Below are positions 1-42,146 of a DNA stretch of 42,146 nt, one piece after another. The stretch comes from an uncultured Rhodocyclaceae bacterium (GTDB lineage Bacteria > Pseudomonadota > Gammaproteobacteria > Burkholderiales > Ga0077523). The DNA is taken from the NCBI GenBank assembly GCA_964641005.1, contig CAZXJW010000002.1, positions 1 through 42,146 of the forward strand, given 5' to 3'. Positions within the stretch are counted from its first letter, which is position 1. The number at the start of each line of letters is the position of its first letter. Both the position numbers and the translations under genes were made by a program. The notes beneath the pieces are model-generated. The model did not search any database. It saw only the letters and a program-made list of their open reading frames with translations, and was not told the origin of the DNA.

Positions 1-354
1 ACCGACGTGGCGGCCCGCGGCATCGACGTGCCCACCATCACCCACGTCTTCAACTACGGCCTGCCGCTGACCGCCGACGAGTACGTGCACCGCATCGGCC
101 GCACCGGCCGCGCCGGTCGCAGCGGCATCGCCGTGACCTTCGCCGAGCCCGACGACCTGCGCAAGATCCGCCTGATCGAGCGCTTCACCACCCAGCGACT
201 GCCGGTGGCCGTGATCGAGGGCATGGAAGGCCGCTTCAAGCCCGAGGCCCAGGCCCCACGCAGTGCACGGCCCGCCGGGCCGCGTCGTGGCGGTCGCCCG
301 GGCGGCGGACGTCCCCAGCAGCGCGAGGAACCGCGCCGCGCCCGCCGGGCCTGA
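1..354 (+). CDS. DEAD-box ATP-dependent RNA helicase, C-terminal fragment (5' end lies outside the window)
   Basis: The frame is open from base 1. The translation [10 protein letters not shown]...[13 protein letters not shown] carries helicase motifs V and VI. An Arg/Gly/Pro-rich basic tail follows, and the TGA stop is at 352-354. Confidence 0.9.
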
Positions 355-361
355 AAAACAA

Positions 362-397
362 ACCGGGTCGCAAGGGGTTTTCCCCCGGCGACCCGGT
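362..397 (-). terminator. Intrinsic terminator hairpin between the convergent helicase and metK genes, with the T-tract on the minus strand
   Basis: ACCGGGTCGC (362-371) pairs perfectly with GCGACCCGGT (388-397), with an inner GGGG/CCCC pairing. On the minus strand the stem is followed by TTTGTTTTT (reverse complement of 353-361). On the plus strand it lies just after the helicase stop. Confidence 0.65.
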
Positions 398-427
398 GTC
401 TGGCCCGGCCTCGGACACAATCCCCAC

Positions 428-452
428 GGAATCCCCTTGCGAAGGGGATTCC
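428..452. repeat. REP-like palindromic unit GGAATCCCCTT-GCG-AAGGGGATTCC
   Basis: It forms a perfect 11-bp stem with a 3-nt loop. It is intergenic, between the convergent helicase and metK genes. Confidence 0.8.
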
Positions 453-472
453 GTGCGAAGGGACCTACGGCA

Positions 473-497
473 GGAAACCCCTTGCGAGGGTGATTCT
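473..497. repeat. Degenerate second copy of the 25-nt REP-like unit
   Basis: GGAAACCCCTTGCGAGGGTGATTCT matches the 428-452 unit at 21 of 25 positions. It lies 45 nt downstream of that unit and directly 3' of the metK stop. Confidence 0.6.
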
Positions 498-502
498 TGC
501 GC

Positions 503-1684
<1,182 letters not shown>

Positions 1685-1767
1685 GCCACCGGCCCTGTTC
1701 AGGTCAGATTGAAAGGCCGGGCAGGATAGCAGAACCACCCGGCCCCCAGATAGGTCGCCGCCCGGCG

Positions 1768-2643
1768 ATGCTCGAAGCCCTCCTGCGGCTGATTTCCCGC
1801 CTCCCCCTCCCGGTGCTGCACCGGATCGGCGCCTTCGCCGGCTGGCTGGTCTATCGCGTGGCCCCGCGCTACGCCTCCATGCTCACCGACAACGTGGCCG
1901 CCAGCGGCATCGCCGACGACCCGCGCGACTTCGAGCGCATCTGCCGCGCGGCCGTGCGAGAGACCGGCAAGGGGCTGATGGAGCTGCCCGCGCTCTGGTT
2001 CCGCTCCCCCGAGCGCGCCGCCAGCCTGGTGGTGGAGACCCGCGGCTGGGAACTCGTGGAGCGCGCCCAGGCCGAGCGCCGCGGCATCCTGTTCCTGACA
2101 CCCCACCTGGGCTGCTTCGAGGTCTCGGCCCTGTACGCGGCCCTGCGCATGCCCATCACGGTCCTCTACCGCCCGCCGAAGCTCCGGTGGCTCGAGCCGC
2201 TGATGCGCGCCGGGCGCACCCGCGGCTACGGCAAGCTTGCCCCCACCACCCTGGGCGGGGTGCGCCAGCTGCTGCGGGCGTTGCGCGCCGGCGAGGCAGT
2301 CGGGCTTCTGCCAGACCAGGTACCCGGCAACGGCGAGGGCGCCTGGGCCGAGTTCTTCGGCCGGCCGGCCTACACCATGACCCTGGTGGGCAAGCTGCAG
2401 CGGGCCACCGGCTGCGCGGTGATCCTCGCCTTCGCGCGCCGGTTGCCGGCCGGGCGCGGCTTCTCCCTCGAGCTGTCCGCCGTGCTGGGCGACCTGTCGG
2501 GCGAGGAGGGGGCGCGCCGGCTCAACGCCGCCCTCGAGGCGCTAATCCGCCGCTGTCCCGAGCAGTACCTGTGGAGCTACAACCGCTACAAGGTGCCGGC
2601 CGGCGCGGAGCCGCCGCCGGCGCCCGCGGAGCGCGCGCCATGA
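1768..2643 (+). CDS. Lipid A biosynthesis lauroyl/myristoyl acyltransferase family protein (LpxL/HtrB-like), copy 1
   Basis: The 291-aa product has an N-terminal hydrophobic anchor, an LTPHLGCFE (HX4D/E-type) acyltransferase motif and a C-terminal [12 protein letters not shown] motif typical of this family. Confidence 0.85.
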
Positions 2644-3512
2644 CCACCGTCGCGGTGCGCACGGTGCTCGCGCTTCTGTGGCTGCTGCACTTCCTGCCGG
2701 TGCGGCTGCTCGCGCCACTGGGCGCGGGCCTCGGGATGCTGCTGTTCGCCCTGTCCGCCGAGCGTCGCCGGGTGGCGCGCACCAACCTCCGGCTGTGCTT
2801 CCCCGATCGCGACCCGGCCTGGCGCGAGCGGGTGCTGCGCGCCCACTTCCGCTGCTTCGGCCGCAGCCTCGTGGAGGGGTCCATCGCCTGGTTCGGCTCC
2901 GAGACCCGGCTGCGCTCGGTGGTGCGCGTGGAGGGCCTGGAGCACCTGCGCAACGCCGGCGAGCGCGGCTTCATCGGGCTGGTGCCGCACTTCTGCCCCC
3001 TCGACCTGGAGGGCATCCGCATGACGCTGGAGTTCCGCGGCATGGCCGTGTATGCCCACCAGAAGAACCGCTACTTCGACGAGTTCCTGGTGCGGGTGCG
3101 ATCGCGCTTCAACGGCGCGCGCATGGTGGCGCGCCAGGAGGGCGTGAAGACCATCATCCGCGGCATGCGCGACGGGTACGCCCTGCAGCTGTCGCCGGAC
3201 ATGGACCTGGGCGCGCGCGATGCGCTGTTCGTGCCCTTCTTCGGCGTTCCCGCGGCCACGGTCACGGTGCTCTCGCGCCTGGCGCGGCTCACCGGCGCGG
3301 CCGTGGTGCCCTTGGTGATCCGCCAGGAGCCCGGCGGCTACGTGATCCGCATCCACCCGAAGTGGGACGGGTTCCCCGGCGCGGACGTGGAGTCCGACAC
3401 CCGCCGCATGAACGCCTTCATCGAGGCCTGCGTGCTCGAAGCGCCCGAGCAGTACCTGTGGCTGCACAAGCGCTTCAAGACCCGCCCCGAGGGCGAGGCG
3501 CGGATCTACTGA
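2640..3512 (+). CDS. Lipid A biosynthesis acyltransferase family protein (LpxL/LpxM-like), copy 2
   Basis: The start ATG at 2640 overlaps the previous stop (ATGA). The product reads [20 protein letters not shown]..., with VPHFCPLD and [12 protein letters not shown] motifs. The upstream extension of ORF 2187..3512 is an R/A/G-rich shadow. Confidence 0.85.
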
Positions 3513-3529
3513 CCCCTCACGAGAAAGCC

Positions 3530-4057
3530 ATGGCCGACATCCTCATCGAACCGCTGCACGAGCGCGACATCCCGGCTCTGGTGGCGCTGGCACGCGACAC
3601 CTGGATGCGCCATTACCCGAGCATCATCAGCATGGCGCAGATAGAATACATGCTCGCCCAGCGCTACCACCCCGACGCGATCCGCGCCCAGCTCGCGCAG
3701 GAAGGCGTGTGGTGGGACGTGCTGCGGCTCGACGGCGAACTCGCCGCCTTCGCCGCCTACGAGACCGGACCCACCGCCACCGACATGAAGATCGACAAGC
3801 TCTACGCGCGCCACGACCTGCGCGGCCGGGGGCTGGGCAGCGCGCTGCTGCGCCACGTGGCCGGCGAGGCGCGTTCCAGGGGATGCACGCACCTCTGGTT
3901 GCAGGTCAACCGCAACAACGCCTCGGCCATCGCCATGTACCGGCGCAACGGCATGGCCGTCGAGCGCGAGGTCGTCGCGGACATCGGCGAGGGCTTCGTG
4001 ATGGACGACTACGTGATGGGCATGCGCCTGCAGCCGCTGCCCGCGGCGCCGGCATGA
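3530..4057 (+). CDS. GNAT family N-acetyltransferase
   Basis: The 175-aa product carries the acetyl-CoA motif [10 protein letters not shown] and a YRRNGM motif. The ATG is at 3530, in the frame of ORF 2678..4057. Confidence 0.8.
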
Positions 4058-4917
4058 GGCTGCGCTTCACCAAGATGCAGGGCGCCGGCAACGACTTCGT
4101 GGTCGTGGACGCCACCCGCGCGCCCTTCGCGCTCGATGCCGCCGCCGTGCGCAGCCTCTGCGACCGCCGCTTCGGCGTGGGCTGCGACCAGGTGCTGGTG
4201 GTGGAGGCGCCGCGCACGCCCGGCACCGACTTCTACTACCGCATCTTCAACGCCGACGGCGGCGAGGTGCAGCAGTGCGGCAACGGCGCGCGCTGCTTCG
4301 CCCGCTTCGTGAGCGACCGTGGCCTGGCCACGGGCCGTGAGATCCGGGTGGAGACCGCCGCCGGCGTGATCGTGCCGCGCCTCGAGGCCGACGGACGCGT
4401 CACGGTGGACATGGGCGTGCCCGTGCTCGAACCCGCGCGCATCCCGTTCCTCGCGCCGGCCCGCGCGCTCACCTACCCGCTCGAGGTGGCCGGCGCGGTG
4501 CGCGAGATCGGCGCGGTGTCCATGGGCAACCCCCACGCCGTGCAGGTGGTGGCCGACACCGAGGCCGCACCCGTGGCCTCCGAGGGCCCGGCCATCGAGT
4601 CGCACCCGCGCTTTCCCGAACGCGTGAACGCCGGCTTCATGCAGGTGCTCGACCGCCACGCCATCCGGCTCCGGGTCTACGAGCGCGGCAGCGGCGAGAC
4701 CCTGGCCTGCGGCACGGGCGCCTGCGCCGCCGTGGTGTCGGGCATCCTTCGCGGCCTGCTCGACAGCCCGGTGCGCGTGGACACCCGCGGCGGCACCCTG
4801 TCCATCGCCTGGGCCGGCGAGGGCAGTCCCGTGTTCATGACCGGCCCCGCCGAGACCGTGTTCGAAGGCGAGATCGAACTTCCCGACCCGGCGGGCCACG
4901 CCCGGCAAGCCGCCTGA
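4054..4917 (+). CDS. dapF: Diaminopimelate epimerase
   Basis: The product begins [19 protein letters not shown] and contains both catalytic Cys contexts, CGNGARCF and ACGTGACA. The start overlaps the GNAT stop (ATGA at 4054-4057). Confidence 0.95.
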
Positions 4918-4937
4918 ACCCACACCCCAGGAACGCG

Positions 4938-5591
4938 ATGCAACCCGAACCCCAGGACGTGCTGCAGTACCTGCGCGACAACCCCGAGTTCTTCGACACC
5001 CACGCCGAGGCGCTGGCCGCGATCTTCGTGCCCCACCCGCACGGCGGCCGCGCGATTCCCATCGCCGAGCGCCAGATGGTCACGCTGCGCGACAAGAACC
5101 GCATGCTCGAGGACAAGCTCGCCGAACTGGTGCAGTTCGGCCAGGAGAACGACGCCATCATCGACCGGCTGCATCGCATCACCCTGGCGATGATGATGGC
5201 GCGCGACCTCGACGCCCTGCTCGCCTCGCTGTACTTCAACCTGCGCGAGGACTTCGCCGTGCCCCACGTGGCCATGCGGCTGTGGGCCGAGGGCGGCTGG
5301 CAGCGGCCCGAGTTCGGGCCCCTGAGCCCCGAGGCGCGTGTGTTCACGGAAAGCCTCACCAACCCCTACATCAGCCACCACGCCATGTTCGAGACCACCG
5401 AGTGGTTCGGCGAGGGTGGTCCCGGGCTTCGCTCCTTCGCCTACGTGGCGCTGCGCACCGAGCAGCCCTTCGGGCTTCTGGCCCTGGCCTCGGAGGACGC
5501 GCAGCGCTTCTACCCCGAGATGGGCACGCTCTACCTGAAGCGCCTCGGCGAGCTGGTGAGCGTGGCGCTGGCGCGCTTCCTGCGCCCCTGA
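4938..5591 (+). CDS. DUF484 family protein
   Basis: The 217-aa product begins VLQYLRDNPEFF. It occupies the classical position between dapF and xerC. Confidence 0.8.
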   Translation: MQPEPQDVLQYLRDNPEFFDTHAEALAAIFVPHPHGGRAIPIAERQMVTLRDKNRMLEDKLAELVQFGQENDAIIDRLHRITLAMMMARDLDALLASLYFNLREDFAVPHVAMRLWAEGGWQRPEFGPLSPEARVFTESLTNPYISHHAMFETTEWFGEGGPGLRSFAYVALRTEQPFGLLALASEDAQRFYPEMGTLYLKRLGELVSVALARFLRP

Positions 5592-5601
5592 CCACGGCCT
5601 C

Positions 5602-6528
5602 GTGACCCGACGCCCCGCGCCCGCGGCTGCCGACGAGATCCCGCCCCTCCAGGCGCAAAGGCTCGAGGGCTTCCTCGCCCACCTTTCCCGCGAGCGCCGG
5701 CTCTCGCCGCTCACCGTGGAGAACTACGGCCGCGACGTGCGCGACCTGCTGCGCCTGTCCGGCGCGCGCCCCGTGGAGTCCCTCGACGCCCACGACGTGC
5801 GCCGCTGCGTGGCACGGCTGCACGGTGAGGGCCTTTCCGGACGCAGCCTGGCTCGCAAGCTCTCGGCATGGCGCGGCTTCTTCGGCTGGCTCGGGCGAGA
5901 AGGCGTGCTGGCGCGCAATCCCGCCGCGGGCCTGAAGGCGCCGCGCTCGGCCAGGCGCCTGCCCTCCAGCCTCACGCCCGACCAGGCCGCGCGGCTGCTC
6001 GATGGCGTGGCGGAGAGCGACGACGAGCTCTGCGACCAGGCGCTGTTCGAACTGATCTACTCCTCCGGGCTGCGGCTCGCCGAAGTGGCGGGCCTCGATC
6101 CGGTGGACGTGGACCTGCGCGAGGGCACGGTGCGCGTCACCGGCAAGGGGTCGAAGACGCGCGTGGTGCCGCTGGGCTCGAAGGCCGCGATGGCGCTGGA
6201 GGCCTGGCTGCCCGCGCGGACGCGCCGCGCGGCGCCGGACGAGACCGCCCTGTTCGTGGGCGCGCGCGGCCGCCGCATCGCCCACCGCACGGTGCAGAAG
6301 CGCCTCGATGCGCTGGCCCTGCGCCGGGGGCTCGACACCAAGATCCATCCCCACGTGCTGCGCCACTCCTTCGCCTCCCACGTGCTGCAGTCCAGCGGCG
6401 ACCTGCGCGCCGTGCAGGAACTGCTGGGGCACGCATCCATCTCCACGACCCAGGTCTACACCCACCTGGATTTCCAGCACCTGGCCAGGGTCTACGACGC
6501 CGCGCATCCGCGGGCAAGGAAGAAATAG
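5602..6528 (+). CDS. xerC: Site-specific tyrosine recombinase XerC
   Basis: The start is GTG. The SAM-like N-terminal domain is present, along with the catalytic motifs GLRLAE, HVLRHSFASH and LGHASISTTQVYTH. The gene sits in the dapF-DUF484-xerC context. Confidence 0.93.
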   Translation: MTRRPAPAAADEIPPLQAQRLEGFLAHLSRERRLSPLTVENYGRDVRDLLRLSGARPVESLDAHDVRRCVARLHGEGLSGRSLARKLSAWRGFFGWLGREGVLARNPAAGLKAPRSARRLPSSLTPDQAARLLDGVAESDDELCDQALFELIYSSGLRLAEVAGLDPVDVDLREGTVRVTGKGSKTRVVPLGSKAAMALEAWLPARTRRAAPDETALFVGARGRRIAHRTVQKRLDALALRRGLDTKIHPHVLRHSFASHVLQSSGDLRAVQELLGHASISTTQVYTHLDFQHLARVYDAAHPRARKK

Positions 6529-6529
6529 C

Positions 6530-7717
6530 GTGTTGCGCATCCATCTCAAGCCCGGCCGCGAGAAGTCGCTGGGCCGGCGGCATCCCTGGATCTTCTCCGG
6601 CGCCATCGCCCGCATCGAAGGTGATCCCGGGCCCGGCGACGTGGTGGAGGTGCGCTCGGGCCAGGGCGGCTTCGTGGCCTGGGCCGGCTTCAGCCCCACC
6701 TCGCAGATCCAGGCCCGCGTCTGGGACTGGCACGAGCGCACCCGCGTGGACGAGGCCTTCATCGCCGCGCGCATCGGGCGGGCGGTGGAACTGCGCAAGT
6801 TCCTGGTGGAGCCCGGCCCGCGCGCCGCGATCCGGCTGGCCAACGGCGAGGCCGACGGACTGCCCGGCGTGGTCATCGACCGGTTCGCCGACACCCTGGT
6901 GCTGCAGCTCACCAGCGCCGCGGCCTGGCGCTGGCGCGACGCCATCGCCCGCGCGGCCATGGAAGCCACCGGCCTCGAGCGCGTGTTCGAGCGCTCGGAT
7001 GCCGACGTGCTCGCGCTCGAGGGCCTCGAGCCGCGCGTGGGCACGCTCGCCGGGCCCGAGCCCGACGGCCCGGTCACCATCGAGGAGGGCGGCCTCGCCT
7101 TCCAGGTGGACCTGCGCTCCGGCCACAAGACCGGCTTCTACCTCGACCAGCGCGACAACCGCGCCCTGCTGCGCGACCTGGCGGAGGGCCGCGAGCTGCT
7201 GGACTGCTTCTGCTACACCGGCGGCTTCGCCGTGAACGCGCTGGCCGCCGGCGCGGCCCACGTCACGGCCATCGACAGCTCCGGCGAGGCCATCGCCGCG
7301 GCGCGCCGCCACATCCGCATGAACGACCTGTCCGAGGCACGCGCCGACCTCATCGAGGTCGACGTGTTCCAGCAGTTGCGCCGCTTCCGCGACCAGGGCC
7401 GGCAGTTCGACGTGATCGTGCTCGACCCGCCCAAGTTCGCGCCCACCGCGGCGCATGCCGAGCGTGCCGCCCGCGCCTACAAGGACATCAACCTCTGGGC
7501 GCTCAAGCTGCTGCGCCCGGGCGGCCTGCTGTTCACCTTCTCGTGCTCGGGCGGCGTGCCGCGCGAGCTGTTCCAGAAGATCCTCGCCGGCGCCGCCGTG
7601 GACGCGGGCGCCGATGCGCGCATCCTCCACCACATGGGTGCCGCCGCCGACCATCCCGTGGCCCTCGCCTTCCCCGAGGGCGACTACCTCAAGGGGCTGC
7701 TGTGCCAGACGGTGTGA
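6530..7717 (+). CDS. Class I SAM-dependent rRNA methyltransferase, RlmI-like (PUA domain plus methyltransferase domain)
   Basis: The product begins VLRIHLKPGREKSLGRRHPWIFSGAI. It carries the SAM motif LLDCFCYTGGFA and a VLDPPKF motif. The GTG at 6530 lies 2 nt after the xerC stop, and the longer upstream ORF is a read-through shadow. Confidence 0.85.
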   Translation: MLRIHLKPGREKSLGRRHPWIFSGAIARIEGDPGPGDVVEVRSGQGGFVAWAGFSPTSQIQARVWDWHERTRVDEAFIAARIGRAVELRKFLVEPGPRAAIRLANGEADGLPGVVIDRFADTLVLQLTSAAAWRWRDAIARAAMEATGLERVFERSDADVLALEGLEPRVGTLAGPEPDGPVTIEEGGLAFQVDLRSGHKTGFYLDQRDNRALLRDLAEGRELLDCFCYTGGFAVNALAAGAAHVTAIDSSGEAIAAARRHIRMNDLSEARADLIEVDVFQQLRRFRDQGRQFDVIVLDPPKFAPTAAHAERAARAYKDINLWALKLLRPGGLLFTFSCSGGVPRELFQKILAGAAVDAGADARILHHMGAAADHPVALAFPEGDYLKGLLCQTV

Positions 7718-8346
7718 TCACCCGCGTGCTCGCCGTGCGCCACGGCGAGACCGCCTGGAACATCGCCGGGCGCATGCAGGGCCACCTCGACAGCGACCTG
7801 GACGCCAGCGGCCAGGCCCAGGCCGACGCCCTGGGCCGGCGCCTGGCCACCGAGACCATCCATCACGTCTACTCGAGCGACCTCGGCCGCACCGTGGAGA
7901 CCGCCCGGCGCATCGTCGCCTCCACCGGCCACGCCATCGCCCTGGACGCCGGCCTGCGCGAGCGCCACCTCGGCGTGTTCCAGGGCCTCACCGGCACCGA
8001 GGCCCAGGCCCGCCACCCGGAGCACTGGGCGCGCTTCCGGTCCCGGGATCCCGACCACGACGTGGACGGCGGCGAGAGCCTGCGCACGTTCTCGCAGCGC
8101 GTGAACGGTGCCGCCACGCGCCTGGCCGCCCATCATCCCGGCCGGACGCTGCTGCTGGTCACCCACGGCGGCGCGCTCGACGTGCTGTACCGCCACGCCA
8201 CCGGCCTGGCGCTCGACGCGCCACGCACCTTCACCCTGCTCAACGCCAGCCTGAACGAGTTCCACGTGCGCGACGGCCGCTGGACGGTGGTGCACTGGGG
8301 CGACGTGGAGCACCTGGGCGTGCACGACGCCATCGACGACGCCTGA
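7714..8346 (+). CDS. Histidine phosphatase family protein (phosphoglycerate mutase-like)
   Basis: The RHGETAWN catalytic motif is near the N-terminus and THGG occurs later. The GTG at 7714 overlaps the preceding stop (GTGA). An alternative GTG lies at 7702. Confidence 0.85.
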   Translation: MITRVLAVRHGETAWNIAGRMQGHLDSDLDASGQAQADALGRRLATETIHHVYSSDLGRTVETARRIVASTGHAIALDAGLRERHLGVFQGLTGTEAQARHPEHWARFRSRDPDHDVDGGESLRTFSQRVNGAATRLAAHHPGRTLLLVTHGGALDVLYRHATGLALDAPRTFTLLNASLNEFHVRDGRWTVVHWGDVEHLGVHDAIDDA

Positions 8347-8426
8347 GCGCCCCGGCCTGCGGCAAGACCAGCCTGCCGCAAACGTTACACTGTTGCATCC
8401 CTTGGACTAGACTCCGCGCCTCGCCG

Positions 8427-8795
8427 ATGGCCCGCGCCGCGTGCTTCGCGGCGATCCCGCAGACCCCGAACGTGAACACCCGCCTGCGCCGCCTCCTTTC
8501 CCGCGCCCTGCTCGCGCTGGCGCTGGTGTTCGCCCAGCAGGTCGGGGTGGCCCATGCCGCCACCCATCTCTCCGGGCACGGCCCGTCCCACGAGCACCGC
8601 AAGGGCCTGAAGACCCAGGCCTGCGACGACTGCCTGTCCTTCGCCCAGGTGCAGGGTGCCGGCATCGCCGCGGCCCCGGGGGATGGTACCGTGGCGGGGG
8701 CCCGACCCGATCCCGCCCCCCTTCCAGCCGGCACGCGGCCCGCGTTCGCCGCCGCCTTCCACTCCCGCGCACCACCGCCACCGCCCGAACGCTGA
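8427..8795 (+). CDS. Small secreted protein with a His cluster and a CxxC motif (DUF2946/CzcI-like, uncertain)
   Basis: The signal peptide reads ...RLRRLLSRALLALALVFAQQVGVAHA. The mature part contains THLSGHGPSHEH, then CDDC, then a Pro/Ala-rich tail. There is no clear RBS, and an alternative GTG start lies at 8472. Confidence 0.5.
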   Translation: MARAACFAAIPQTPNVNTRLRRLLSRALLALALVFAQQVGVAHAATHLSGHGPSHEHRKGLKTQACDDCLSFAQVQGAGIAAAPGDGTVAGARPDPAPLPAGTRPAFAAAFHSRAPPPPPER

Positions 8796-8861
8796 CGTGA
8801 CGCGCGGCGCCGCCCGCCAGGGGGGTTCGTCGCGTTTCCTCGTGTCCATCGGGAGTGAACC

Positions 8862-10316
8862 ATGCAGAAGACCCTCGTCGCCACGGCCCTTGCCGCGGCG
8901 CTCGGAGCACCCGCCATCGCCGCGGCACAGAATGCCGACCTCGACCAGATCCGGCGCCAGATCCAGGAACTGCGCGACAACTACGAGAGCCGGATCAAGG
9001 CCCTCGAGGACCAGCTCAAGGCGGCGGAGACCTCCGCGCGCAAGGCCGAGGAATCGGCCGCCCAGGCCAGGACCGCCGCCCAGAAGGCCGAGTCCACCGC
9101 CGGCCGCGCCGAGCAGAGCGCCGGCCAGGCCGAGACCTCGGCGGTCCAGGCCGCCCAGCGGCCCGCTTCCCAGAACGCCTTCAACCCGGCCGTGTCGCTG
9201 ATCCTGAACGGCACCTGGGGCCGCTATGGCAACGATCCCACGGCGCAGATCACCGGCTTCCACGGCAGCGGCGCGAGCGAGATCCTGCCGCGGGGCGCCT
9301 CGCTGGGCGAGTCCGAGCTGTTCATCTCCGCCAACATCGACCCGCGCTTCCGCGGCGCCTTCCTGGCCGCGCTCACGCCCGAGAACGAGGTGGAGATCGA
9401 GGAGGCCTACTTCGAGACCCTGTCGCTGGGCAAGGGTGCCACGCTCAAGGGCGGCCGCTACTTCAGCGGCATCGGCTACTGGAACTCGGTGCACGCCCAC
9501 GCCTGGGACTTCACCGACGCAGCCCTGGTGCAGCGCGCCTTCCTGGGCAAGAACTACGGCGACGACGGCGTGCAGCTGCGCTGGGTGGCGCCGCTGCCGG
9601 TGTTCGTGCAACTCGGCGCGGAGATCGGCCGCGGCAAGGAGTTCGCCGGCATGGGCGAGGTGGAGCGCAACAGCAACGGCAAGAACTCGGAGGCGTTCTT
9701 CGCCAAGGTCGGCAGCGACATCGGCGTGTCGAACAGCTGGCAGCTCGGCGGCTCCTACCTGCGCCAGCGCACCACCAACGAGGGCGTGCCCATGTTCGAC
9801 TACGACGACCTCACGGGCCTGGTGAACGTGTTCGCCGGACGCCAGCGCGTGACGGGCGCGGACTTCGTGTACAAGTGGGCGCCCGACGGCAATCCGAGAT
9901 ACCGCAACTTCCGCTTCGTCACCGAGTACTACCAGCGCAAGCTCGACGGCGACTTCACCTTCGACACCGCGGGCCTGGCGCTCACGGATCCGGCCAACGC
10001 CAAGCAGTCGGGCTGGTTCGCACAGGGGGCCTACCAGTTCATGCCCTACTGGCGCGTGGGCCTGCGCTACGACCGCCTCTCGGCGGGCTCGGTGAACCTG
10101 AACGCGAACGCGGCGAATCTCGCGGTGCCCGACTTCAATCCCACCCGCTGGACGGCGATGGTCGACTGGAACCCCAGCGAGTTCAGCCGCATCCGCCTGC
10201 AGTACGCGCGCGACCGCTCCCGCCAGGACACCGGCACTGGCGAGACGATCTCCGACAACATCGTCTTCCTCCAGTACATCTACAGCCTCGGCGCCCACGG
10301 CGCGCACCGCTTCTAG
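8862..10316 (+). CDS. Outer-membrane beta-barrel (porin-like) protein with an N-terminal coiled coil
   Basis: The signal peptide is MQKTLVATALAAALGAPAIAAAQ. About 75 aa of heptad-like, Ala/Glu/Gln-rich sequence follow. The remainder has alternating beta-strand character and ends in a C-terminal Phe (...AHGAHRF). Confidence 0.7.
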   Translation: MQKTLVATALAAALGAPAIAAAQNADLDQIRRQIQELRDNYESRIKALEDQLKAAETSARKAEESAAQARTAAQKAESTAGRAEQSAGQAETSAVQAAQRPASQNAFNPAVSLILNGTWGRYGNDPTAQITGFHGSGASEILPRGASLGESELFISANIDPRFRGAFLAALTPENEVEIEEAYFETLSLGKGATLKGGRYFSGIGYWNSVHAHAWDFTDAALVQRAFLGKNYGDDGVQLRWVAPLPVFVQLGAEIGRGKEFAGMGEVERNSNGKNSEAFFAKVGSDIGVSNSWQLGGSYLRQRTTNEGVPMFDYDDLTGLVNVFAGRQRVTGADFVYKWAPDGNPRYRNFRFVTEYYQRKLDGDFTFDTAGLALTDPANAKQSGWFAQGAYQFMPYWRVGLRYDRLSAGSVNLNANAANLAVPDFNPTRWTAMVDWNPSEFSRIRLQYARDRSRQDTGTGETISDNIVFLQYIYSLGAHGAHRF

Positions 10317-10340
10317 AGCGGTCGGCACAAGGAAACAGCC

Positions 10341-11246
10341 ATGAAGACACTGATCCGCATCGCCCTCGCGGCATGCCTCGCGGCCGGCCTGCCGGCCCAT
10401 GCCACCCTCGAGGTGTTCGCCTGCTCGCCCGAGTGGGGTTCGCTGGTGAAGGAGATCGCCGGCGAGCGCGCCAGCGTGTACGTCGCCACCACCGCCACCC
10501 AGGACATCCACCGCATCCAGGCGCGGCCCAGCCTGATCGCCCGCGCGCGCATGGCCGACCTGGCCGTGTGCACCGGCGCCGAGCAGGAGGTGGGCTGGAT
10601 GCCCCTGGTGCGCAACCAGTCGGGCAACGACAAGATCCAGCTCGGCAGGCCTGGCTTCCTCGAGGTGGCCAACTACGTGCCGCGCATCGAGGTGCCCACG
10701 GTGATCGACCGCGCCATGGGCGACGTCCACCCGGTGGGCAACCCGCACATCCAGTGGGGACCGCGCCAGATCCAGCTCGGCGCCAACGAGCTCGCCAGGC
10801 GGCTGTCGCAGATCGACCCGGCCGGCGACGCCGAGTACAAGCGGCGGCTGGCCGACTTCACCGCCCGGTGGAGCGCGGCCACGGCACGCTGGCTCGAGAT
10901 GGGCGCGCCTCTCAAGGGCGTGGGCGTCATCCAGCACCACCGCAACTACTCCTACCTGTTCGAGTTCCTCGGCATGCGCCAGGTGGCCTCGCTGGAACCC
11001 AAGCCCGGTGTGGAGCCCACCTCCTCCCACCTCAACGACCTGGTGCAGCAGCAGCAGGCCGAGCCCGCCCGGCTGATCGTGCGCGCCTCCTATCACGCGC
11101 CCGCCGCCTCGGAGTGGCTGGCACAGCGCATCAAGGTCCCCGCCGTGATGCTGCCCGCCACCGTGGGCGGCACCGAGGCGTCCCGGGACCTGTTCGGGAT
11201 GTACGACGAGGCGATCCGCCGCATGCTGGCCGCGCTAGGATCGTGA
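10341..11246 (+). CDS. Periplasmic metal-binding protein, ZnuA/TroA (cluster 9) family, divergent
   Basis: The product has a signal peptide and His-containing ligand contexts (QDIHRIQARPS, HPVGNPHIQ). Its length and position ahead of the ATPase and permease fit a metal ABC importer. Confidence 0.75.
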   Translation: MKTLIRIALAACLAAGLPAHATLEVFACSPEWGSLVKEIAGERASVYVATTATQDIHRIQARPSLIARARMADLAVCTGAEQEVGWMPLVRNQSGNDKIQLGRPGFLEVANYVPRIEVPTVIDRAMGDVHPVGNPHIQWGPRQIQLGANELARRLSQIDPAGDAEYKRRLADFTARWSAATARWLEMGAPLKGVGVIQHHRNYSYLFEFLGMRQVASLEPKPGVEPTSSHLNDLVQQQQAEPARLIVRASYHAPAASEWLAQRIKVPAVMLPATVGGTEASRDLFGMYDEAIRRMLAALGS

Positions 11247-11250
11247 CGCC

Positions 11251-11823
11251 TTGCCCAGCGCCCCCCTCATCTCCCTGAATGCCGTCACGGCCGGCTACGA
11301 CCACCCCGTGGTGGGACCGGTCACGCTGGCCGTGCAACCGGGCGAGGTGGTGGCGCTGTGGGGCCCGAACGGATCGGGCAAGACCACGCTGCTGAACACG
11401 GTGGGCGGGAGCGCACGGGTGTTCTCCGGTGCCCTGGAGCGCAGTCCCGGGCTGAAGGTGGCGCACCAGCACCAGAATCCCCTGCCGCTGGACAACGTGC
11501 CGCTGTCGGGCCGGGAGCTGCTCGCGCTCACCCGGGCGGATCCCGCGAGCCTGCCGGAGCCCGCCCGTCCCCTGCTCGCGCGCCGCCTCTCCGAGCTCTC
11601 CGGCGGCCAGCTGCAGTTCCTGCAGGTCTGGGCGAGCCTCGCCTCGCCCGCCGCGCTGGTGCTCCTGGACGAGCCCACCAACAACGTCGACCCCGGCGGG
11701 GTGGCGCTGCTGGAGGCCGCGCTGAAGGCGCGCGATCCGGCGCGAGCCTTCCTGGTGGTGAGCCACGACCGCCGCTTCGTGGACGCGGTGTGCACGCGAA
11801 TGGTGGAGCTGCCGAAGCGATGA
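11251..11823 (+). CDS. ABC transporter ATP-binding protein (metal-importer type), minimal 190 aa
   Basis: Walker A (GPNGSGKTT), signature (LSGGQLQ), Walker B (LVLLDEPTNNVD) and H-loop (VVSHD) motifs are all present. The apparent start is TTG at 11251. Confidence 0.8.
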   Translation: MPSAPLISLNAVTAGYDHPVVGPVTLAVQPGEVVALWGPNGSGKTTLLNTVGGSARVFSGALERSPGLKVAHQHQNPLPLDNVPLSGRELLALTRADPASLPEPARPLLARRLSELSGGQLQFLQVWASLASPAALVLLDEPTNNVDPGGVALLEAALKARDPARAFLVVSHDRRFVDAVCTRMVELPKR

Positions 11824-12617
11824 GCGGCCTGGGCATCCACGACCCGCTGTTCCTGGTGCCCTTCTCCACCGGGCTGCTGCTCTCGGCGCTGCTGCCTCTG
11901 CTGGGCATGTACCTGCGGCTGCGCGAGGAGTGGCTGGCCGCGCTCGCCTTCGCGCAGCTGGCCGCGGCCGGCTCGCTGGCAGCGGCCATCCGCGAACTGC
12001 CCGTGCTGCTGGGCAGCTTCGGCGCGGCGGGCATCGCCGCTGCCGCCAAGTCCTGGCTGTCCCGCTCGGGCAACAACGGCTACGCGCTGCTGATGGTGGG
12101 CGCCTGGGGGGCGGCCATCCTGATGCTCGCCAACGCGCCCTTCGCCGACCATCTCGGCCACGCGCTGTTCGACGGCCAGATCTACTTCACCGGCACCGCA
12201 CACCTGTGGAGCGTGGCGGGCTTCGCCGTGGCGGCCCTGGCCACGCTGCGGTGGCTGTCGCGCAAGCTGCTGCTCGAGCGCATGTTCCCCGACTTCTTCC
12301 GCGCCAGCGGCCTGTCCCCGCAGCGCTACCACCTGCTGTTCGACCTGCTGGTGGCCGCGGGCATCGCCCTGGCCACCGCCACCATCGGCGTGATGGCCGC
12401 CTTCAGCCTCGTGTTCGTGCCCTCGATGGTGGCGTGGCAATGGGGCCGCAGCTGGAAGAGGGCGCTGGCGGTCTCGGTGGCCACCGGCGTGGCGAGCTAC
12501 GTGGCCGCCTTCGAGCTGGCGCTGCACTACGACCAGCCCTTCGGCCCGGTGCTGGTGCTGTGCATGGTGGCCGCGGCGGCCCTTTCCTGGGCGGCCGGAG
12601 GCCTGACCCGCCTCTGA
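11820..12617 (+). CDS. Metal ABC transporter permease (ZnuB-like)
   Basis: The ATG at 11820 overlaps the ATPase stop (ATGA). The 265-aa product is polytopic and hydrophobic. The upstream part of ORF 11358..12617 is shadow. Confidence 0.75.
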   Translation: MSGLGIHDPLFLVPFSTGLLLSALLPLLGMYLRLREEWLAALAFAQLAAAGSLAAAIRELPVLLGSFGAAGIAAAAKSWLSRSGNNGYALLMVGAWGAAILMLANAPFADHLGHALFDGQIYFTGTAHLWSVAGFAVAALATLRWLSRKLLLERMFPDFFRASGLSPQRYHLLFDLLVAAGIALATATIGVMAAFSLVFVPSMVAWQWGRSWKRALAVSVATGVASYVAAFELALHYDQPFGPVLVLCMVAAAALSWAAGGLTRL

Positions 12618-12732
12618 GCCGGCACGTCGCGCCGGATTCCTTGCAAAACAGCGGCTTGATCGCCGCTGCCCGGGCGGTTACCCTGTGCAATTGCTTCCAG
12701 GGCCCTGACGGGCCATCCCCGTCCACCGCACG

Positions 12733-13767
12733 ATGAATGCCTCCAGCATGGAAGTCTCCGAGATCCGGGGACGCCTGCACCCCGCAGTGGAGAGTGCCGC
12801 CATGCGCTTCGCCGCCGGTTATCCGGCCGAGGCGCGGCGCGTGCTCGAGGAGGCGGTGGCGGCCCGCACCACCGACCGCCGCCCCTGGCTGATGCTGCTC
12901 GACCTGCTGCGCCTCGAGGGCCGCTGGAGCGACTACGAGTCCCGGCTGCGACAGTACGCCGCCGCCTTCGGCGACGACCCGCCCCACGAGCGCGAGCGCA
13001 AGCGGCGCGAATCGGGGCTGCCCGAGGCGCTGCGCGCCGGCGGCGCGGCCTGCATCGCCCTGGCGGGCGTGCTCGACAGCACGGTCGTCCCCCACATCGC
13101 CCGGCTGCGGGCGGCGGCAGCGCGTCACACGCTGGTGCACCTGGACGTGGCACGGCTGTCGGGCGTGGAGGTGGCCGGCGTGCGGCTGCTGCACGAAACC
13201 CTCGCGGAGCTGCTTTCGGCCGGCAATGGCGTGATCCTTTCCGGGCACGAGAACCTGCAGCGGCTGCTGCGCGGCGCGCTCGAGATCGAGCCGACCCGGC
13301 GCGCCTGCTGGGACCTGCTGCTGACGGTGCACCGCGTCACCGACGACCAGTCGGGCTTCGAGCGTGCCGCACTCGAAGCCGCGCTCGCCACCGACATGCC
13401 CGCGCCCGCCTGGGAGCCGCTGCTCATGCCCCAGGCGCCCCAGTCCTCCCTGTCCGACGAGCGGCGCAACGAGCCGCGCTATTCCGGGCGCGAGGCGCTG
13501 GTGCTGACGGGCGTGATGGCCGGTGCCGAGGACCCGCAGCTCGCCGCGCTCGACCGCTTCGCCAGCGAGCGAGACTACGTGAACGTGGACCTCTCGCTGC
13601 TCGAGCGGCTCGACTTCGTCTGCGCGGCCCAGCTCGCCAACCGCGTCTCCGCCATGGCACGCGCGGGTCGCACCGTGCGGCTGCTGCGTCCCAACGAACT
13701 GGTGGCGGCCCTGCTCGAACTCCTCAACCTCGGCGGCGTGGCCTCCATCGTCACCCTGCCGGCCTGA
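12733..13767 (+). CDS. Hypothetical protein with two tandem helical plus STAS-like modules
   Basis: The 344-aa ORF has high GC3. Its two halves are visibly related, for example [17 protein letters not shown]...VILSG versus [17 protein letters not shown]...VRLLRP. An alternative start lies at 12748. Confidence 0.55.
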
Positions 13768-13808
13768 GCCAGCCTCTCCCTCCCCGCGCGGCCCGCGCCG
13801 CGCCCGCC

Positions 13809-14348
13809 ATGAACACCGACTTCCACGGCACCACCATCGTCTCGGCCCGTCGAGGCACGCGCGTCGCCCTCGGCGGCGACGGCCAGGTCACGCTGGGCAA
13901 CATCGTCATCAAGGCCACCGCCCGCAAGGTGCGTCGCCTGCACCACGACCGCATCCTGGCCGGCTTCGCCGGCGGCACGGCGGACGCCTTCACGCTGTTC
14001 GAGCGCTTCGAGGCCAAGCTCGACAAGCACCAGGGCCACCTGGTGCGCTCGGCGGTGGAGCTGGCCAAGGACTGGCGCAGCGATCGCATCCTGCGCCGCC
14101 TCGAGGCCATGCTCGCGGTGGCCGACCGCGAGAGCTCGCTCATCATCACCGGCAACGGCGACGTGCTCGAGCCCGAGTTCGGGCTGGTGGCCATCGGCAG
14201 CGGCGGCGCCTATGCCCAGGCCGCTGCCCGGGCGCTGCTCGAGAACACCGAGCTCGCGCCGGCGGACATCGTGAAGAAGTCGCTCGCCATCGCCGGCGAC
14301 CTGTGCATCTACACCAACCAGTCGCACACCATCGAGACGCTCGAGTAG
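13809..14348 (+). CDS. hslV: ATP-dependent protease subunit HslV
   Basis: The sequence [12 protein letters not shown]...[10 protein letters not shown] matches the HslV family, with a short propeptide before the catalytic Thr as in betaproteobacterial HslV. Confidence 0.96.
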
Positions 14349-14383
14349 CACCTCCCGGCGCGAGTCCCGCGCCCCGCCAGGCC

Positions 14384-15712
<1,329 letters not shown>

Positions 15713-15787
15713 GACCCCGAAGCGCTGACGCACCAAAGCGGTGCGGTGACGGACGCCGCCGAGGCACCCGGATAGAATCGGCAGTCC

Positions 15788-18367
15788 GTGCAACCTTCCT
15801 GGCGAGCCATGGGCACCGGCACCACCTTCCTCCTCGAAGTCAATCCGCGCATCCCGCGCCGCCTCGCGCGGCTCGAGGAGCTCGCCGCCGACCTCTGGTA
15901 CAGCTGGGACCGGCCCACCCGGCAGCTGTTCTCCCGGCTGCACCCCAGCCTGTGGGACGCCGTGGGCCACAGTCCCAAGGCCTTCCTCAAGCGCGTGGAC
16001 GAGCAGCGCCTGCTCGAGGCCGCCGACGACCCGCTGTTCCTGAACAGCTTCAACCGCGTGCTGTCGGCCTTCGACAGCTACCGCGACGAGCCGCTGCGCC
16101 GCAACGGCTCGGAATGGCTGCGCCAGAACGACCTGGTGGCCTACTTCTGCGCGGAGTTCGGCTTCCACGAATCCATGCCCATCTACTCCGGGGGCCTGGG
16201 CATCCTCGCCGGCGACCACTGCAAGTCGGCCAGCGACATGCGCCTGCCCTTCGTGGGCGTGGGCCTGCTCTACCGGCAGGGCTACTTCCACCAGACCATC
16301 GACGCCGACGGCAACCAGCACGCCGTCTACACCGACTCCGACTTCGACGACCTGCCGGTGGAGCCGGTGAGCGGCCCCGACGGTGGCGAGGTGCTGGTGC
16401 CCGTGGACCTGCCGGGGCGGCGCGTGATGGTGAAGGTGTGGAGTGCGCAGGTCGGACACGTGAAGCTGGTGCTGCTCGACACCGACATCGAGGCCAATGC
16501 CGCCCACGATCGCGACATCACCTACCGCCTCTACGGCGGCGACCGCACCGACCGCATCGAGCAGGAGATCGTGCTGGGCATCGGCGGGGTGCGTGCGCTC
16601 GCCGCGCTCGGACTGAAGCCCAGCGCCTGGCACATCAACGAGGGCCACGCCGCCTTCCTGGTGCTCGAGCGCATGCGCGAGATGGTGGCCGGGGGCCTGC
16701 CCTTCGCCGCGGCGCTCGAGGCCGTGGCGGCGAACACGGTGTTCACCACCCACACCCCGGTCCCGGCGGGCCACGACCACTTCGCCGAGGACATGATGCG
16801 GTCCTACTTCGAGGGCTTCTGCCACGAACTGGGCATCGACTGCGAGCAGCTCCACGCCCTGGGCCGCATGGGGCCGGGCAGCGACTTCAACATGACCGCG
16901 CTGGCGGTGCGCGGCTCGCGATTCCAGAACGGCGTGTCACGCATCCACGGCGGCGTGTCATCGCGCATCCTGTCCGAGCTCTGGCCGCAGCTCGAGCCGG
17001 CCGAGAACCCGATGCAGTACGTCACCAACGGCGTGCACGTCACCACCTTCCTCGCCCAGGAGTGGGCCGACCAGTTCGACCGCTACCTGGGCTATGAGTG
17101 GTCGCAGCAGGTCACCAACGCGGCCTTCTGGGAACAGATCGACCAGATTCCCGATCACGTGTTCTGGAGCGTGCGCCAGTCGCTCAAGGCGCAGATGCTG
17201 CACCTGGTGCGCCACCGGGTGGCCCAGCAGCACTTCCGCAACAACGGCTCCGAGGCCCACCTCGACCGCCTGCTGCGCTTCACCGACCCCGCCAACCCGA
17301 ACACGCTGGTGGTCGGCTTCGCCCGCCGCTTCGCCACCTACAAGCGCGCCACGCTGCTGTTCCACGACCTGGACTGGCTGCGCCGCCTGGTGTGCGACGA
17401 GCAGCGCCCGGTGCTGTTCCTGTTCGCGGGCAAGGCACACCCCGCGGACGTGCCCGGCCAGGACCTGATCCGCCGCATCCACCAGATCGCCTGCATGCCC
17501 GAGTTCGAGGGCCGCATCCTGCTGCTGGAGAACTACGACCTGCGGCTGGCGCGGCGACTGGTGTCGGGGGTGGACGTGTGGCTCAACAACCCCGTCTACC
17601 CGCTCGAGGCGAGCGGCACTTCCGGCATGAAGGCGGGCATCAACGGCGTGCTCAACCTCTCGGTGCGCGACGGCTGGTGGGACGAGGGCTACGACGGTCG
17701 CAACGGCTGGGCCATCAAGCCGGTGTCCGAGTCGCTGGACGAGGGACGGCGCGCCGCCGAGGAGGCGCGCACCCTCTACGAACTGCTCCAGGACCACGTG
17801 ATCCCCACGTGGTTCGCGCGCAACGAGATGGGCCACTCGCCCGAGTGGGTTCGCATGGCCAAGCGCTCCATCGCCACGCTGCTGCCGCGCTACAGCTCCA
17901 CCCGGATGGTCAACGAATACGTCGGCCGCTTCTACCTGCCGGCCACGCGCCAGTGGCGGCGCTTCAGCGAGCAGGGCTTCGCAGGGGCTCGCGCCGTGGC
18001 CGACTGGAAGGCCCACGTGCGCGCCTGCTGGCAGAGCCTGCGCCTGCGCCGGCTGGACGCGGCCACCAAGCGCATCGCCTTCGGCGACGGCCTGCGGCTG
18101 GAGATCGCCGTGTACCTCGACGGCCTCGATCCCGCCGACGTGGCCGTGGAACTGGTGATGGCGCGCCACACCCACGTGGAACGCCATCGCCAGGGCACCA
18201 CCCATCGCTTCGAACCGGACGGCACCCGCACCGACCAGGGCGAGCATCGCTACGTGCTGGCACTCACCCCCGAGATGTGCGGCAAGCTCGAGTACCGCAT
18301 CCGCGCCTTCCCGACCCACGAACTGCTCACCCACCCGTTCGAGTTGGGGCTGATGCGCTGGCTTTGA
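15788..18367 (+). CDS. glgP: Alpha-glucan family phosphorylase (GT35, DUF3417 N-terminus)
   Basis: The PLP-lysine motif EASGTSGMKAGINGV is present, and N-terminal LWYSWD is typical of DUF3417-type phosphorylases. The start is either GTG at 15788 or ATG at 15809. Confidence 0.9.
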   Translation: MQPSWRAMGTGTTFLLEVNPRIPRRLARLEELAADLWYSWDRPTRQLFSRLHPSLWDAVGHSPKAFLKRVDEQRLLEAADDPLFLNSFNRVLSAFDSYRDEPLRRNGSEWLRQNDLVAYFCAEFGFHESMPIYSGGLGILAGDHCKSASDMRLPFVGVGLLYRQGYFHQTIDADGNQHAVYTDSDFDDLPVEPVSGPDGGEVLVPVDLPGRRVMVKVWSAQVGHVKLVLLDTDIEANAAHDRDITYRLYGGDRTDRIEQEIVLGIGGVRALAALGLKPSAWHINEGHAAFLVLERMREMVAGGLPFAAALEAVAANTVFTTHTPVPAGHDHFAEDMMRSYFEGFCHELGIDCEQLHALGRMGPGSDFNMTALAVRGSRFQNGVSRIHGGVSSRILSELWPQLEPAENPMQYVTNGVHVTTFLAQEWADQFDRYLGYEWSQQVTNAAFWEQIDQIPDHVFWSVRQSLKAQMLHLVRHRVAQQHFRNNGSEAHLDRLLRFTDPANPNTLVVGFARRFATYKRATLLFHDLDWLRRLVCDEQRPVLFLFAGKAHPADVPGQDLIRRIHQIACMPEFEGRILLLENYDLRLARRLVSGVDVWLNNPVYPLEASGTSGMKAGINGVLNLSVRDGWWDEGYDGRNGWAIKPVSESLDEGRRAAEEARTLYELLQDHVIPTWFARNEMGHSPEWVRMAKRSIATLLPRYSSTRMVNEYVGRFYLPATRQWRRFSEQGFAGARAVADWKAHVRACWQSLRLRRLDAATKRIAFGDGLRLEIAVYLDGLDPADVAVELVMARHTHVERHRQGTTHRFEPDGTRTDQGEHRYVLALTPEMCGKLEYRIRAFPTHELLTHPFELGLMRWL

Positions 18368-18404
18368 CCGCAGTGCGCGGGTTCGGCAGGGCAGGCCCCG
18401 CCGT

Positions 18405-19331
18405 TCAATAGCCGGCGGAACGATCCACCACCCCCCGCGGCGCCTCGCCCGCCTCGAGCCGCCGCAGGTTCTCGATCACCTGCGCGGCCGCCTCGTCGGC
18501 CAGGGTGACCCCGGCCACGTGGGGCGTGACAACCACGCGCGGGTGGCTCCAGAAGGCATGCCCCGGCGCCAGGGGCTCGTCCGCGAAGACGTCCAGCATC
18601 GCCCCGCCCACCTGGCCGCTGTCCAGGGCGGCGAGCAGGTCGGCCTCCACCACGTGGGCGCCGCGTGCCACGTTGACCAGGCATGCGCCGGGCTGGAGGC
18701 GGGCGAAGAACCGTGCGTCCAGCAGGCCGCGGGTTGCCGGCGTGAGGGGCAGGAAGTTCACCAGGATGCGCGCGCGCCGCTGCAGGGCCGCGAGCCCGTC
18801 CGCGCCGTCGAGGCAGTCCACGCCGGGGATGCGCCGAGGCGTGCGGCTCCAGCCGCACACCGGAAAGCCCGCGGCCGCCACCAGCCGCGCGGCCTCGCCG
18901 CCCAGCACGCCCAGGCCCAGAACGCCCACCACGCTGTCCTCCAGGCGATTGGGCTCGAGGATGCGCCACTGACGCTCGCGCTGCTGCTGCACGTACTCGG
19001 GCATGCGCCGGTGGAAATGCAGCACCCCGTAGAGCGCGTACTCCGCCATCTGGCGCGCGAGGCCGCCGTCCACCAGGCGCGCCACGGGCACGTCGGGCAG
19101 GTCCGGGTCTTCCAGCAGGGCGTCCACGCCCGCGCCCAGGGACAGGATGGCGCGCAGGTTGGGAAACTGCCGGTGCCAGCCGTTGGGCGGCTTCCAGACC
19201 AGCGTGTAGCGCACCTCGGCGGGTGGGCCGGTGTCGGGCCAGGCGTGGAAGGCCAGTCCGGGCACGGCGCGCGCGAGGACCTCGCGCCACGGACCGGGAT
19301 CATCGGTGCGGCTGTAGAAGACGATGCTCAT
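18405..19331 (-). CDS. D-2-hydroxyacid dehydrogenase family, glyoxylate/hydroxypyruvate reductase A-like
   Basis: The NAD fold motif GVLGLGVLG and the catalytic contexts NVARG...E and TPHVAG are present. The product is 308 aa. Confidence 0.85.
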   Translation of the reverse strand: MSIVFYSRTDDPGPWREVLARAVPGLAFHAWPDTGPPAEVRYTLVWKPPNGWHRQFPNLRAILSLGAGVDALLEDPDLPDVPVARLVDGGLARQMAEYALYGVLHFHRRMPEYVQQQRERQWRILEPNRLEDSVVGVLGLGVLGGEAARLVAAAGFPVCGWSRTPRRIPGVDCLDGADGLAALQRRARILVNFLPLTPATRGLLDARFFARLQPGACLVNVARGAHVVEADLLAALDSGQVGGAMLDVFADEPLAPGHAFWSHPRVVVTPHVAGVTLADEAAAQVIENLRRLEAGEAPRGVVDRSAGY

Positions 19332-19490
19332 GGATCGGGTGTGGTGACCGTTCCACGGGAGCGTACATTCGGGTGGCCGCCGCCGGAAGTGCGCGATTGC
19401 GGCGGTGCCCTGCGCCGTTTAACCTCGTCGCTCGTCCTCCGGCTCCGGCCGGCGAAACCCATCCATTCCCATGCCCCGAGGAGACCCCCC

Positions 19491-19859
19491 ATGGCCGGCA
19501 CCGGCAAGCTCTGCCTGAATCTCACCTGGTCCAGCAACGACACCGACAAGGCCACCGTGGCCTTCGTGGTGGCCAACGCCGCCGTCGCCTCGGCCCAGGA
19601 CACGCTGGTCTTCCTGTCCATCGAGGGCGTGCGCCTGTCCCAGAAGGGCTTCGCCGATTCCATCCACGAGGAAGGCTTCGCGCCCCTCAAGGAGCTCATG
19701 GACAACTTCGTCAAGGCGGGCGGCAAGATCTGGGTGTGCTCGCCGTGCTTCAAGAAGCGCAAGCTCGACGAGGCTGCGCTCATCGAAGGCGCCACCATCG
19801 TGGGGGGAGCAAAGCTGGTGGAGTTCCTCTCCGACGGCACGCCCTGCATCTCCTACTGA
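19491..19859 (+). CDS. DsrE/DsrF-like sulfur-relay family protein (DrsE_2/COG2210-like)
   Basis: The 122-aa product has a GAGGAG RBS at 19478-19483. Its alpha/beta pattern carries conserved Cys contexts (KIWVCSPCFKKR, and a C-terminal Cys in TPCISY). Confidence 0.7.
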   Translation: MAGTGKLCLNLTWSSNDTDKATVAFVVANAAVASAQDTLVFLSIEGVRLSQKGFADSIHEEGFAPLKELMDNFVKAGGKIWVCSPCFKKRKLDEAALIEGATIVGGAKLVEFLSDGTPCISY

Positions 19860-19879
19860 ACGACCGGGCAGGATCCTCC

Positions 19880-21433
19880 ATGGCCGCGCCTTCGCCGCAT
19901 GTCCCCGACGCGAGCTTCGACGGGGGCGACCTCGACTGCGGCAACGGCCTGCTGCTGCTGATCCGGCGCCACATCGATCCGCTGCCGCGCGGCGGGCTGC
20001 TGGAGATCCTCTCGAGCGAGGGCTCGGTTCGCGAGGACCTGCCCGCGTGGTGCCGTCTCACGGGCAACGAACTCGTGGCGACCGGGCCGCGCGAAGGGCG
20101 GGTGACGTCCTTCCTCGTGTGCAAGGGCAGCCTCTCCGAGCGCGCGCCGCGCGGGATGCCTGCCGCCACCGGCGGGAGCGCGTCGAACAGCGCCCGGCCC
20201 ATCGGCCAGTCCGCCGTGGCCGTCACCATTCCCGCCCGCCTGCCCGATCCCGCGCCTGCCCCCGCGATCCCGCCGCTGGCCGTGATGGGCATCGGCAGCT
20301 GGCCGCGCCCACGCTGGCTGCTGCAGGCACTGCACCAGCGCATGGAAGGGCGGCTGCCGGAGGCGGAGTTCGAGGCCACCGCCGACGATGCCGTGCGGCT
20401 GGCCGTGGAGGCCCAGCTGCGCGCCGGGGTGGACGTGCTCACCGACGGCGAGCAGCGCCGCGACAGCTACTCGAGCTTCGTGGGCGGTCGCCTCGACAAC
20501 TGCCAGCTGATCCCGCTGACCGACCTGCTGCCGCTTGTGGACGACCCCGAGGACTTCGAGCGCGAGCTGCGCGCCCTGGACGTGCCCGCCGGCGAGGTGC
20601 GCCACCCCGCGGTGTTCGGTCCCCTGGGCCGCAGCCGGCCGCTGGCGGTGCACGAACTGTCGTTCGTCCGGTCGCTGTCGCCGAAGCCGGTGAAGATCGC
20701 CCTGCCCGGCCCCTACCTGCTCACCCGCACCATGTGGATGGAGTGCATCTCCGACAACGCCTACGCCTCGCGCGAGCACATCGCCACGGACATCGTGCGC
20801 GTGCTGCGCGAGGAGCTGGCCTTCCTGCTGGCGGATGGCGCCGCCCTGGTGCAGTTCGACGAGCCGGTGCTCTCGGAGGTGGTGTTCACGGGCGCGAAGA
20901 CCCAGCGCAGCTTCATGTGCGGCGCGCTCTCGGAGAAGGGCGACCCGGCCTCGGAACTCGCCTTCGCCCGCGACCTGCTCAACGCCGTGGTGGAGGGCTT
21001 CCCGAGCGACCGCACCGCCATGCACATGTGCCGCGGCAACTGGACGCCCGACGAATCCACGTGCCTGCACGGTGACTACGCCCCGCTGGTGCCCACGCTG
21101 GCGCAGATGAAGGTCGGGACCTGCTCGCTGGAGCTGTGCACGCCGCGCGCCGGCGAGATGGAGATCCTGCGCGGCCTGCCCGAAGACCGGCGCATCGGCG
21201 TGGGCGTGGTCAACCAGAAGCACGCCCGCGTGGAGAGCGTCGACGAGGTGCTCGCCCTCGCGGAGCGCGCGGTGGCGCTGTTCGGCGCGGACCGCGTGCT
21301 GCTCAACCCCGACTGCGGCTTTGCCACCTTCGCCGACAACCCGGTGGCCTCCGCGGCCGTGGCGGAGGCCAAGCTCGCGGCCATGGCGAAGGCCGCGGTG
21401 ATCCTGCGCGAGCGCCACGCCGCGGCTGCGTGA
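19880..21433 (+). CDS. Fusion protein: N-terminal TusA/SirA-like domain, Pro/Ala linker, then C-terminal cobalamin-independent methionine synthase catalytic (core-MetE, Meth_synt_2-like) domain
   Basis: A single 517-aa frame runs without a stop. Residues 10-85 resemble TusA (GGDLDCGNGLLLL...LEILSSEGSVREDLPAWCRLTGNELV). Residues 136-517 carry MetE-like motifs: IGSWPRP, DGEQRRD, QFDEP, and the Zn ligands HMC and NPDCG. An AGGA RBS lies upstream of the ATG. Confidence 0.8.
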   Translation: MAAPSPHVPDASFDGGDLDCGNGLLLLIRRHIDPLPRGGLLEILSSEGSVREDLPAWCRLTGNELVATGPREGRVTSFLVCKGSLSERAPRGMPAATGGSASNSARPIGQSAVAVTIPARLPDPAPAPAIPPLAVMGIGSWPRPRWLLQALHQRMEGRLPEAEFEATADDAVRLAVEAQLRAGVDVLTDGEQRRDSYSSFVGGRLDNCQLIPLTDLLPLVDDPEDFERELRALDVPAGEVRHPAVFGPLGRSRPLAVHELSFVRSLSPKPVKIALPGPYLLTRTMWMECISDNAYASREHIATDIVRVLREELAFLLADGAALVQFDEPVLSEVVFTGAKTQRSFMCGALSEKGDPASELAFARDLLNAVVEGFPSDRTAMHMCRGNWTPDESTCLHGDYAPLVPTLAQMKVGTCSLELCTPRAGEMEILRGLPEDRRIGVGVVNQKHARVESVDEVLALAERAVALFGADRVLLNPDCGFATFADNPVASAAVAEAKLAAMAKAAVILRERHAAAA

Positions 21434-21460
21434 GCGCCGCGGCGGCCCGGTCCGGGCCGC

Positions 21461-22471
21461 TCACCACTTGTAGCCCAGGCTCATCACCAGCTGCCGGTCC
21501 ACGCTCTCGCGACCCGGAGCGGGGTTGCCGTCCCAGTCGAGGTTGAGCCCCAGCGAGGCCACGAAGCCCGCGCGCAGCGGGAAGCGAAGCCCCGACTGCG
21601 TGCGCAGGAAGCTGGTGCGCACGTCCGACAGGCTCACGAAGCCCTGGTTGTTGTTGAACAGCTGCACCACGTCGGGCCACAGCCACCAGTCGAAGCGCGA
21701 GGCCACGCGCAGGGCGTAGAAGCGCTCGTCGCCGGCGCCGAAGTAGTCGGCGCTGACGCGGTCGAGGCCGGATTCCAGCGCCAGGTTGAGCCGGTGCGAC
21801 TCGATGAGCTGGTGGCCCGCGCCCGCGCCCACCGTGCTGCGCAACCGCAGGTCCTTGAAGCGGTCGTGCTCGAGGGTGCCACCGCCGTAACCGTACCACT
21901 TCTCGGTGATGAAGCGGTCGTACTTGAGCGCCACCACCGCGTTCATCTCGGTCTCGGTGCCGCGTTCCGTGGCCTCGTTGCCGCGGGCGGCAAAGCCCCA
22001 GCGGTCGCGGTTGCGCCGGGCCACCACCTCCGCGTCGCCATTGAAGCGCTGCACCTCGGTGTTGCCGGCCGTGTCGGACACGCCCAGGTTCACCCGCCCG
22101 GTGACGCGCCAGTCCTGCTCGGTGAGGCGGCCCGGCAGCATCACCTGCACGCGCTTCGGGTCCACGGGCACGGGCGGCCCGTCGGCCTCGGTCTGCACGG
22201 TGATGCGCCCGGGCACGGCGCGCAGCGGGCCGATGAGCCGCGTGTAGTCCTTCATGATCACCGTGACCTCGCGGTCGGTGGACATGGACTCGATGGCCTC
22301 GGCGTCGATGGACACCGCGCCCGCATAGGGCGTGTCGATCTCCACCTTGCCGCCGCGGATGCGCTCCACGGTGCCGGTGATCCGGTCGCCGTTCTTGAGG
22401 ATGACCACGTCGGCGGCGGCGGTGCCCGACAGCACCACCGCCGCCGTGAACAGCCAGGCAGTTCGTCCCAT
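21461..22471 (-). CDS. DUF481 (YdiY-like) outer-membrane beta-barrel protein
   Basis: I chose the start at 22471 because of a strong AAGGAG RBS. The signal peptide is [20 protein letters not shown]. An N-terminal [11 protein letters not shown] motif and C-terminal ...SLGYKW are present. Confidence 0.8.
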
Positions 22472-22506
22472 CACCTGTCTCCTTCGCGCCGCCAGCGGGC
22501 GTGCCG

Positions 22507-24414
<1,908 letters not shown>

Positions 24415-24415
<1 letters not shown>

Positions 24416-25650
24416 CAGAGCCGGGGCCGCACCCGGCTGCCCTCGCGCACCCGGGCCTCGGACGGCGGCACCACCTGCTCTCCGGCGCGCAGGCCTTCGA
24501 GGACCTCCACCTTGCCGATGCCGCGCGCGCCCAGCCGCACCGGCACGCGCACCGCCCGTCCGTCGCGCACCGCCAGCACCCAGGGCGCCGCGCCGGAGGG
24601 CTCTCGCACCGCCTCGGCGTCGAGCAGCAGCGCACGGGTGCGGTTCGCCACGGCGATCTCGGCCGAGACCGTCATGTCGGTGCGCAGGTAGTCGGGCGGC
24701 GCGGGCACGCGCAGCTTCACTTCCACCGTGCCGCGCTGCGGGTCGACCGAGGGCGCCACGGTGTAGACCTCGGCCTCGAAGCGACGGCCCGGAAAGGCAT
24801 CGGAGGACACCTGGGCGCGCAGACCCGGCGCAAGCAGCCCGAGGTTCTTCTCGTCCACGTTGAGCTGGATCTGCGGCTCGCCCACGGCGAGGGTGAACAG
24901 CTTGTCGCCTGCCTTGACCAGGTCGCCGGGCTCGGCGCCCCGGATCAGCACCCGCGCGGCGGCCGGCGCCACGAGGCGCGTGTAGCCGAGCTTCGCCTCG
25001 GCGAGTTCGAGGGCGGCGCGGGCCTGCTGGAGGCGCGCGCTGGCGAGGTCCGCGTCGGCACCCTTCGGCCGCGCCGCTTCCGCCTGGGCCAGGGCGCCAC
25101 GGTACTGGGCCTCGGCGTTGTCGAGGGCGCGCTGGGCGTCGTCCATGCGCGCCTCGCTGAAGAAACCGCGACCGTACAGGTCCATCACCCGGGCGTGCTC
25201 GCGACGCGCGGCCAGGCGGTTGGCCTCGGCCTGGCGCAGCTGCTGTTCGGCCACGGGGCTCGCGCTGGAACGCAGCTGGGCGGCGCGCGCCTCGGCCTCG
25301 CGCAGCGCGGCGCGCGCCTGCTCGACCGCCGCGCGCGGCTCCTCGTCGCGCAGGCGCGCGAGCACGCCGCCCGCGGGCACCTCGTCGCCCTCCCTCACGG
25401 GCACCGCGGCGATCACGCCGGCGACCTGCGTGCCCACCTCCACCCGCGAGGCGGCGATGACCCGGCCGGTGGAGGCGACGGTGACGGCGAGATCCCCCTG
25501 GGTGACTTCCACCACGCGGGCACCGGTGCCCATGAAGGATGAAACGCCGTAAGCGGCGGCGGCCACGATGGCGACGACCGCGACCACCAGCCAGGTGCGC
25601 GACAGGCGTTTCAGCATGGAATGGGGCAGGGCGGGCACGGGTTGGATCAC
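24415..25650 (-). CDS. Efflux transporter periplasmic adaptor subunit (HlyD/MacA/DevB family)
   Basis: The product has an N-terminal TM anchor, a long coiled-coil hairpin (AQYRGALAQAEA..., LQQARAALELAEAKL) and beta-barrel domains. The start is uncertain: GTG at 25650 or ATG at 25617. Confidence 0.88.
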
Positions 25651-25729
25651 GCGACGGGGGGCCGCGCGTCCCGGATTCTAGCGGTGCGGACCCCCACCCG
25701 GTCGGTGCTGTGTGAGCCGGACCGCCGGA

Positions 25730-27187
25730 TCAGCGAAGCTCGGCGGCCTTGAGCTCGCGCTTCCAGAGCAGCCGTCCGGCCGCATCGTAGGCCTCGAGCG
25801 CGAGCACCCGCGCCGCCTTCGGCCCGGTGACGCGCAGCAGGCCGAAGCTGCGCTGCGTGAGCAGCGTGCCCTCCACGAGATCGGGATTGGCGCGCTCGTT
25901 GTCACCGGGATTGGTGGCCACGCCACCGGTGAGCGGCGAGGAGGTGAACTCGAACAGCGGGTAGGCGCCGGCGCGCTCCAGGCGCAGCAGCTGGGAGAAG
26001 TGCCGGTCGCCGGAGACGAACACCACGCCGGGAATGCGCCGCTCGGTGATCCAGTCAAGCAGCTCGCGCGCCTCGTCGGGGTAGTTCTGGAAGCTCTCGA
26101 AGCGGCTCACGCGGTTCCAGAACTGCGTGCCGCCGGCCACGATGCGGAAGGTGGCGCGCGAGGACAGCAGCGCCTGCTTGAGCCACTCCATCTGCTGCGC
26201 ACCGTACAGGCGCTTGGCGGGCACCTTCGGATAATCGTTGGGATGGCGGTACCAGCGGTCGTCGAGGACGAACACCTCGGCATCGGCGAGCGCGAACTGG
26301 GTGAACACGCCAGGCACGTCGGGCAGCCCGTGTGTGGGATTGGGCCAGTAGCGGCGGAAGGCCTGGAGCGCCGCGCCCTTGTGGATGAACGAGCCGTCGG
26401 CATCGTTGGGGCCGAAGTCGTGGTCGTCCCAGGTGGCGTAGTGGTGGGTGCCGCGCCACAGCGCCGCCAGTTCGGGCAGCGCGCGGTGGAAGCGGTAGCG
26501 CGCGCTCATGCCCTCGAGGCTGGTCCACTCGGGCTCGCGGAAGTAGACGTTGTCGCCCAGCCAGAGCATGGCGTCGGGGTTCTTCGCGGCGATGGCGTCG
26601 AAGATGCCGTACTCGGCGCCCCACGGCGTTCCCGGCCGGTCGAAGCGCCCGTCGTTGAGGTAGGCGCAGGAGCCGATGGCCATCGTGGCCTCGGGCGGGT
26701 CGGTGCGGTACTGCCACAGCGGGCGGGTGCGGAAGCGGCCGCCGCCGGCCTCGGCGCCGTCCACCGTGAGGCGATAGCGATACGCGGTGCCGGGTTCGAG
26801 GTTGGCGAGTCGCAGCACCGCGACGAAGTCGTCGTCCTCCATCGTGGCGCGCTCGAGCCGGCGCGCCTGCGCGGGCGCGGCCTCGGGATGGAACTCCACG
26901 GCAACCCGGGCCGCTGCAGGGGTCTGAACCCACAGGGAGAACAGCGACTGGTCCACGGGGCCGTGCATGATGGAGACCGCGGGCGGCGCGGCGGGCGCGG
27001 TGCACGGCAGGGCGAGAACGGCCAGACATGCGAGCCGGGCGAAGGCGCGGCGGGCGAATCGGGCGCAGTGGAATCCCCCCCGGCCCCCCTTCTTCGAAGG
27101 GGGGAGAAGGCACCATCCACGGCCATGGGTGGTCTCCCCCCTTCGAAGAAGGGGGGCCGGGGGGGATTCGCAGTGGAGGGATCTCAT
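25730..27187 (-). CDS. PhoD-like alkaline phosphatase/metallophosphatase with a Tat-type signal peptide, carrying an in-frame 105-bp repeat-element insertion after codon 6
   Basis: A PhoD_N-like domain (YRYRLTVDG) and metallophosphatase motifs GDNVY and WDDHDFGPND are present. The N-terminus reads MRSLHC, then a 35-aa insert, then ARFARRAFARLACLAVLALPCTA. There is no in-frame ATG, GTG or TTG between the element and the signal peptide, so 27187 is the best start. The start remains uncertain. Confidence 0.75.
   Translation of the reverse strand: MRSLHCESPPAPLLRRGETTHGRGWCLLPPSKKGGRGGFHCARFARRAFARLACLAVLALPCTAPAAPPAVSIMHGPVDQSLFSLWVQTPAAARVAVEFHPEAAPAQARRLERATMEDDDFVAVLRLANLEPGTAYRYRLTVDGAEAGGGRFRTRPLWQYRTDPPEATMAIGSCAYLNDGRFDRPGTPWGAEYGIFDAIAAKNPDAMLWLGDNVYFREPEWTSLEGMSARYRFHRALPELAALWRGTHHYATWDDHDFGPNDADGSFIHKGAALQAFRRYWPNPTHGLPDVPGVFTQFALADAEVFVLDDRWYRHPNDYPKVPAKRLYGAQQMEWLKQALLSSRATFRIVAGGTQFWNRVSRFESFQNYPDEARELLDWITERRIPGVVFVSGDRHFSQLLRLERAGAYPLFEFTSSPLTGGVATNPGDNERANPDLVEGTLLTQRSFGLLRVTGPKAARVLALEAYDAAGRLLWKRELKAAELR
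27071..27169. mobile_element. MITE/REP-like palindromic element: perfect 37-bp inverted repeats, 25-nt centre, flanked by the 6-bp direct repeat GCAGTG
   Basis: The arm at 27071-27107 is the exact reverse complement of 27133-27169. GCAGTG occurs at both 27065-27070 and 27170-27175. Each arm also contains its own hairpin (CCCCCTTC-TTC-GAAGGGGG). The termini GAATCCCC/GGGGATTC match the REP unit at 428-452. Confidence 0.8.
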
Positions 27188-27270
27188 CAAGCGCACTCGA
27201 TCGTCGTCAACCCGCCCAAGCATCGCACGCGCATTGCGCGCGCGCACCCTCGCATCCTGCCCGCGCCGCG

Positions 27271-28155
27271 CTACGGCGCCGTGACCGCCACGCTCCTGAT
27301 CGGCGCCGGGCAGGCGAGGGCCTCGAACTCGGCGGCCATGGCGCCGGTCTTCTCGGCCACGCGCCGCTTCTGGGCCTCGGTCATGAGCGACGACACCTCG
27401 GCGATCATGGCGAAGGTGCGGGCGCGGTTTCCCTCGAGCTTGGCCTGGAGTGCCGGCGTGTACCAGCGGTCCGGCTCGGCGAGCAGCTCCTGAAGCCGGG
27501 CGCGCAACCGCTCGGGATCGTCGCGACGGGTCTGCAGCGCGTCGCGCAGCGCCTTCTGCCAGCGCTCGCGGCTGGCCAGGACGTCGGCCTGGGACGGCTC
27601 GAGCGAGGCACTCCAGCGCTCCACCGCCTGGCGCTGCTCGCGGGTGAGCGAGCCGGCCCAGAACTCGAGCCGCTCGCGGGTGCGCGCCGCGCGCTCGGTC
27701 GCCACCTCGGGATAGGCCACGTCCACGTACTCCTTGCGGTACTTGCGGTTGGCCTTGTCCATGGCGCGCGCGAGCTCGTCGAGCTGGCGGTCGGTGAGGC
27801 TGCGCGCCAGCCCGGCCAGCCGCGGGCTGGCTTCCTCGGCCATCACGCGGCCGAAGAAGCGCACGTTGTCGAAGCGCGCCTGCACCTGCACGGGCGTGGT
27901 GCCCTCGCGCAGTTCCGTGCCCACCTGGCGCAGCCAGGCCGCGTAGCCGCCCACCTGGGTGCGGCAATGCCACTGCTTGAAGTCGGTGAGCTGGCGGGCG
28001 AGGGCCTCGGACTGGCGGTCGTCCAGCGGGATGTAGCTCTCCAGGGTCCATGCGATGACGCGCTCGGCCTGCCCGTAGGCGAACTGCACCCGCGAGCAGC
28101 CGGCGCCGGCGAGGACGAGGGTGGACAGCAGCAGGAGCGCGGCGGTTCGGTGCAT
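27271..28155 (-). CDS. Putative lipoprotein of unknown function (possibly DUF6279-like)
   Basis: I chose the start at 28155, giving MHRTAALLLLSTLVLAGAGC with the lipobox LAGAGC. The remainder is helical and charged. Confidence 0.65.
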   Translation of the reverse strand: MHRTAALLLLSTLVLAGAGCSRVQFAYGQAERVIAWTLESYIPLDDRQSEALARQLTDFKQWHCRTQVGGYAAWLRQVGTELREGTTPVQVQARFDNVRFFGRVMAEEASPRLAGLARSLTDRQLDELARAMDKANRKYRKEYVDVAYPEVATERAARTRERLEFWAGSLTREQRQAVERWSASLEPSQADVLASRERWQKALRDALQTRRDDPERLRARLQELLAEPDRWYTPALQAKLEGNRARTFAMIAEVSSLMTEAQKRRVAEKTGAMAAEFEALACPAPIRSVAVTAP

Positions 28156-28267
28156 GGCGAAGCTGCGACAGCGGGGGGCGTGGGGGGTTCCGGGGATGGA
28201 CGCCATCGGACCGGATGCCCGTCCCCGGACCATCGGCCCGGGGACGCGCGCGCCGGCGACACGGGCT

Positions 28268-29038
28268 TCAGTCCGCGAGCCGCCCCACCGTCACGCGCAC
28301 GTCGTACTCGAACTCCACCCGGCCGCCACGCTGGTGGGCGTCGAACAGCGCCCGCAGCGCCGCCATGTGGCCGGTGCGGTCCTCGCGCGGCACGAACGAC
28401 GAGGACTGGTGACGGGCCACCAGGCCATCCCAGTCGAACACCTGGCGGTTGTCGAGAACGAAGCTAACGGCCGCCGCGGGCGCGAAGAACGCGGCCAGCA
28501 CCGCGGCATCCACGTTGCGGTGCACGACCTCCAGGTACTCGGGACAGTGGCTCACGAGGAGATCCTCGTATCCGCGGAGGAAGGGCGTGGCATCCAGGCG
28601 ACGGTCGTTCCACACCAGCGCCACGTGGCCGCCGGGGCGCAGGATGCGGGCGAACTCGGCGCGCGCGCGCTCCCGGTCGAACCAGTGGAAGGCCTGCCCG
28701 GCGCTCACCAGGTGGACGCTCGCATCGGGCAGGCCCGTGGCCTCGGCGCTGCCGGCGCGACTGGAGAAGCCGTCACGGCCCGCCAGCAGCGCGTCGCCGG
28801 CCTCGCGCATCTCGCGATTGGGCTCCACGCCGATCACGCGGTGGCCAGCGTCGAGGAACACCTGCGCGAGCAACCCGGTGCCGCTGCCCACGTCGGCGAT
28901 GTCCACGGCGCCGCGCCAGCCGCAACGTGCAGCGAGTCGAACGGCCAGTTCCGCGGGGTAGCCCGGTCGTGCGCGCACGTAATCGGCCACGCGGTCGGAG
29001 AAGCGCACGGTGGCGTCAGCGGCGGGGACGTGGGTCAC
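28268..29038 (-). CDS. Class I SAM-dependent methyltransferase
   Basis: SAM motif I DVGSGTG and a later LRPGG motif are present. I prefer the GTG at 29038, which gives ...ATVRFSDRVADYVRARPGYP near the N-terminus. The ORF-track start at 29140 is possible. Confidence 0.8.
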   Translation of the reverse strand: MTHVPAADATVRFSDRVADYVRARPGYPAELAVRLAARCGWRGAVDIADVGSGTGLLAQVFLDAGHRVIGVEPNREMREAGDALLAGRDGFSSRAGSAEATGLPDASVHLVSAGQAFHWFDRERARAEFARILRPGGHVALVWNDRRLDATPFLRGYEDLLVSHCPEYLEVVHRNVDAAVLAAFFAPAAAVSFVLDNRQVFDWDGLVARHQSSSFVPREDRTGHMAALRALFDAHQRGGRVEFEYDVRVTVGRLAD

Positions 29039-29193
29039 GGCGGACGTAGGATGCGCGCGGAAGGCCGCGTTGACAGGGGTTTCGCCGGGAACATAGCATA
29101 GCGATCGCTCCCTGCGCCCGACCGCGCGCAGCCCGGCCACGACCGTCGACTCCAGATCGCGCGGCGGGCCTCACCGGAGCGGGGAGGAATTCC

Positions 29194-30321
29194 ATGCGCT
29201 TCGCTTCGAAGGCCGCGCTCGCGGCCCTGGGCATCCTCGCCGCGGCGTCCGCCCCGGCCCAGGACGCCATCAAGGTCGGCATCGTGGTGGAGGCCACCGG
29301 CCCGAACGCCGAGGCAGGCGTGTTCACCCTGAACGGCGCGAAGCTCGCCCTCGAGGAAGTCAACGCCGCCGGCGGCGTGCTCGGCAGGAAGCTCGAGCTC
29401 AAGCCCGAGGACAACCAGTCCACCAACCCCGGCACCGTGCTGGCCTTCTCCAAGCTGTTCGGCGAGAAGGGCATCGTCGCCATCATCGGGCCGATCCGCA
29501 GCACCCAGATCCAGGCCGCCTCGCCCACCATCGCCAAGGCCGGCATCCCCACCATGATCGGCGGCACCGACCCCAGCCTCACCAAGGTGAACAACCGCTG
29601 GGTGTTCCGCGGCCGGCCCAACGACTCCTACAGCTCGCGCGTGATCGCCGACTTCGGCGTGAACACGCTGAAGAAGCAGAAGTGGGCCATCGTGCATTCC
29701 ACCGACGCCTTCGGCTCCGGCGGCATGAACGCCCTCACCGCCTCCCTCAAGGCCCTGGGCATCACCCCGGTGCTGGTGCAGGGCTACACCAACAACTCCC
29801 AGGACTTCACGCCCGTGGTGCTGGCGGTGAAGAAATCCGGCGCCGACATCATCGGCACCTACATGACCAACTCGCCCGACGTGGGCATCTTCGCCAAGCA
29901 GCTGCGCCAGCTGGGCGTGAACGCCGACTGGGTCGGCTCGCCCTCGCTGGTGTCGGTCACCGCCATGGACCTGGCGGGGCCGGCCCTGAACGGCGTGCAC
30001 AGCGTCGCCGACTTCACGCCCGATGCCAGCGCCGAATCCAGGGCCTACACGGCGAAGTACCGCGCGGCCTACAAGCTCGACCCCGACGTCTATTCCAGCT
30101 GGGCCTACGACGCGCTGCGCATCCTCGCGCGCGCCATCAACGACGCGAAGAGCACCGAGCCCGAGGCCATCCGCAAGGCCATCGTCGCCATCCAGGGCTG
30201 GAAGGGCGTGGAAGGCACCTACAACTTCGACGACAAGGGCGACGGCCTGCGCGGCTACAACGTGGTGCGCATCGACAACGGCAAGGTGGGCTTCATCAAG
30301 CACATCGACTTCAGAGACTGA
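29194..30321 (+). CDS. ABC transporter substrate-binding protein, branched-chain amino acid (LivK/LivJ) family
   Basis: A GGAGGA RBS precedes the start. The signal peptide is MRFASKAALAALGILAAASAPAQD. IKVGIVVEATGPNA and the type-I periplasmic binding protein pattern are present. Confidence 0.9.
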   Translation: MRFASKAALAALGILAAASAPAQDAIKVGIVVEATGPNAEAGVFTLNGAKLALEEVNAAGGVLGRKLELKPEDNQSTNPGTVLAFSKLFGEKGIVAIIGPIRSTQIQAASPTIAKAGIPTMIGGTDPSLTKVNNRWVFRGRPNDSYSSRVIADFGVNTLKKQKWAIVHSTDAFGSGGMNALTASLKALGITPVLVQGYTNNSQDFTPVVLAVKKSGADIIGTYMTNSPDVGIFAKQLRQLGVNADWVGSPSLVSVTAMDLAGPALNGVHSVADFTPDASAESRAYTAKYRAAYKLDPDVYSSWAYDALRILARAINDAKSTEPEAIRKAIVAIQGWKGVEGTYNFDDKGDGLRGYNVVRIDNGKVGFIKHIDFRD

Positions 30322-30349
30322 GTTTCAGCAGGGGGGAGAGCAGGTGGAC

Positions 30350-30388
30350 GCCGCCGGAGCCGGGCCCCCAAGAACCCGGCCCGGCGGC
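30350..30388 (+). promoter_or_regulatory. Stable GC-rich stem-loop in the gap between the binding-protein and permease genes
   Basis: GCCGCCGG-A-GCCGGG (30350-30364) pairs with CCCGGC-CCGGCGGC (30375-30388), with a 10-nt loop. No T-tract follows. Confidence 0.45.
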
Positions 30389-30447
30389 AGTCGACCGCGA
30401 GGCGTCATCCCCGTCATCCACCCAACCGCCTCGAACCGCCCGCCCCC

Positions 30448-31332
30448 GTGGAAGCGCTGACCAACAACCTGCAGGTGATCTTCCAGGGCCTTGCCCTGGG
30501 CAGCATCTATGCCCTGGTGGCCCTGGGCTTCGTGCTGATCATCCGCGCCACCAACGTGGTGAACTTCGCCCAGGGCGACTTCGCCATGCTGGGCGGCTAC
30601 GCGATGGTGCTGTTCTTCACGGCCCTGGGCTGGCCCTACGCGGTGGCACTGGTGGCCGCGCTGGTGGTGATGGCGATCTTCGGCGTGCTGTTCAACTACG
30701 GCGTGTACTACCCGCTGCGCCACCGTTCCTTCCTGCCGGTGCTCATCTCCACCCTGGGCGCCTCCATCTTCCTGCAGAACACGGTGCTGGCGGTGTTCGG
30801 GCCGCAGCCGCGGCCGCTCGACAAGACGCTGCCCATCGACGGCGTCACCATCGGCGGGGTGTTCCTCGACAGCCAGTACCTGGTGATCCTGGGCGTGACG
30901 CTGCTGCTGGTGCTGGGCACCTACCTGTTCTTCGAGAAGACGCTGCTGGGCAAGAAGCTCCAGGCCACCTCGCAGGACAAGGACATGGCCCGGCTGCTGG
31001 GCATTCCCGTGGCGCTGATGATCTCCATCACCTTCATCTACAGCGCGGTGCTGGGCGGCATCGCCGGCGTGCTGGTGGGCCCGATCCTGTTCGTGTCCAT
31101 CGGCATGGGCTCGATCATCGCGCTCAAGGCCTTCGCGGCCACCATCATCGGCGGCTTCGGCGACGTGACCGGCGCCATCGTGGGCGGCCTGCTGCTGGGC
31201 GTGATCGAGAGCCTCGCGGCCTACCACATCTCGGTGCCCTACAAGGACGCCTACGCCTTCCTGGCGCTGTTCGTCTTCCTGCTGGTGCGCCCGCAGGGCA
31301 TCTTCGGCGAGAAGGTCTCCGAGAAGGCCTGA
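30448..31332 (+). CDS. Branched-chain amino acid ABC transporter permease (LivH family)
   Basis: The 294-aa product is polytopic, with an N-terminal QGLALGSIYALVALGF motif. The start is GTG. Confidence 0.9.
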   Translation: MEALTNNLQVIFQGLALGSIYALVALGFVLIIRATNVVNFAQGDFAMLGGYAMVLFFTALGWPYAVALVAALVVMAIFGVLFNYGVYYPLRHRSFLPVLISTLGASIFLQNTVLAVFGPQPRPLDKTLPIDGVTIGGVFLDSQYLVILGVTLLLVLGTYLFFEKTLLGKKLQATSQDKDMARLLGIPVALMISITFIYSAVLGGIAGVLVGPILFVSIGMGSIIALKAFAATIIGGFGDVTGAIVGGLLLGVIESLAAYHISVPYKDAYAFLALFVFLLVRPQGIFGEKVSEKA

Positions 31333-31339
31333 TCCCGCC

Positions 31340-33115
31340 ATGCCGCCGAAGATCTCCCTGCCCTGGCTGGTCGCGCTCGCCGTCGTCGCGATCGCGCTGC
31401 CGCTGATCCCCTACCAGTTCGAGGTCAGCGGCTACGTGGTCCAGATGTTCATGCAGGCGGTCACCTATTCCATCGCCGTGCTGGGCATGGTGGTGGTGCT
31501 GGGCTACACGGGCCAGATCAATCTCGCCCAGGCCGCCTTCTTCGGGCTGGGCGCCTACGGCGTGGCGCTGGGGACGGTGTCCGGCGGCTGGAGCTTCTGG
31601 GTGTCGCTGGCCGCCGGCGCGGCCATCGCCACCGGCGCAGGGCTCGCCCTGGGCCTCACCACCATCCGGCTGGGCGGCCACTACCTGGCCATGATCACCA
31701 TCAGCTTCCAGCAGATCCTCGACCTGGTGCTGGTGAACTGGATCGAGGTCACCCACGGGCCCGACGGCGTGGCGGGCATCGCGCGCCCCTCGCTGTTCGG
31801 GTACGAGCTCGCCGACGACAAGGCCTACCTGGTGTTCTGCGCCGCGGTGCTCTACCTGCTGGTGTTCGCCGTGTGGTGGCTGCCCAACACCCGGCTCGGA
31901 CGCGCCATGCGCTCGGTGCGCGAGAACGAGCTGGCCGCCGAGGTGGTGGGCGTGCACACCCTGCGCACCAAGGTGGTGGCGTTCTCGCTCTCGGCGCTGC
32001 TGGGCGCAATCGGCGGCGGGCTCTACGCCGGCGGCTTCGCCTACATCAGCCCGGACAACTTCAACTTCGCGCGCTCCATCGAGTTCCTCACCGCCGTGCT
32101 GCTGGGCGGCGCCCAGTCGCCCTTCGGCGGCGTGATCGGCACGCTGCTCATCGTGCAGATGCCCGAGTGGCTCAAGCACCTGCCCGAGTCGCTGCGCTTC
32201 ATCAAGGACGTCTACCTCGCCGTGTACGGCATCGGCGTGATCCTGATCATGGTGTTCCTGCCCGAGGGCATCTGGGGCCTGATCAAGGCGGCCCGCGCGC
32301 GCTTCGTGAAACCGGTGGAGAAGACCGACACCACGGGCGTCGCGCCGCTCGACTTCGACGTGCCCGGCGCGGCGGACGGCCCGGTGCTGCGCGTGAAGGC
32401 GCTGGCCAAGCACTTCGGCGGCCTCAAGGCCGTGGACGGCATCGACATCGAGGTGCGGCGCGGCACCGTGCACGCGCTCATCGGCCCGAACGGCTCGGGC
32501 AAGACCACCTCGCTCAACGTGGTGAGCGGCATCTACAAGCCCACCGCCGGCCAGGTGATCCTCGGCGAGGAGGACGTGTCGCAGCTGCGGCCGCACCAGC
32601 GCGCCGGCCGCGGCATGGGCCGCACCTTCCAGAACATCCGCCTGTTCGCCACGCTCTCCGCGCTGGAGAACGTGATGGTGGGGGCGCAGCGGGACAACAA
32701 CCCCATCCCGCGCAGCAACCGCGCGCTGCGGGCCCGGGCCATGAGCGCCCTGCAGTTCGTGGGGCTGGCCGACCGCGCCCACGTGATCGGGCGCAACCTG
32801 CCCTACGGCCACCAGAGGCTGGTGGAGATCGCCCGGGTGCTGGCCGGCCATCCGCGCCTGCTGCTGCTCGACGAGCCCGCGGCGGGCCTGAACCAGACCG
32901 AGAAGATGGAGTTCGTGGAGCTGCTCAGGCGCCTTCGCGGCCACGGCCTCACCATCTTCCTCATCGACCACGACATGGGCCTGGTGGAGAAGGTCTCCGA
33001 CCGCATCACCGTGCTCAACTTCGGCCGCAAGATCGCCGAGGGCTCGCCCCAGGAGGTGCTGCGCAATCCCGACGTGATCGCCGCCTACCTGGGCACCGCG
33101 GGCAAGGTGAACTGA
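31340..33115 (+). CDS. Fused branched-chain amino acid ABC transporter permease (LivM-like) and ATP-binding (LivG-like) protein
   Basis: The N-terminal ~330 aa are polytopic (GYTGQINLAQAAFFGLGAY). The C-terminal NBD carries GPNGSGKTT, a signature region, LLLLDEPAAGLN and IDHDM. Confidence 0.9.
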   Translation: MPPKISLPWLVALAVVAIALPLIPYQFEVSGYVVQMFMQAVTYSIAVLGMVVVLGYTGQINLAQAAFFGLGAYGVALGTVSGGWSFWVSLAAGAAIATGAGLALGLTTIRLGGHYLAMITISFQQILDLVLVNWIEVTHGPDGVAGIARPSLFGYELADDKAYLVFCAAVLYLLVFAVWWLPNTRLGRAMRSVRENELAAEVVGVHTLRTKVVAFSLSALLGAIGGGLYAGGFAYISPDNFNFARSIEFLTAVLLGGAQSPFGGVIGTLLIVQMPEWLKHLPESLRFIKDVYLAVYGIGVILIMVFLPEGIWGLIKAARARFVKPVEKTDTTGVAPLDFDVPGAADGPVLRVKALAKHFGGLKAVDGIDIEVRRGTVHALIGPNGSGKTTSLNVVSGIYKPTAGQVILGEEDVSQLRPHQRAGRGMGRTFQNIRLFATLSALENVMVGAQRDNNPIPRSNRALRARAMSALQFVGLADRAHVIGRNLPYGHQRLVEIARVLAGHPRLLLLDEPAAGLNQTEKMEFVELLRRLRGHGLTIFLIDHDMGLVEKVSDRITVLNFGRKIAEGSPQEVLRNPDVIAAYLGTAGKVN

Positions 33116-33840
33116 TGGCGCTGCTCGAACTGCGCGAGGTGGCCAGCGCCTACGGCAACGTGCAGGCGCTCAAGGGCATCAGCCTGCGCGTGGAGGCCGG
33201 CGAGCTGGTGACCCTGCTGGGCGCCAACGGCGCGGGCAAGAGCACCACACTCAAGACCATCTCGGGCCTGATCACGCCGGTGCGCGGCGAGGTGCTGTTC
33301 GAGGGCAGGCCCATCCACCGCCTGGGCCCCGAGGCCATCGCGCGGCTGGGCATCAGCCACGTGCCCGAGGGGCGGCGCATCTTCCCCGGCCTGACGGTGC
33401 GCGAGAACATCCTGCTGGGCGGCTCCAACCGCAGCGGCGTCGCGCGCCGCCAGCTCGAGGCCGAGGCCGACGAGAAGCTGGAGATCTTTCCCGAGATCAA
33501 GCCCTTCGAGCACGCACTGGGCTGGACGCTGTCCGGCGGCCAGCAGCAGATGCTGGCGGTGGCGCGAGGCCTGATGGCGAAACCGAAGCTGCTGCTGCTC
33601 GACGAGCCCTCGCTCGGCCTGGCACCCCTCATCGTGCAGAACCTGTTCGGCGCCATCCGCGACATCCGCGCCCGCGGCACCACCATCCTGCTGGTGGAGC
33701 AGAACGCCAACATGGCCCTGTCGGTGGCGGACCGCGGCTACGTGCTCGAGACGGGCACGCTCATCCTCGAGGGCAAGCCCCAGGAACTGCTCGACAACGA
33801 GGAGGTGCGCGCTGCCTACCTGGGCGGGCACCACGCCTGA
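33115..33840 (+). CDS. Branched-chain amino acid ABC transporter ATP-binding protein (LivF family)
   Basis: The ATG at 33115 shares one base with the preceding TGA. The product carries GANGAGKST, LSGGQQQML and LLLLDEPSLGLAP motifs. Confidence 0.92.
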   Translation: MALLELREVASAYGNVQALKGISLRVEAGELVTLLGANGAGKSTTLKTISGLITPVRGEVLFEGRPIHRLGPEAIARLGISHVPEGRRIFPGLTVRENILLGGSNRSGVARRQLEAEADEKLEIFPEIKPFEHALGWTLSGGQQQMLAVARGLMAKPKLLLLDEPSLGLAPLIVQNLFGAIRDIRARGTTILLVEQNANMALSVADRGYVLETGTLILEGKPQELLDNEEVRAAYLGGHHA

Positions 33841-33895
33841 GGCGGCACGGGTGGCGGTGCTATCCTCGTTCCACGTCGCCGTGGAGCATGCCGTC

Positions 33896-34693
33896 ATGAA
33901 ACTCTCCCCCCAGCAGCTCGCCGCCTTCGACGAACGCGGCTACATCACCGTCCCCGCCCTGTTCGACCGCGCCGAGATCGGCGTGCTGCGCGCCGCGCTG
34001 GCGCGCATCAAGGCCATGACCGACAAGCCGCAGGTGGTACGCGAGCGCACCAACCAGGCGGTACGGCTGATCTACGGCGCCCACCTGTTCGACGACACCT
34101 GGCAGCGCCTGTCGCGCCATCCGCGCTGGATCGAGCCGGCCCGCCAGCTGCTGGGCGGCGATCTGTACATCCACCAGCTGCGCATCAATCCCAAGGCGGC
34201 CTTCGACGGCCAGGGCTGGTGGTGGCACCAGGACTACGCCACCTGGCGCTTCGAGGACCACATGGAGAACCCGCGCGCGCTCATGATCGGCGTGTTCCTC
34301 GACGACATGACCCCGGCCAACGGGCCGCTCATGGTGATCCCCGGCTCGCACACCTACGGCCACATCGAGCGCACCAGCCCCGACCAGGATTCCAGCGGCT
34401 ACACCGTGATGGACATCCCGCGCGAGACCATCGAGCGGCTGGTGCAGGAAGGCGGCGGCATCGAGGCGGTCACCGGGCCCGCCGGCACGGTGCTGTTCAT
34501 GCACTGCAACCTGGTGCACGGCTCGGTGGGCAACATCACGCCCTTCGAGCGCACCATCGCGTACCTGAACGTGGCCTCGGTGGACAACCCCACGCGCAGC
34601 CATCGCGCGGAGTGGTTCGCCAACCGCGACTTCTCGCCGCTGCAGACCATCGGCGATGACTGCCTTCGGGAGCGGGCCACACACCCTGCCTGA
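33896..34693 (+). CDS. Fe(II)/2-oxoglutarate dioxygenase, PhyH/ectoine-hydroxylase-like
   Basis: The ATG at 33896 is preceded by a GGAG RBS. WWWHQDYATWRFEDHMENP resembles the EctD signature region. The HxD triad elements (HQD) and the distal His (NLVHGS) are present. Confidence 0.8.
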   Translation: MKLSPQQLAAFDERGYITVPALFDRAEIGVLRAALARIKAMTDKPQVVRERTNQAVRLIYGAHLFDDTWQRLSRHPRWIEPARQLLGGDLYIHQLRINPKAAFDGQGWWWHQDYATWRFEDHMENPRALMIGVFLDDMTPANGPLMVIPGSHTYGHIERTSPDQDSSGYTVMDIPRETIERLVQEGGGIEAVTGPAGTVLFMHCNLVHGSVGNITPFERTIAYLNVASVDNPTRSHRAEWFANRDFSPLQTIGDDCLRERATHPA

Positions 34694-34805
34694 CGGGTGT
34701 AGTATTTTTCCGGCGTTTCCGGCGGCAGCACGCTACCGGGCCGGACGCTGGCGGGGAGGTCGCCGCACGAATGCGGCGCTGCGTCAATCCGGGAGGGGGG
34801 TCGCA

Positions 34806-35456
34806 ATGAGGACTTCGCTGTTCGGCACGCTCTCAGCGTGGGTCACGGCAATCACCGCGTGCCTTCTGGCGCTCGCCGCGGGCGCGCCCTCGTTGGCAGT
34901 GGCGGCAGTGCCCCTGGCCTCCTACGACGCCACCCTGCAGATGACCGGGTGCGTCACGAAGCGGTACCTGGATCGCACGACGGCGAACAACGTGGACCTC
35001 AGCTGCGATGGCCAGTCGACCGACGGCGGGGGGAACACGCGGACGGCCGCCGGACGGATCAACTTTGGCCAGGGGTCGGCCTCGGAGGTGAGCCCCTTCG
35101 TGGCAGCGCAGGTGGAAGCGACCAACGCGGAGGCGGGTGCCATGGGCGAGATGGTCTACTGGCTCCTGCTCGAGAAGATCGGCAACGCTCCGGTCAACGT
35201 CGCGGACCTCGAATTCAATGCCCTGGTGGAAGTGGCCGTTGAAGGCCGCCCCAGATTCCTGGACGGCGCAGGAGGCGTCGCGAGGGTTACACTTGAAACC
35301 GGTAGCGGCACGCCGATCTCGACACTTGCAAGATCCATCTCCTGTCGAGCCGGGTCGACGTGCACGACCGACGAGGACTTCAGCACCGGCAGCCTGAAGA
35401 ACACGGATCACCGTGTTTGCACAGGCCTCGGTCACGGGCGGTTACCACGGCCCTGA
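34806..35456 (+). CDS. Secreted hypothetical protein; apparent N-terminal portion of a frameshifted PEP-CTERM protein
   Basis: A GGGAGGGG RBS precedes the start. The signal peptide is MRTSLFGTLSAWVTAITACLLALAAGAPSLAVAA. The ORF ends in a short aberrant tail (...HRVCTGLGHGRLPRP) that overlaps the next ORF. Confidence 0.6.
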   Translation: MRTSLFGTLSAWVTAITACLLALAAGAPSLAVAAVPLASYDATLQMTGCVTKRYLDRTTANNVDLSCDGQSTDGGGNTRTAAGRINFGQGSASEVSPFVAAQVEATNAEAGAMGEMVYWLLLEKIGNAPVNVADLEFNALVEVAVEGRPRFLDGAGGVARVTLETGSGTPISTLARSISCRAGSTCTTDEDFSTGSLKNTDHRVCTGLGHGRLPRP

Positions 35457-35697
35457 CACATCGTCCCTGTTCGCCAGCGCCGTGGCGGATCCCGTGGTGA
35501 GTTTCGCGCCGGGATTCGCCCACGCCGGCGCGTTTCGCATGACCTTGAGCTCCAACATGCCAGCAGTGGACAAGGTGCCACTGCTCAATCCCATACCGGA
35601 ACCGGGCACCGTCGCGCTGCTCTCGGCCGGACTGCTGGCGCTCCTGCCGGCGATCCGGCGCTCGCGGTCGCGCCTCCCGAGAGCGGCCGTCCGGTAG
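35413..35697 (+). CDS. PEP-CTERM sorting-domain fragment; apparent C-terminal portion of the same gene in the +1 frame
   Basis: The C-terminus IPEPGTVALLSAGLLALLPAIRRSRSR has the PEP motif, a TM helix and a basic cluster. This frame is open from 35398. There is no RBS or signal peptide of its own. Confidence 0.55.
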   Translation: MFAQASVTGGYHGPDTSSLFASAVADPVVSFAPGFAHAGAFRMTLSSNMPAVDKVPLLNPIPEPGTVALLSAGLLALLPAIRRSRSRLPRAAVR

Positions 35698-35788
35698 CCG
35701 GGGAACGCCGCGCGGGGTGCGGGTCGGGCCGCCACGGTCGACCGTGGGCGCCGACGCCTCGACGGGGCGATCTCGCGGGCCGGCGGAT

Positions 35789-36193
35789 TCAGCCGAACAC
35801 GCGCCCGGTGAGCAGCGGCAGGCTGTCGCGGATGAAGGCCTCGTCCACGCGATTCGACGGCGTGAGGCGGTTGATGATGTCCGGCACCTTCTCCGCCAGC
35901 CCTTCGGCCACCCGCTGGGGCGTGAGTCCGAGCCGGGTGCCCAGGGCGGCGAGGCCGTCGCGATCGAAGACCTTCACCACGTCCTCTGAGGTGAGCGGCT
36001 CGTTGCGGCCGTCGGACAGCCACGAAGCCACGTGGCTCGCATAACCCGCGCTGGAGAACCGGTCGAGCAGTGCCTGCAGGCCGCCGGGGTAGTCCTCGAT
36101 GAGCGTGAAGACCACGGTGTTGAACAGGTTGTTGGGATGGCCCACCGCATCGAGCTTGATGCGGTCGGCGAGTCCGGTCAGAAGTTCGGTCAT
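35789..36193 (-). CDS. yidB: YidB family protein (DUF937)
   Basis: The 134-aa product begins MTELLTGL... and contains GLQALLDRFSSAGYASHVASWLSDGRNEPLTSEDV, typical of YidB. A strong GGAGGAG-like RBS lies upstream of the ATG at 36193. Confidence 0.8.
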   Translation of the reverse strand: MTELLTGLADRIKLDAVGHPNNLFNTVVFTLIEDYPGGLQALLDRFSSAGYASHVASWLSDGRNEPLTSEDVVKVFDRDGLAALGTRLGLTPQRVAEGLAEKVPDIINRLTPSNRVDEAFIRDSLPLLTGRVFG

Positions 36194-36300
36194 GGGGTCT
36201 CCTCCCTCGTGGCTCTTGTCAACGGAACAGCTGTGTCGAGCGTATCCGCGCGCGGCACGCCCGTGGTTCGGAACGCACCGCAGCAACGCGAGGCGCTTCT

Positions 36301-36978
36301 CTATGGTTGCGGCGAGCGGCCCAGCATGCGCAGCACCCGCAACGCTGCGCAGGCCGCGCCGAAGCCGTTGTCGATGTTGGTGACCAGCAGGCCGGCCGCA
36401 CAGCTCGCCAGCATGGCGTTGAGCGCCGAGCTGCCCTTCTCCGCCACGCCATAGCCCACCGAGGACGGGCAGCCGATCACCACGCCCGGCACCAGCCCGC
36501 CCACCACCGTGGGCAGGGCCGCGTCCATGCCGGCCACCACGATCACCACCGGCATGGTCTTGATCTCTTCCAGGCGCTCGAGCAGCCGCCAGATGCCGGC
36601 CAGGCCCACGTCCGTGACTTCCAGCGTCGGCTCGCCATACCACCCCAGGGTGCGCGAGATCTCGCGCACCAGGTTCACGTCCGAGGTGCCCGCGGCCACC
36701 ACGGCCACGCGGGTCTCGGTGCGCAGCGGCTCGGGATCGCCGAAGTAGCCGGTGCGCGACAGCGCGTCGTAGTGGATGCGGTTGCGGTGGTGGTCGGGCA
36801 GCGCGTCGAGCTGCTCCACCGCCAGGCGGGTGATCAGGAAGCGGGCGCGCTTGTCGGCGGCCTCGTCGAGGATGGTGTTGAGGTGGGCCACCGTCTTGCC
36901 GCTGGCGAGGATGGCTTCCTCCAGTCCCATGCGGCTGCGGCGGTCGAAGTCGAGGCGGATGTCCTTGTGCAGATCCAT
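36301..36978 (-). CDS. larB: Nickel-pincer cofactor biosynthesis protein LarB (pyridinium-3,5-biscarboxylic acid mononucleotide synthase)
   Basis: The 225-aa product has a PurE-like core (VAVVAAGTSD..., VVAGMDAALPTVVGGL) and the LarB-type N-terminal extension. It is clustered with larC and larE. Confidence 0.88.
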   Translation of the reverse strand: MDLHKDIRLDFDRRSRMGLEEAILASGKTVAHLNTILDEAADKRARFLITRLAVEQLDALPDHHRNRIHYDALSRTGYFGDPEPLRTETRVAVVAAGTSDVNLVREISRTLGWYGEPTLEVTDVGLAGIWRLLERLEEIKTMPVVIVVAGMDAALPTVVGGLVPGVVIGCPSSVGYGVAEKGSSALNAMLASCAAGLLVTNIDNGFGAACAALRVLRMLGRSPQP

Positions 36979-37059
36979 GTGATTTCTTGATGGTCGCGCC
37001 GCGCGTCGGGCGGCAGGGATGGAAAGGGCTCGCGCGGGCCGCGGCGCGGCGCCCGAGTG

Positions 37060-37893
37060 TCAGGCCGCGCCGGCCACGCGCAGTTCGCGCACCAGGAAGG
37101 CGCTGCCCGTGCGGTAGGGGGCGAAACTCACCGCGTGGTGGAAGCCGCGCAGCGCGAACAGCGCGGCCACCTCGGCGGCGAGGGCCTCGCGGCGGGTGCG
37201 CTCGGTGCAGGCTAGGGTGTCGGCGTCGAGCTCGATCACCGCGCCGGCGGCGCGCACGCGGCAACGCACGGTGCGCGGCGACAGGGCTGCATCCACCAGC
37301 CGCTCGGCGGCGTGCACGGCGGCCAGCATGTCCGGGTCGATGGCGATGCCGGTCTCGATGCGGCTCGACAGGCAGGGCGAGGACGGCAGCTCGGCCACGC
37401 CGCCCAGGCCCAGGTCGCGGGCCAGCGCGCGCACGCCGGCCTTGGCGATGCCAGCCTCCACGAACGGGTGGCGCACGCCGTGCTCGCGCGCGGCCTCCAG
37501 GCCGGGGCGGTACTCGCCCAGGTCGTCGGTGTTGGTGCCGGACACCACCTGCGCGCCGGTGCGCGGCACGATGGCGCCATACAGGCTGGTCTTGCAGAAG
37601 AAGCAGCGGTTCACCGGATTGGCGCGGTACTCCTCGCGCGCGAACTCGCCGGCATCGATGACCTCGAGCGACCAGCCTTCGCGCGCCGCGAGCTCGCGGG
37701 TGCGCTCGGTGGCCTCCGGCGGCACGGCCGGCGATGTGGCGTGGAACATGGCCACGCGCCCGGGCAGGTGGCGATGGGCGAAGCTCGCCAGGGTGAGGCT
37801 GTCCACGCCACCGCTCACGGCCACGGCGACATCGCCCATGCCGGAGAGCACGCGCTCCAGCGCCGCGGCGTGGGCCTCGTTCGCGGTGCTCAC
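37060..37893 (-). CDS. larE: LarE, ATP-dependent sulfur transferase for nickel-pincer cofactor synthesis
   Basis: The PP-loop SGGVDS is present, together with CFFC (Cys97 and Cys100) and SPCLSSR (Cys174). The GTG start at 37893 overlaps the larC stop (GTGA). Confidence 0.88.
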   Translation of the reverse strand: MSTANEAHAAALERVLSGMGDVAVAVSGGVDSLTLASFAHRHLPGRVAMFHATSPAVPPEATERTRELAAREGWSLEVIDAGEFAREEYRANPVNRCFFCKTSLYGAIVPRTGAQVVSGTNTDDLGEYRPGLEAAREHGVRHPFVEAGIAKAGVRALARDLGLGGVAELPSSPCLSSRIETGIAIDPDMLAAVHAAERLVDAALSPRTVRCRVRAAGAVIELDADTLACTERTRREALAAEVAALFALRGFHHAVSFAPYRTGSAFLVRELRVAGAA

Positions 37894-39098
37894 TTCAAGC
37901 CCTCGTCCTCGGCGGCGCGGCGCAGCGCGGCCCGGCCGGCGAGCCCCTCCACCTGCGCGGTGTCGTCGCTCTCGGCCTTGGCGGTGGCGGCCTGCGGCCG
38001 CTGCACCACCTTCACGCGCACGGCGTGGTTGCCCACCAGCACCATGCGAAGGTCGCGCGGCAGGGTCTTGCGATGCACCACCTGGTAGCGCAATCCGATG
38101 GTGGCGGTCTCGAGGAAGCAGGCGTCGGTGACCGCCTGCAACTGCGCGGGGTCCGCCAGCACCTGGATGGCGGCGGCGATGCGGCCCTTCTTGCCGAACA
38201 CCGGGCTCTGCAGCACGTCGAGCACCGCCGGATGGCTGCGCAGCCGGTCCAGCGCGATGGCGAGATCCTCGGGCGTCTGGTCGTCCACCTCGAAGGCGAT
38301 CACGGCCACGGGCGCATCGGCGGCGTCGGAGTCGGTGTCCACGGGTTCGAAGCACACCACCCGCAGCACATTGGAAAGCCCGGGGAAGACCTTGGTCCCG
38401 AAGCCGTGGCCGGTGCGGCCGAGCTTCAGGGCGCCGCTGGGGCGCGACTGGGTGCAGCCCAGGTGGCGGACGATGGCGGCACCCGTGGGCGTCACGCGCT
38501 CGCCGGCCACGCCGTCGTCGGCGAAGGCGTAGCCCTCGAGCAGCATGGCCGCCGCCGGCACCGGCACCGGCAGCTTGCCGTGAGCCGTCTTCACGAACCC
38601 CGAGCCCAGGGGCAGCGTGCCGATGGACCACGACTGCGCCCCCGTGGCGTGGACCAGCCATGCGGCGCCCACGATGTCGGCGATGGAGTCCCACTCGCCC
38701 AGCTCGTGGAAGGACACCAGTTCGGTGGGCTTGCCGTGGATGCGGCCCTCCACCTCGGCCAGGCGCGTGAAGATGTCCACCGCGCGGCGCTTCACCTCGG
38801 CATCGAGGGAGGAGGAGAGGAGGTGGGTGCGGATGTCGGCGAAGTCGCGATGGGCGTGGTGGTGATGGTGGTGGGCGTGGACGTAGCCGGGCGCCGGGAT
38901 GTCCACCCGGAAGCGGCTGCCGGTGAGGGCGTGGTCGGCATGTGCCTCGAAGCGGCATTCGACGCTGGCGGGCAGCCCCGCCGCGCGCACGGCGGCCAGC
39001 ATGCCCTCGCGCAGGTGCGGGAAGGCGTCGGTCATGGCGGCGATGAACATGTCGCCCGCCACGCCGCCCACGGCGTCGAGGTGGATGTGGGAGACCAC
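37890..39098 (-). CDS. larC: LarC, nickel insertion protein (pyridinium-3,5-bisthiocarboxylic acid mononucleotide nickel chelatase)
   Basis: From the GTG start at 39098 the product reads VVSHIHLDAVGGVAGDMFIAA. It contains the His tract HAHHHHHHAH and is 402 aa in a single frame. Confidence 0.88.
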   Translation of the reverse strand: MVSHIHLDAVGGVAGDMFIAAMTDAFPHLREGMLAAVRAAGLPASVECRFEAHADHALTGSRFRVDIPAPGYVHAHHHHHHAHRDFADIRTHLLSSSLDAEVKRRAVDIFTRLAEVEGRIHGKPTELVSFHELGEWDSIADIVGAAWLVHATGAQSWSIGTLPLGSGFVKTAHGKLPVPVPAAAMLLEGYAFADDGVAGERVTPTGAAIVRHLGCTQSRPSGALKLGRTGHGFGTKVFPGLSNVLRVVCFEPVDTDSDAADAPVAVIAFEVDDQTPEDLAIALDRLRSHPAVLDVLQSPVFGKKGRIAAAIQVLADPAQLQAVTDACFLETATIGLRYQVVHRKTLPRDLRMVLVGNHAVRVKVVQRPQAATAKAESDDTAQVEGLAGRAALRRAAEDEGLK

Positions 39099-39121
39099 GG
39101 GAGTGGCTGCCGGCGCGCCGC

Positions 39122-40447
39122 TCAGGCCTCGGCGTGGGCGTGGGCCTTGCCGAGCATGGGGTAGAGCGTGCCCTTCGCGTCGAACTTGAACGCCTCGGGC
39201 TCGCCCAGCACCTCGAACAGCGAGGGGTTGGCCTTCACCATGGCCATCATGGGCTCGGAGACGTGCAGGTCGATGATCTGCAGCGTGTTGGGGATGCGCA
39301 CGATCCTCGTGTCCTGGGGCTTCACGCGCACCACCGTCTTGACCGCCAGCTGGATGGCCTCGCGGTCGGTGTTCATGATGATGGGGATCGCCGCGCCGTC
39401 GAGATAGGTGGAGGTGATCACGTTGGCGTAGGTCTTGGCGATGTCCATGTCCTTGTAGAGGCGCATGGTGATGACGTCGGCGGAACCCAGCCCGGTGGCG
39501 TTGCCGTGGGTCTCGGGCGTGAGGCCGAGCACCGCGATCTTCTTCACGAAGGGCTTCATGTTCCACTCGACGTTGCGGCAGTTGCGCCCGGTGATGTTGG
39601 GGTCCATGCCCGAGCCGGAGATGTTCTTGCCGATCTTCTCCACCACCAGCACGTCGATCTCGTCGAACTGCAGGCGCGCCATCATGTCCTTGGCCTTCTG
39701 CTGCAGCACCGGCTCGCGCTCGAAGATGGCCGGGCCGGGCACGGCCTCGATGATCGCAGTCTCGTCGGCGGCGTTCTCCACCATGGCCACGCCCAGCAGC
39801 ACGTTCTTCTTCGCCATGATCAGGTGAGCGGCCTCGGGCAGCAGCCGGCCGAAGGCATCCATGCCCTCGGTGTGCAGCTCGGTGGCGCCGATGATCTTGC
39901 CCATGCCGATGGTCATCATCTTGACGATGCCCGACTCGATGGGGGCGCGGAAGTTGGTGTGCGGCTTGACGCGGCACACCAGCACCACGCCGTCGGCGGC
40001 CGCCGCGAGCTTGTCCATGTAGACCGGCATGCCCGAGGCGAGGCGGCCCAGCTCCACCACCTCCATCTGGGAGTGCACCGGGCAGCCCATGGTCCCCTCG
40101 GTGATGCCGTAGCCCTCGAGCACCTCGCGCTGGCCCTCGGCGGTGGCCCCGCCGTGGCTGCCCATGGCGGGGAAGATGAAGGGCTTCGCGCCCAGCGCCT
40201 TGAGATCGGCGATCACCTGCTTCACGCACTCGGCGATGTTGGCGATGCCGCGGCTGCCGCAGCCCACGGCGATGCTCATGCCGGGCTTGACCTGGGCGCG
40301 CACCTCGGGACGCTGGAACTGGGCAGCCACCTCGGCGGCCACGTCCTTCACGCGCGGGGTCTGGAACTTCTGGCGCACGTGCACCATGCGCGGCAGGGGA
40401 ACGTCGAGTCCGCCCGCGATGTTGGTTTCGATGCGATCGCCGATCAT
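39122..40447 (-). CDS. LarA-family (DUF2088, lactate racemase-like) nickel-pincer-dependent racemase/epimerase homolog; divergent, substrate unknown
   Basis: The 441-aa product has a GGAGG RBS. Candidate catalytic and tether contexts are AMGSHGG and VKPHTNFRAPIESGIVK...ELH. It lies immediately upstream of larC-larE-larB on the same strand. Confidence 0.7.
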   Translation of the reverse strand: MIGDRIETNIAGGLDVPLPRMVHVRQKFQTPRVKDVAAEVAAQFQRPEVRAQVKPGMSIAVGCGSRGIANIAECVKQVIADLKALGAKPFIFPAMGSHGGATAEGQREVLEGYGITEGTMGCPVHSQMEVVELGRLASGMPVYMDKLAAAADGVVLVCRVKPHTNFRAPIESGIVKMMTIGMGKIIGATELHTEGMDAFGRLLPEAAHLIMAKKNVLLGVAMVENAADETAIIEAVPGPAIFEREPVLQQKAKDMMARLQFDEIDVLVVEKIGKNISGSGMDPNITGRNCRNVEWNMKPFVKKIAVLGLTPETHGNATGLGSADVITMRLYKDMDIAKTYANVITSTYLDGAAIPIIMNTDREAIQLAVKTVVRVKPQDTRIVRIPNTLQIIDLHVSEPMMAMVKANPSLFEVLGEPEAFKFDAKGTLYPMLGKAHAHAEA

Positions 40448-40565
40448 GCTTCACCCCTCCGATGATTGTGTGCGCGTGCCCGCCGCTGCCGGCGGCCCGG
40501 CGGGAGACGCCGCTGCGTGCCCGCCACCGCCCCCCCTCTGGCCGGGGTCCCGCATTTTGCCACCC

Positions 40566-42011
40566 TCAGGGGGAGGCCGCCATTTCGCCGTAGAGGGCGA
40601 GGTAGCGCGCCGCCGAGGCGTCCCAGCTGAAGTCGCGCGCCATGCCGTGACGCTGCAGGGCGCGCCAGGTGCGCCGGTTGCGGAAGGCCGCGGCGGCGCG
40701 GGCCAGCGCCTCCAGCAGCGCCTCGGGCGTGGCCTCCTGGAACAGGAAGCCCGTGGCCGTCGCGTCCGCGAGCGTGGCCGGCGTGCAGTCGGTCACCGAG
40801 TCCACCAGCCCGCCCGTGGCCCGCGCCACCACCGGCGTCCCGTAGCGCTGGCTGTACATCTGGTTCAGGCCCGAGGGCTCGTAGCGGGAGGGCATCACGA
40901 AGACGTCGGCGCCCGCCTCCACGAGGTGGGAAAGCGCCTCGTCGAAACCGGTGACCACGCCCACGTCCCCCGGGTGGCGCGCCGCGAGTTCGCGGAACGC
41001 CGCCTCCATGGGCGCATCGCCCGAACCGAGCACGGCGAGCTGGGCCGGCAGGGCCACCAGCCCGTCGACGGCCTCGATCAGCAGGTCCAGGCCCTTCTGG
41101 TAGGTGAAGCGGCTCACCACCCCGAACAGCGGCTTGCCCGACGCGGGCGACAGGCCCATGCGCTCGCGCAGCGCGGCGCGGTTCTCGTCCTTGCGCGCCA
41201 GCGTGGCGGGACCGTAGCGGCGAGGAATCAGCGTGTCGGCCGCGGGATCCCAGGCCCGGGTGTCGATGCCGTTGAGGATCCCCGTGAGCCGGGCCGAGCG
41301 CCACGCCAGCAGCCCCTGCATGCCGAAGCCGAGCGGCTCGCGCTGGATCTCCACGGCGTAGGTGGGGCTCACCGTGCTGAGCCGGTCGGCGTGGTACAGC
41401 CCTGCCTTGAGGAAGGAGAGGTTGCCGTAGAACTCCACGCCCTCGGGCTTGAACAGCTCCCAGGGCAGCCCGAGCCGGGTCATGGCGGCCGGCGGGAAGA
41501 TGCCCTGGTAGGCGAGGTTGTGGATGGTGAGCAGCGTGGCCGCGTGCGGACCCGGGAGCACCGTCAGCCAGCTCGGCGCGAGCCCGGTCTGCCAGTCGTT
41601 GCAGTGGAGCACCTCGGGCATCCAGTCACGCCCGGGGCGCGCCAGTTCGGCCGCCACGCGCGACAGCAGGCCGAAGCGCAGGTCGTTGTCGGGCCAGTCC
41701 TCGCCGCCCTTCTGCTGGTAGGGGCCGCCCTCGCGGGCGAACAGCGCCGGGCAGTCGAGCACCAGCAGCGGGGTGCCGTCGGGCAGCACCGACTCGAGCA
41801 GTCGCGCCGCGGGAAAGGGCGGCAGTTCCAGCGCGCCGGCCTCGCGGGCGCGGCCGTCCACCCAGCCCAGCACCGCGCCATAGCCGGGCATGAGCACGCG
41901 CACGTCCGCGCCGGCGCGGCGCAGCGCCGCGGGCAGGGCGGCGCTCACGTCCGCCAGCCCGCCGGTCTTCACCAGCGGCGCCGCCTCGGAGGTGGCGAAC
42001 AGCACCTTCAC
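40566..42011 (-). CDS. glgA: Glycogen synthase (ADP-glucose type)
   Basis: The product begins [22 protein letters not shown], with the KTGGL motif, and shows full-length GT5 features. The GTG at 42011 overlaps the upstream gene's stop (GTGA). The ORF-track start at 42083 would overlap that gene. Confidence 0.92.
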
Positions 42012-42146
42012 GCCGCGGGCTCCAGGATCACCGCCGCGAGCGGCGGCAGCGTGAGCACGATGGACCAGGGCAGGCCCATCCACGCCAGCCGCTCGGCCTG
42101 CACGCCGGCACCGTTGCCGATGTCCGCGCCGCGGTAGTGGCGCGAG
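42008..42146 (-). CDS. 3' end of an unidentified gene (5' part lies outside the window), with a hydrophobic C-terminus
   Basis: The minus-strand frame reads ...[45 protein letters not shown] and then TGA (42008-42010). Third-codon positions are almost all G or C. It is not in the ORF track because it has no start codon in the window. Confidence 0.4.

Follow-up and report, generated by a model that had tools for sequence, protein, structure and literature searches.

A TusA-like domain fused to a core-MetE enzyme and encoded with a DsrE-family protein: a widespread cassette that may link sulfur or selenium carriers to methionine chemistry

What would a sulfur-carrier fold do when it is attached to the N-terminus of a zinc enzyme of the methionine synthase type, next to the gene of a second carrier? 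This question is raised by two adjacent genes of the window, by which we mean the whole 42,146-nucleotide stretch of DNA analysed here. DsrE and TusA proteins are persulfide carriers, and the initial annotation of the locus had proposed that a DsrE-like protein, followed by a TusA-like domain joined to the catalytic half of cobalamin-independent methionine synthase, could form a thiol methyltransferase module linked to a sulfur relay.

The gene pair and its domains

The dimensions first given for the pair (an open reading frame of 122 aa, a gap of 20 nt and an open reading frame of 517 aa) are exact, and the features are collected in Table 1. The fusion is genuine and not a sequencing artefact: the reading-frame check revealed no internal stop, and the same fused frame is found in more than 160 loci. 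A GAGGAG sits 7-8 nt 5' of the ATG of the DsrE-like gene, a consensus scan revealed no terminator-like site between the two genes, and together they probably form one operon. The scan found no sigma-70 consensus in the divergent intergenic region and was uninformative as to the promoter and terminator of the operon.

Table 1. Positions in the window of the gene pair, its domains and its conserved residues
Feature	Position	Strand	Basis or remark
2-hydroxyacid dehydrogenase gene	18405-19331	-	divergent from the DsrE-like gene
Divergent intergenic region, dehydrogenase gene / DsrE-like gene	19332-19490	.	position of the stand-alone TusA gene in close relatives
DsrE-family protein gene, 122 aa	19491-19859	+	Pfam PF02635
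DsrE-like protein, Cys codons	C83 19737-19739; C86 19746-19748	+	
Spacer between DsrE-like gene and fusion, 20 nt, with AGGA ribosome-binding site	19860-19879	+	
Fusion, 517 aa: TusA-like domain, linker, core-MetE domain	19880-21433	+	
TusA-like carrier domain, residues 10-88	19907-20143	+	sub-gathering Pfam match, PRK00299, predicted fold
TusA-like domain, Cys codons	Cys20 19937-19939; Cys58 20051-20053	+	
Flexible Pro/Ala-rich linker, residues 89-131	20144-20272	+	variable length, low identity, low pLDDT
Core-MetE (Meth_synt_2) TIM-barrel domain, residues 132-517	20273-21430	+	Pfam PF01717, fold matches
Predicted zinc ligands	H382 21023-21025; C384 21029-21031; E418 21131-21133; C479 21314-21316	+	alignment
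Predicted homocysteine-binding residues	S140 20297-20299; E191 20450-20452; D327 20858-20860	+	alignment
Family-specific conserved residues	C208; W286; C289 20744-20746; C347 20918-20920	+	invariant columns

Profile searches with Pfam and NCBIfam and the predicted fold bear out all three domain assignments of the initial annotation. The upstream protein matches Pfam DsrE (E = 3.6e-15, 56.6 bits against a gathering score of 22.7), and its best solved relative is the DsrE/DsrF-like protein 3MC3 of S. solfataricus (E = 5.6e-7), with a Cys of which Cys83 is aligned. This residue opens a C83-S-P-C86 motif whose two Cys are invariant in 72 of 72 homologs. The protein reaches 18.8 bits with the DsrE2 model NF047629, whose cutoff is 210, and no other NCBIfam equivalog, DsrEFH and TusBCD included, matches it.

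The N-terminal domain of the fusion scores below the Pfam gathering threshold for TusA (PF01206; E = 1.5e-5, 25.2 bits against 28.6). The assignment is upheld because several observations converge: NCBIfam PRK00299 aligns to residues 9-70, PF01206 is precomputed for most homologs of the fusion, and the stand-alone TusA paralogs, which show 35-44% identity, match PF01206 with 31-44 bits. The AlphaFold model gives the domain a beta-alpha-beta-alpha-beta-beta fold (strand 11-16, helix 22-32, strand 40-45, helix 48-61, strands 64-70 and 76-81), in which Cys20 precedes helix 1, the position of the catalytic Cys in the TusA fold. The motifs DLDC20GNGLL and DLPAWC58RLTGNELVA complete the picture, and we take them to match GLRC19PEPVM and IPGFC56TFMEHELVA of E. 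coli TusA. Of 81 sequences, 99% have Cys20 and 95% have Cys58, while the C-P-x-P around the catalytic Cys has given way to C-G-N-G in the fusion and to C-G-D/E-L in the stand-alone paralog. The TusA-type domains and proteins reach 21-45 bits against the NCBIfam TusA equivalog cutoff of 78.

The linker is Pro/Ala-rich as announced (47% Pro+Ala), but it has 43 aa and not roughly 50. Across homologs its length ranges from 30 to 73 aa with about 40% Pro+Ala, and its identity is 29%, against 74% for the TusA domain and 75% for the enzyme domain, two domains that are thus equally constrained. Residues 92-112 have a pLDDT below 50 in the AlphaFold model, which is of moderate quality as a whole (pLDDT 74.6) and in which the conserved insert 195-246 is poorly modelled.

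The C-terminal barrel matches Pfam Meth_synt_2 (E = 6.8e-31, 108 bits against a gathering score of 21). Its best solved sequence match is the MesD structure 3RPD (E = 5e-24), T. maritima MetE aligning too, and Foldseek retrieved 1XPG (E = 1e-16) and 3RPD (target-normalised TM-score of 0.74). The zinc and homocysteine motifs quoted at the outset are all at the residues given for them (GSWPRP 139-144, DGEQRRD 189-195, QFDEP 325-329, H382-x-C384 and NPDC479G). With the residue equivalences of Price et al. (PMC7857596), H382, C384, E418 and C479 are the predicted zinc ligands and align to those of T. maritima MetE and MesD, and the counterparts of S140, E191 and D327 in 3RPD are Ser22, Glu73 and Asp188. 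Among 49 to 81 homologs neither set varies, and the barrel of the family carries inserts at residues 195-246 and 333-366. The fusion does lack the folate-binding half of MetE, since the sole Meth_synt_1 match, of 17 bits, lies inside the C-terminal barrel and the canonical MetE model TIGR01371 reaches 80 bits against a cutoff of 930. The MesD-type model PRK09121 scores 114 bits against 392, and PRK04326, the best NCBIfam match, 163 against 406. The curated methionine synthase, TusA, DsrE2 and YedF equivalogs were all rejected for the cassette proteins, as sub-cutoff or absent. Alignment and fold place the C-terminal domain among the zinc enzymes of the MetE / core methionine synthase type. As the folate-binding half is missing, the name '5-methyltetrahydropteroyltriglutamate--homocysteine methyltransferase', carried by thousands of database entries, is very probably incorrect.

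These residues bear directly on the chemistry. Because the Ser/Glu/Asp contacts to the alpha-amino and alpha-carboxylate groups are invariant, the zinc-bound thiol is likely to be homocysteine and not a protein persulfide, and the methyltransferase acting on persulfides that had been suggested is disfavoured. In such an enzyme the zinc would activate sulfane sulfur or selenium on Cys20, whose methylation would yield Cys-S-S-CH3 and the release of methanethiol or methylselenol, for the purpose of detoxification or volatilisation. The tethering of a TusA Cys near a zinc thiol-alkylating site speaks for it, as do the established role of DsrE and TusA in carrying persulfides and a link to selenium that is plausible because the cassette occurs near sel genes. 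However, a protein persulfide would not need the amino-acid triad, a methyl donor is not apparent, and the known selenium and sulfide methylases are SAM-dependent enzymes of other folds. We consider this reading quite improbable.

Spread and genomic context of the cassette

In GTDB, no fewer than 487 species representatives encode the fusion (64-76% identity), and they belong to Burkholderiales, Alphaproteobacteria, Planctomycetota, Acidobacteriota, Binatia, Cyanobacteria, Chloroflexota and other taxa. This spread, together with homologs of up to 90% identity and more than 120 protein clusters above 70% identity, shows that the window open reading frames are not due to chance. The architecture is thus common in many phyla and not rare, but it carries no assigned function: the databases give only generic MetE or TusA names. 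The initial annotation knew of no described fusion of TusA to a zinc-dependent alkylating domain, and our literature search likewise found neither such a description nor a publication on the TusA::core-MetE fusion or on a TusA/DsrE/MetE gene association. A divergent fused representative (P0126) is limited to two clusters on short contigs, too rare for its context to be read.

Usually a stand-alone TusA gene is followed by DsrE, then optionally by an uptake module, and last by the fusion. Among the 102 loci with enough flank, a DsrE homolog lies upstream of the fusion in 98 and a stand-alone TusA in 92. The partnership of DsrE and TusA with the fusion extends over at least 10 phyla with unrelated flanks, and on these genomic grounds the DsrE neighbour is a real functional partner. 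The cassette, whose hosts are mostly aerobic heterotrophs, is widespread and self-contained, and apparently it is horizontally mobile. In 36 of the 102 loci the uptake module, which separates the DsrE gene from the fusion, is a PhnCDE-type ABC transporter, and in 21 it consists of a Cys-rich membrane protein with a secreted protein; the 168-aa membrane and 522-aa secreted proteins of the third cassette variant match no Pfam or NCBIfam family. Such an uptake module within the cassette suggests a dedicated substrate, and in the ABC variant the substrate-binding protein bears a weak resemblance (77 bits) to a putative selenate binder. No corrinoid protein was found beside the cassette, in the annotated loci or among the recurrent neighbours, and the recurrent-neighbour survey revealed no linked homoserine-activating gene.

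In the case of the window, no stand-alone TusA open reading frame is present anywhere in the 42 kb. A locus that shares the GlgP-dehydrogenase synteny (L001) has about 360 bp at the intergenic site, encoding TusA, where the window has only 159 bp. The window pair is a reduced form of the three-gene cassette (TusA, DsrE, fusion), from which the stand-alone TusA has been lost, and since the uptake module is missing as well, this copy may work differently or less well than the full cassette.

Could the fusion be a core methionine synthase fed by a soluble donor? It would then use methyl-H4folate monoglutamate, S-methylmethionine or another small molecule, and TusA and DsrE would be accessories that keep the zinc-thiolate site and the extra Cys reduced, or that regulate the enzyme by sulfane sulfur. 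W286 aligns with W539 of T. maritima MetE, the Trp that contacts the pterin there, so the fusion may use a methylfolate directly. The redox neighbours (OsmC, CMD, a thioredoxin-fold protein (sister clade), and TrxB in Paracoccus) favour the same reading, as does the inactivation of E. coli MetE by oxidation. However, mere protection hardly fits a swinging-arm linker, a TusA domain of 74% identity and an invariant Cys at the catalytic position, and the uptake module argues for a dedicated substrate. Furthermore, no Rfam element (SAM or B12 riboswitch) was found 5' of the cassette in the window and seven loci, and neither a methionine regulon signal nor a MetR-type regulator was found at the cassette. 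A soluble donor appears unlikely to us.

A second set of neighbours concerns selenium. Selenocysteine machinery (selA, selB, tRNA-Sec) lies beside the cassette in about seven lineages among 162 loci, for a chance expectation of at most 0.5. In Paracoccus chromids, the cassette is placed between the genes of a SufS-type desulfurase and a UGSC selenoprotein (with an in-frame TGA), selA and trxB; this selA is bona fide (565 bits against a cutoff of 268), and a tRNA-Sec gene follows 6 kb further on. The flank contains selA-selB-selC in L011 and selB with tRNA-Sec in L105, L111 and L112, and in L065 the DsrE gene and the fusion are separated by a tRNA-Sec-like gene. The sel genes of L105 and L111 are part of formate dehydrogenase clusters, and some of the adjacency may reflect island structure, since the tRNA-Sec of L078 adjoins an integrase. 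The long 'tRNA-???' of L042, considered as a second tRNA-Sec-like gene, is a false positive. As universal neighbours, selA, trxB and SufS were rejected, their presence being restricted to the Paracoccus-like group and L011, and the UGSC selenoprotein was found only in Paracoccus, neither the other loci nor the window having it.

That selA, selB and tRNA-Sec recur beside the cassette is a hint that it may help to supply selenium. TusA and the CxxC-bearing DsrE would carry selenium like a split YedF, and the fusion would convert organic or methylated selenium (selenomethionine, selenohomocysteine or methylselenol), thereby providing SelD with selenium for the synthesis of selenocysteine, or, alternatively, would deliberately synthesise selenomethionine. 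The recurrence of sel genes, Paracoccus chromids included, the YedF architecture itself (a TusA and a DsrE domain, the latter with CGXC) and the resemblance to a selenate binder are in favour of such trafficking. On the other hand, more than 90% of the loci, the window among them, have no selenium genes within their flanks, and none of the 162 loci has a Cys-to-Sec replacement (in-frame TGA) at the catalytic Cys of TusA, DsrE or the fusion. The YedF model TIGR03527 gives no match at E < 0.1 for the DsrE-like protein or the fusion, and the formate dehydrogenase and integrase contexts also weigh against this reading, which we hold to be rather improbable.

A carrier-fed core methionine synthase

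The model we propose, tentatively and with a confidence that falls a little short of even, is that the fusion is a homocysteine-alkylating core methionine synthase in which the TusA arm, on its tether, carries a sulfur or selenium group on a Cys back and forth between DsrE and the zinc site. The core-MetE domain would bind L-homocysteine or a close amino-acid analogue such as selenohomocysteine, and the zinc would activate the homocysteine thiolate for alkylation, as in a methionine synthase devoid of the folate domain. The TusA domain would stand in for the folate-binding barrel of MetE as a swinging-arm carrier on its variable Pro/Ala linker. Cys20 would exchange a covalent sulfur- or selenium-containing group with the CxxC of DsrE and, in most genomes, also with the stand-alone TusA, and would present the carried group to, or take it from, the zinc/homocysteine site with its extra C289 and C347. 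The data establish which domains are present, which residues serve catalysis and binding, that a tether joins the domains and that the partnership is conserved; homocysteine as the acceptor, the visit of Cys20 to the active site and the nature of the carried group are what we infer. One report counts against the model: in at least one case, methionine auxotrophy was not relieved by core-MetE homologs of marine aerobic bacteria. The retained W286 and the lack of a riboswitch or methionine regulon signal also weigh against it.

In the specific version of the model that we prefer, although we give it a low probability, the carried group would be a methyl-chalcogenide (Cys-S-S-CH3 or Cys-S-Se-CH3), a methyl donor that leaves a protein persulfide or perselenide. 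It would form from methanethiol, methylselenol or dimethyl disulfide via the CxxC disulfide of DsrE, the zinc-activated homocysteine thiolate would take the methyl group to yield methionine, and the leftover persulfide or perselenide would go back to DsrE and TusA to be assimilated, or else pass to SelD. Such a donor is chemically demanding, because a thiolate normally attacks the sulfur of Cys-S-S-CH3 and not the methyl carbon.

If the fusion were a PLP-independent homocysteine synthase, this would also explain why a relay of sulfane sulfur and a resolving dithiol are needed. In such an enzyme a zinc-activated TusA persulfide would attack the gamma carbon of an activated homoserine held in the amino-acid pocket, and the CxxC pair of DsrE would release homocysteine from the resulting TusA-S-S-homocysteine. 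The inserts 195-246 and 333-366 could form the leaving-group pocket. However, the MetE superfamily offers no precedent, the cassette has no linked homoserine-activating gene, and the MetE geometry would place the electrophile on the far side of the sulfur and not along the side chain. We regard this chemistry as very improbable.

The cassette probably marks an unrecognised connection of sulfur (or selenium) carriers with the chemistry of methionine. From where the folate-independent core methionine synthases of aerobes, MesD/MesX included, obtain their methyl group is a question that the fusion family, present in hundreds of soil, freshwater and wastewater species, makes directly testable, because its presumptive partners are co-encoded and one partner domain is tethered; among the culturable hosts are Paracoccus versutus, Duganella, Massilia, Paraburkholderia and Nitrospirillum amazonense. 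If the model is true, this would be the first cysteine relay of the TusA/DsrE type known to feed a zinc alkyltransferase that forms an amino acid. In the methyl-chalcogenide version, if true, the cassette would be a protein-mediated methanethiol/methylselenol demethylase coupled to methionine synthesis, and its methyl donor would belong to a class new to methionine synthases. It would also provide a candidate for the demethylation of methylselenol, for which we know of no enzyme so far.

Comparison with known systems

Characterised core methionine synthases receive the methyl group from protein-bound carriers and not from folate, and MesD needs a partner protein (PMC7857596). MesD (3RPD) resembles the fusion barrel in being a single MetE-type barrel of about 350-390 aa without a folate domain, and both have an identical zinc site (His/Cys/Glu/Cys) and identical contacts to homocysteine (Ser/Glu/Asp); MesD likewise occurs in aerobes and relies on a partner protein, not on folate or B12. 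Nevertheless, the fusion is not a MesD: it scores only 88 bits against 3RPD (about 23% identity), where Price et al. ask for 390 bits or more to the ACIAD3523-type MesD (PMC7857596), and no MesX (DUF1852) gene occurs among the window neighbours or the recurrent cassette neighbours. The fusion differs from MesD by its N-terminal TusA domain, by the inserts 195-246 and 333-366 and by C289 and C347, and its partner genes are DsrE and TusA instead of MesX. The PRK04326 score (163 against 406 bits), the lack of a corrinoid protein beside the cassette in the annotated loci and among the recurrent neighbours, and the mostly aerobic hosts set the fusion apart from the corrinoid-protein-dependent MesA, MesB and MesC. 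With canonical MetE (T. maritima, 1XPG), the barrel has in common the fold, the zinc ligands and the homocysteine residues, but the TusA domain occupies the N-terminal place of the missing Meth_synt_1 barrel.

The nearest relative, 45% identical over the barrel, is a Chloroflexota 'cobalamin-independent methionine synthase II family protein' (P0129 group), which shares the insert after DGEQRRD, the conserved Trp and the pairing with small Cys proteins. It is unfused, lacks C289 and has OsmC (5/5 loci) and rhodanese (2/5) as neighbours, not TusA/DsrE. Since this sister is flanked by such proteins, pairing with thiol or persulfide proteins is recurrent in this MetE clade.

On the carrier side, the TusA-DsrE relays (TusA/TusBCD, DsrEFH and the sHdr-linked DsrE3-TusA; PMC11094781) have TusA- and DsrE-fold genes side by side, each protein with a conserved active-site Cys, as in the cassette. 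Their acceptors are tRNA thiolation, DsrC and sHdr, whereas the acceptor here would be a MetE-type enzyme; the cassette also differs by its C-G-x-G/L motif instead of C-P-x-P and by the CxxC pair of its DsrE. The 'selenium metabolism protein' YedF (PMC5322559), a fusion of a TusA-like domain with a DsrE-like CGXC domain, shares with the cassette both folds, the DsrE CxxC and a partial genomic association with selenocysteine genes, but the cassette has the two folds on separate genes and an attached MetE domain that is absent from YedF. Finally, the MetE-fusion of Phaeocystis and other protists (PMC10861871) is eukaryotic, combines an ACP-like carrier with PKS and CzcO oxidoreductase domains, and is devoid of TusA and DsrE. 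In this protein a phosphopantetheine-binding carrier replaces the folate barrel beside a core-MetE barrel, and it is thus a precedent for carrier-tethered core MetE enzymes.

The fused protein and its predicted zinc barrel

The DsrE gene and the gene of the fused TusA::core-MetE protein (the fusion) are separated by 20 nt in a window of 72% G+C, and translation of the window recovered every motif quoted by the initial annotation at the residue to which it had been assigned. The DsrE-like character claimed for the 122-aa protein is backed by Pfam (DsrE PF02635, E=3.6e-15), the joining of two domains in one ORF is borne out by an uninterrupted reading frame, and the second domain matches Meth_synt_2 (PF01717, E=6.8e-31). 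The TusA-like domain postulated for the same ORF scores below the Pfam gathering score (25.2 bits against 28.6). The assignment is sound despite this result, since the NCBIfam TusA model aligns to residues 9-70, most orthologs carry a precomputed PF01206 match, the stand-alone TusA paralogs of related loci, 35-44% identical to the fused domain, pass Pfam, the AlphaFold model displays the beta-alpha-beta-alpha-beta-beta topology of TusA, and both TusA cysteines (Cys20 and Cys58) are in place. Cys20, with a conservation of 99%, stands where TusA carries its persulfide, but its context is C-G-N-G and not C-P-x-P. Across 81 homologs the identity is 74% for the TusA domain, 75% for the barrel and 29% for the linker, which is 30-73 aa long, about 40% Pro+Ala and predicted to be disordered. 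Such a tether, comparable to those of lipoyl and ACP domains, would mark TusA as a carrier domain on a swinging arm.

Among solved structures, 3RPD (E=5e-24) comes closest to the barrel by sequence and T. maritima MetE comes next; by fold, the model matches the C-terminal barrels of MetE and also 3RPD, the latter with a target-normalised TM-score of 0.74. 3RPD is a MesD core methionine synthase, in which Ser22, Glu73 and Asp188 correspond to the homocysteine contacts S433, E484 and D599, the zinc ligands in E. coli being H641, C643, E665 and C726 (Price et al., PMC7857596). In HMMER alignments, the equivalents in the fusion are H382, C384, E418 and C479 for zinc and S140, E191 and D327 for homocysteine. 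Because these seven residues map and are all invariant in the alignments of 49 and of 81 homologs, the most plausible reading of the barrel is a zinc enzyme binding an alpha-amino acid thiol, i.e. homocysteine. The invariance of the amino-acid-binding triad speaks against a reaction in which the persulfide itself is methylated, a reading that we disfavour. Two inserts, at residues 195-246 (highly conserved, with C208) and 333-366 (with the invariant C347), are specific to the family. A further family feature is the invariant segment MWMEC289, whose Trp aligned to W539 of T. maritima MetE, which we take to be the Trp contacting the pterin.

Membership in any curated methionine-synthase equivalog was ruled out by NCBIfam scores that are all under cutoff, from the top match (PRK04326, 163 bits, cutoff 406) to the canonical MetE model (80 bits, cutoff 930). 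Identity with MesD was ruled out by a score of 88 bits against a criterion of 390 bits and by the lack of a DUF1852 neighbour.

Positions of the features in the window and in related loci (L numbers)
Feature	Sequence	Position	Strand	Remarks
DsrE ORF	window	19491-19859	+	122 aa; ribosome-binding site GAGGAG (ORF listing and translation)
Fusion ORF	window	19880-21433	+	517 aa; zero internal stops (ORF listing and translation)
Interval between divergent dehydrogenase gene and DsrE	window	19332-19490		159 bp
Interval encoding stand-alone TusA	L001	5881-6242		corresponds to window 19332-19490
ORF of 484 aa	window	8862-10316	+	strong coding signal; no Pfam family; directly 5' of the zinc uptake operon
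znuA/znuC/znuB-type zinc uptake operon	window	10341-12617
LarC-type nickel-insertion protein adjoining LarA N-terminal-domain protein	window	37890-40447	-	components of the nickel-pincer cofactor system; no relation to the cassette
Membrane and secreted protein gene pair	L081	5920-8004
Membrane and secreted protein gene pair	L087	6865-8949
IS110-family transposase	L173 (Reyranella)	4278-5210	-	splits PhnD-type binding-protein gene from permease gene in the ABC module
GcvH-like lipoate-binding protein, second DsrE-family protein, lipoate-protein ligase	L111	11507-13667	-	directly 3' of the cassette
UGSC selenoprotein gene	L087 (Paracoccus ferrooxidans pFER4, CP038202.1)	2508-3077	-	annotated as two 'hypothetical proteins', E3U26_23345 and E3U26_23350; split at the in-frame TGA (VGLAN*GSCTSW)
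tRNA-Sec-like gene	L065 (Planctomycetota MAG)	5855-5947	+	93 nt; GCA (Cys) anticodon; between DsrE and fusion

Distribution and arrangements of the cassette

The protein search yielded more than 120 clusters, 71-90% identical to the fusion and all of about 505-520 aa, and relatives were found in at least 487 species when GTDB was scanned with a single genome for each species. The hosts include Duganella, Massilia, Paraburkholderia, Polynucleobacter, Gallionellaceae and Nitrospirillum; Planctomycetota, Acidobacteriota, Binatia, Rokubacteria, Bdellovibrionales and Pedosphaera; and an Oculatellaceae cyanobacterium, Dehalococcoidia, Reyranella and Paracoccus chromids. The cross-phylum identity of the fusion is 64-76% and the flanking genes are unrelated, which argues for a horizontal spread of the cassette as a self-contained module. 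Some MAG records titled Streptomyces, Klebsiella or Bifidobacterium (L004, L011, L027, L044) contain a high-GC, Burkholderiales-like cassette, and these titles probably misname the taxon of co-assembled bins.

Of a pool of 162 loci, the 102 whose upstream flank reaches 3.5 kb or more served to count the cassette genes: 98 of them have a DsrE homolog 5' of the fusion, and 92 have a stand-alone TusA 5' of DsrE. The C-S-P-C motif of DsrE (C83, C86) is invariant (72/72 sequences). DsrE directly precedes the fusion in 43 loci, the arrangement to which the window belongs. In 36 loci, a PhnD/PhnE/PhnC-type ABC importer, whose PhnE and PhnC exceed the NCBIfam cutoffs, is inserted between the two, and in 21 loci this place is taken by two proteins that match no Pfam or NCBIfam family, a Cys-rich membrane protein of 168-180 aa and a secreted one of about 510-520 aa. 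The membrane protein bears a transmembrane motif C-x-x-C-x-A-P and the secreted protein a C-terminal anchor; downstream in L081 are a thioredoxin-fold protein and a TonB-dependent receptor. The related loci have no further broadly conserved neighbours; a transglutaminase-like gene is located 5' of TusA in several Planctomycetota, Acidobacteriota and Paracoccus loci. The genes directly 3' of the cassette in L111 are typical of sHdr-type sulfur oxidation and are followed by selB, tRNA-Sec and fdhE.

In the case of the window, no stand-alone TusA is present across the whole 42 kb. Since TusA occupies the corresponding spot, next to DsrE, in the syntenic relative L001, the window copy is, judging from this synteny, a reduced cassette whose lineage has lost the stand-alone TusA. 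The Binatia loci L066, L069, L071 and L074 are also without it. The other genes of the window are ordinary chromosomal ones (metK, dapF, znuABC, hslVU, alpha-glucan phosphorylase, a MacB-type exporter and a branched-chain amino-acid ABC transporter), and a riboswitch search of the window found none.

An exhaustive search with the barrel only gave 3,938 representatives at E<=1e-3, among which fused forms reach down to 48% identity (P0126). P0131, a fused paralog of 503 aa and 49% identity, keeps the TusA motifs and has lost both the zinc ligands (H-x-C to an L-x-L context, PDCG to TDAG) and C347; catalysis has presumably been lost in this derivative. The nearest unfused clade, at 45% identity, is a Chloroflexota 'cobalamin-independent methionine synthase II family'. 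Because its gene adjoins an OsmC-family Cys protein in five of five loci (L085, L086, L168, L169, L170) and has a rhodanese 5' in two of the five, small thiol/persulfide proteins are recurrent partners of this MetE clade and not a peculiarity of the fusion. In L085, a nearby ComA-like gene and two nearby aspartase/fumarase-family genes are reminiscent of bacterial coenzyme M biosynthesis.

Selenium genes around the cassette

Several selenium-related genes surround the cassette on the chromids of Paracoccus ferrooxidans and P. versutus: those of a cysteine desulfurase of the SufS family and of a UGSC-family selenoprotein, the latter broken by the annotation at an in-frame TGA ('AN*GSC'), as well as selA and trxB. 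The selA is bona fide (TIGR00474, 565 bits, cutoff 268), and tRNA-Sec lies about 6 kb beyond the cassette-flanking genes. Furthermore, selA-selB-tRNA-Sec occurs 3 kb downstream in L011, selB and tRNA-Sec are found inside formate dehydrogenase clusters in L105/L112 and L111, and tRNA-Sec adjoins an integrase in L078. The tRNA-Sec-like gene of L065 is called tRNA-Cys by ARAGORN and scores 44.3 bits with Rfam RF01852, just below the gathering score of 47 (E=1e-7); neither selA nor selB was found in the L065 flanks.

Selenocysteine genes flank the cassette in about seven independent lineages among the 162 loci, whose flanks total ~1.9 Mb, and the chance expectation, a rough estimate that assumes one selC per 4 Mb in every host, is at most ~0.5 loci. 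In addition, comparative genomics connects YedF, a TusA and DsrE(CxxC) domain pair, with selenium metabolism (PMC5322559). These observations bear on the rival proposal that the cassette is a dedicated module for selenium trafficking. Such a selenium-specific role is weakened by the absence of selenium genes from the flanks of more than 90% of the loci, including the window, by the lack of any YedF-model match for the window proteins, and by the lack of a Cys/Sec exchange in any cassette component.

A proposed reaction and its relation to known systems

The model we propose integrates the features that we count as established: a zinc/homocysteine-type active site, as read from the sequence, a tethered TusA with a Cys at the catalytic position, an apparently obligate DsrE(CxxC) partner, and frequent uptake modules. 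Through its Cys, the TusA arm would ferry a bound group back and forth between DsrE and the active site. Read most conservatively, the fusion would be a core methionine synthase coupled to a relay, a view that we advance tentatively. In the specific version that we prefer, and that we nevertheless consider rather unlikely, the arm would carry CH3-S-S- or CH3-Se-S-, the methyl group would move from it to homocysteine, and a protein persulfide or perselenide would remain, available to the relay. This version would explain why a carrier and a dithiol/disulfide partner are needed, why the sister clade has redox proteins as neighbours and why selenium genes lie close by; it requires that the enzyme steer the attack to carbon instead of sulfur. 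Two further rivals are a synthase with a small-molecule donor, the TusA/DsrE module being redox-protective or regulatory, and a PLP-independent homocysteine synthase. In aerobic marine bacteria, core-MetE homologs do not necessarily supply methionine (PMC12478193).

In conclusion, we would class the fusion with the core methionine synthases, its partner module being of a new type; it is widespread and uncharacterised, and its database name is probably wrong. The novelty attributed to it by the initial annotation stands in so far as neither a TusA::MetE fusion nor a DsrE-TusA-MetE association is described in the full-text literature covered, which takes in only a minority of subscription journals; the architecture itself is common, with at least 487 host species. 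The barrel may be likened in its working to MesD and to the MetE C-terminal barrel, by sequence and predicted fold, but it fails membership in MetE, MesA-D and every NCBIfam equivalog. Similarly, the cassette partners resemble both the TusA-DsrE relays and a split YedF, but do not pass the equivalog models of either. Architecturally, the nearest precedent is the MetE-fusion of protists, which has a phosphopantetheine carrier domain ahead of a core-MetE barrel (PMC10861871).

Follow-up and report, generated by a model that had tools for sequence, protein, structure and literature searches.

In-frame insertion of a REP-like palindromic doublet into the signal peptide of a PhoD-family phosphatase gene

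The 42-kb stretch of DNA analyzed here (42,146 nt, hereafter the window) carries on its minus strand an ORF of 485 aa (positions 25730–27187), downstream of a DUF6279 gene (27271–28155, minus strand; PF19795). The ORF had been proposed to encode a PhoD-like phosphatase, and this identity is borne out by matches to PF09423 (E = 2.7e-23), PF25077 and PF16655, which give a PhoD_N-type domain followed by the PhoD metallophosphatase domain; among the NCBIfam models, only PhoD and, with the shortened construct, VC0807 gave matches, which were weak and fell well short of the model cut-offs. The reading frame contains neither a frameshift nor a stop and, as the first-pass annotation described, it encodes MRSLHC, then 35 aa that enter in frame after codon 6, then ARFARRAFARLACLAVLALPCTA. 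Codons 7–39 are a palindromic element of 99 nt, and codons 40–41 a second His-Cys. Also in agreement with the earlier description, no ATG, GTG or TTG occurs in frame between codon 1 (27187) and Met74 (26968). It is from the ATG of Met74 (26966–26968, minus strand) that the public annotation starts the gene, giving a product of 412 aa (P0130) that is identical from MHGPVDQ on and lacks both the signal peptide and the element. This methionine lies within the conserved mature domain, and no Shine-Dalgarno-like sequence was found upstream of it.

The element (27071–27169) has two arms of 37 nt (27071–27107, plus strand, and 27133–27169, minus strand), which lie 25 nt apart and are 100% complementary, as first reported. 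The left arm is one copy of a repeat unit, GAATC7-GG-C6-TTCTTCGAA-G6-AGA, that we aligned with 34 units from other loci, and both the inverted-repeat and the unit alignments identify the right arm as the same unit on the minus strand. The ends of the element read GAATCCCCCCCGGCC (GAATC7GGC6), and its two REP-like units together make up a head-outside doublet. Each arm folds on itself, as had been predicted, into a hairpin with a 9-bp stem (−17.8 kcal/mol), namely C6-TTC-TTC-GAA-G6 in the left arm (27084–27104) and its twin C6-TTCGAAGAA-G6 in the right arm (27136–27156). Since the 25-nt center (27108–27132) contains, according to its folding, an imperfect palindrome of its own, the whole element forms one long hairpin. 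The earlier expectation that this hairpin is very stable holds as well: the 99 nt alone give −95.4 kcal/mol, and the element region folds with z = −9.8 as RNA and z = −12.2 as DNA relative to shuffled sequence. The hexamer GCAGTG stands on both flanks (27065–27070 and 27170–27175), as originally noticed, its left copy reading CACTGC on the coding strand (codons 5–6, His-Cys); given the base composition, the chance of such a 6-nt match is ~7e-4. The element is bordered by CTCCACTGC on one side and by GCCCGATTC on the other, and a direct join of these two sequences would represent the empty allele.

The 42-kb window has no other long perfect inverted repeat and no second doublet, and no further matches to the arm core were found in it (0 expected in shuffles). 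Runs of C6 and G6 are ~6–9 times rarer in the window than predicted from base composition, and 8 of its 24 such runs fall inside the element, whose composition is thus foreign to the host. The 99 nt contain no start-to-stop ORF of their own. An Rfam search of the window and of 29 related loci gave no match above gathering score, the sub-threshold matches being generic microRNA hairpins and DUF3800-IV (33.8 bits vs. 60.7 needed). A role of the element as an intrinsic terminator or promoter was considered and rejected, no consensus sites being present in positions 26700–27700.

As all six frames of the element are free of stops and the added DNA comes to 105 nt, phoD keeps its frame and its product is longer by 35 residues. 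Pro, Gly, Arg and Lys abound in this hydrophilic segment, which has a net charge of about +4 and lies in the signal peptide n-region, ahead of the hydrophobic core, which is intact. An internal translation start in the loop of the element was considered and rejected, the ATGs of the loop being out of frame with phoD. The signal peptide had been labeled as Tat-type, both as it stands and in the form restored in silico by removing the element, and this label found no support. The Tat motif is S/T-R-R-x-F-L-K at the n/h boundary and should be shared by orthologues, and the window has A-R-R-A-F-A-R. None of the 115 full-length homologues harbors [STN]RRxF[LIVM], the closest orthologue (91% identical) is without any RR, and NCBIfam returned no match at the N terminus, with or without the insert.

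An empty site had been suggested as a check on the insertion, and it is found in L001/L002, where a syntenic orthologue, 91% identical at the protein level, is free of the element and CACTGC stands only once. The orthologous protein starts with MRFLHC, and the codons ATG-AGA-TxC-CTC-CAC-TGC are common to the window and L001/L002. The DUF6279 gene keeps its order and strand in the L001 gene table, indicating that the empty site is indeed syntenic, and this gene together with the spacer up to the phoD start is 93.9% identical to L001 at the nucleotide level. The insertion also implied that orthologues would lack a homologous 35-aa segment, and 0 of the 120 best PhoD homologues (435–479 aa) carry one. 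When the element was translated in six frames and compared with 5.8 billion proteins, no true match and one at chance level were obtained; one frame compared with 1.84 billion representatives gave one marginal match, and no other ORF carrying the exact doublet was found in protein searches. We confirm that the element is an inserted palindromic repeat and that it did not originate as native coding sequence. The insertion is recent, the two arms being perfect over 37 of 37 positions although the lineages of the window and L001 differ by dS = 0.18 (dN/dS of the mature part of PhoD, 0.023/0.179). Given that the insertion is so young, the intact frame is uninformative on selection.

Further copies had been expected elsewhere, and the arm unit is present in several other genomes. 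Its core occurs at 20 genome loci, 13 of which belong to one MAG (about 25 units, with a single loop variant searched), and at 11 metagenome loci, and at least 80 viral contigs, whose GC content is 0.42–0.72, contain the generic pattern of the unit. The consensus of the unit is (A)AATC6-N3-C6-TTnnnnnAA-G6, the part set off by N3 being the hairpin C6-TTnnnnnAA-G6; its tail is (A)AATC, and neither GTAG/CTAC nor CGTC/GACG is present. In the alignment of the window arms with the units from other loci (A2), the units align well, the 9 pairs of the inner hairpin are 99.4% paired across 36 units, and the ninth pair is never broken, being C-G in 21 of them and U-A in the other 15. Units are arranged as singlets, as head-outside dimers (in the window, L033, L046, L082 and others) or as tail-inside dimers, with variable spacers in the tail-inside pairs on contigs of MAG JANRJF01. 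No identical copy of the window homodimer was found in the genome scan or in the metagenome contigs: the scan for loci with both arms returned none, and a dimer-specific gapped DNA pattern had 0 matches in the metagenome contigs. A BLAST of the element against plasmids gave short chance matches only, and full-text searches of the literature for the motif strings or the encoded peptides gave nothing relevant.

Related units also lie in frame within other genes, namely in the inter-domain linker of murG, in the linker of an Fe-S oxidoreductase (as a dimer, in L033) and, as one unit, within the Haemophilus phage SuMu portal gene. The portal of a Mannheimia phage, 84% identical to that of SuMu, is without the unit. 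The SuMu phage was purified as particles and its genome Sanger-sequenced (PMC3447690). The SuMu copy is located in an A-run. Most of these other cases involve one unit alone rather than a hairpin of 99 nt beside the start codon. The hosts of the near-identical unit range from 42% to 72% GC (Beta-, Gamma- and Deltaproteobacteria-like MAGs), the unit is also present in Mu-like phages, and the genes in which it has settled in frame are murG, the phage portal, the oxidoreductase and PhoD (linkers and signal peptide). We raise, tentatively and as a rather doubtful idea, that the unit may define an undescribed REP-like superfamily that repeatedly settles in frame in working genes; if true, this would imply a conserved mobilizing or selecting mechanism, possibly carried by phages.

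The reading that we favor, and which we regard as fairly probable, is that a REPIN-like doublet was recently inserted in frame and that the resulting extension of the protein is tolerated and cleaved off. The 99-nt doublet consists of two inverted REP-like units with their AATC tails outward (the layout of a REPIN, or head-head REP dimer). It is non-coding mobile DNA without an enzyme of its own, and one copy inserted recently after codon 6 of phoD, leaving CACTGC on both sides. By analogy, our leading guess for the mobilizing enzyme would be a RAYT or an IS200-type single-strand transposase. Translation would still begin at the original ATG at 27187, and the ribosome would have to unwind the −95 kcal/mol hairpin from nucleotide +19. 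Very stable structure in the first ~40 nt of a bacterial coding region generally goes with low expression. As the 35-aa extension would be removed with the signal peptide, the mature enzyme would be unchanged, but probably made at a lower level. We infer that the gene is still expressed and its product still exported.

Alternatively, with the identity of the element unchanged, the insertion may have killed phoD, in which case the hairpin or the 35-aa insert would block translation or export, and the gene would be a young pseudogene yielding at most a cytoplasmic fragment from Met74, in line with the public annotation. The hairpin begins 18 nt after the ATG, yet the accessibility of the start region is barely changed (0.47 with the element vs. 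0.50 without). With 72 residues ahead of the conserved MHG motif, the window protein exceeds all of 93 homologues (median 29, maximum 66), but the insert has the hydrophilic character and positive charge proper to an n-region, and both murG and a viable phage, in its portal gene, harbor related units in frame. The 412-aa product is the only one called in the public annotation, although the Met74 on which it relies has no ribosome-binding sequence and sits inside the conserved mature domain. Finally, the frame is intact, but after so recent an insertion decay would not yet be visible. Gene loss is in our view a serious possibility, if short of an even chance, and we give slightly better odds to an extension that is tolerated and cleaved off.

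A second alternative concerns the origin of the element, which could be a classical MITE. It would then derive by deletion from an insertion sequence and owe its mobility to the DDE transposase of that sequence, which would recognize the 37-nt terminal inverted repeats and make a 6-bp target duplication. A 6-bp flanking duplication is a mark of cut-and-paste (DDE) transposases and is not expected with RAYT-type mobilization. The first-pass annotation had called the element MITE/REP-like and had seen a target-site duplication in its flanks. For the window copy, this fits: 99 nt without coding capacity are enclosed by perfect terminal inverted repeats, and the GCAGTG pair, hardly a chance match, corresponds to a single CACTGC at the orthologous empty site. 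It does not extend to the family, as 15 other dimers with the layout of the window copy have no flanking direct repeat; the family thus behaves as REP/REPIN rather than as a classical MITE, and the window copy is an exception within it. Moreover, and unlike the ends of a MITE, the arms are free-standing, occurring singly or in opposite pairings with unrelated spacers. No parent insertion sequence was found in the plasmid collection, no RAYT or other transposase in the 42-kb window, and no RAYT gene in the ~8-kb pieces around the repeats; the ORFs examined at seven of the viral loci included no transposase, and ordinary phage genes alone were seen next to the repeats in multi-copy viral loci. 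We consider a MITE origin unlikely.

Long perfect palindromes can also arise as artefacts, and the contig apparently comes from a metagenome assembly, its closest relatives being MAGs. A spurious palindrome produced by assembly or sequencing is nevertheless highly improbable, since the arms match a natural unit in many independent assemblies as well as in the Sanger-sequenced SuMu genome (PMC3447690), and since the insertion is internal, with precise junctions, a flanking repeat and the frame kept. Local palindrome formation by template switching or hairpin-primed synthesis, instead of insertion of a pre-existing element, would account for the perfect symmetry and could have used the short junction direct repeat as microhomology, but it is scarcely credible for an arm that is not derived from neighboring DNA, that is identical over 37 nt (27072–27108) to a unit inside murG of an unrelated MAG (contig L005), and that has hundreds of sampled relatives in its family.

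The public call at Met74 loses the export signal, and annotation pipelines could recognize such repeat insertions instead of truncating genes. The locus is a natural experiment in which a 35-residue positive extension and a very stable mRNA hairpin have been placed after the start of an exported enzyme, with the orthologous empty allele as a control, and which tests how much the n-region and the early coding structure can absorb. The unit family, which has a much wider distribution than REP families usually have and is repeatedly tolerated in coding sequence, including that of a viable phage, offers a tractable case of how tiny palindromic repeats move and add protein segments.

The family shares several properties with REP/REPIN elements. 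Its unit, a short imperfect palindrome, carries a conserved single-stranded tail and is arranged singly or in head-head and tail-tail dimers with spacers of 10–100 nt. Inverted doublets of the family form hairpins (window, L033, L046, L082, JANRJF01), folding either as one long or as two small ones, and its copies are generally without target duplication. It differs in its tail, (A)AATC instead of GTAG or CGTC, in a unit built of two C-runs and one G-run, and in the 6-bp flanking duplication of the window copy. REP families are usually lineage-specific, whereas near-same sequence is found here across hosts of 42%–72% GC and Mu-like prophages. Singlets, head-head and tail-tail dimers and hairpin-forming doublets are all described for REP families (the GTAG/CGTC REP survey of Di Nocera et al. 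2013, PMC3733652; Bertels & Rainey 2011, PMC3116915). The location of REPs is extragenic and the window copy instead lies inside an ORF, but exceptions are on record in which REPs, also as dimers, fall wholly within ORFs (PMC3733652).

Bacterial MITEs such as Correia, ERIC and Nezha are likewise small and non-coding, with terminal inverted repeats and strong mRNA hairpins, and the window copy, a non-coding element of 99 nt (<300 bp) with 37-nt arms, resembles them in its flanking direct repeat as well. In other members of the family, however, duplications are absent, the units that form the “terminal repeats” are autonomous and also stand singly, and to our knowledge there is no parent insertion sequence for the family. 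Bacterial MITEs occasionally make in-frame fusions with host ORFs (PMC10969869). The in-frame landing of small palindromic repeats in genes is in fact an already known kind of event. Rickettsia palindromic elements (RPEs; Ogata et al. 2000, as summarized in PMC10969869 and PMC3733652) are in-frame palindromic insertions of ~150 bp with a CGTC tag in unrelated protein-coding genes. The element described here is of an unrelated sequence family and size, its unit is without the CGTC tag, and its host is betaproteobacterium-like with 72% GC, whereas RPEs are confined to Rickettsia; its site is a signal peptide that would be cleaved, not a mature surface loop. What the two have in common is in-frame insertion at permissive sites, in the window phoD as in murG, the L033 oxidoreductase and the SuMu portal, which adds a peptide to a host protein that plausibly remains functional.

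The 99-nt element (27071-27169) consists of two 37-nt arms (left, 27071-27107; right, 27133-27169) that are perfectly complementary, and GCAGTG directly abuts it on each side, as the first-pass annotation had described. The 25-nt centre between the arms holds a short imperfect palindrome of its own, so that the whole element forms one long hairpin, with a predicted energy of -95.4 kcal/mol by itself. Compared with shuffled sequence, the region is far more stable (z = -9.8 as RNA, -12.2 as DNA), and a single arm, already noted to fold on itself, is predicted to do so with a 9-bp stem and -17.8 kcal/mol. The element is the sole long perfect inverted repeat across the 42-kb window, where the arm core CCCCCCTTCTTCGAAGGGGGG has no further match (0 expected in shuffles).

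The interrupted ORF encodes a PhoD-family phosphatase of 485 aa on the minus strand (25730-27187; PF09423, E = 2.7e-23, preceded by PF25077 and PF16655). Its product begins with MRSLHC, followed by 35 inserted residues and then ARFARRAFARLACLAVLALPCTAPAAPPAVSIMHGPVDQ..., and no in-frame ATG, GTG or TTG occurs between codon 1 and Met74, which bears out the initial reading through the insert with no alternative start. The public annotation of the same gene (P0130, 412 aa, on an NCBI contig of 50,169 nt) starts at Met74 (ATG at 26966-26968, minus strand) and thus carries neither signal peptide nor element. Met74 lies within the conserved mature domain, and no ribosome-binding sequence was found upstream of it; we regard this start as an annotation workaround and not the real start, a mis-call probably caused by the insertion. 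The window is ordinary chromosome, containing metK, a lipid A acyltransferase gene, xerC-like, hslVU-like and glycogen genes, a MacB/HlyD-type exporter and a branched-chain amino-acid ABC transporter, and none of the genes in its 42 kb encodes a transposase.

Sequence comparison indicates that the element is a recent insertion. The 120 best homologues of the phosphatase span 345-479 aa (median 442 aa among the 115 with at least 430 aa), signal peptides are short in those with a complete N-terminus, and the 35-aa segment is absent from all 120. In the closest homologue (P0001, 91% identity) the N-terminus reads MRFLHC-KYVPARALHRVLVLL..., and its contigs (L001 and L002) share the window's gene order (methyltransferase, DUF6279, phoD). 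DNA alignment revealed that ATGAGAT(C/T)CCTCCACTGC is kept in both, and that the orthologue passes directly from there into signal-peptide sequence with a single CACTGC and no element, an empty site in agreement with the insertion originally proposed. Six-frame translation of the element gave no protein match among 5.8 billion. Synonymous divergence from the orthologue lineage is 0.18 in the mature part (dN/dS ~0.13), and since arms as old as this split should hold several mismatches while the 74 arm positions hold none, the element appears younger than the split. Its composition is also foreign to the host, because C6 and G6 runs, ~6-9 times rarer in the window than base composition predicts (11 C6 seen vs ~100 expected; 13 G6 vs ~75), are strongly avoided in this genome, and 8 of the 24 in the window sit in the element. 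Directly downstream of the insertion site, the signal-peptide region (26969-27064, compared with L001 4329-4433) has diverged from the orthologue far more than the mature domain (dN of 0.25 vs 0.023) or the upstream DNA (94% identical), and shows a net length difference of 12 nt (4 codons). This divergence may reflect either the usual fast evolution of signal peptides or change tied to the insertion.

The signal peptide had been labelled Tat-type on the basis of A-R-R-A-F-A-R, a label that the evidence does not support. With and without the insert, NCBIfam matches were weak and far below cut-offs (PhoD each time, with VC0807 added for the shortened construct). Because no NCBIfam model matched the N-terminus, insert present or removed, because [STN]RRxF[LIVM] occurs in none of the 115 full-length homologues, about half of which lack any RR, and because the 91%-identical orthologue has no RR, Sec would be at least as likely as Tat as the export route.

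Element and duplication together add 105 nt, and therefore the frame is kept whatever the insertion point. None of the element's six frames contains a stop, which also holds for 12% of random 99-mers in this GC-rich window. The frame preservation pointed out earlier is thus confirmed, and it needs no special mechanism; disruptive insertions would be removed by selection. As for the consequence for the gene, we place tolerated but weakened expression slightly ahead of silencing. The hydrophobic core and cleavage region of the signal peptide are intact, and the insert, hydrophilic and with a net positive charge as expected of an n-region, would be discarded along with the signal peptide. The hairpin, which starts at +19, is self-contained, and the start region has the same predicted accessibility with the element (0.47) as without it (0.50). 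Other essential or working genes (murG, an oxidoreductase and the SuMu portal) tolerate relatives of the unit. Against tolerance stand the length of the stretch before the conserved MHG motif, 72 residues in the window phosphatase vs a median of 29 and a maximum of 66 in 93 homologues, and the lower expression that usually goes with strong structure in the first ~40 nucleotides of a coding region. Whether the gene has decayed tells little, given so recent an insertion.

Each arm carries one copy of a REP-like repeat unit. Scanning a representative-genome collection and metagenome contigs with the arm core, a single loop variant that makes family sizes lower bounds, we found at least 20 genome loci, 13 of these 20 in one Deltaproteobacteria-labelled MAG and 3 in another proteobacterial MAG, and at least 11 additional metagenome loci. 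The search for further copies suggested by the first-pass annotation thus retrieved arm units in other genomes and metagenomes, including one in MAG contig L005 identical to the window arm across 37 nt. Flank reading and alignment gave a common unit of (A)AATC6, three variable bases and the hairpin C6-TT[C/T]nnn[G/A]AA-G6. The 9-bp stem is 99.4% paired (n=36 units), and its innermost pair, broken in none, is C-G in 21/36, a class set by the search string, and U-A in 15/36, a class that is not. A generic pattern with 24 specified bases, which by chance would match far less than once, was found at no fewer than 80 loci (95 matches) in a viral-contig collection, on contigs of 42%-72% GC, many of them Mu-like or P2-like prophage regions. 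The unit matches no Rfam family, and a literature search returned no paper with the motif or the encoded peptides.

A longer conserved repeat of ~160-200 nt, surrounding the 21-mer match in L003, L004, L021, L025, L027 and L029, embeds the same C6-TTCTTCGAA-G6 hairpin, with an extra GGCGCC hairpin replacing the 3-nt spacer and GCGGCCGGGC-AAGCCCG-type hairpins repeated downstream. It is present in several copies in a proteobacterial MAG and in metagenomes from soil, and no Rfam family matched it. In the window, three hairpins lie at 355-500, in the intergenic region beyond the 3′ end of metK (503-1738, minus strand), namely a terminator-like hairpin at 362-398, a palindrome at 425-455 with a perfect 14-bp stem (CACGGAATCCCC-TTGCGAA-GGGGATTCCGTG) and a degenerate copy of the latter at ~470-495. 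The 8-mers GAATCCCC/GGGGATTC are common to the 425-455 palindrome and both ends of the phoD insertion (the window has 3 copies of GAATCCCC vs 0.8 expected), and these hairpins may be a smaller relative of the repeat family.

The in-frame copy in the window is not an isolated case. In L005, the murG inter-domain linker contains an in-frame unit (3259-3302), reading ...EIGRAEIPPGPPSSKGGEF..., and related or decayed units occupy the same place in the MAG/metagenome orthologues P0133/L035 (573-626, in frame), P0134 and P0135/L036 (~10,500-10,560, in frame), yielding linker peptides IPPGPPSSKGG and PPLKKGGGG. The unit of L035, GAAATC6-TGG-C6-TTTGAAAAA-G6-TG-G7ATTTC, is a hairpin both complete and symmetric; the linker of an 89%-identical orthologue (P0132/L034) is different and has no unit. 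A 94-nt dimer with AATC tails outwards (head-outside) and a 25-nt centre (L033, 1057-1150) lies in frame within a FAD-oxidase_C/Fer4/CCG protein (ORF of 642+ aa), between its Fe-S domain and its CCG domain. In Haemophilus phage SuMu (NC_019455 15687-15721; L117 2501-2535), a cultured Mu-like phage whose purified particles were analysed by mass spectrometry (PMC3447690), the portal gene contains an in-frame unit read as ...RFAKSPLAPLFQRGEDY... / ..KSPLAPLFQRGE.., in the same frame as ESPPAPLLRRGE in the window, and the portal of Mannheimia phage vB_MhM_3927AP2 (L118), 84% identical, has no unit. Elsewhere in L036, a 76-nt unit dimer (7527-7602) fills nearly the whole short mraY-murD spacer of the cell-wall cluster; the called murD start, a TTG at 7579 inside this dimer, is probably wrong.

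The first-pass annotation had proposed a MITE/REP-like element with a target-site duplication, and a MITE making such duplications remains a live rival. The window element has a 6-nt direct repeat on its flanks and the empty site a single copy, a flank match with a chance of ~7e-4; taken alone, these flanks are a target-site duplication. Against this reading, among the 16 collected dimers with the window's layout (head-outside, short centre), the 15 besides the window element, the L033 dimer included, all lack flanking repeats of at least 3 nt, and the SuMu portal singlet lies inside an A-run with no clear duplication. The family is therefore, as a rule, without target duplication, a pattern more in keeping with single-strand (HUH/RAYT-like) mobilisation than with a DDE transposase. 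The window copy departs from this rule, and its flank repeat might stem from another route of insertion, from an event guided by microhomology or from coincidence. Given the duplication pattern of the family, we file the element as REP/REPIN-like, keeping from the original label the mobile palindromic repeat in frame within a signal peptide and correcting the family label of duplication-making MITE.

Units are found singly, in head-outside pairs, and in tail-inside pairs (AATC inwards) with unrelated spacers of 30-100 nt, which are the rule in MAG JANRJF01. The L033 dimer has the same centre length as the window element and nearly identical arms. Within the JANRJF01 pairs (L007-L022), which often adjoin gene starts or ends, the loop is TTCTTCGAA in one partner and mostly TTTTTCAAA in the other, with non-conserved spacers. 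Among viral contigs, L103 (10812-12673) has units on both sides of a major-capsid-like gene, and L110 and L063 carry tandem arrays, like mosaic REP clusters; no transposase was seen near the units in these three. The arrangement of units is exactly that of REP families, which comprise singlets, head-head and tail-tail dimers and variable spacers (PMC3733652), a REPIN being defined as a head-head REP doublet that folds into a hairpin (PMC3116915). Unlike described REPs, the unit carries neither a GTAG nor a CGTC tag. What merits follow-up is this particular repeat family, how broadly it spreads over hosts and phages, and its recurrent residence in frame. Such residence is not new in kind, because in-frame palindromic repeats in genes are known from Rickettsia RPEs and intragenic REPs (PMC10969869, PMC3733652).
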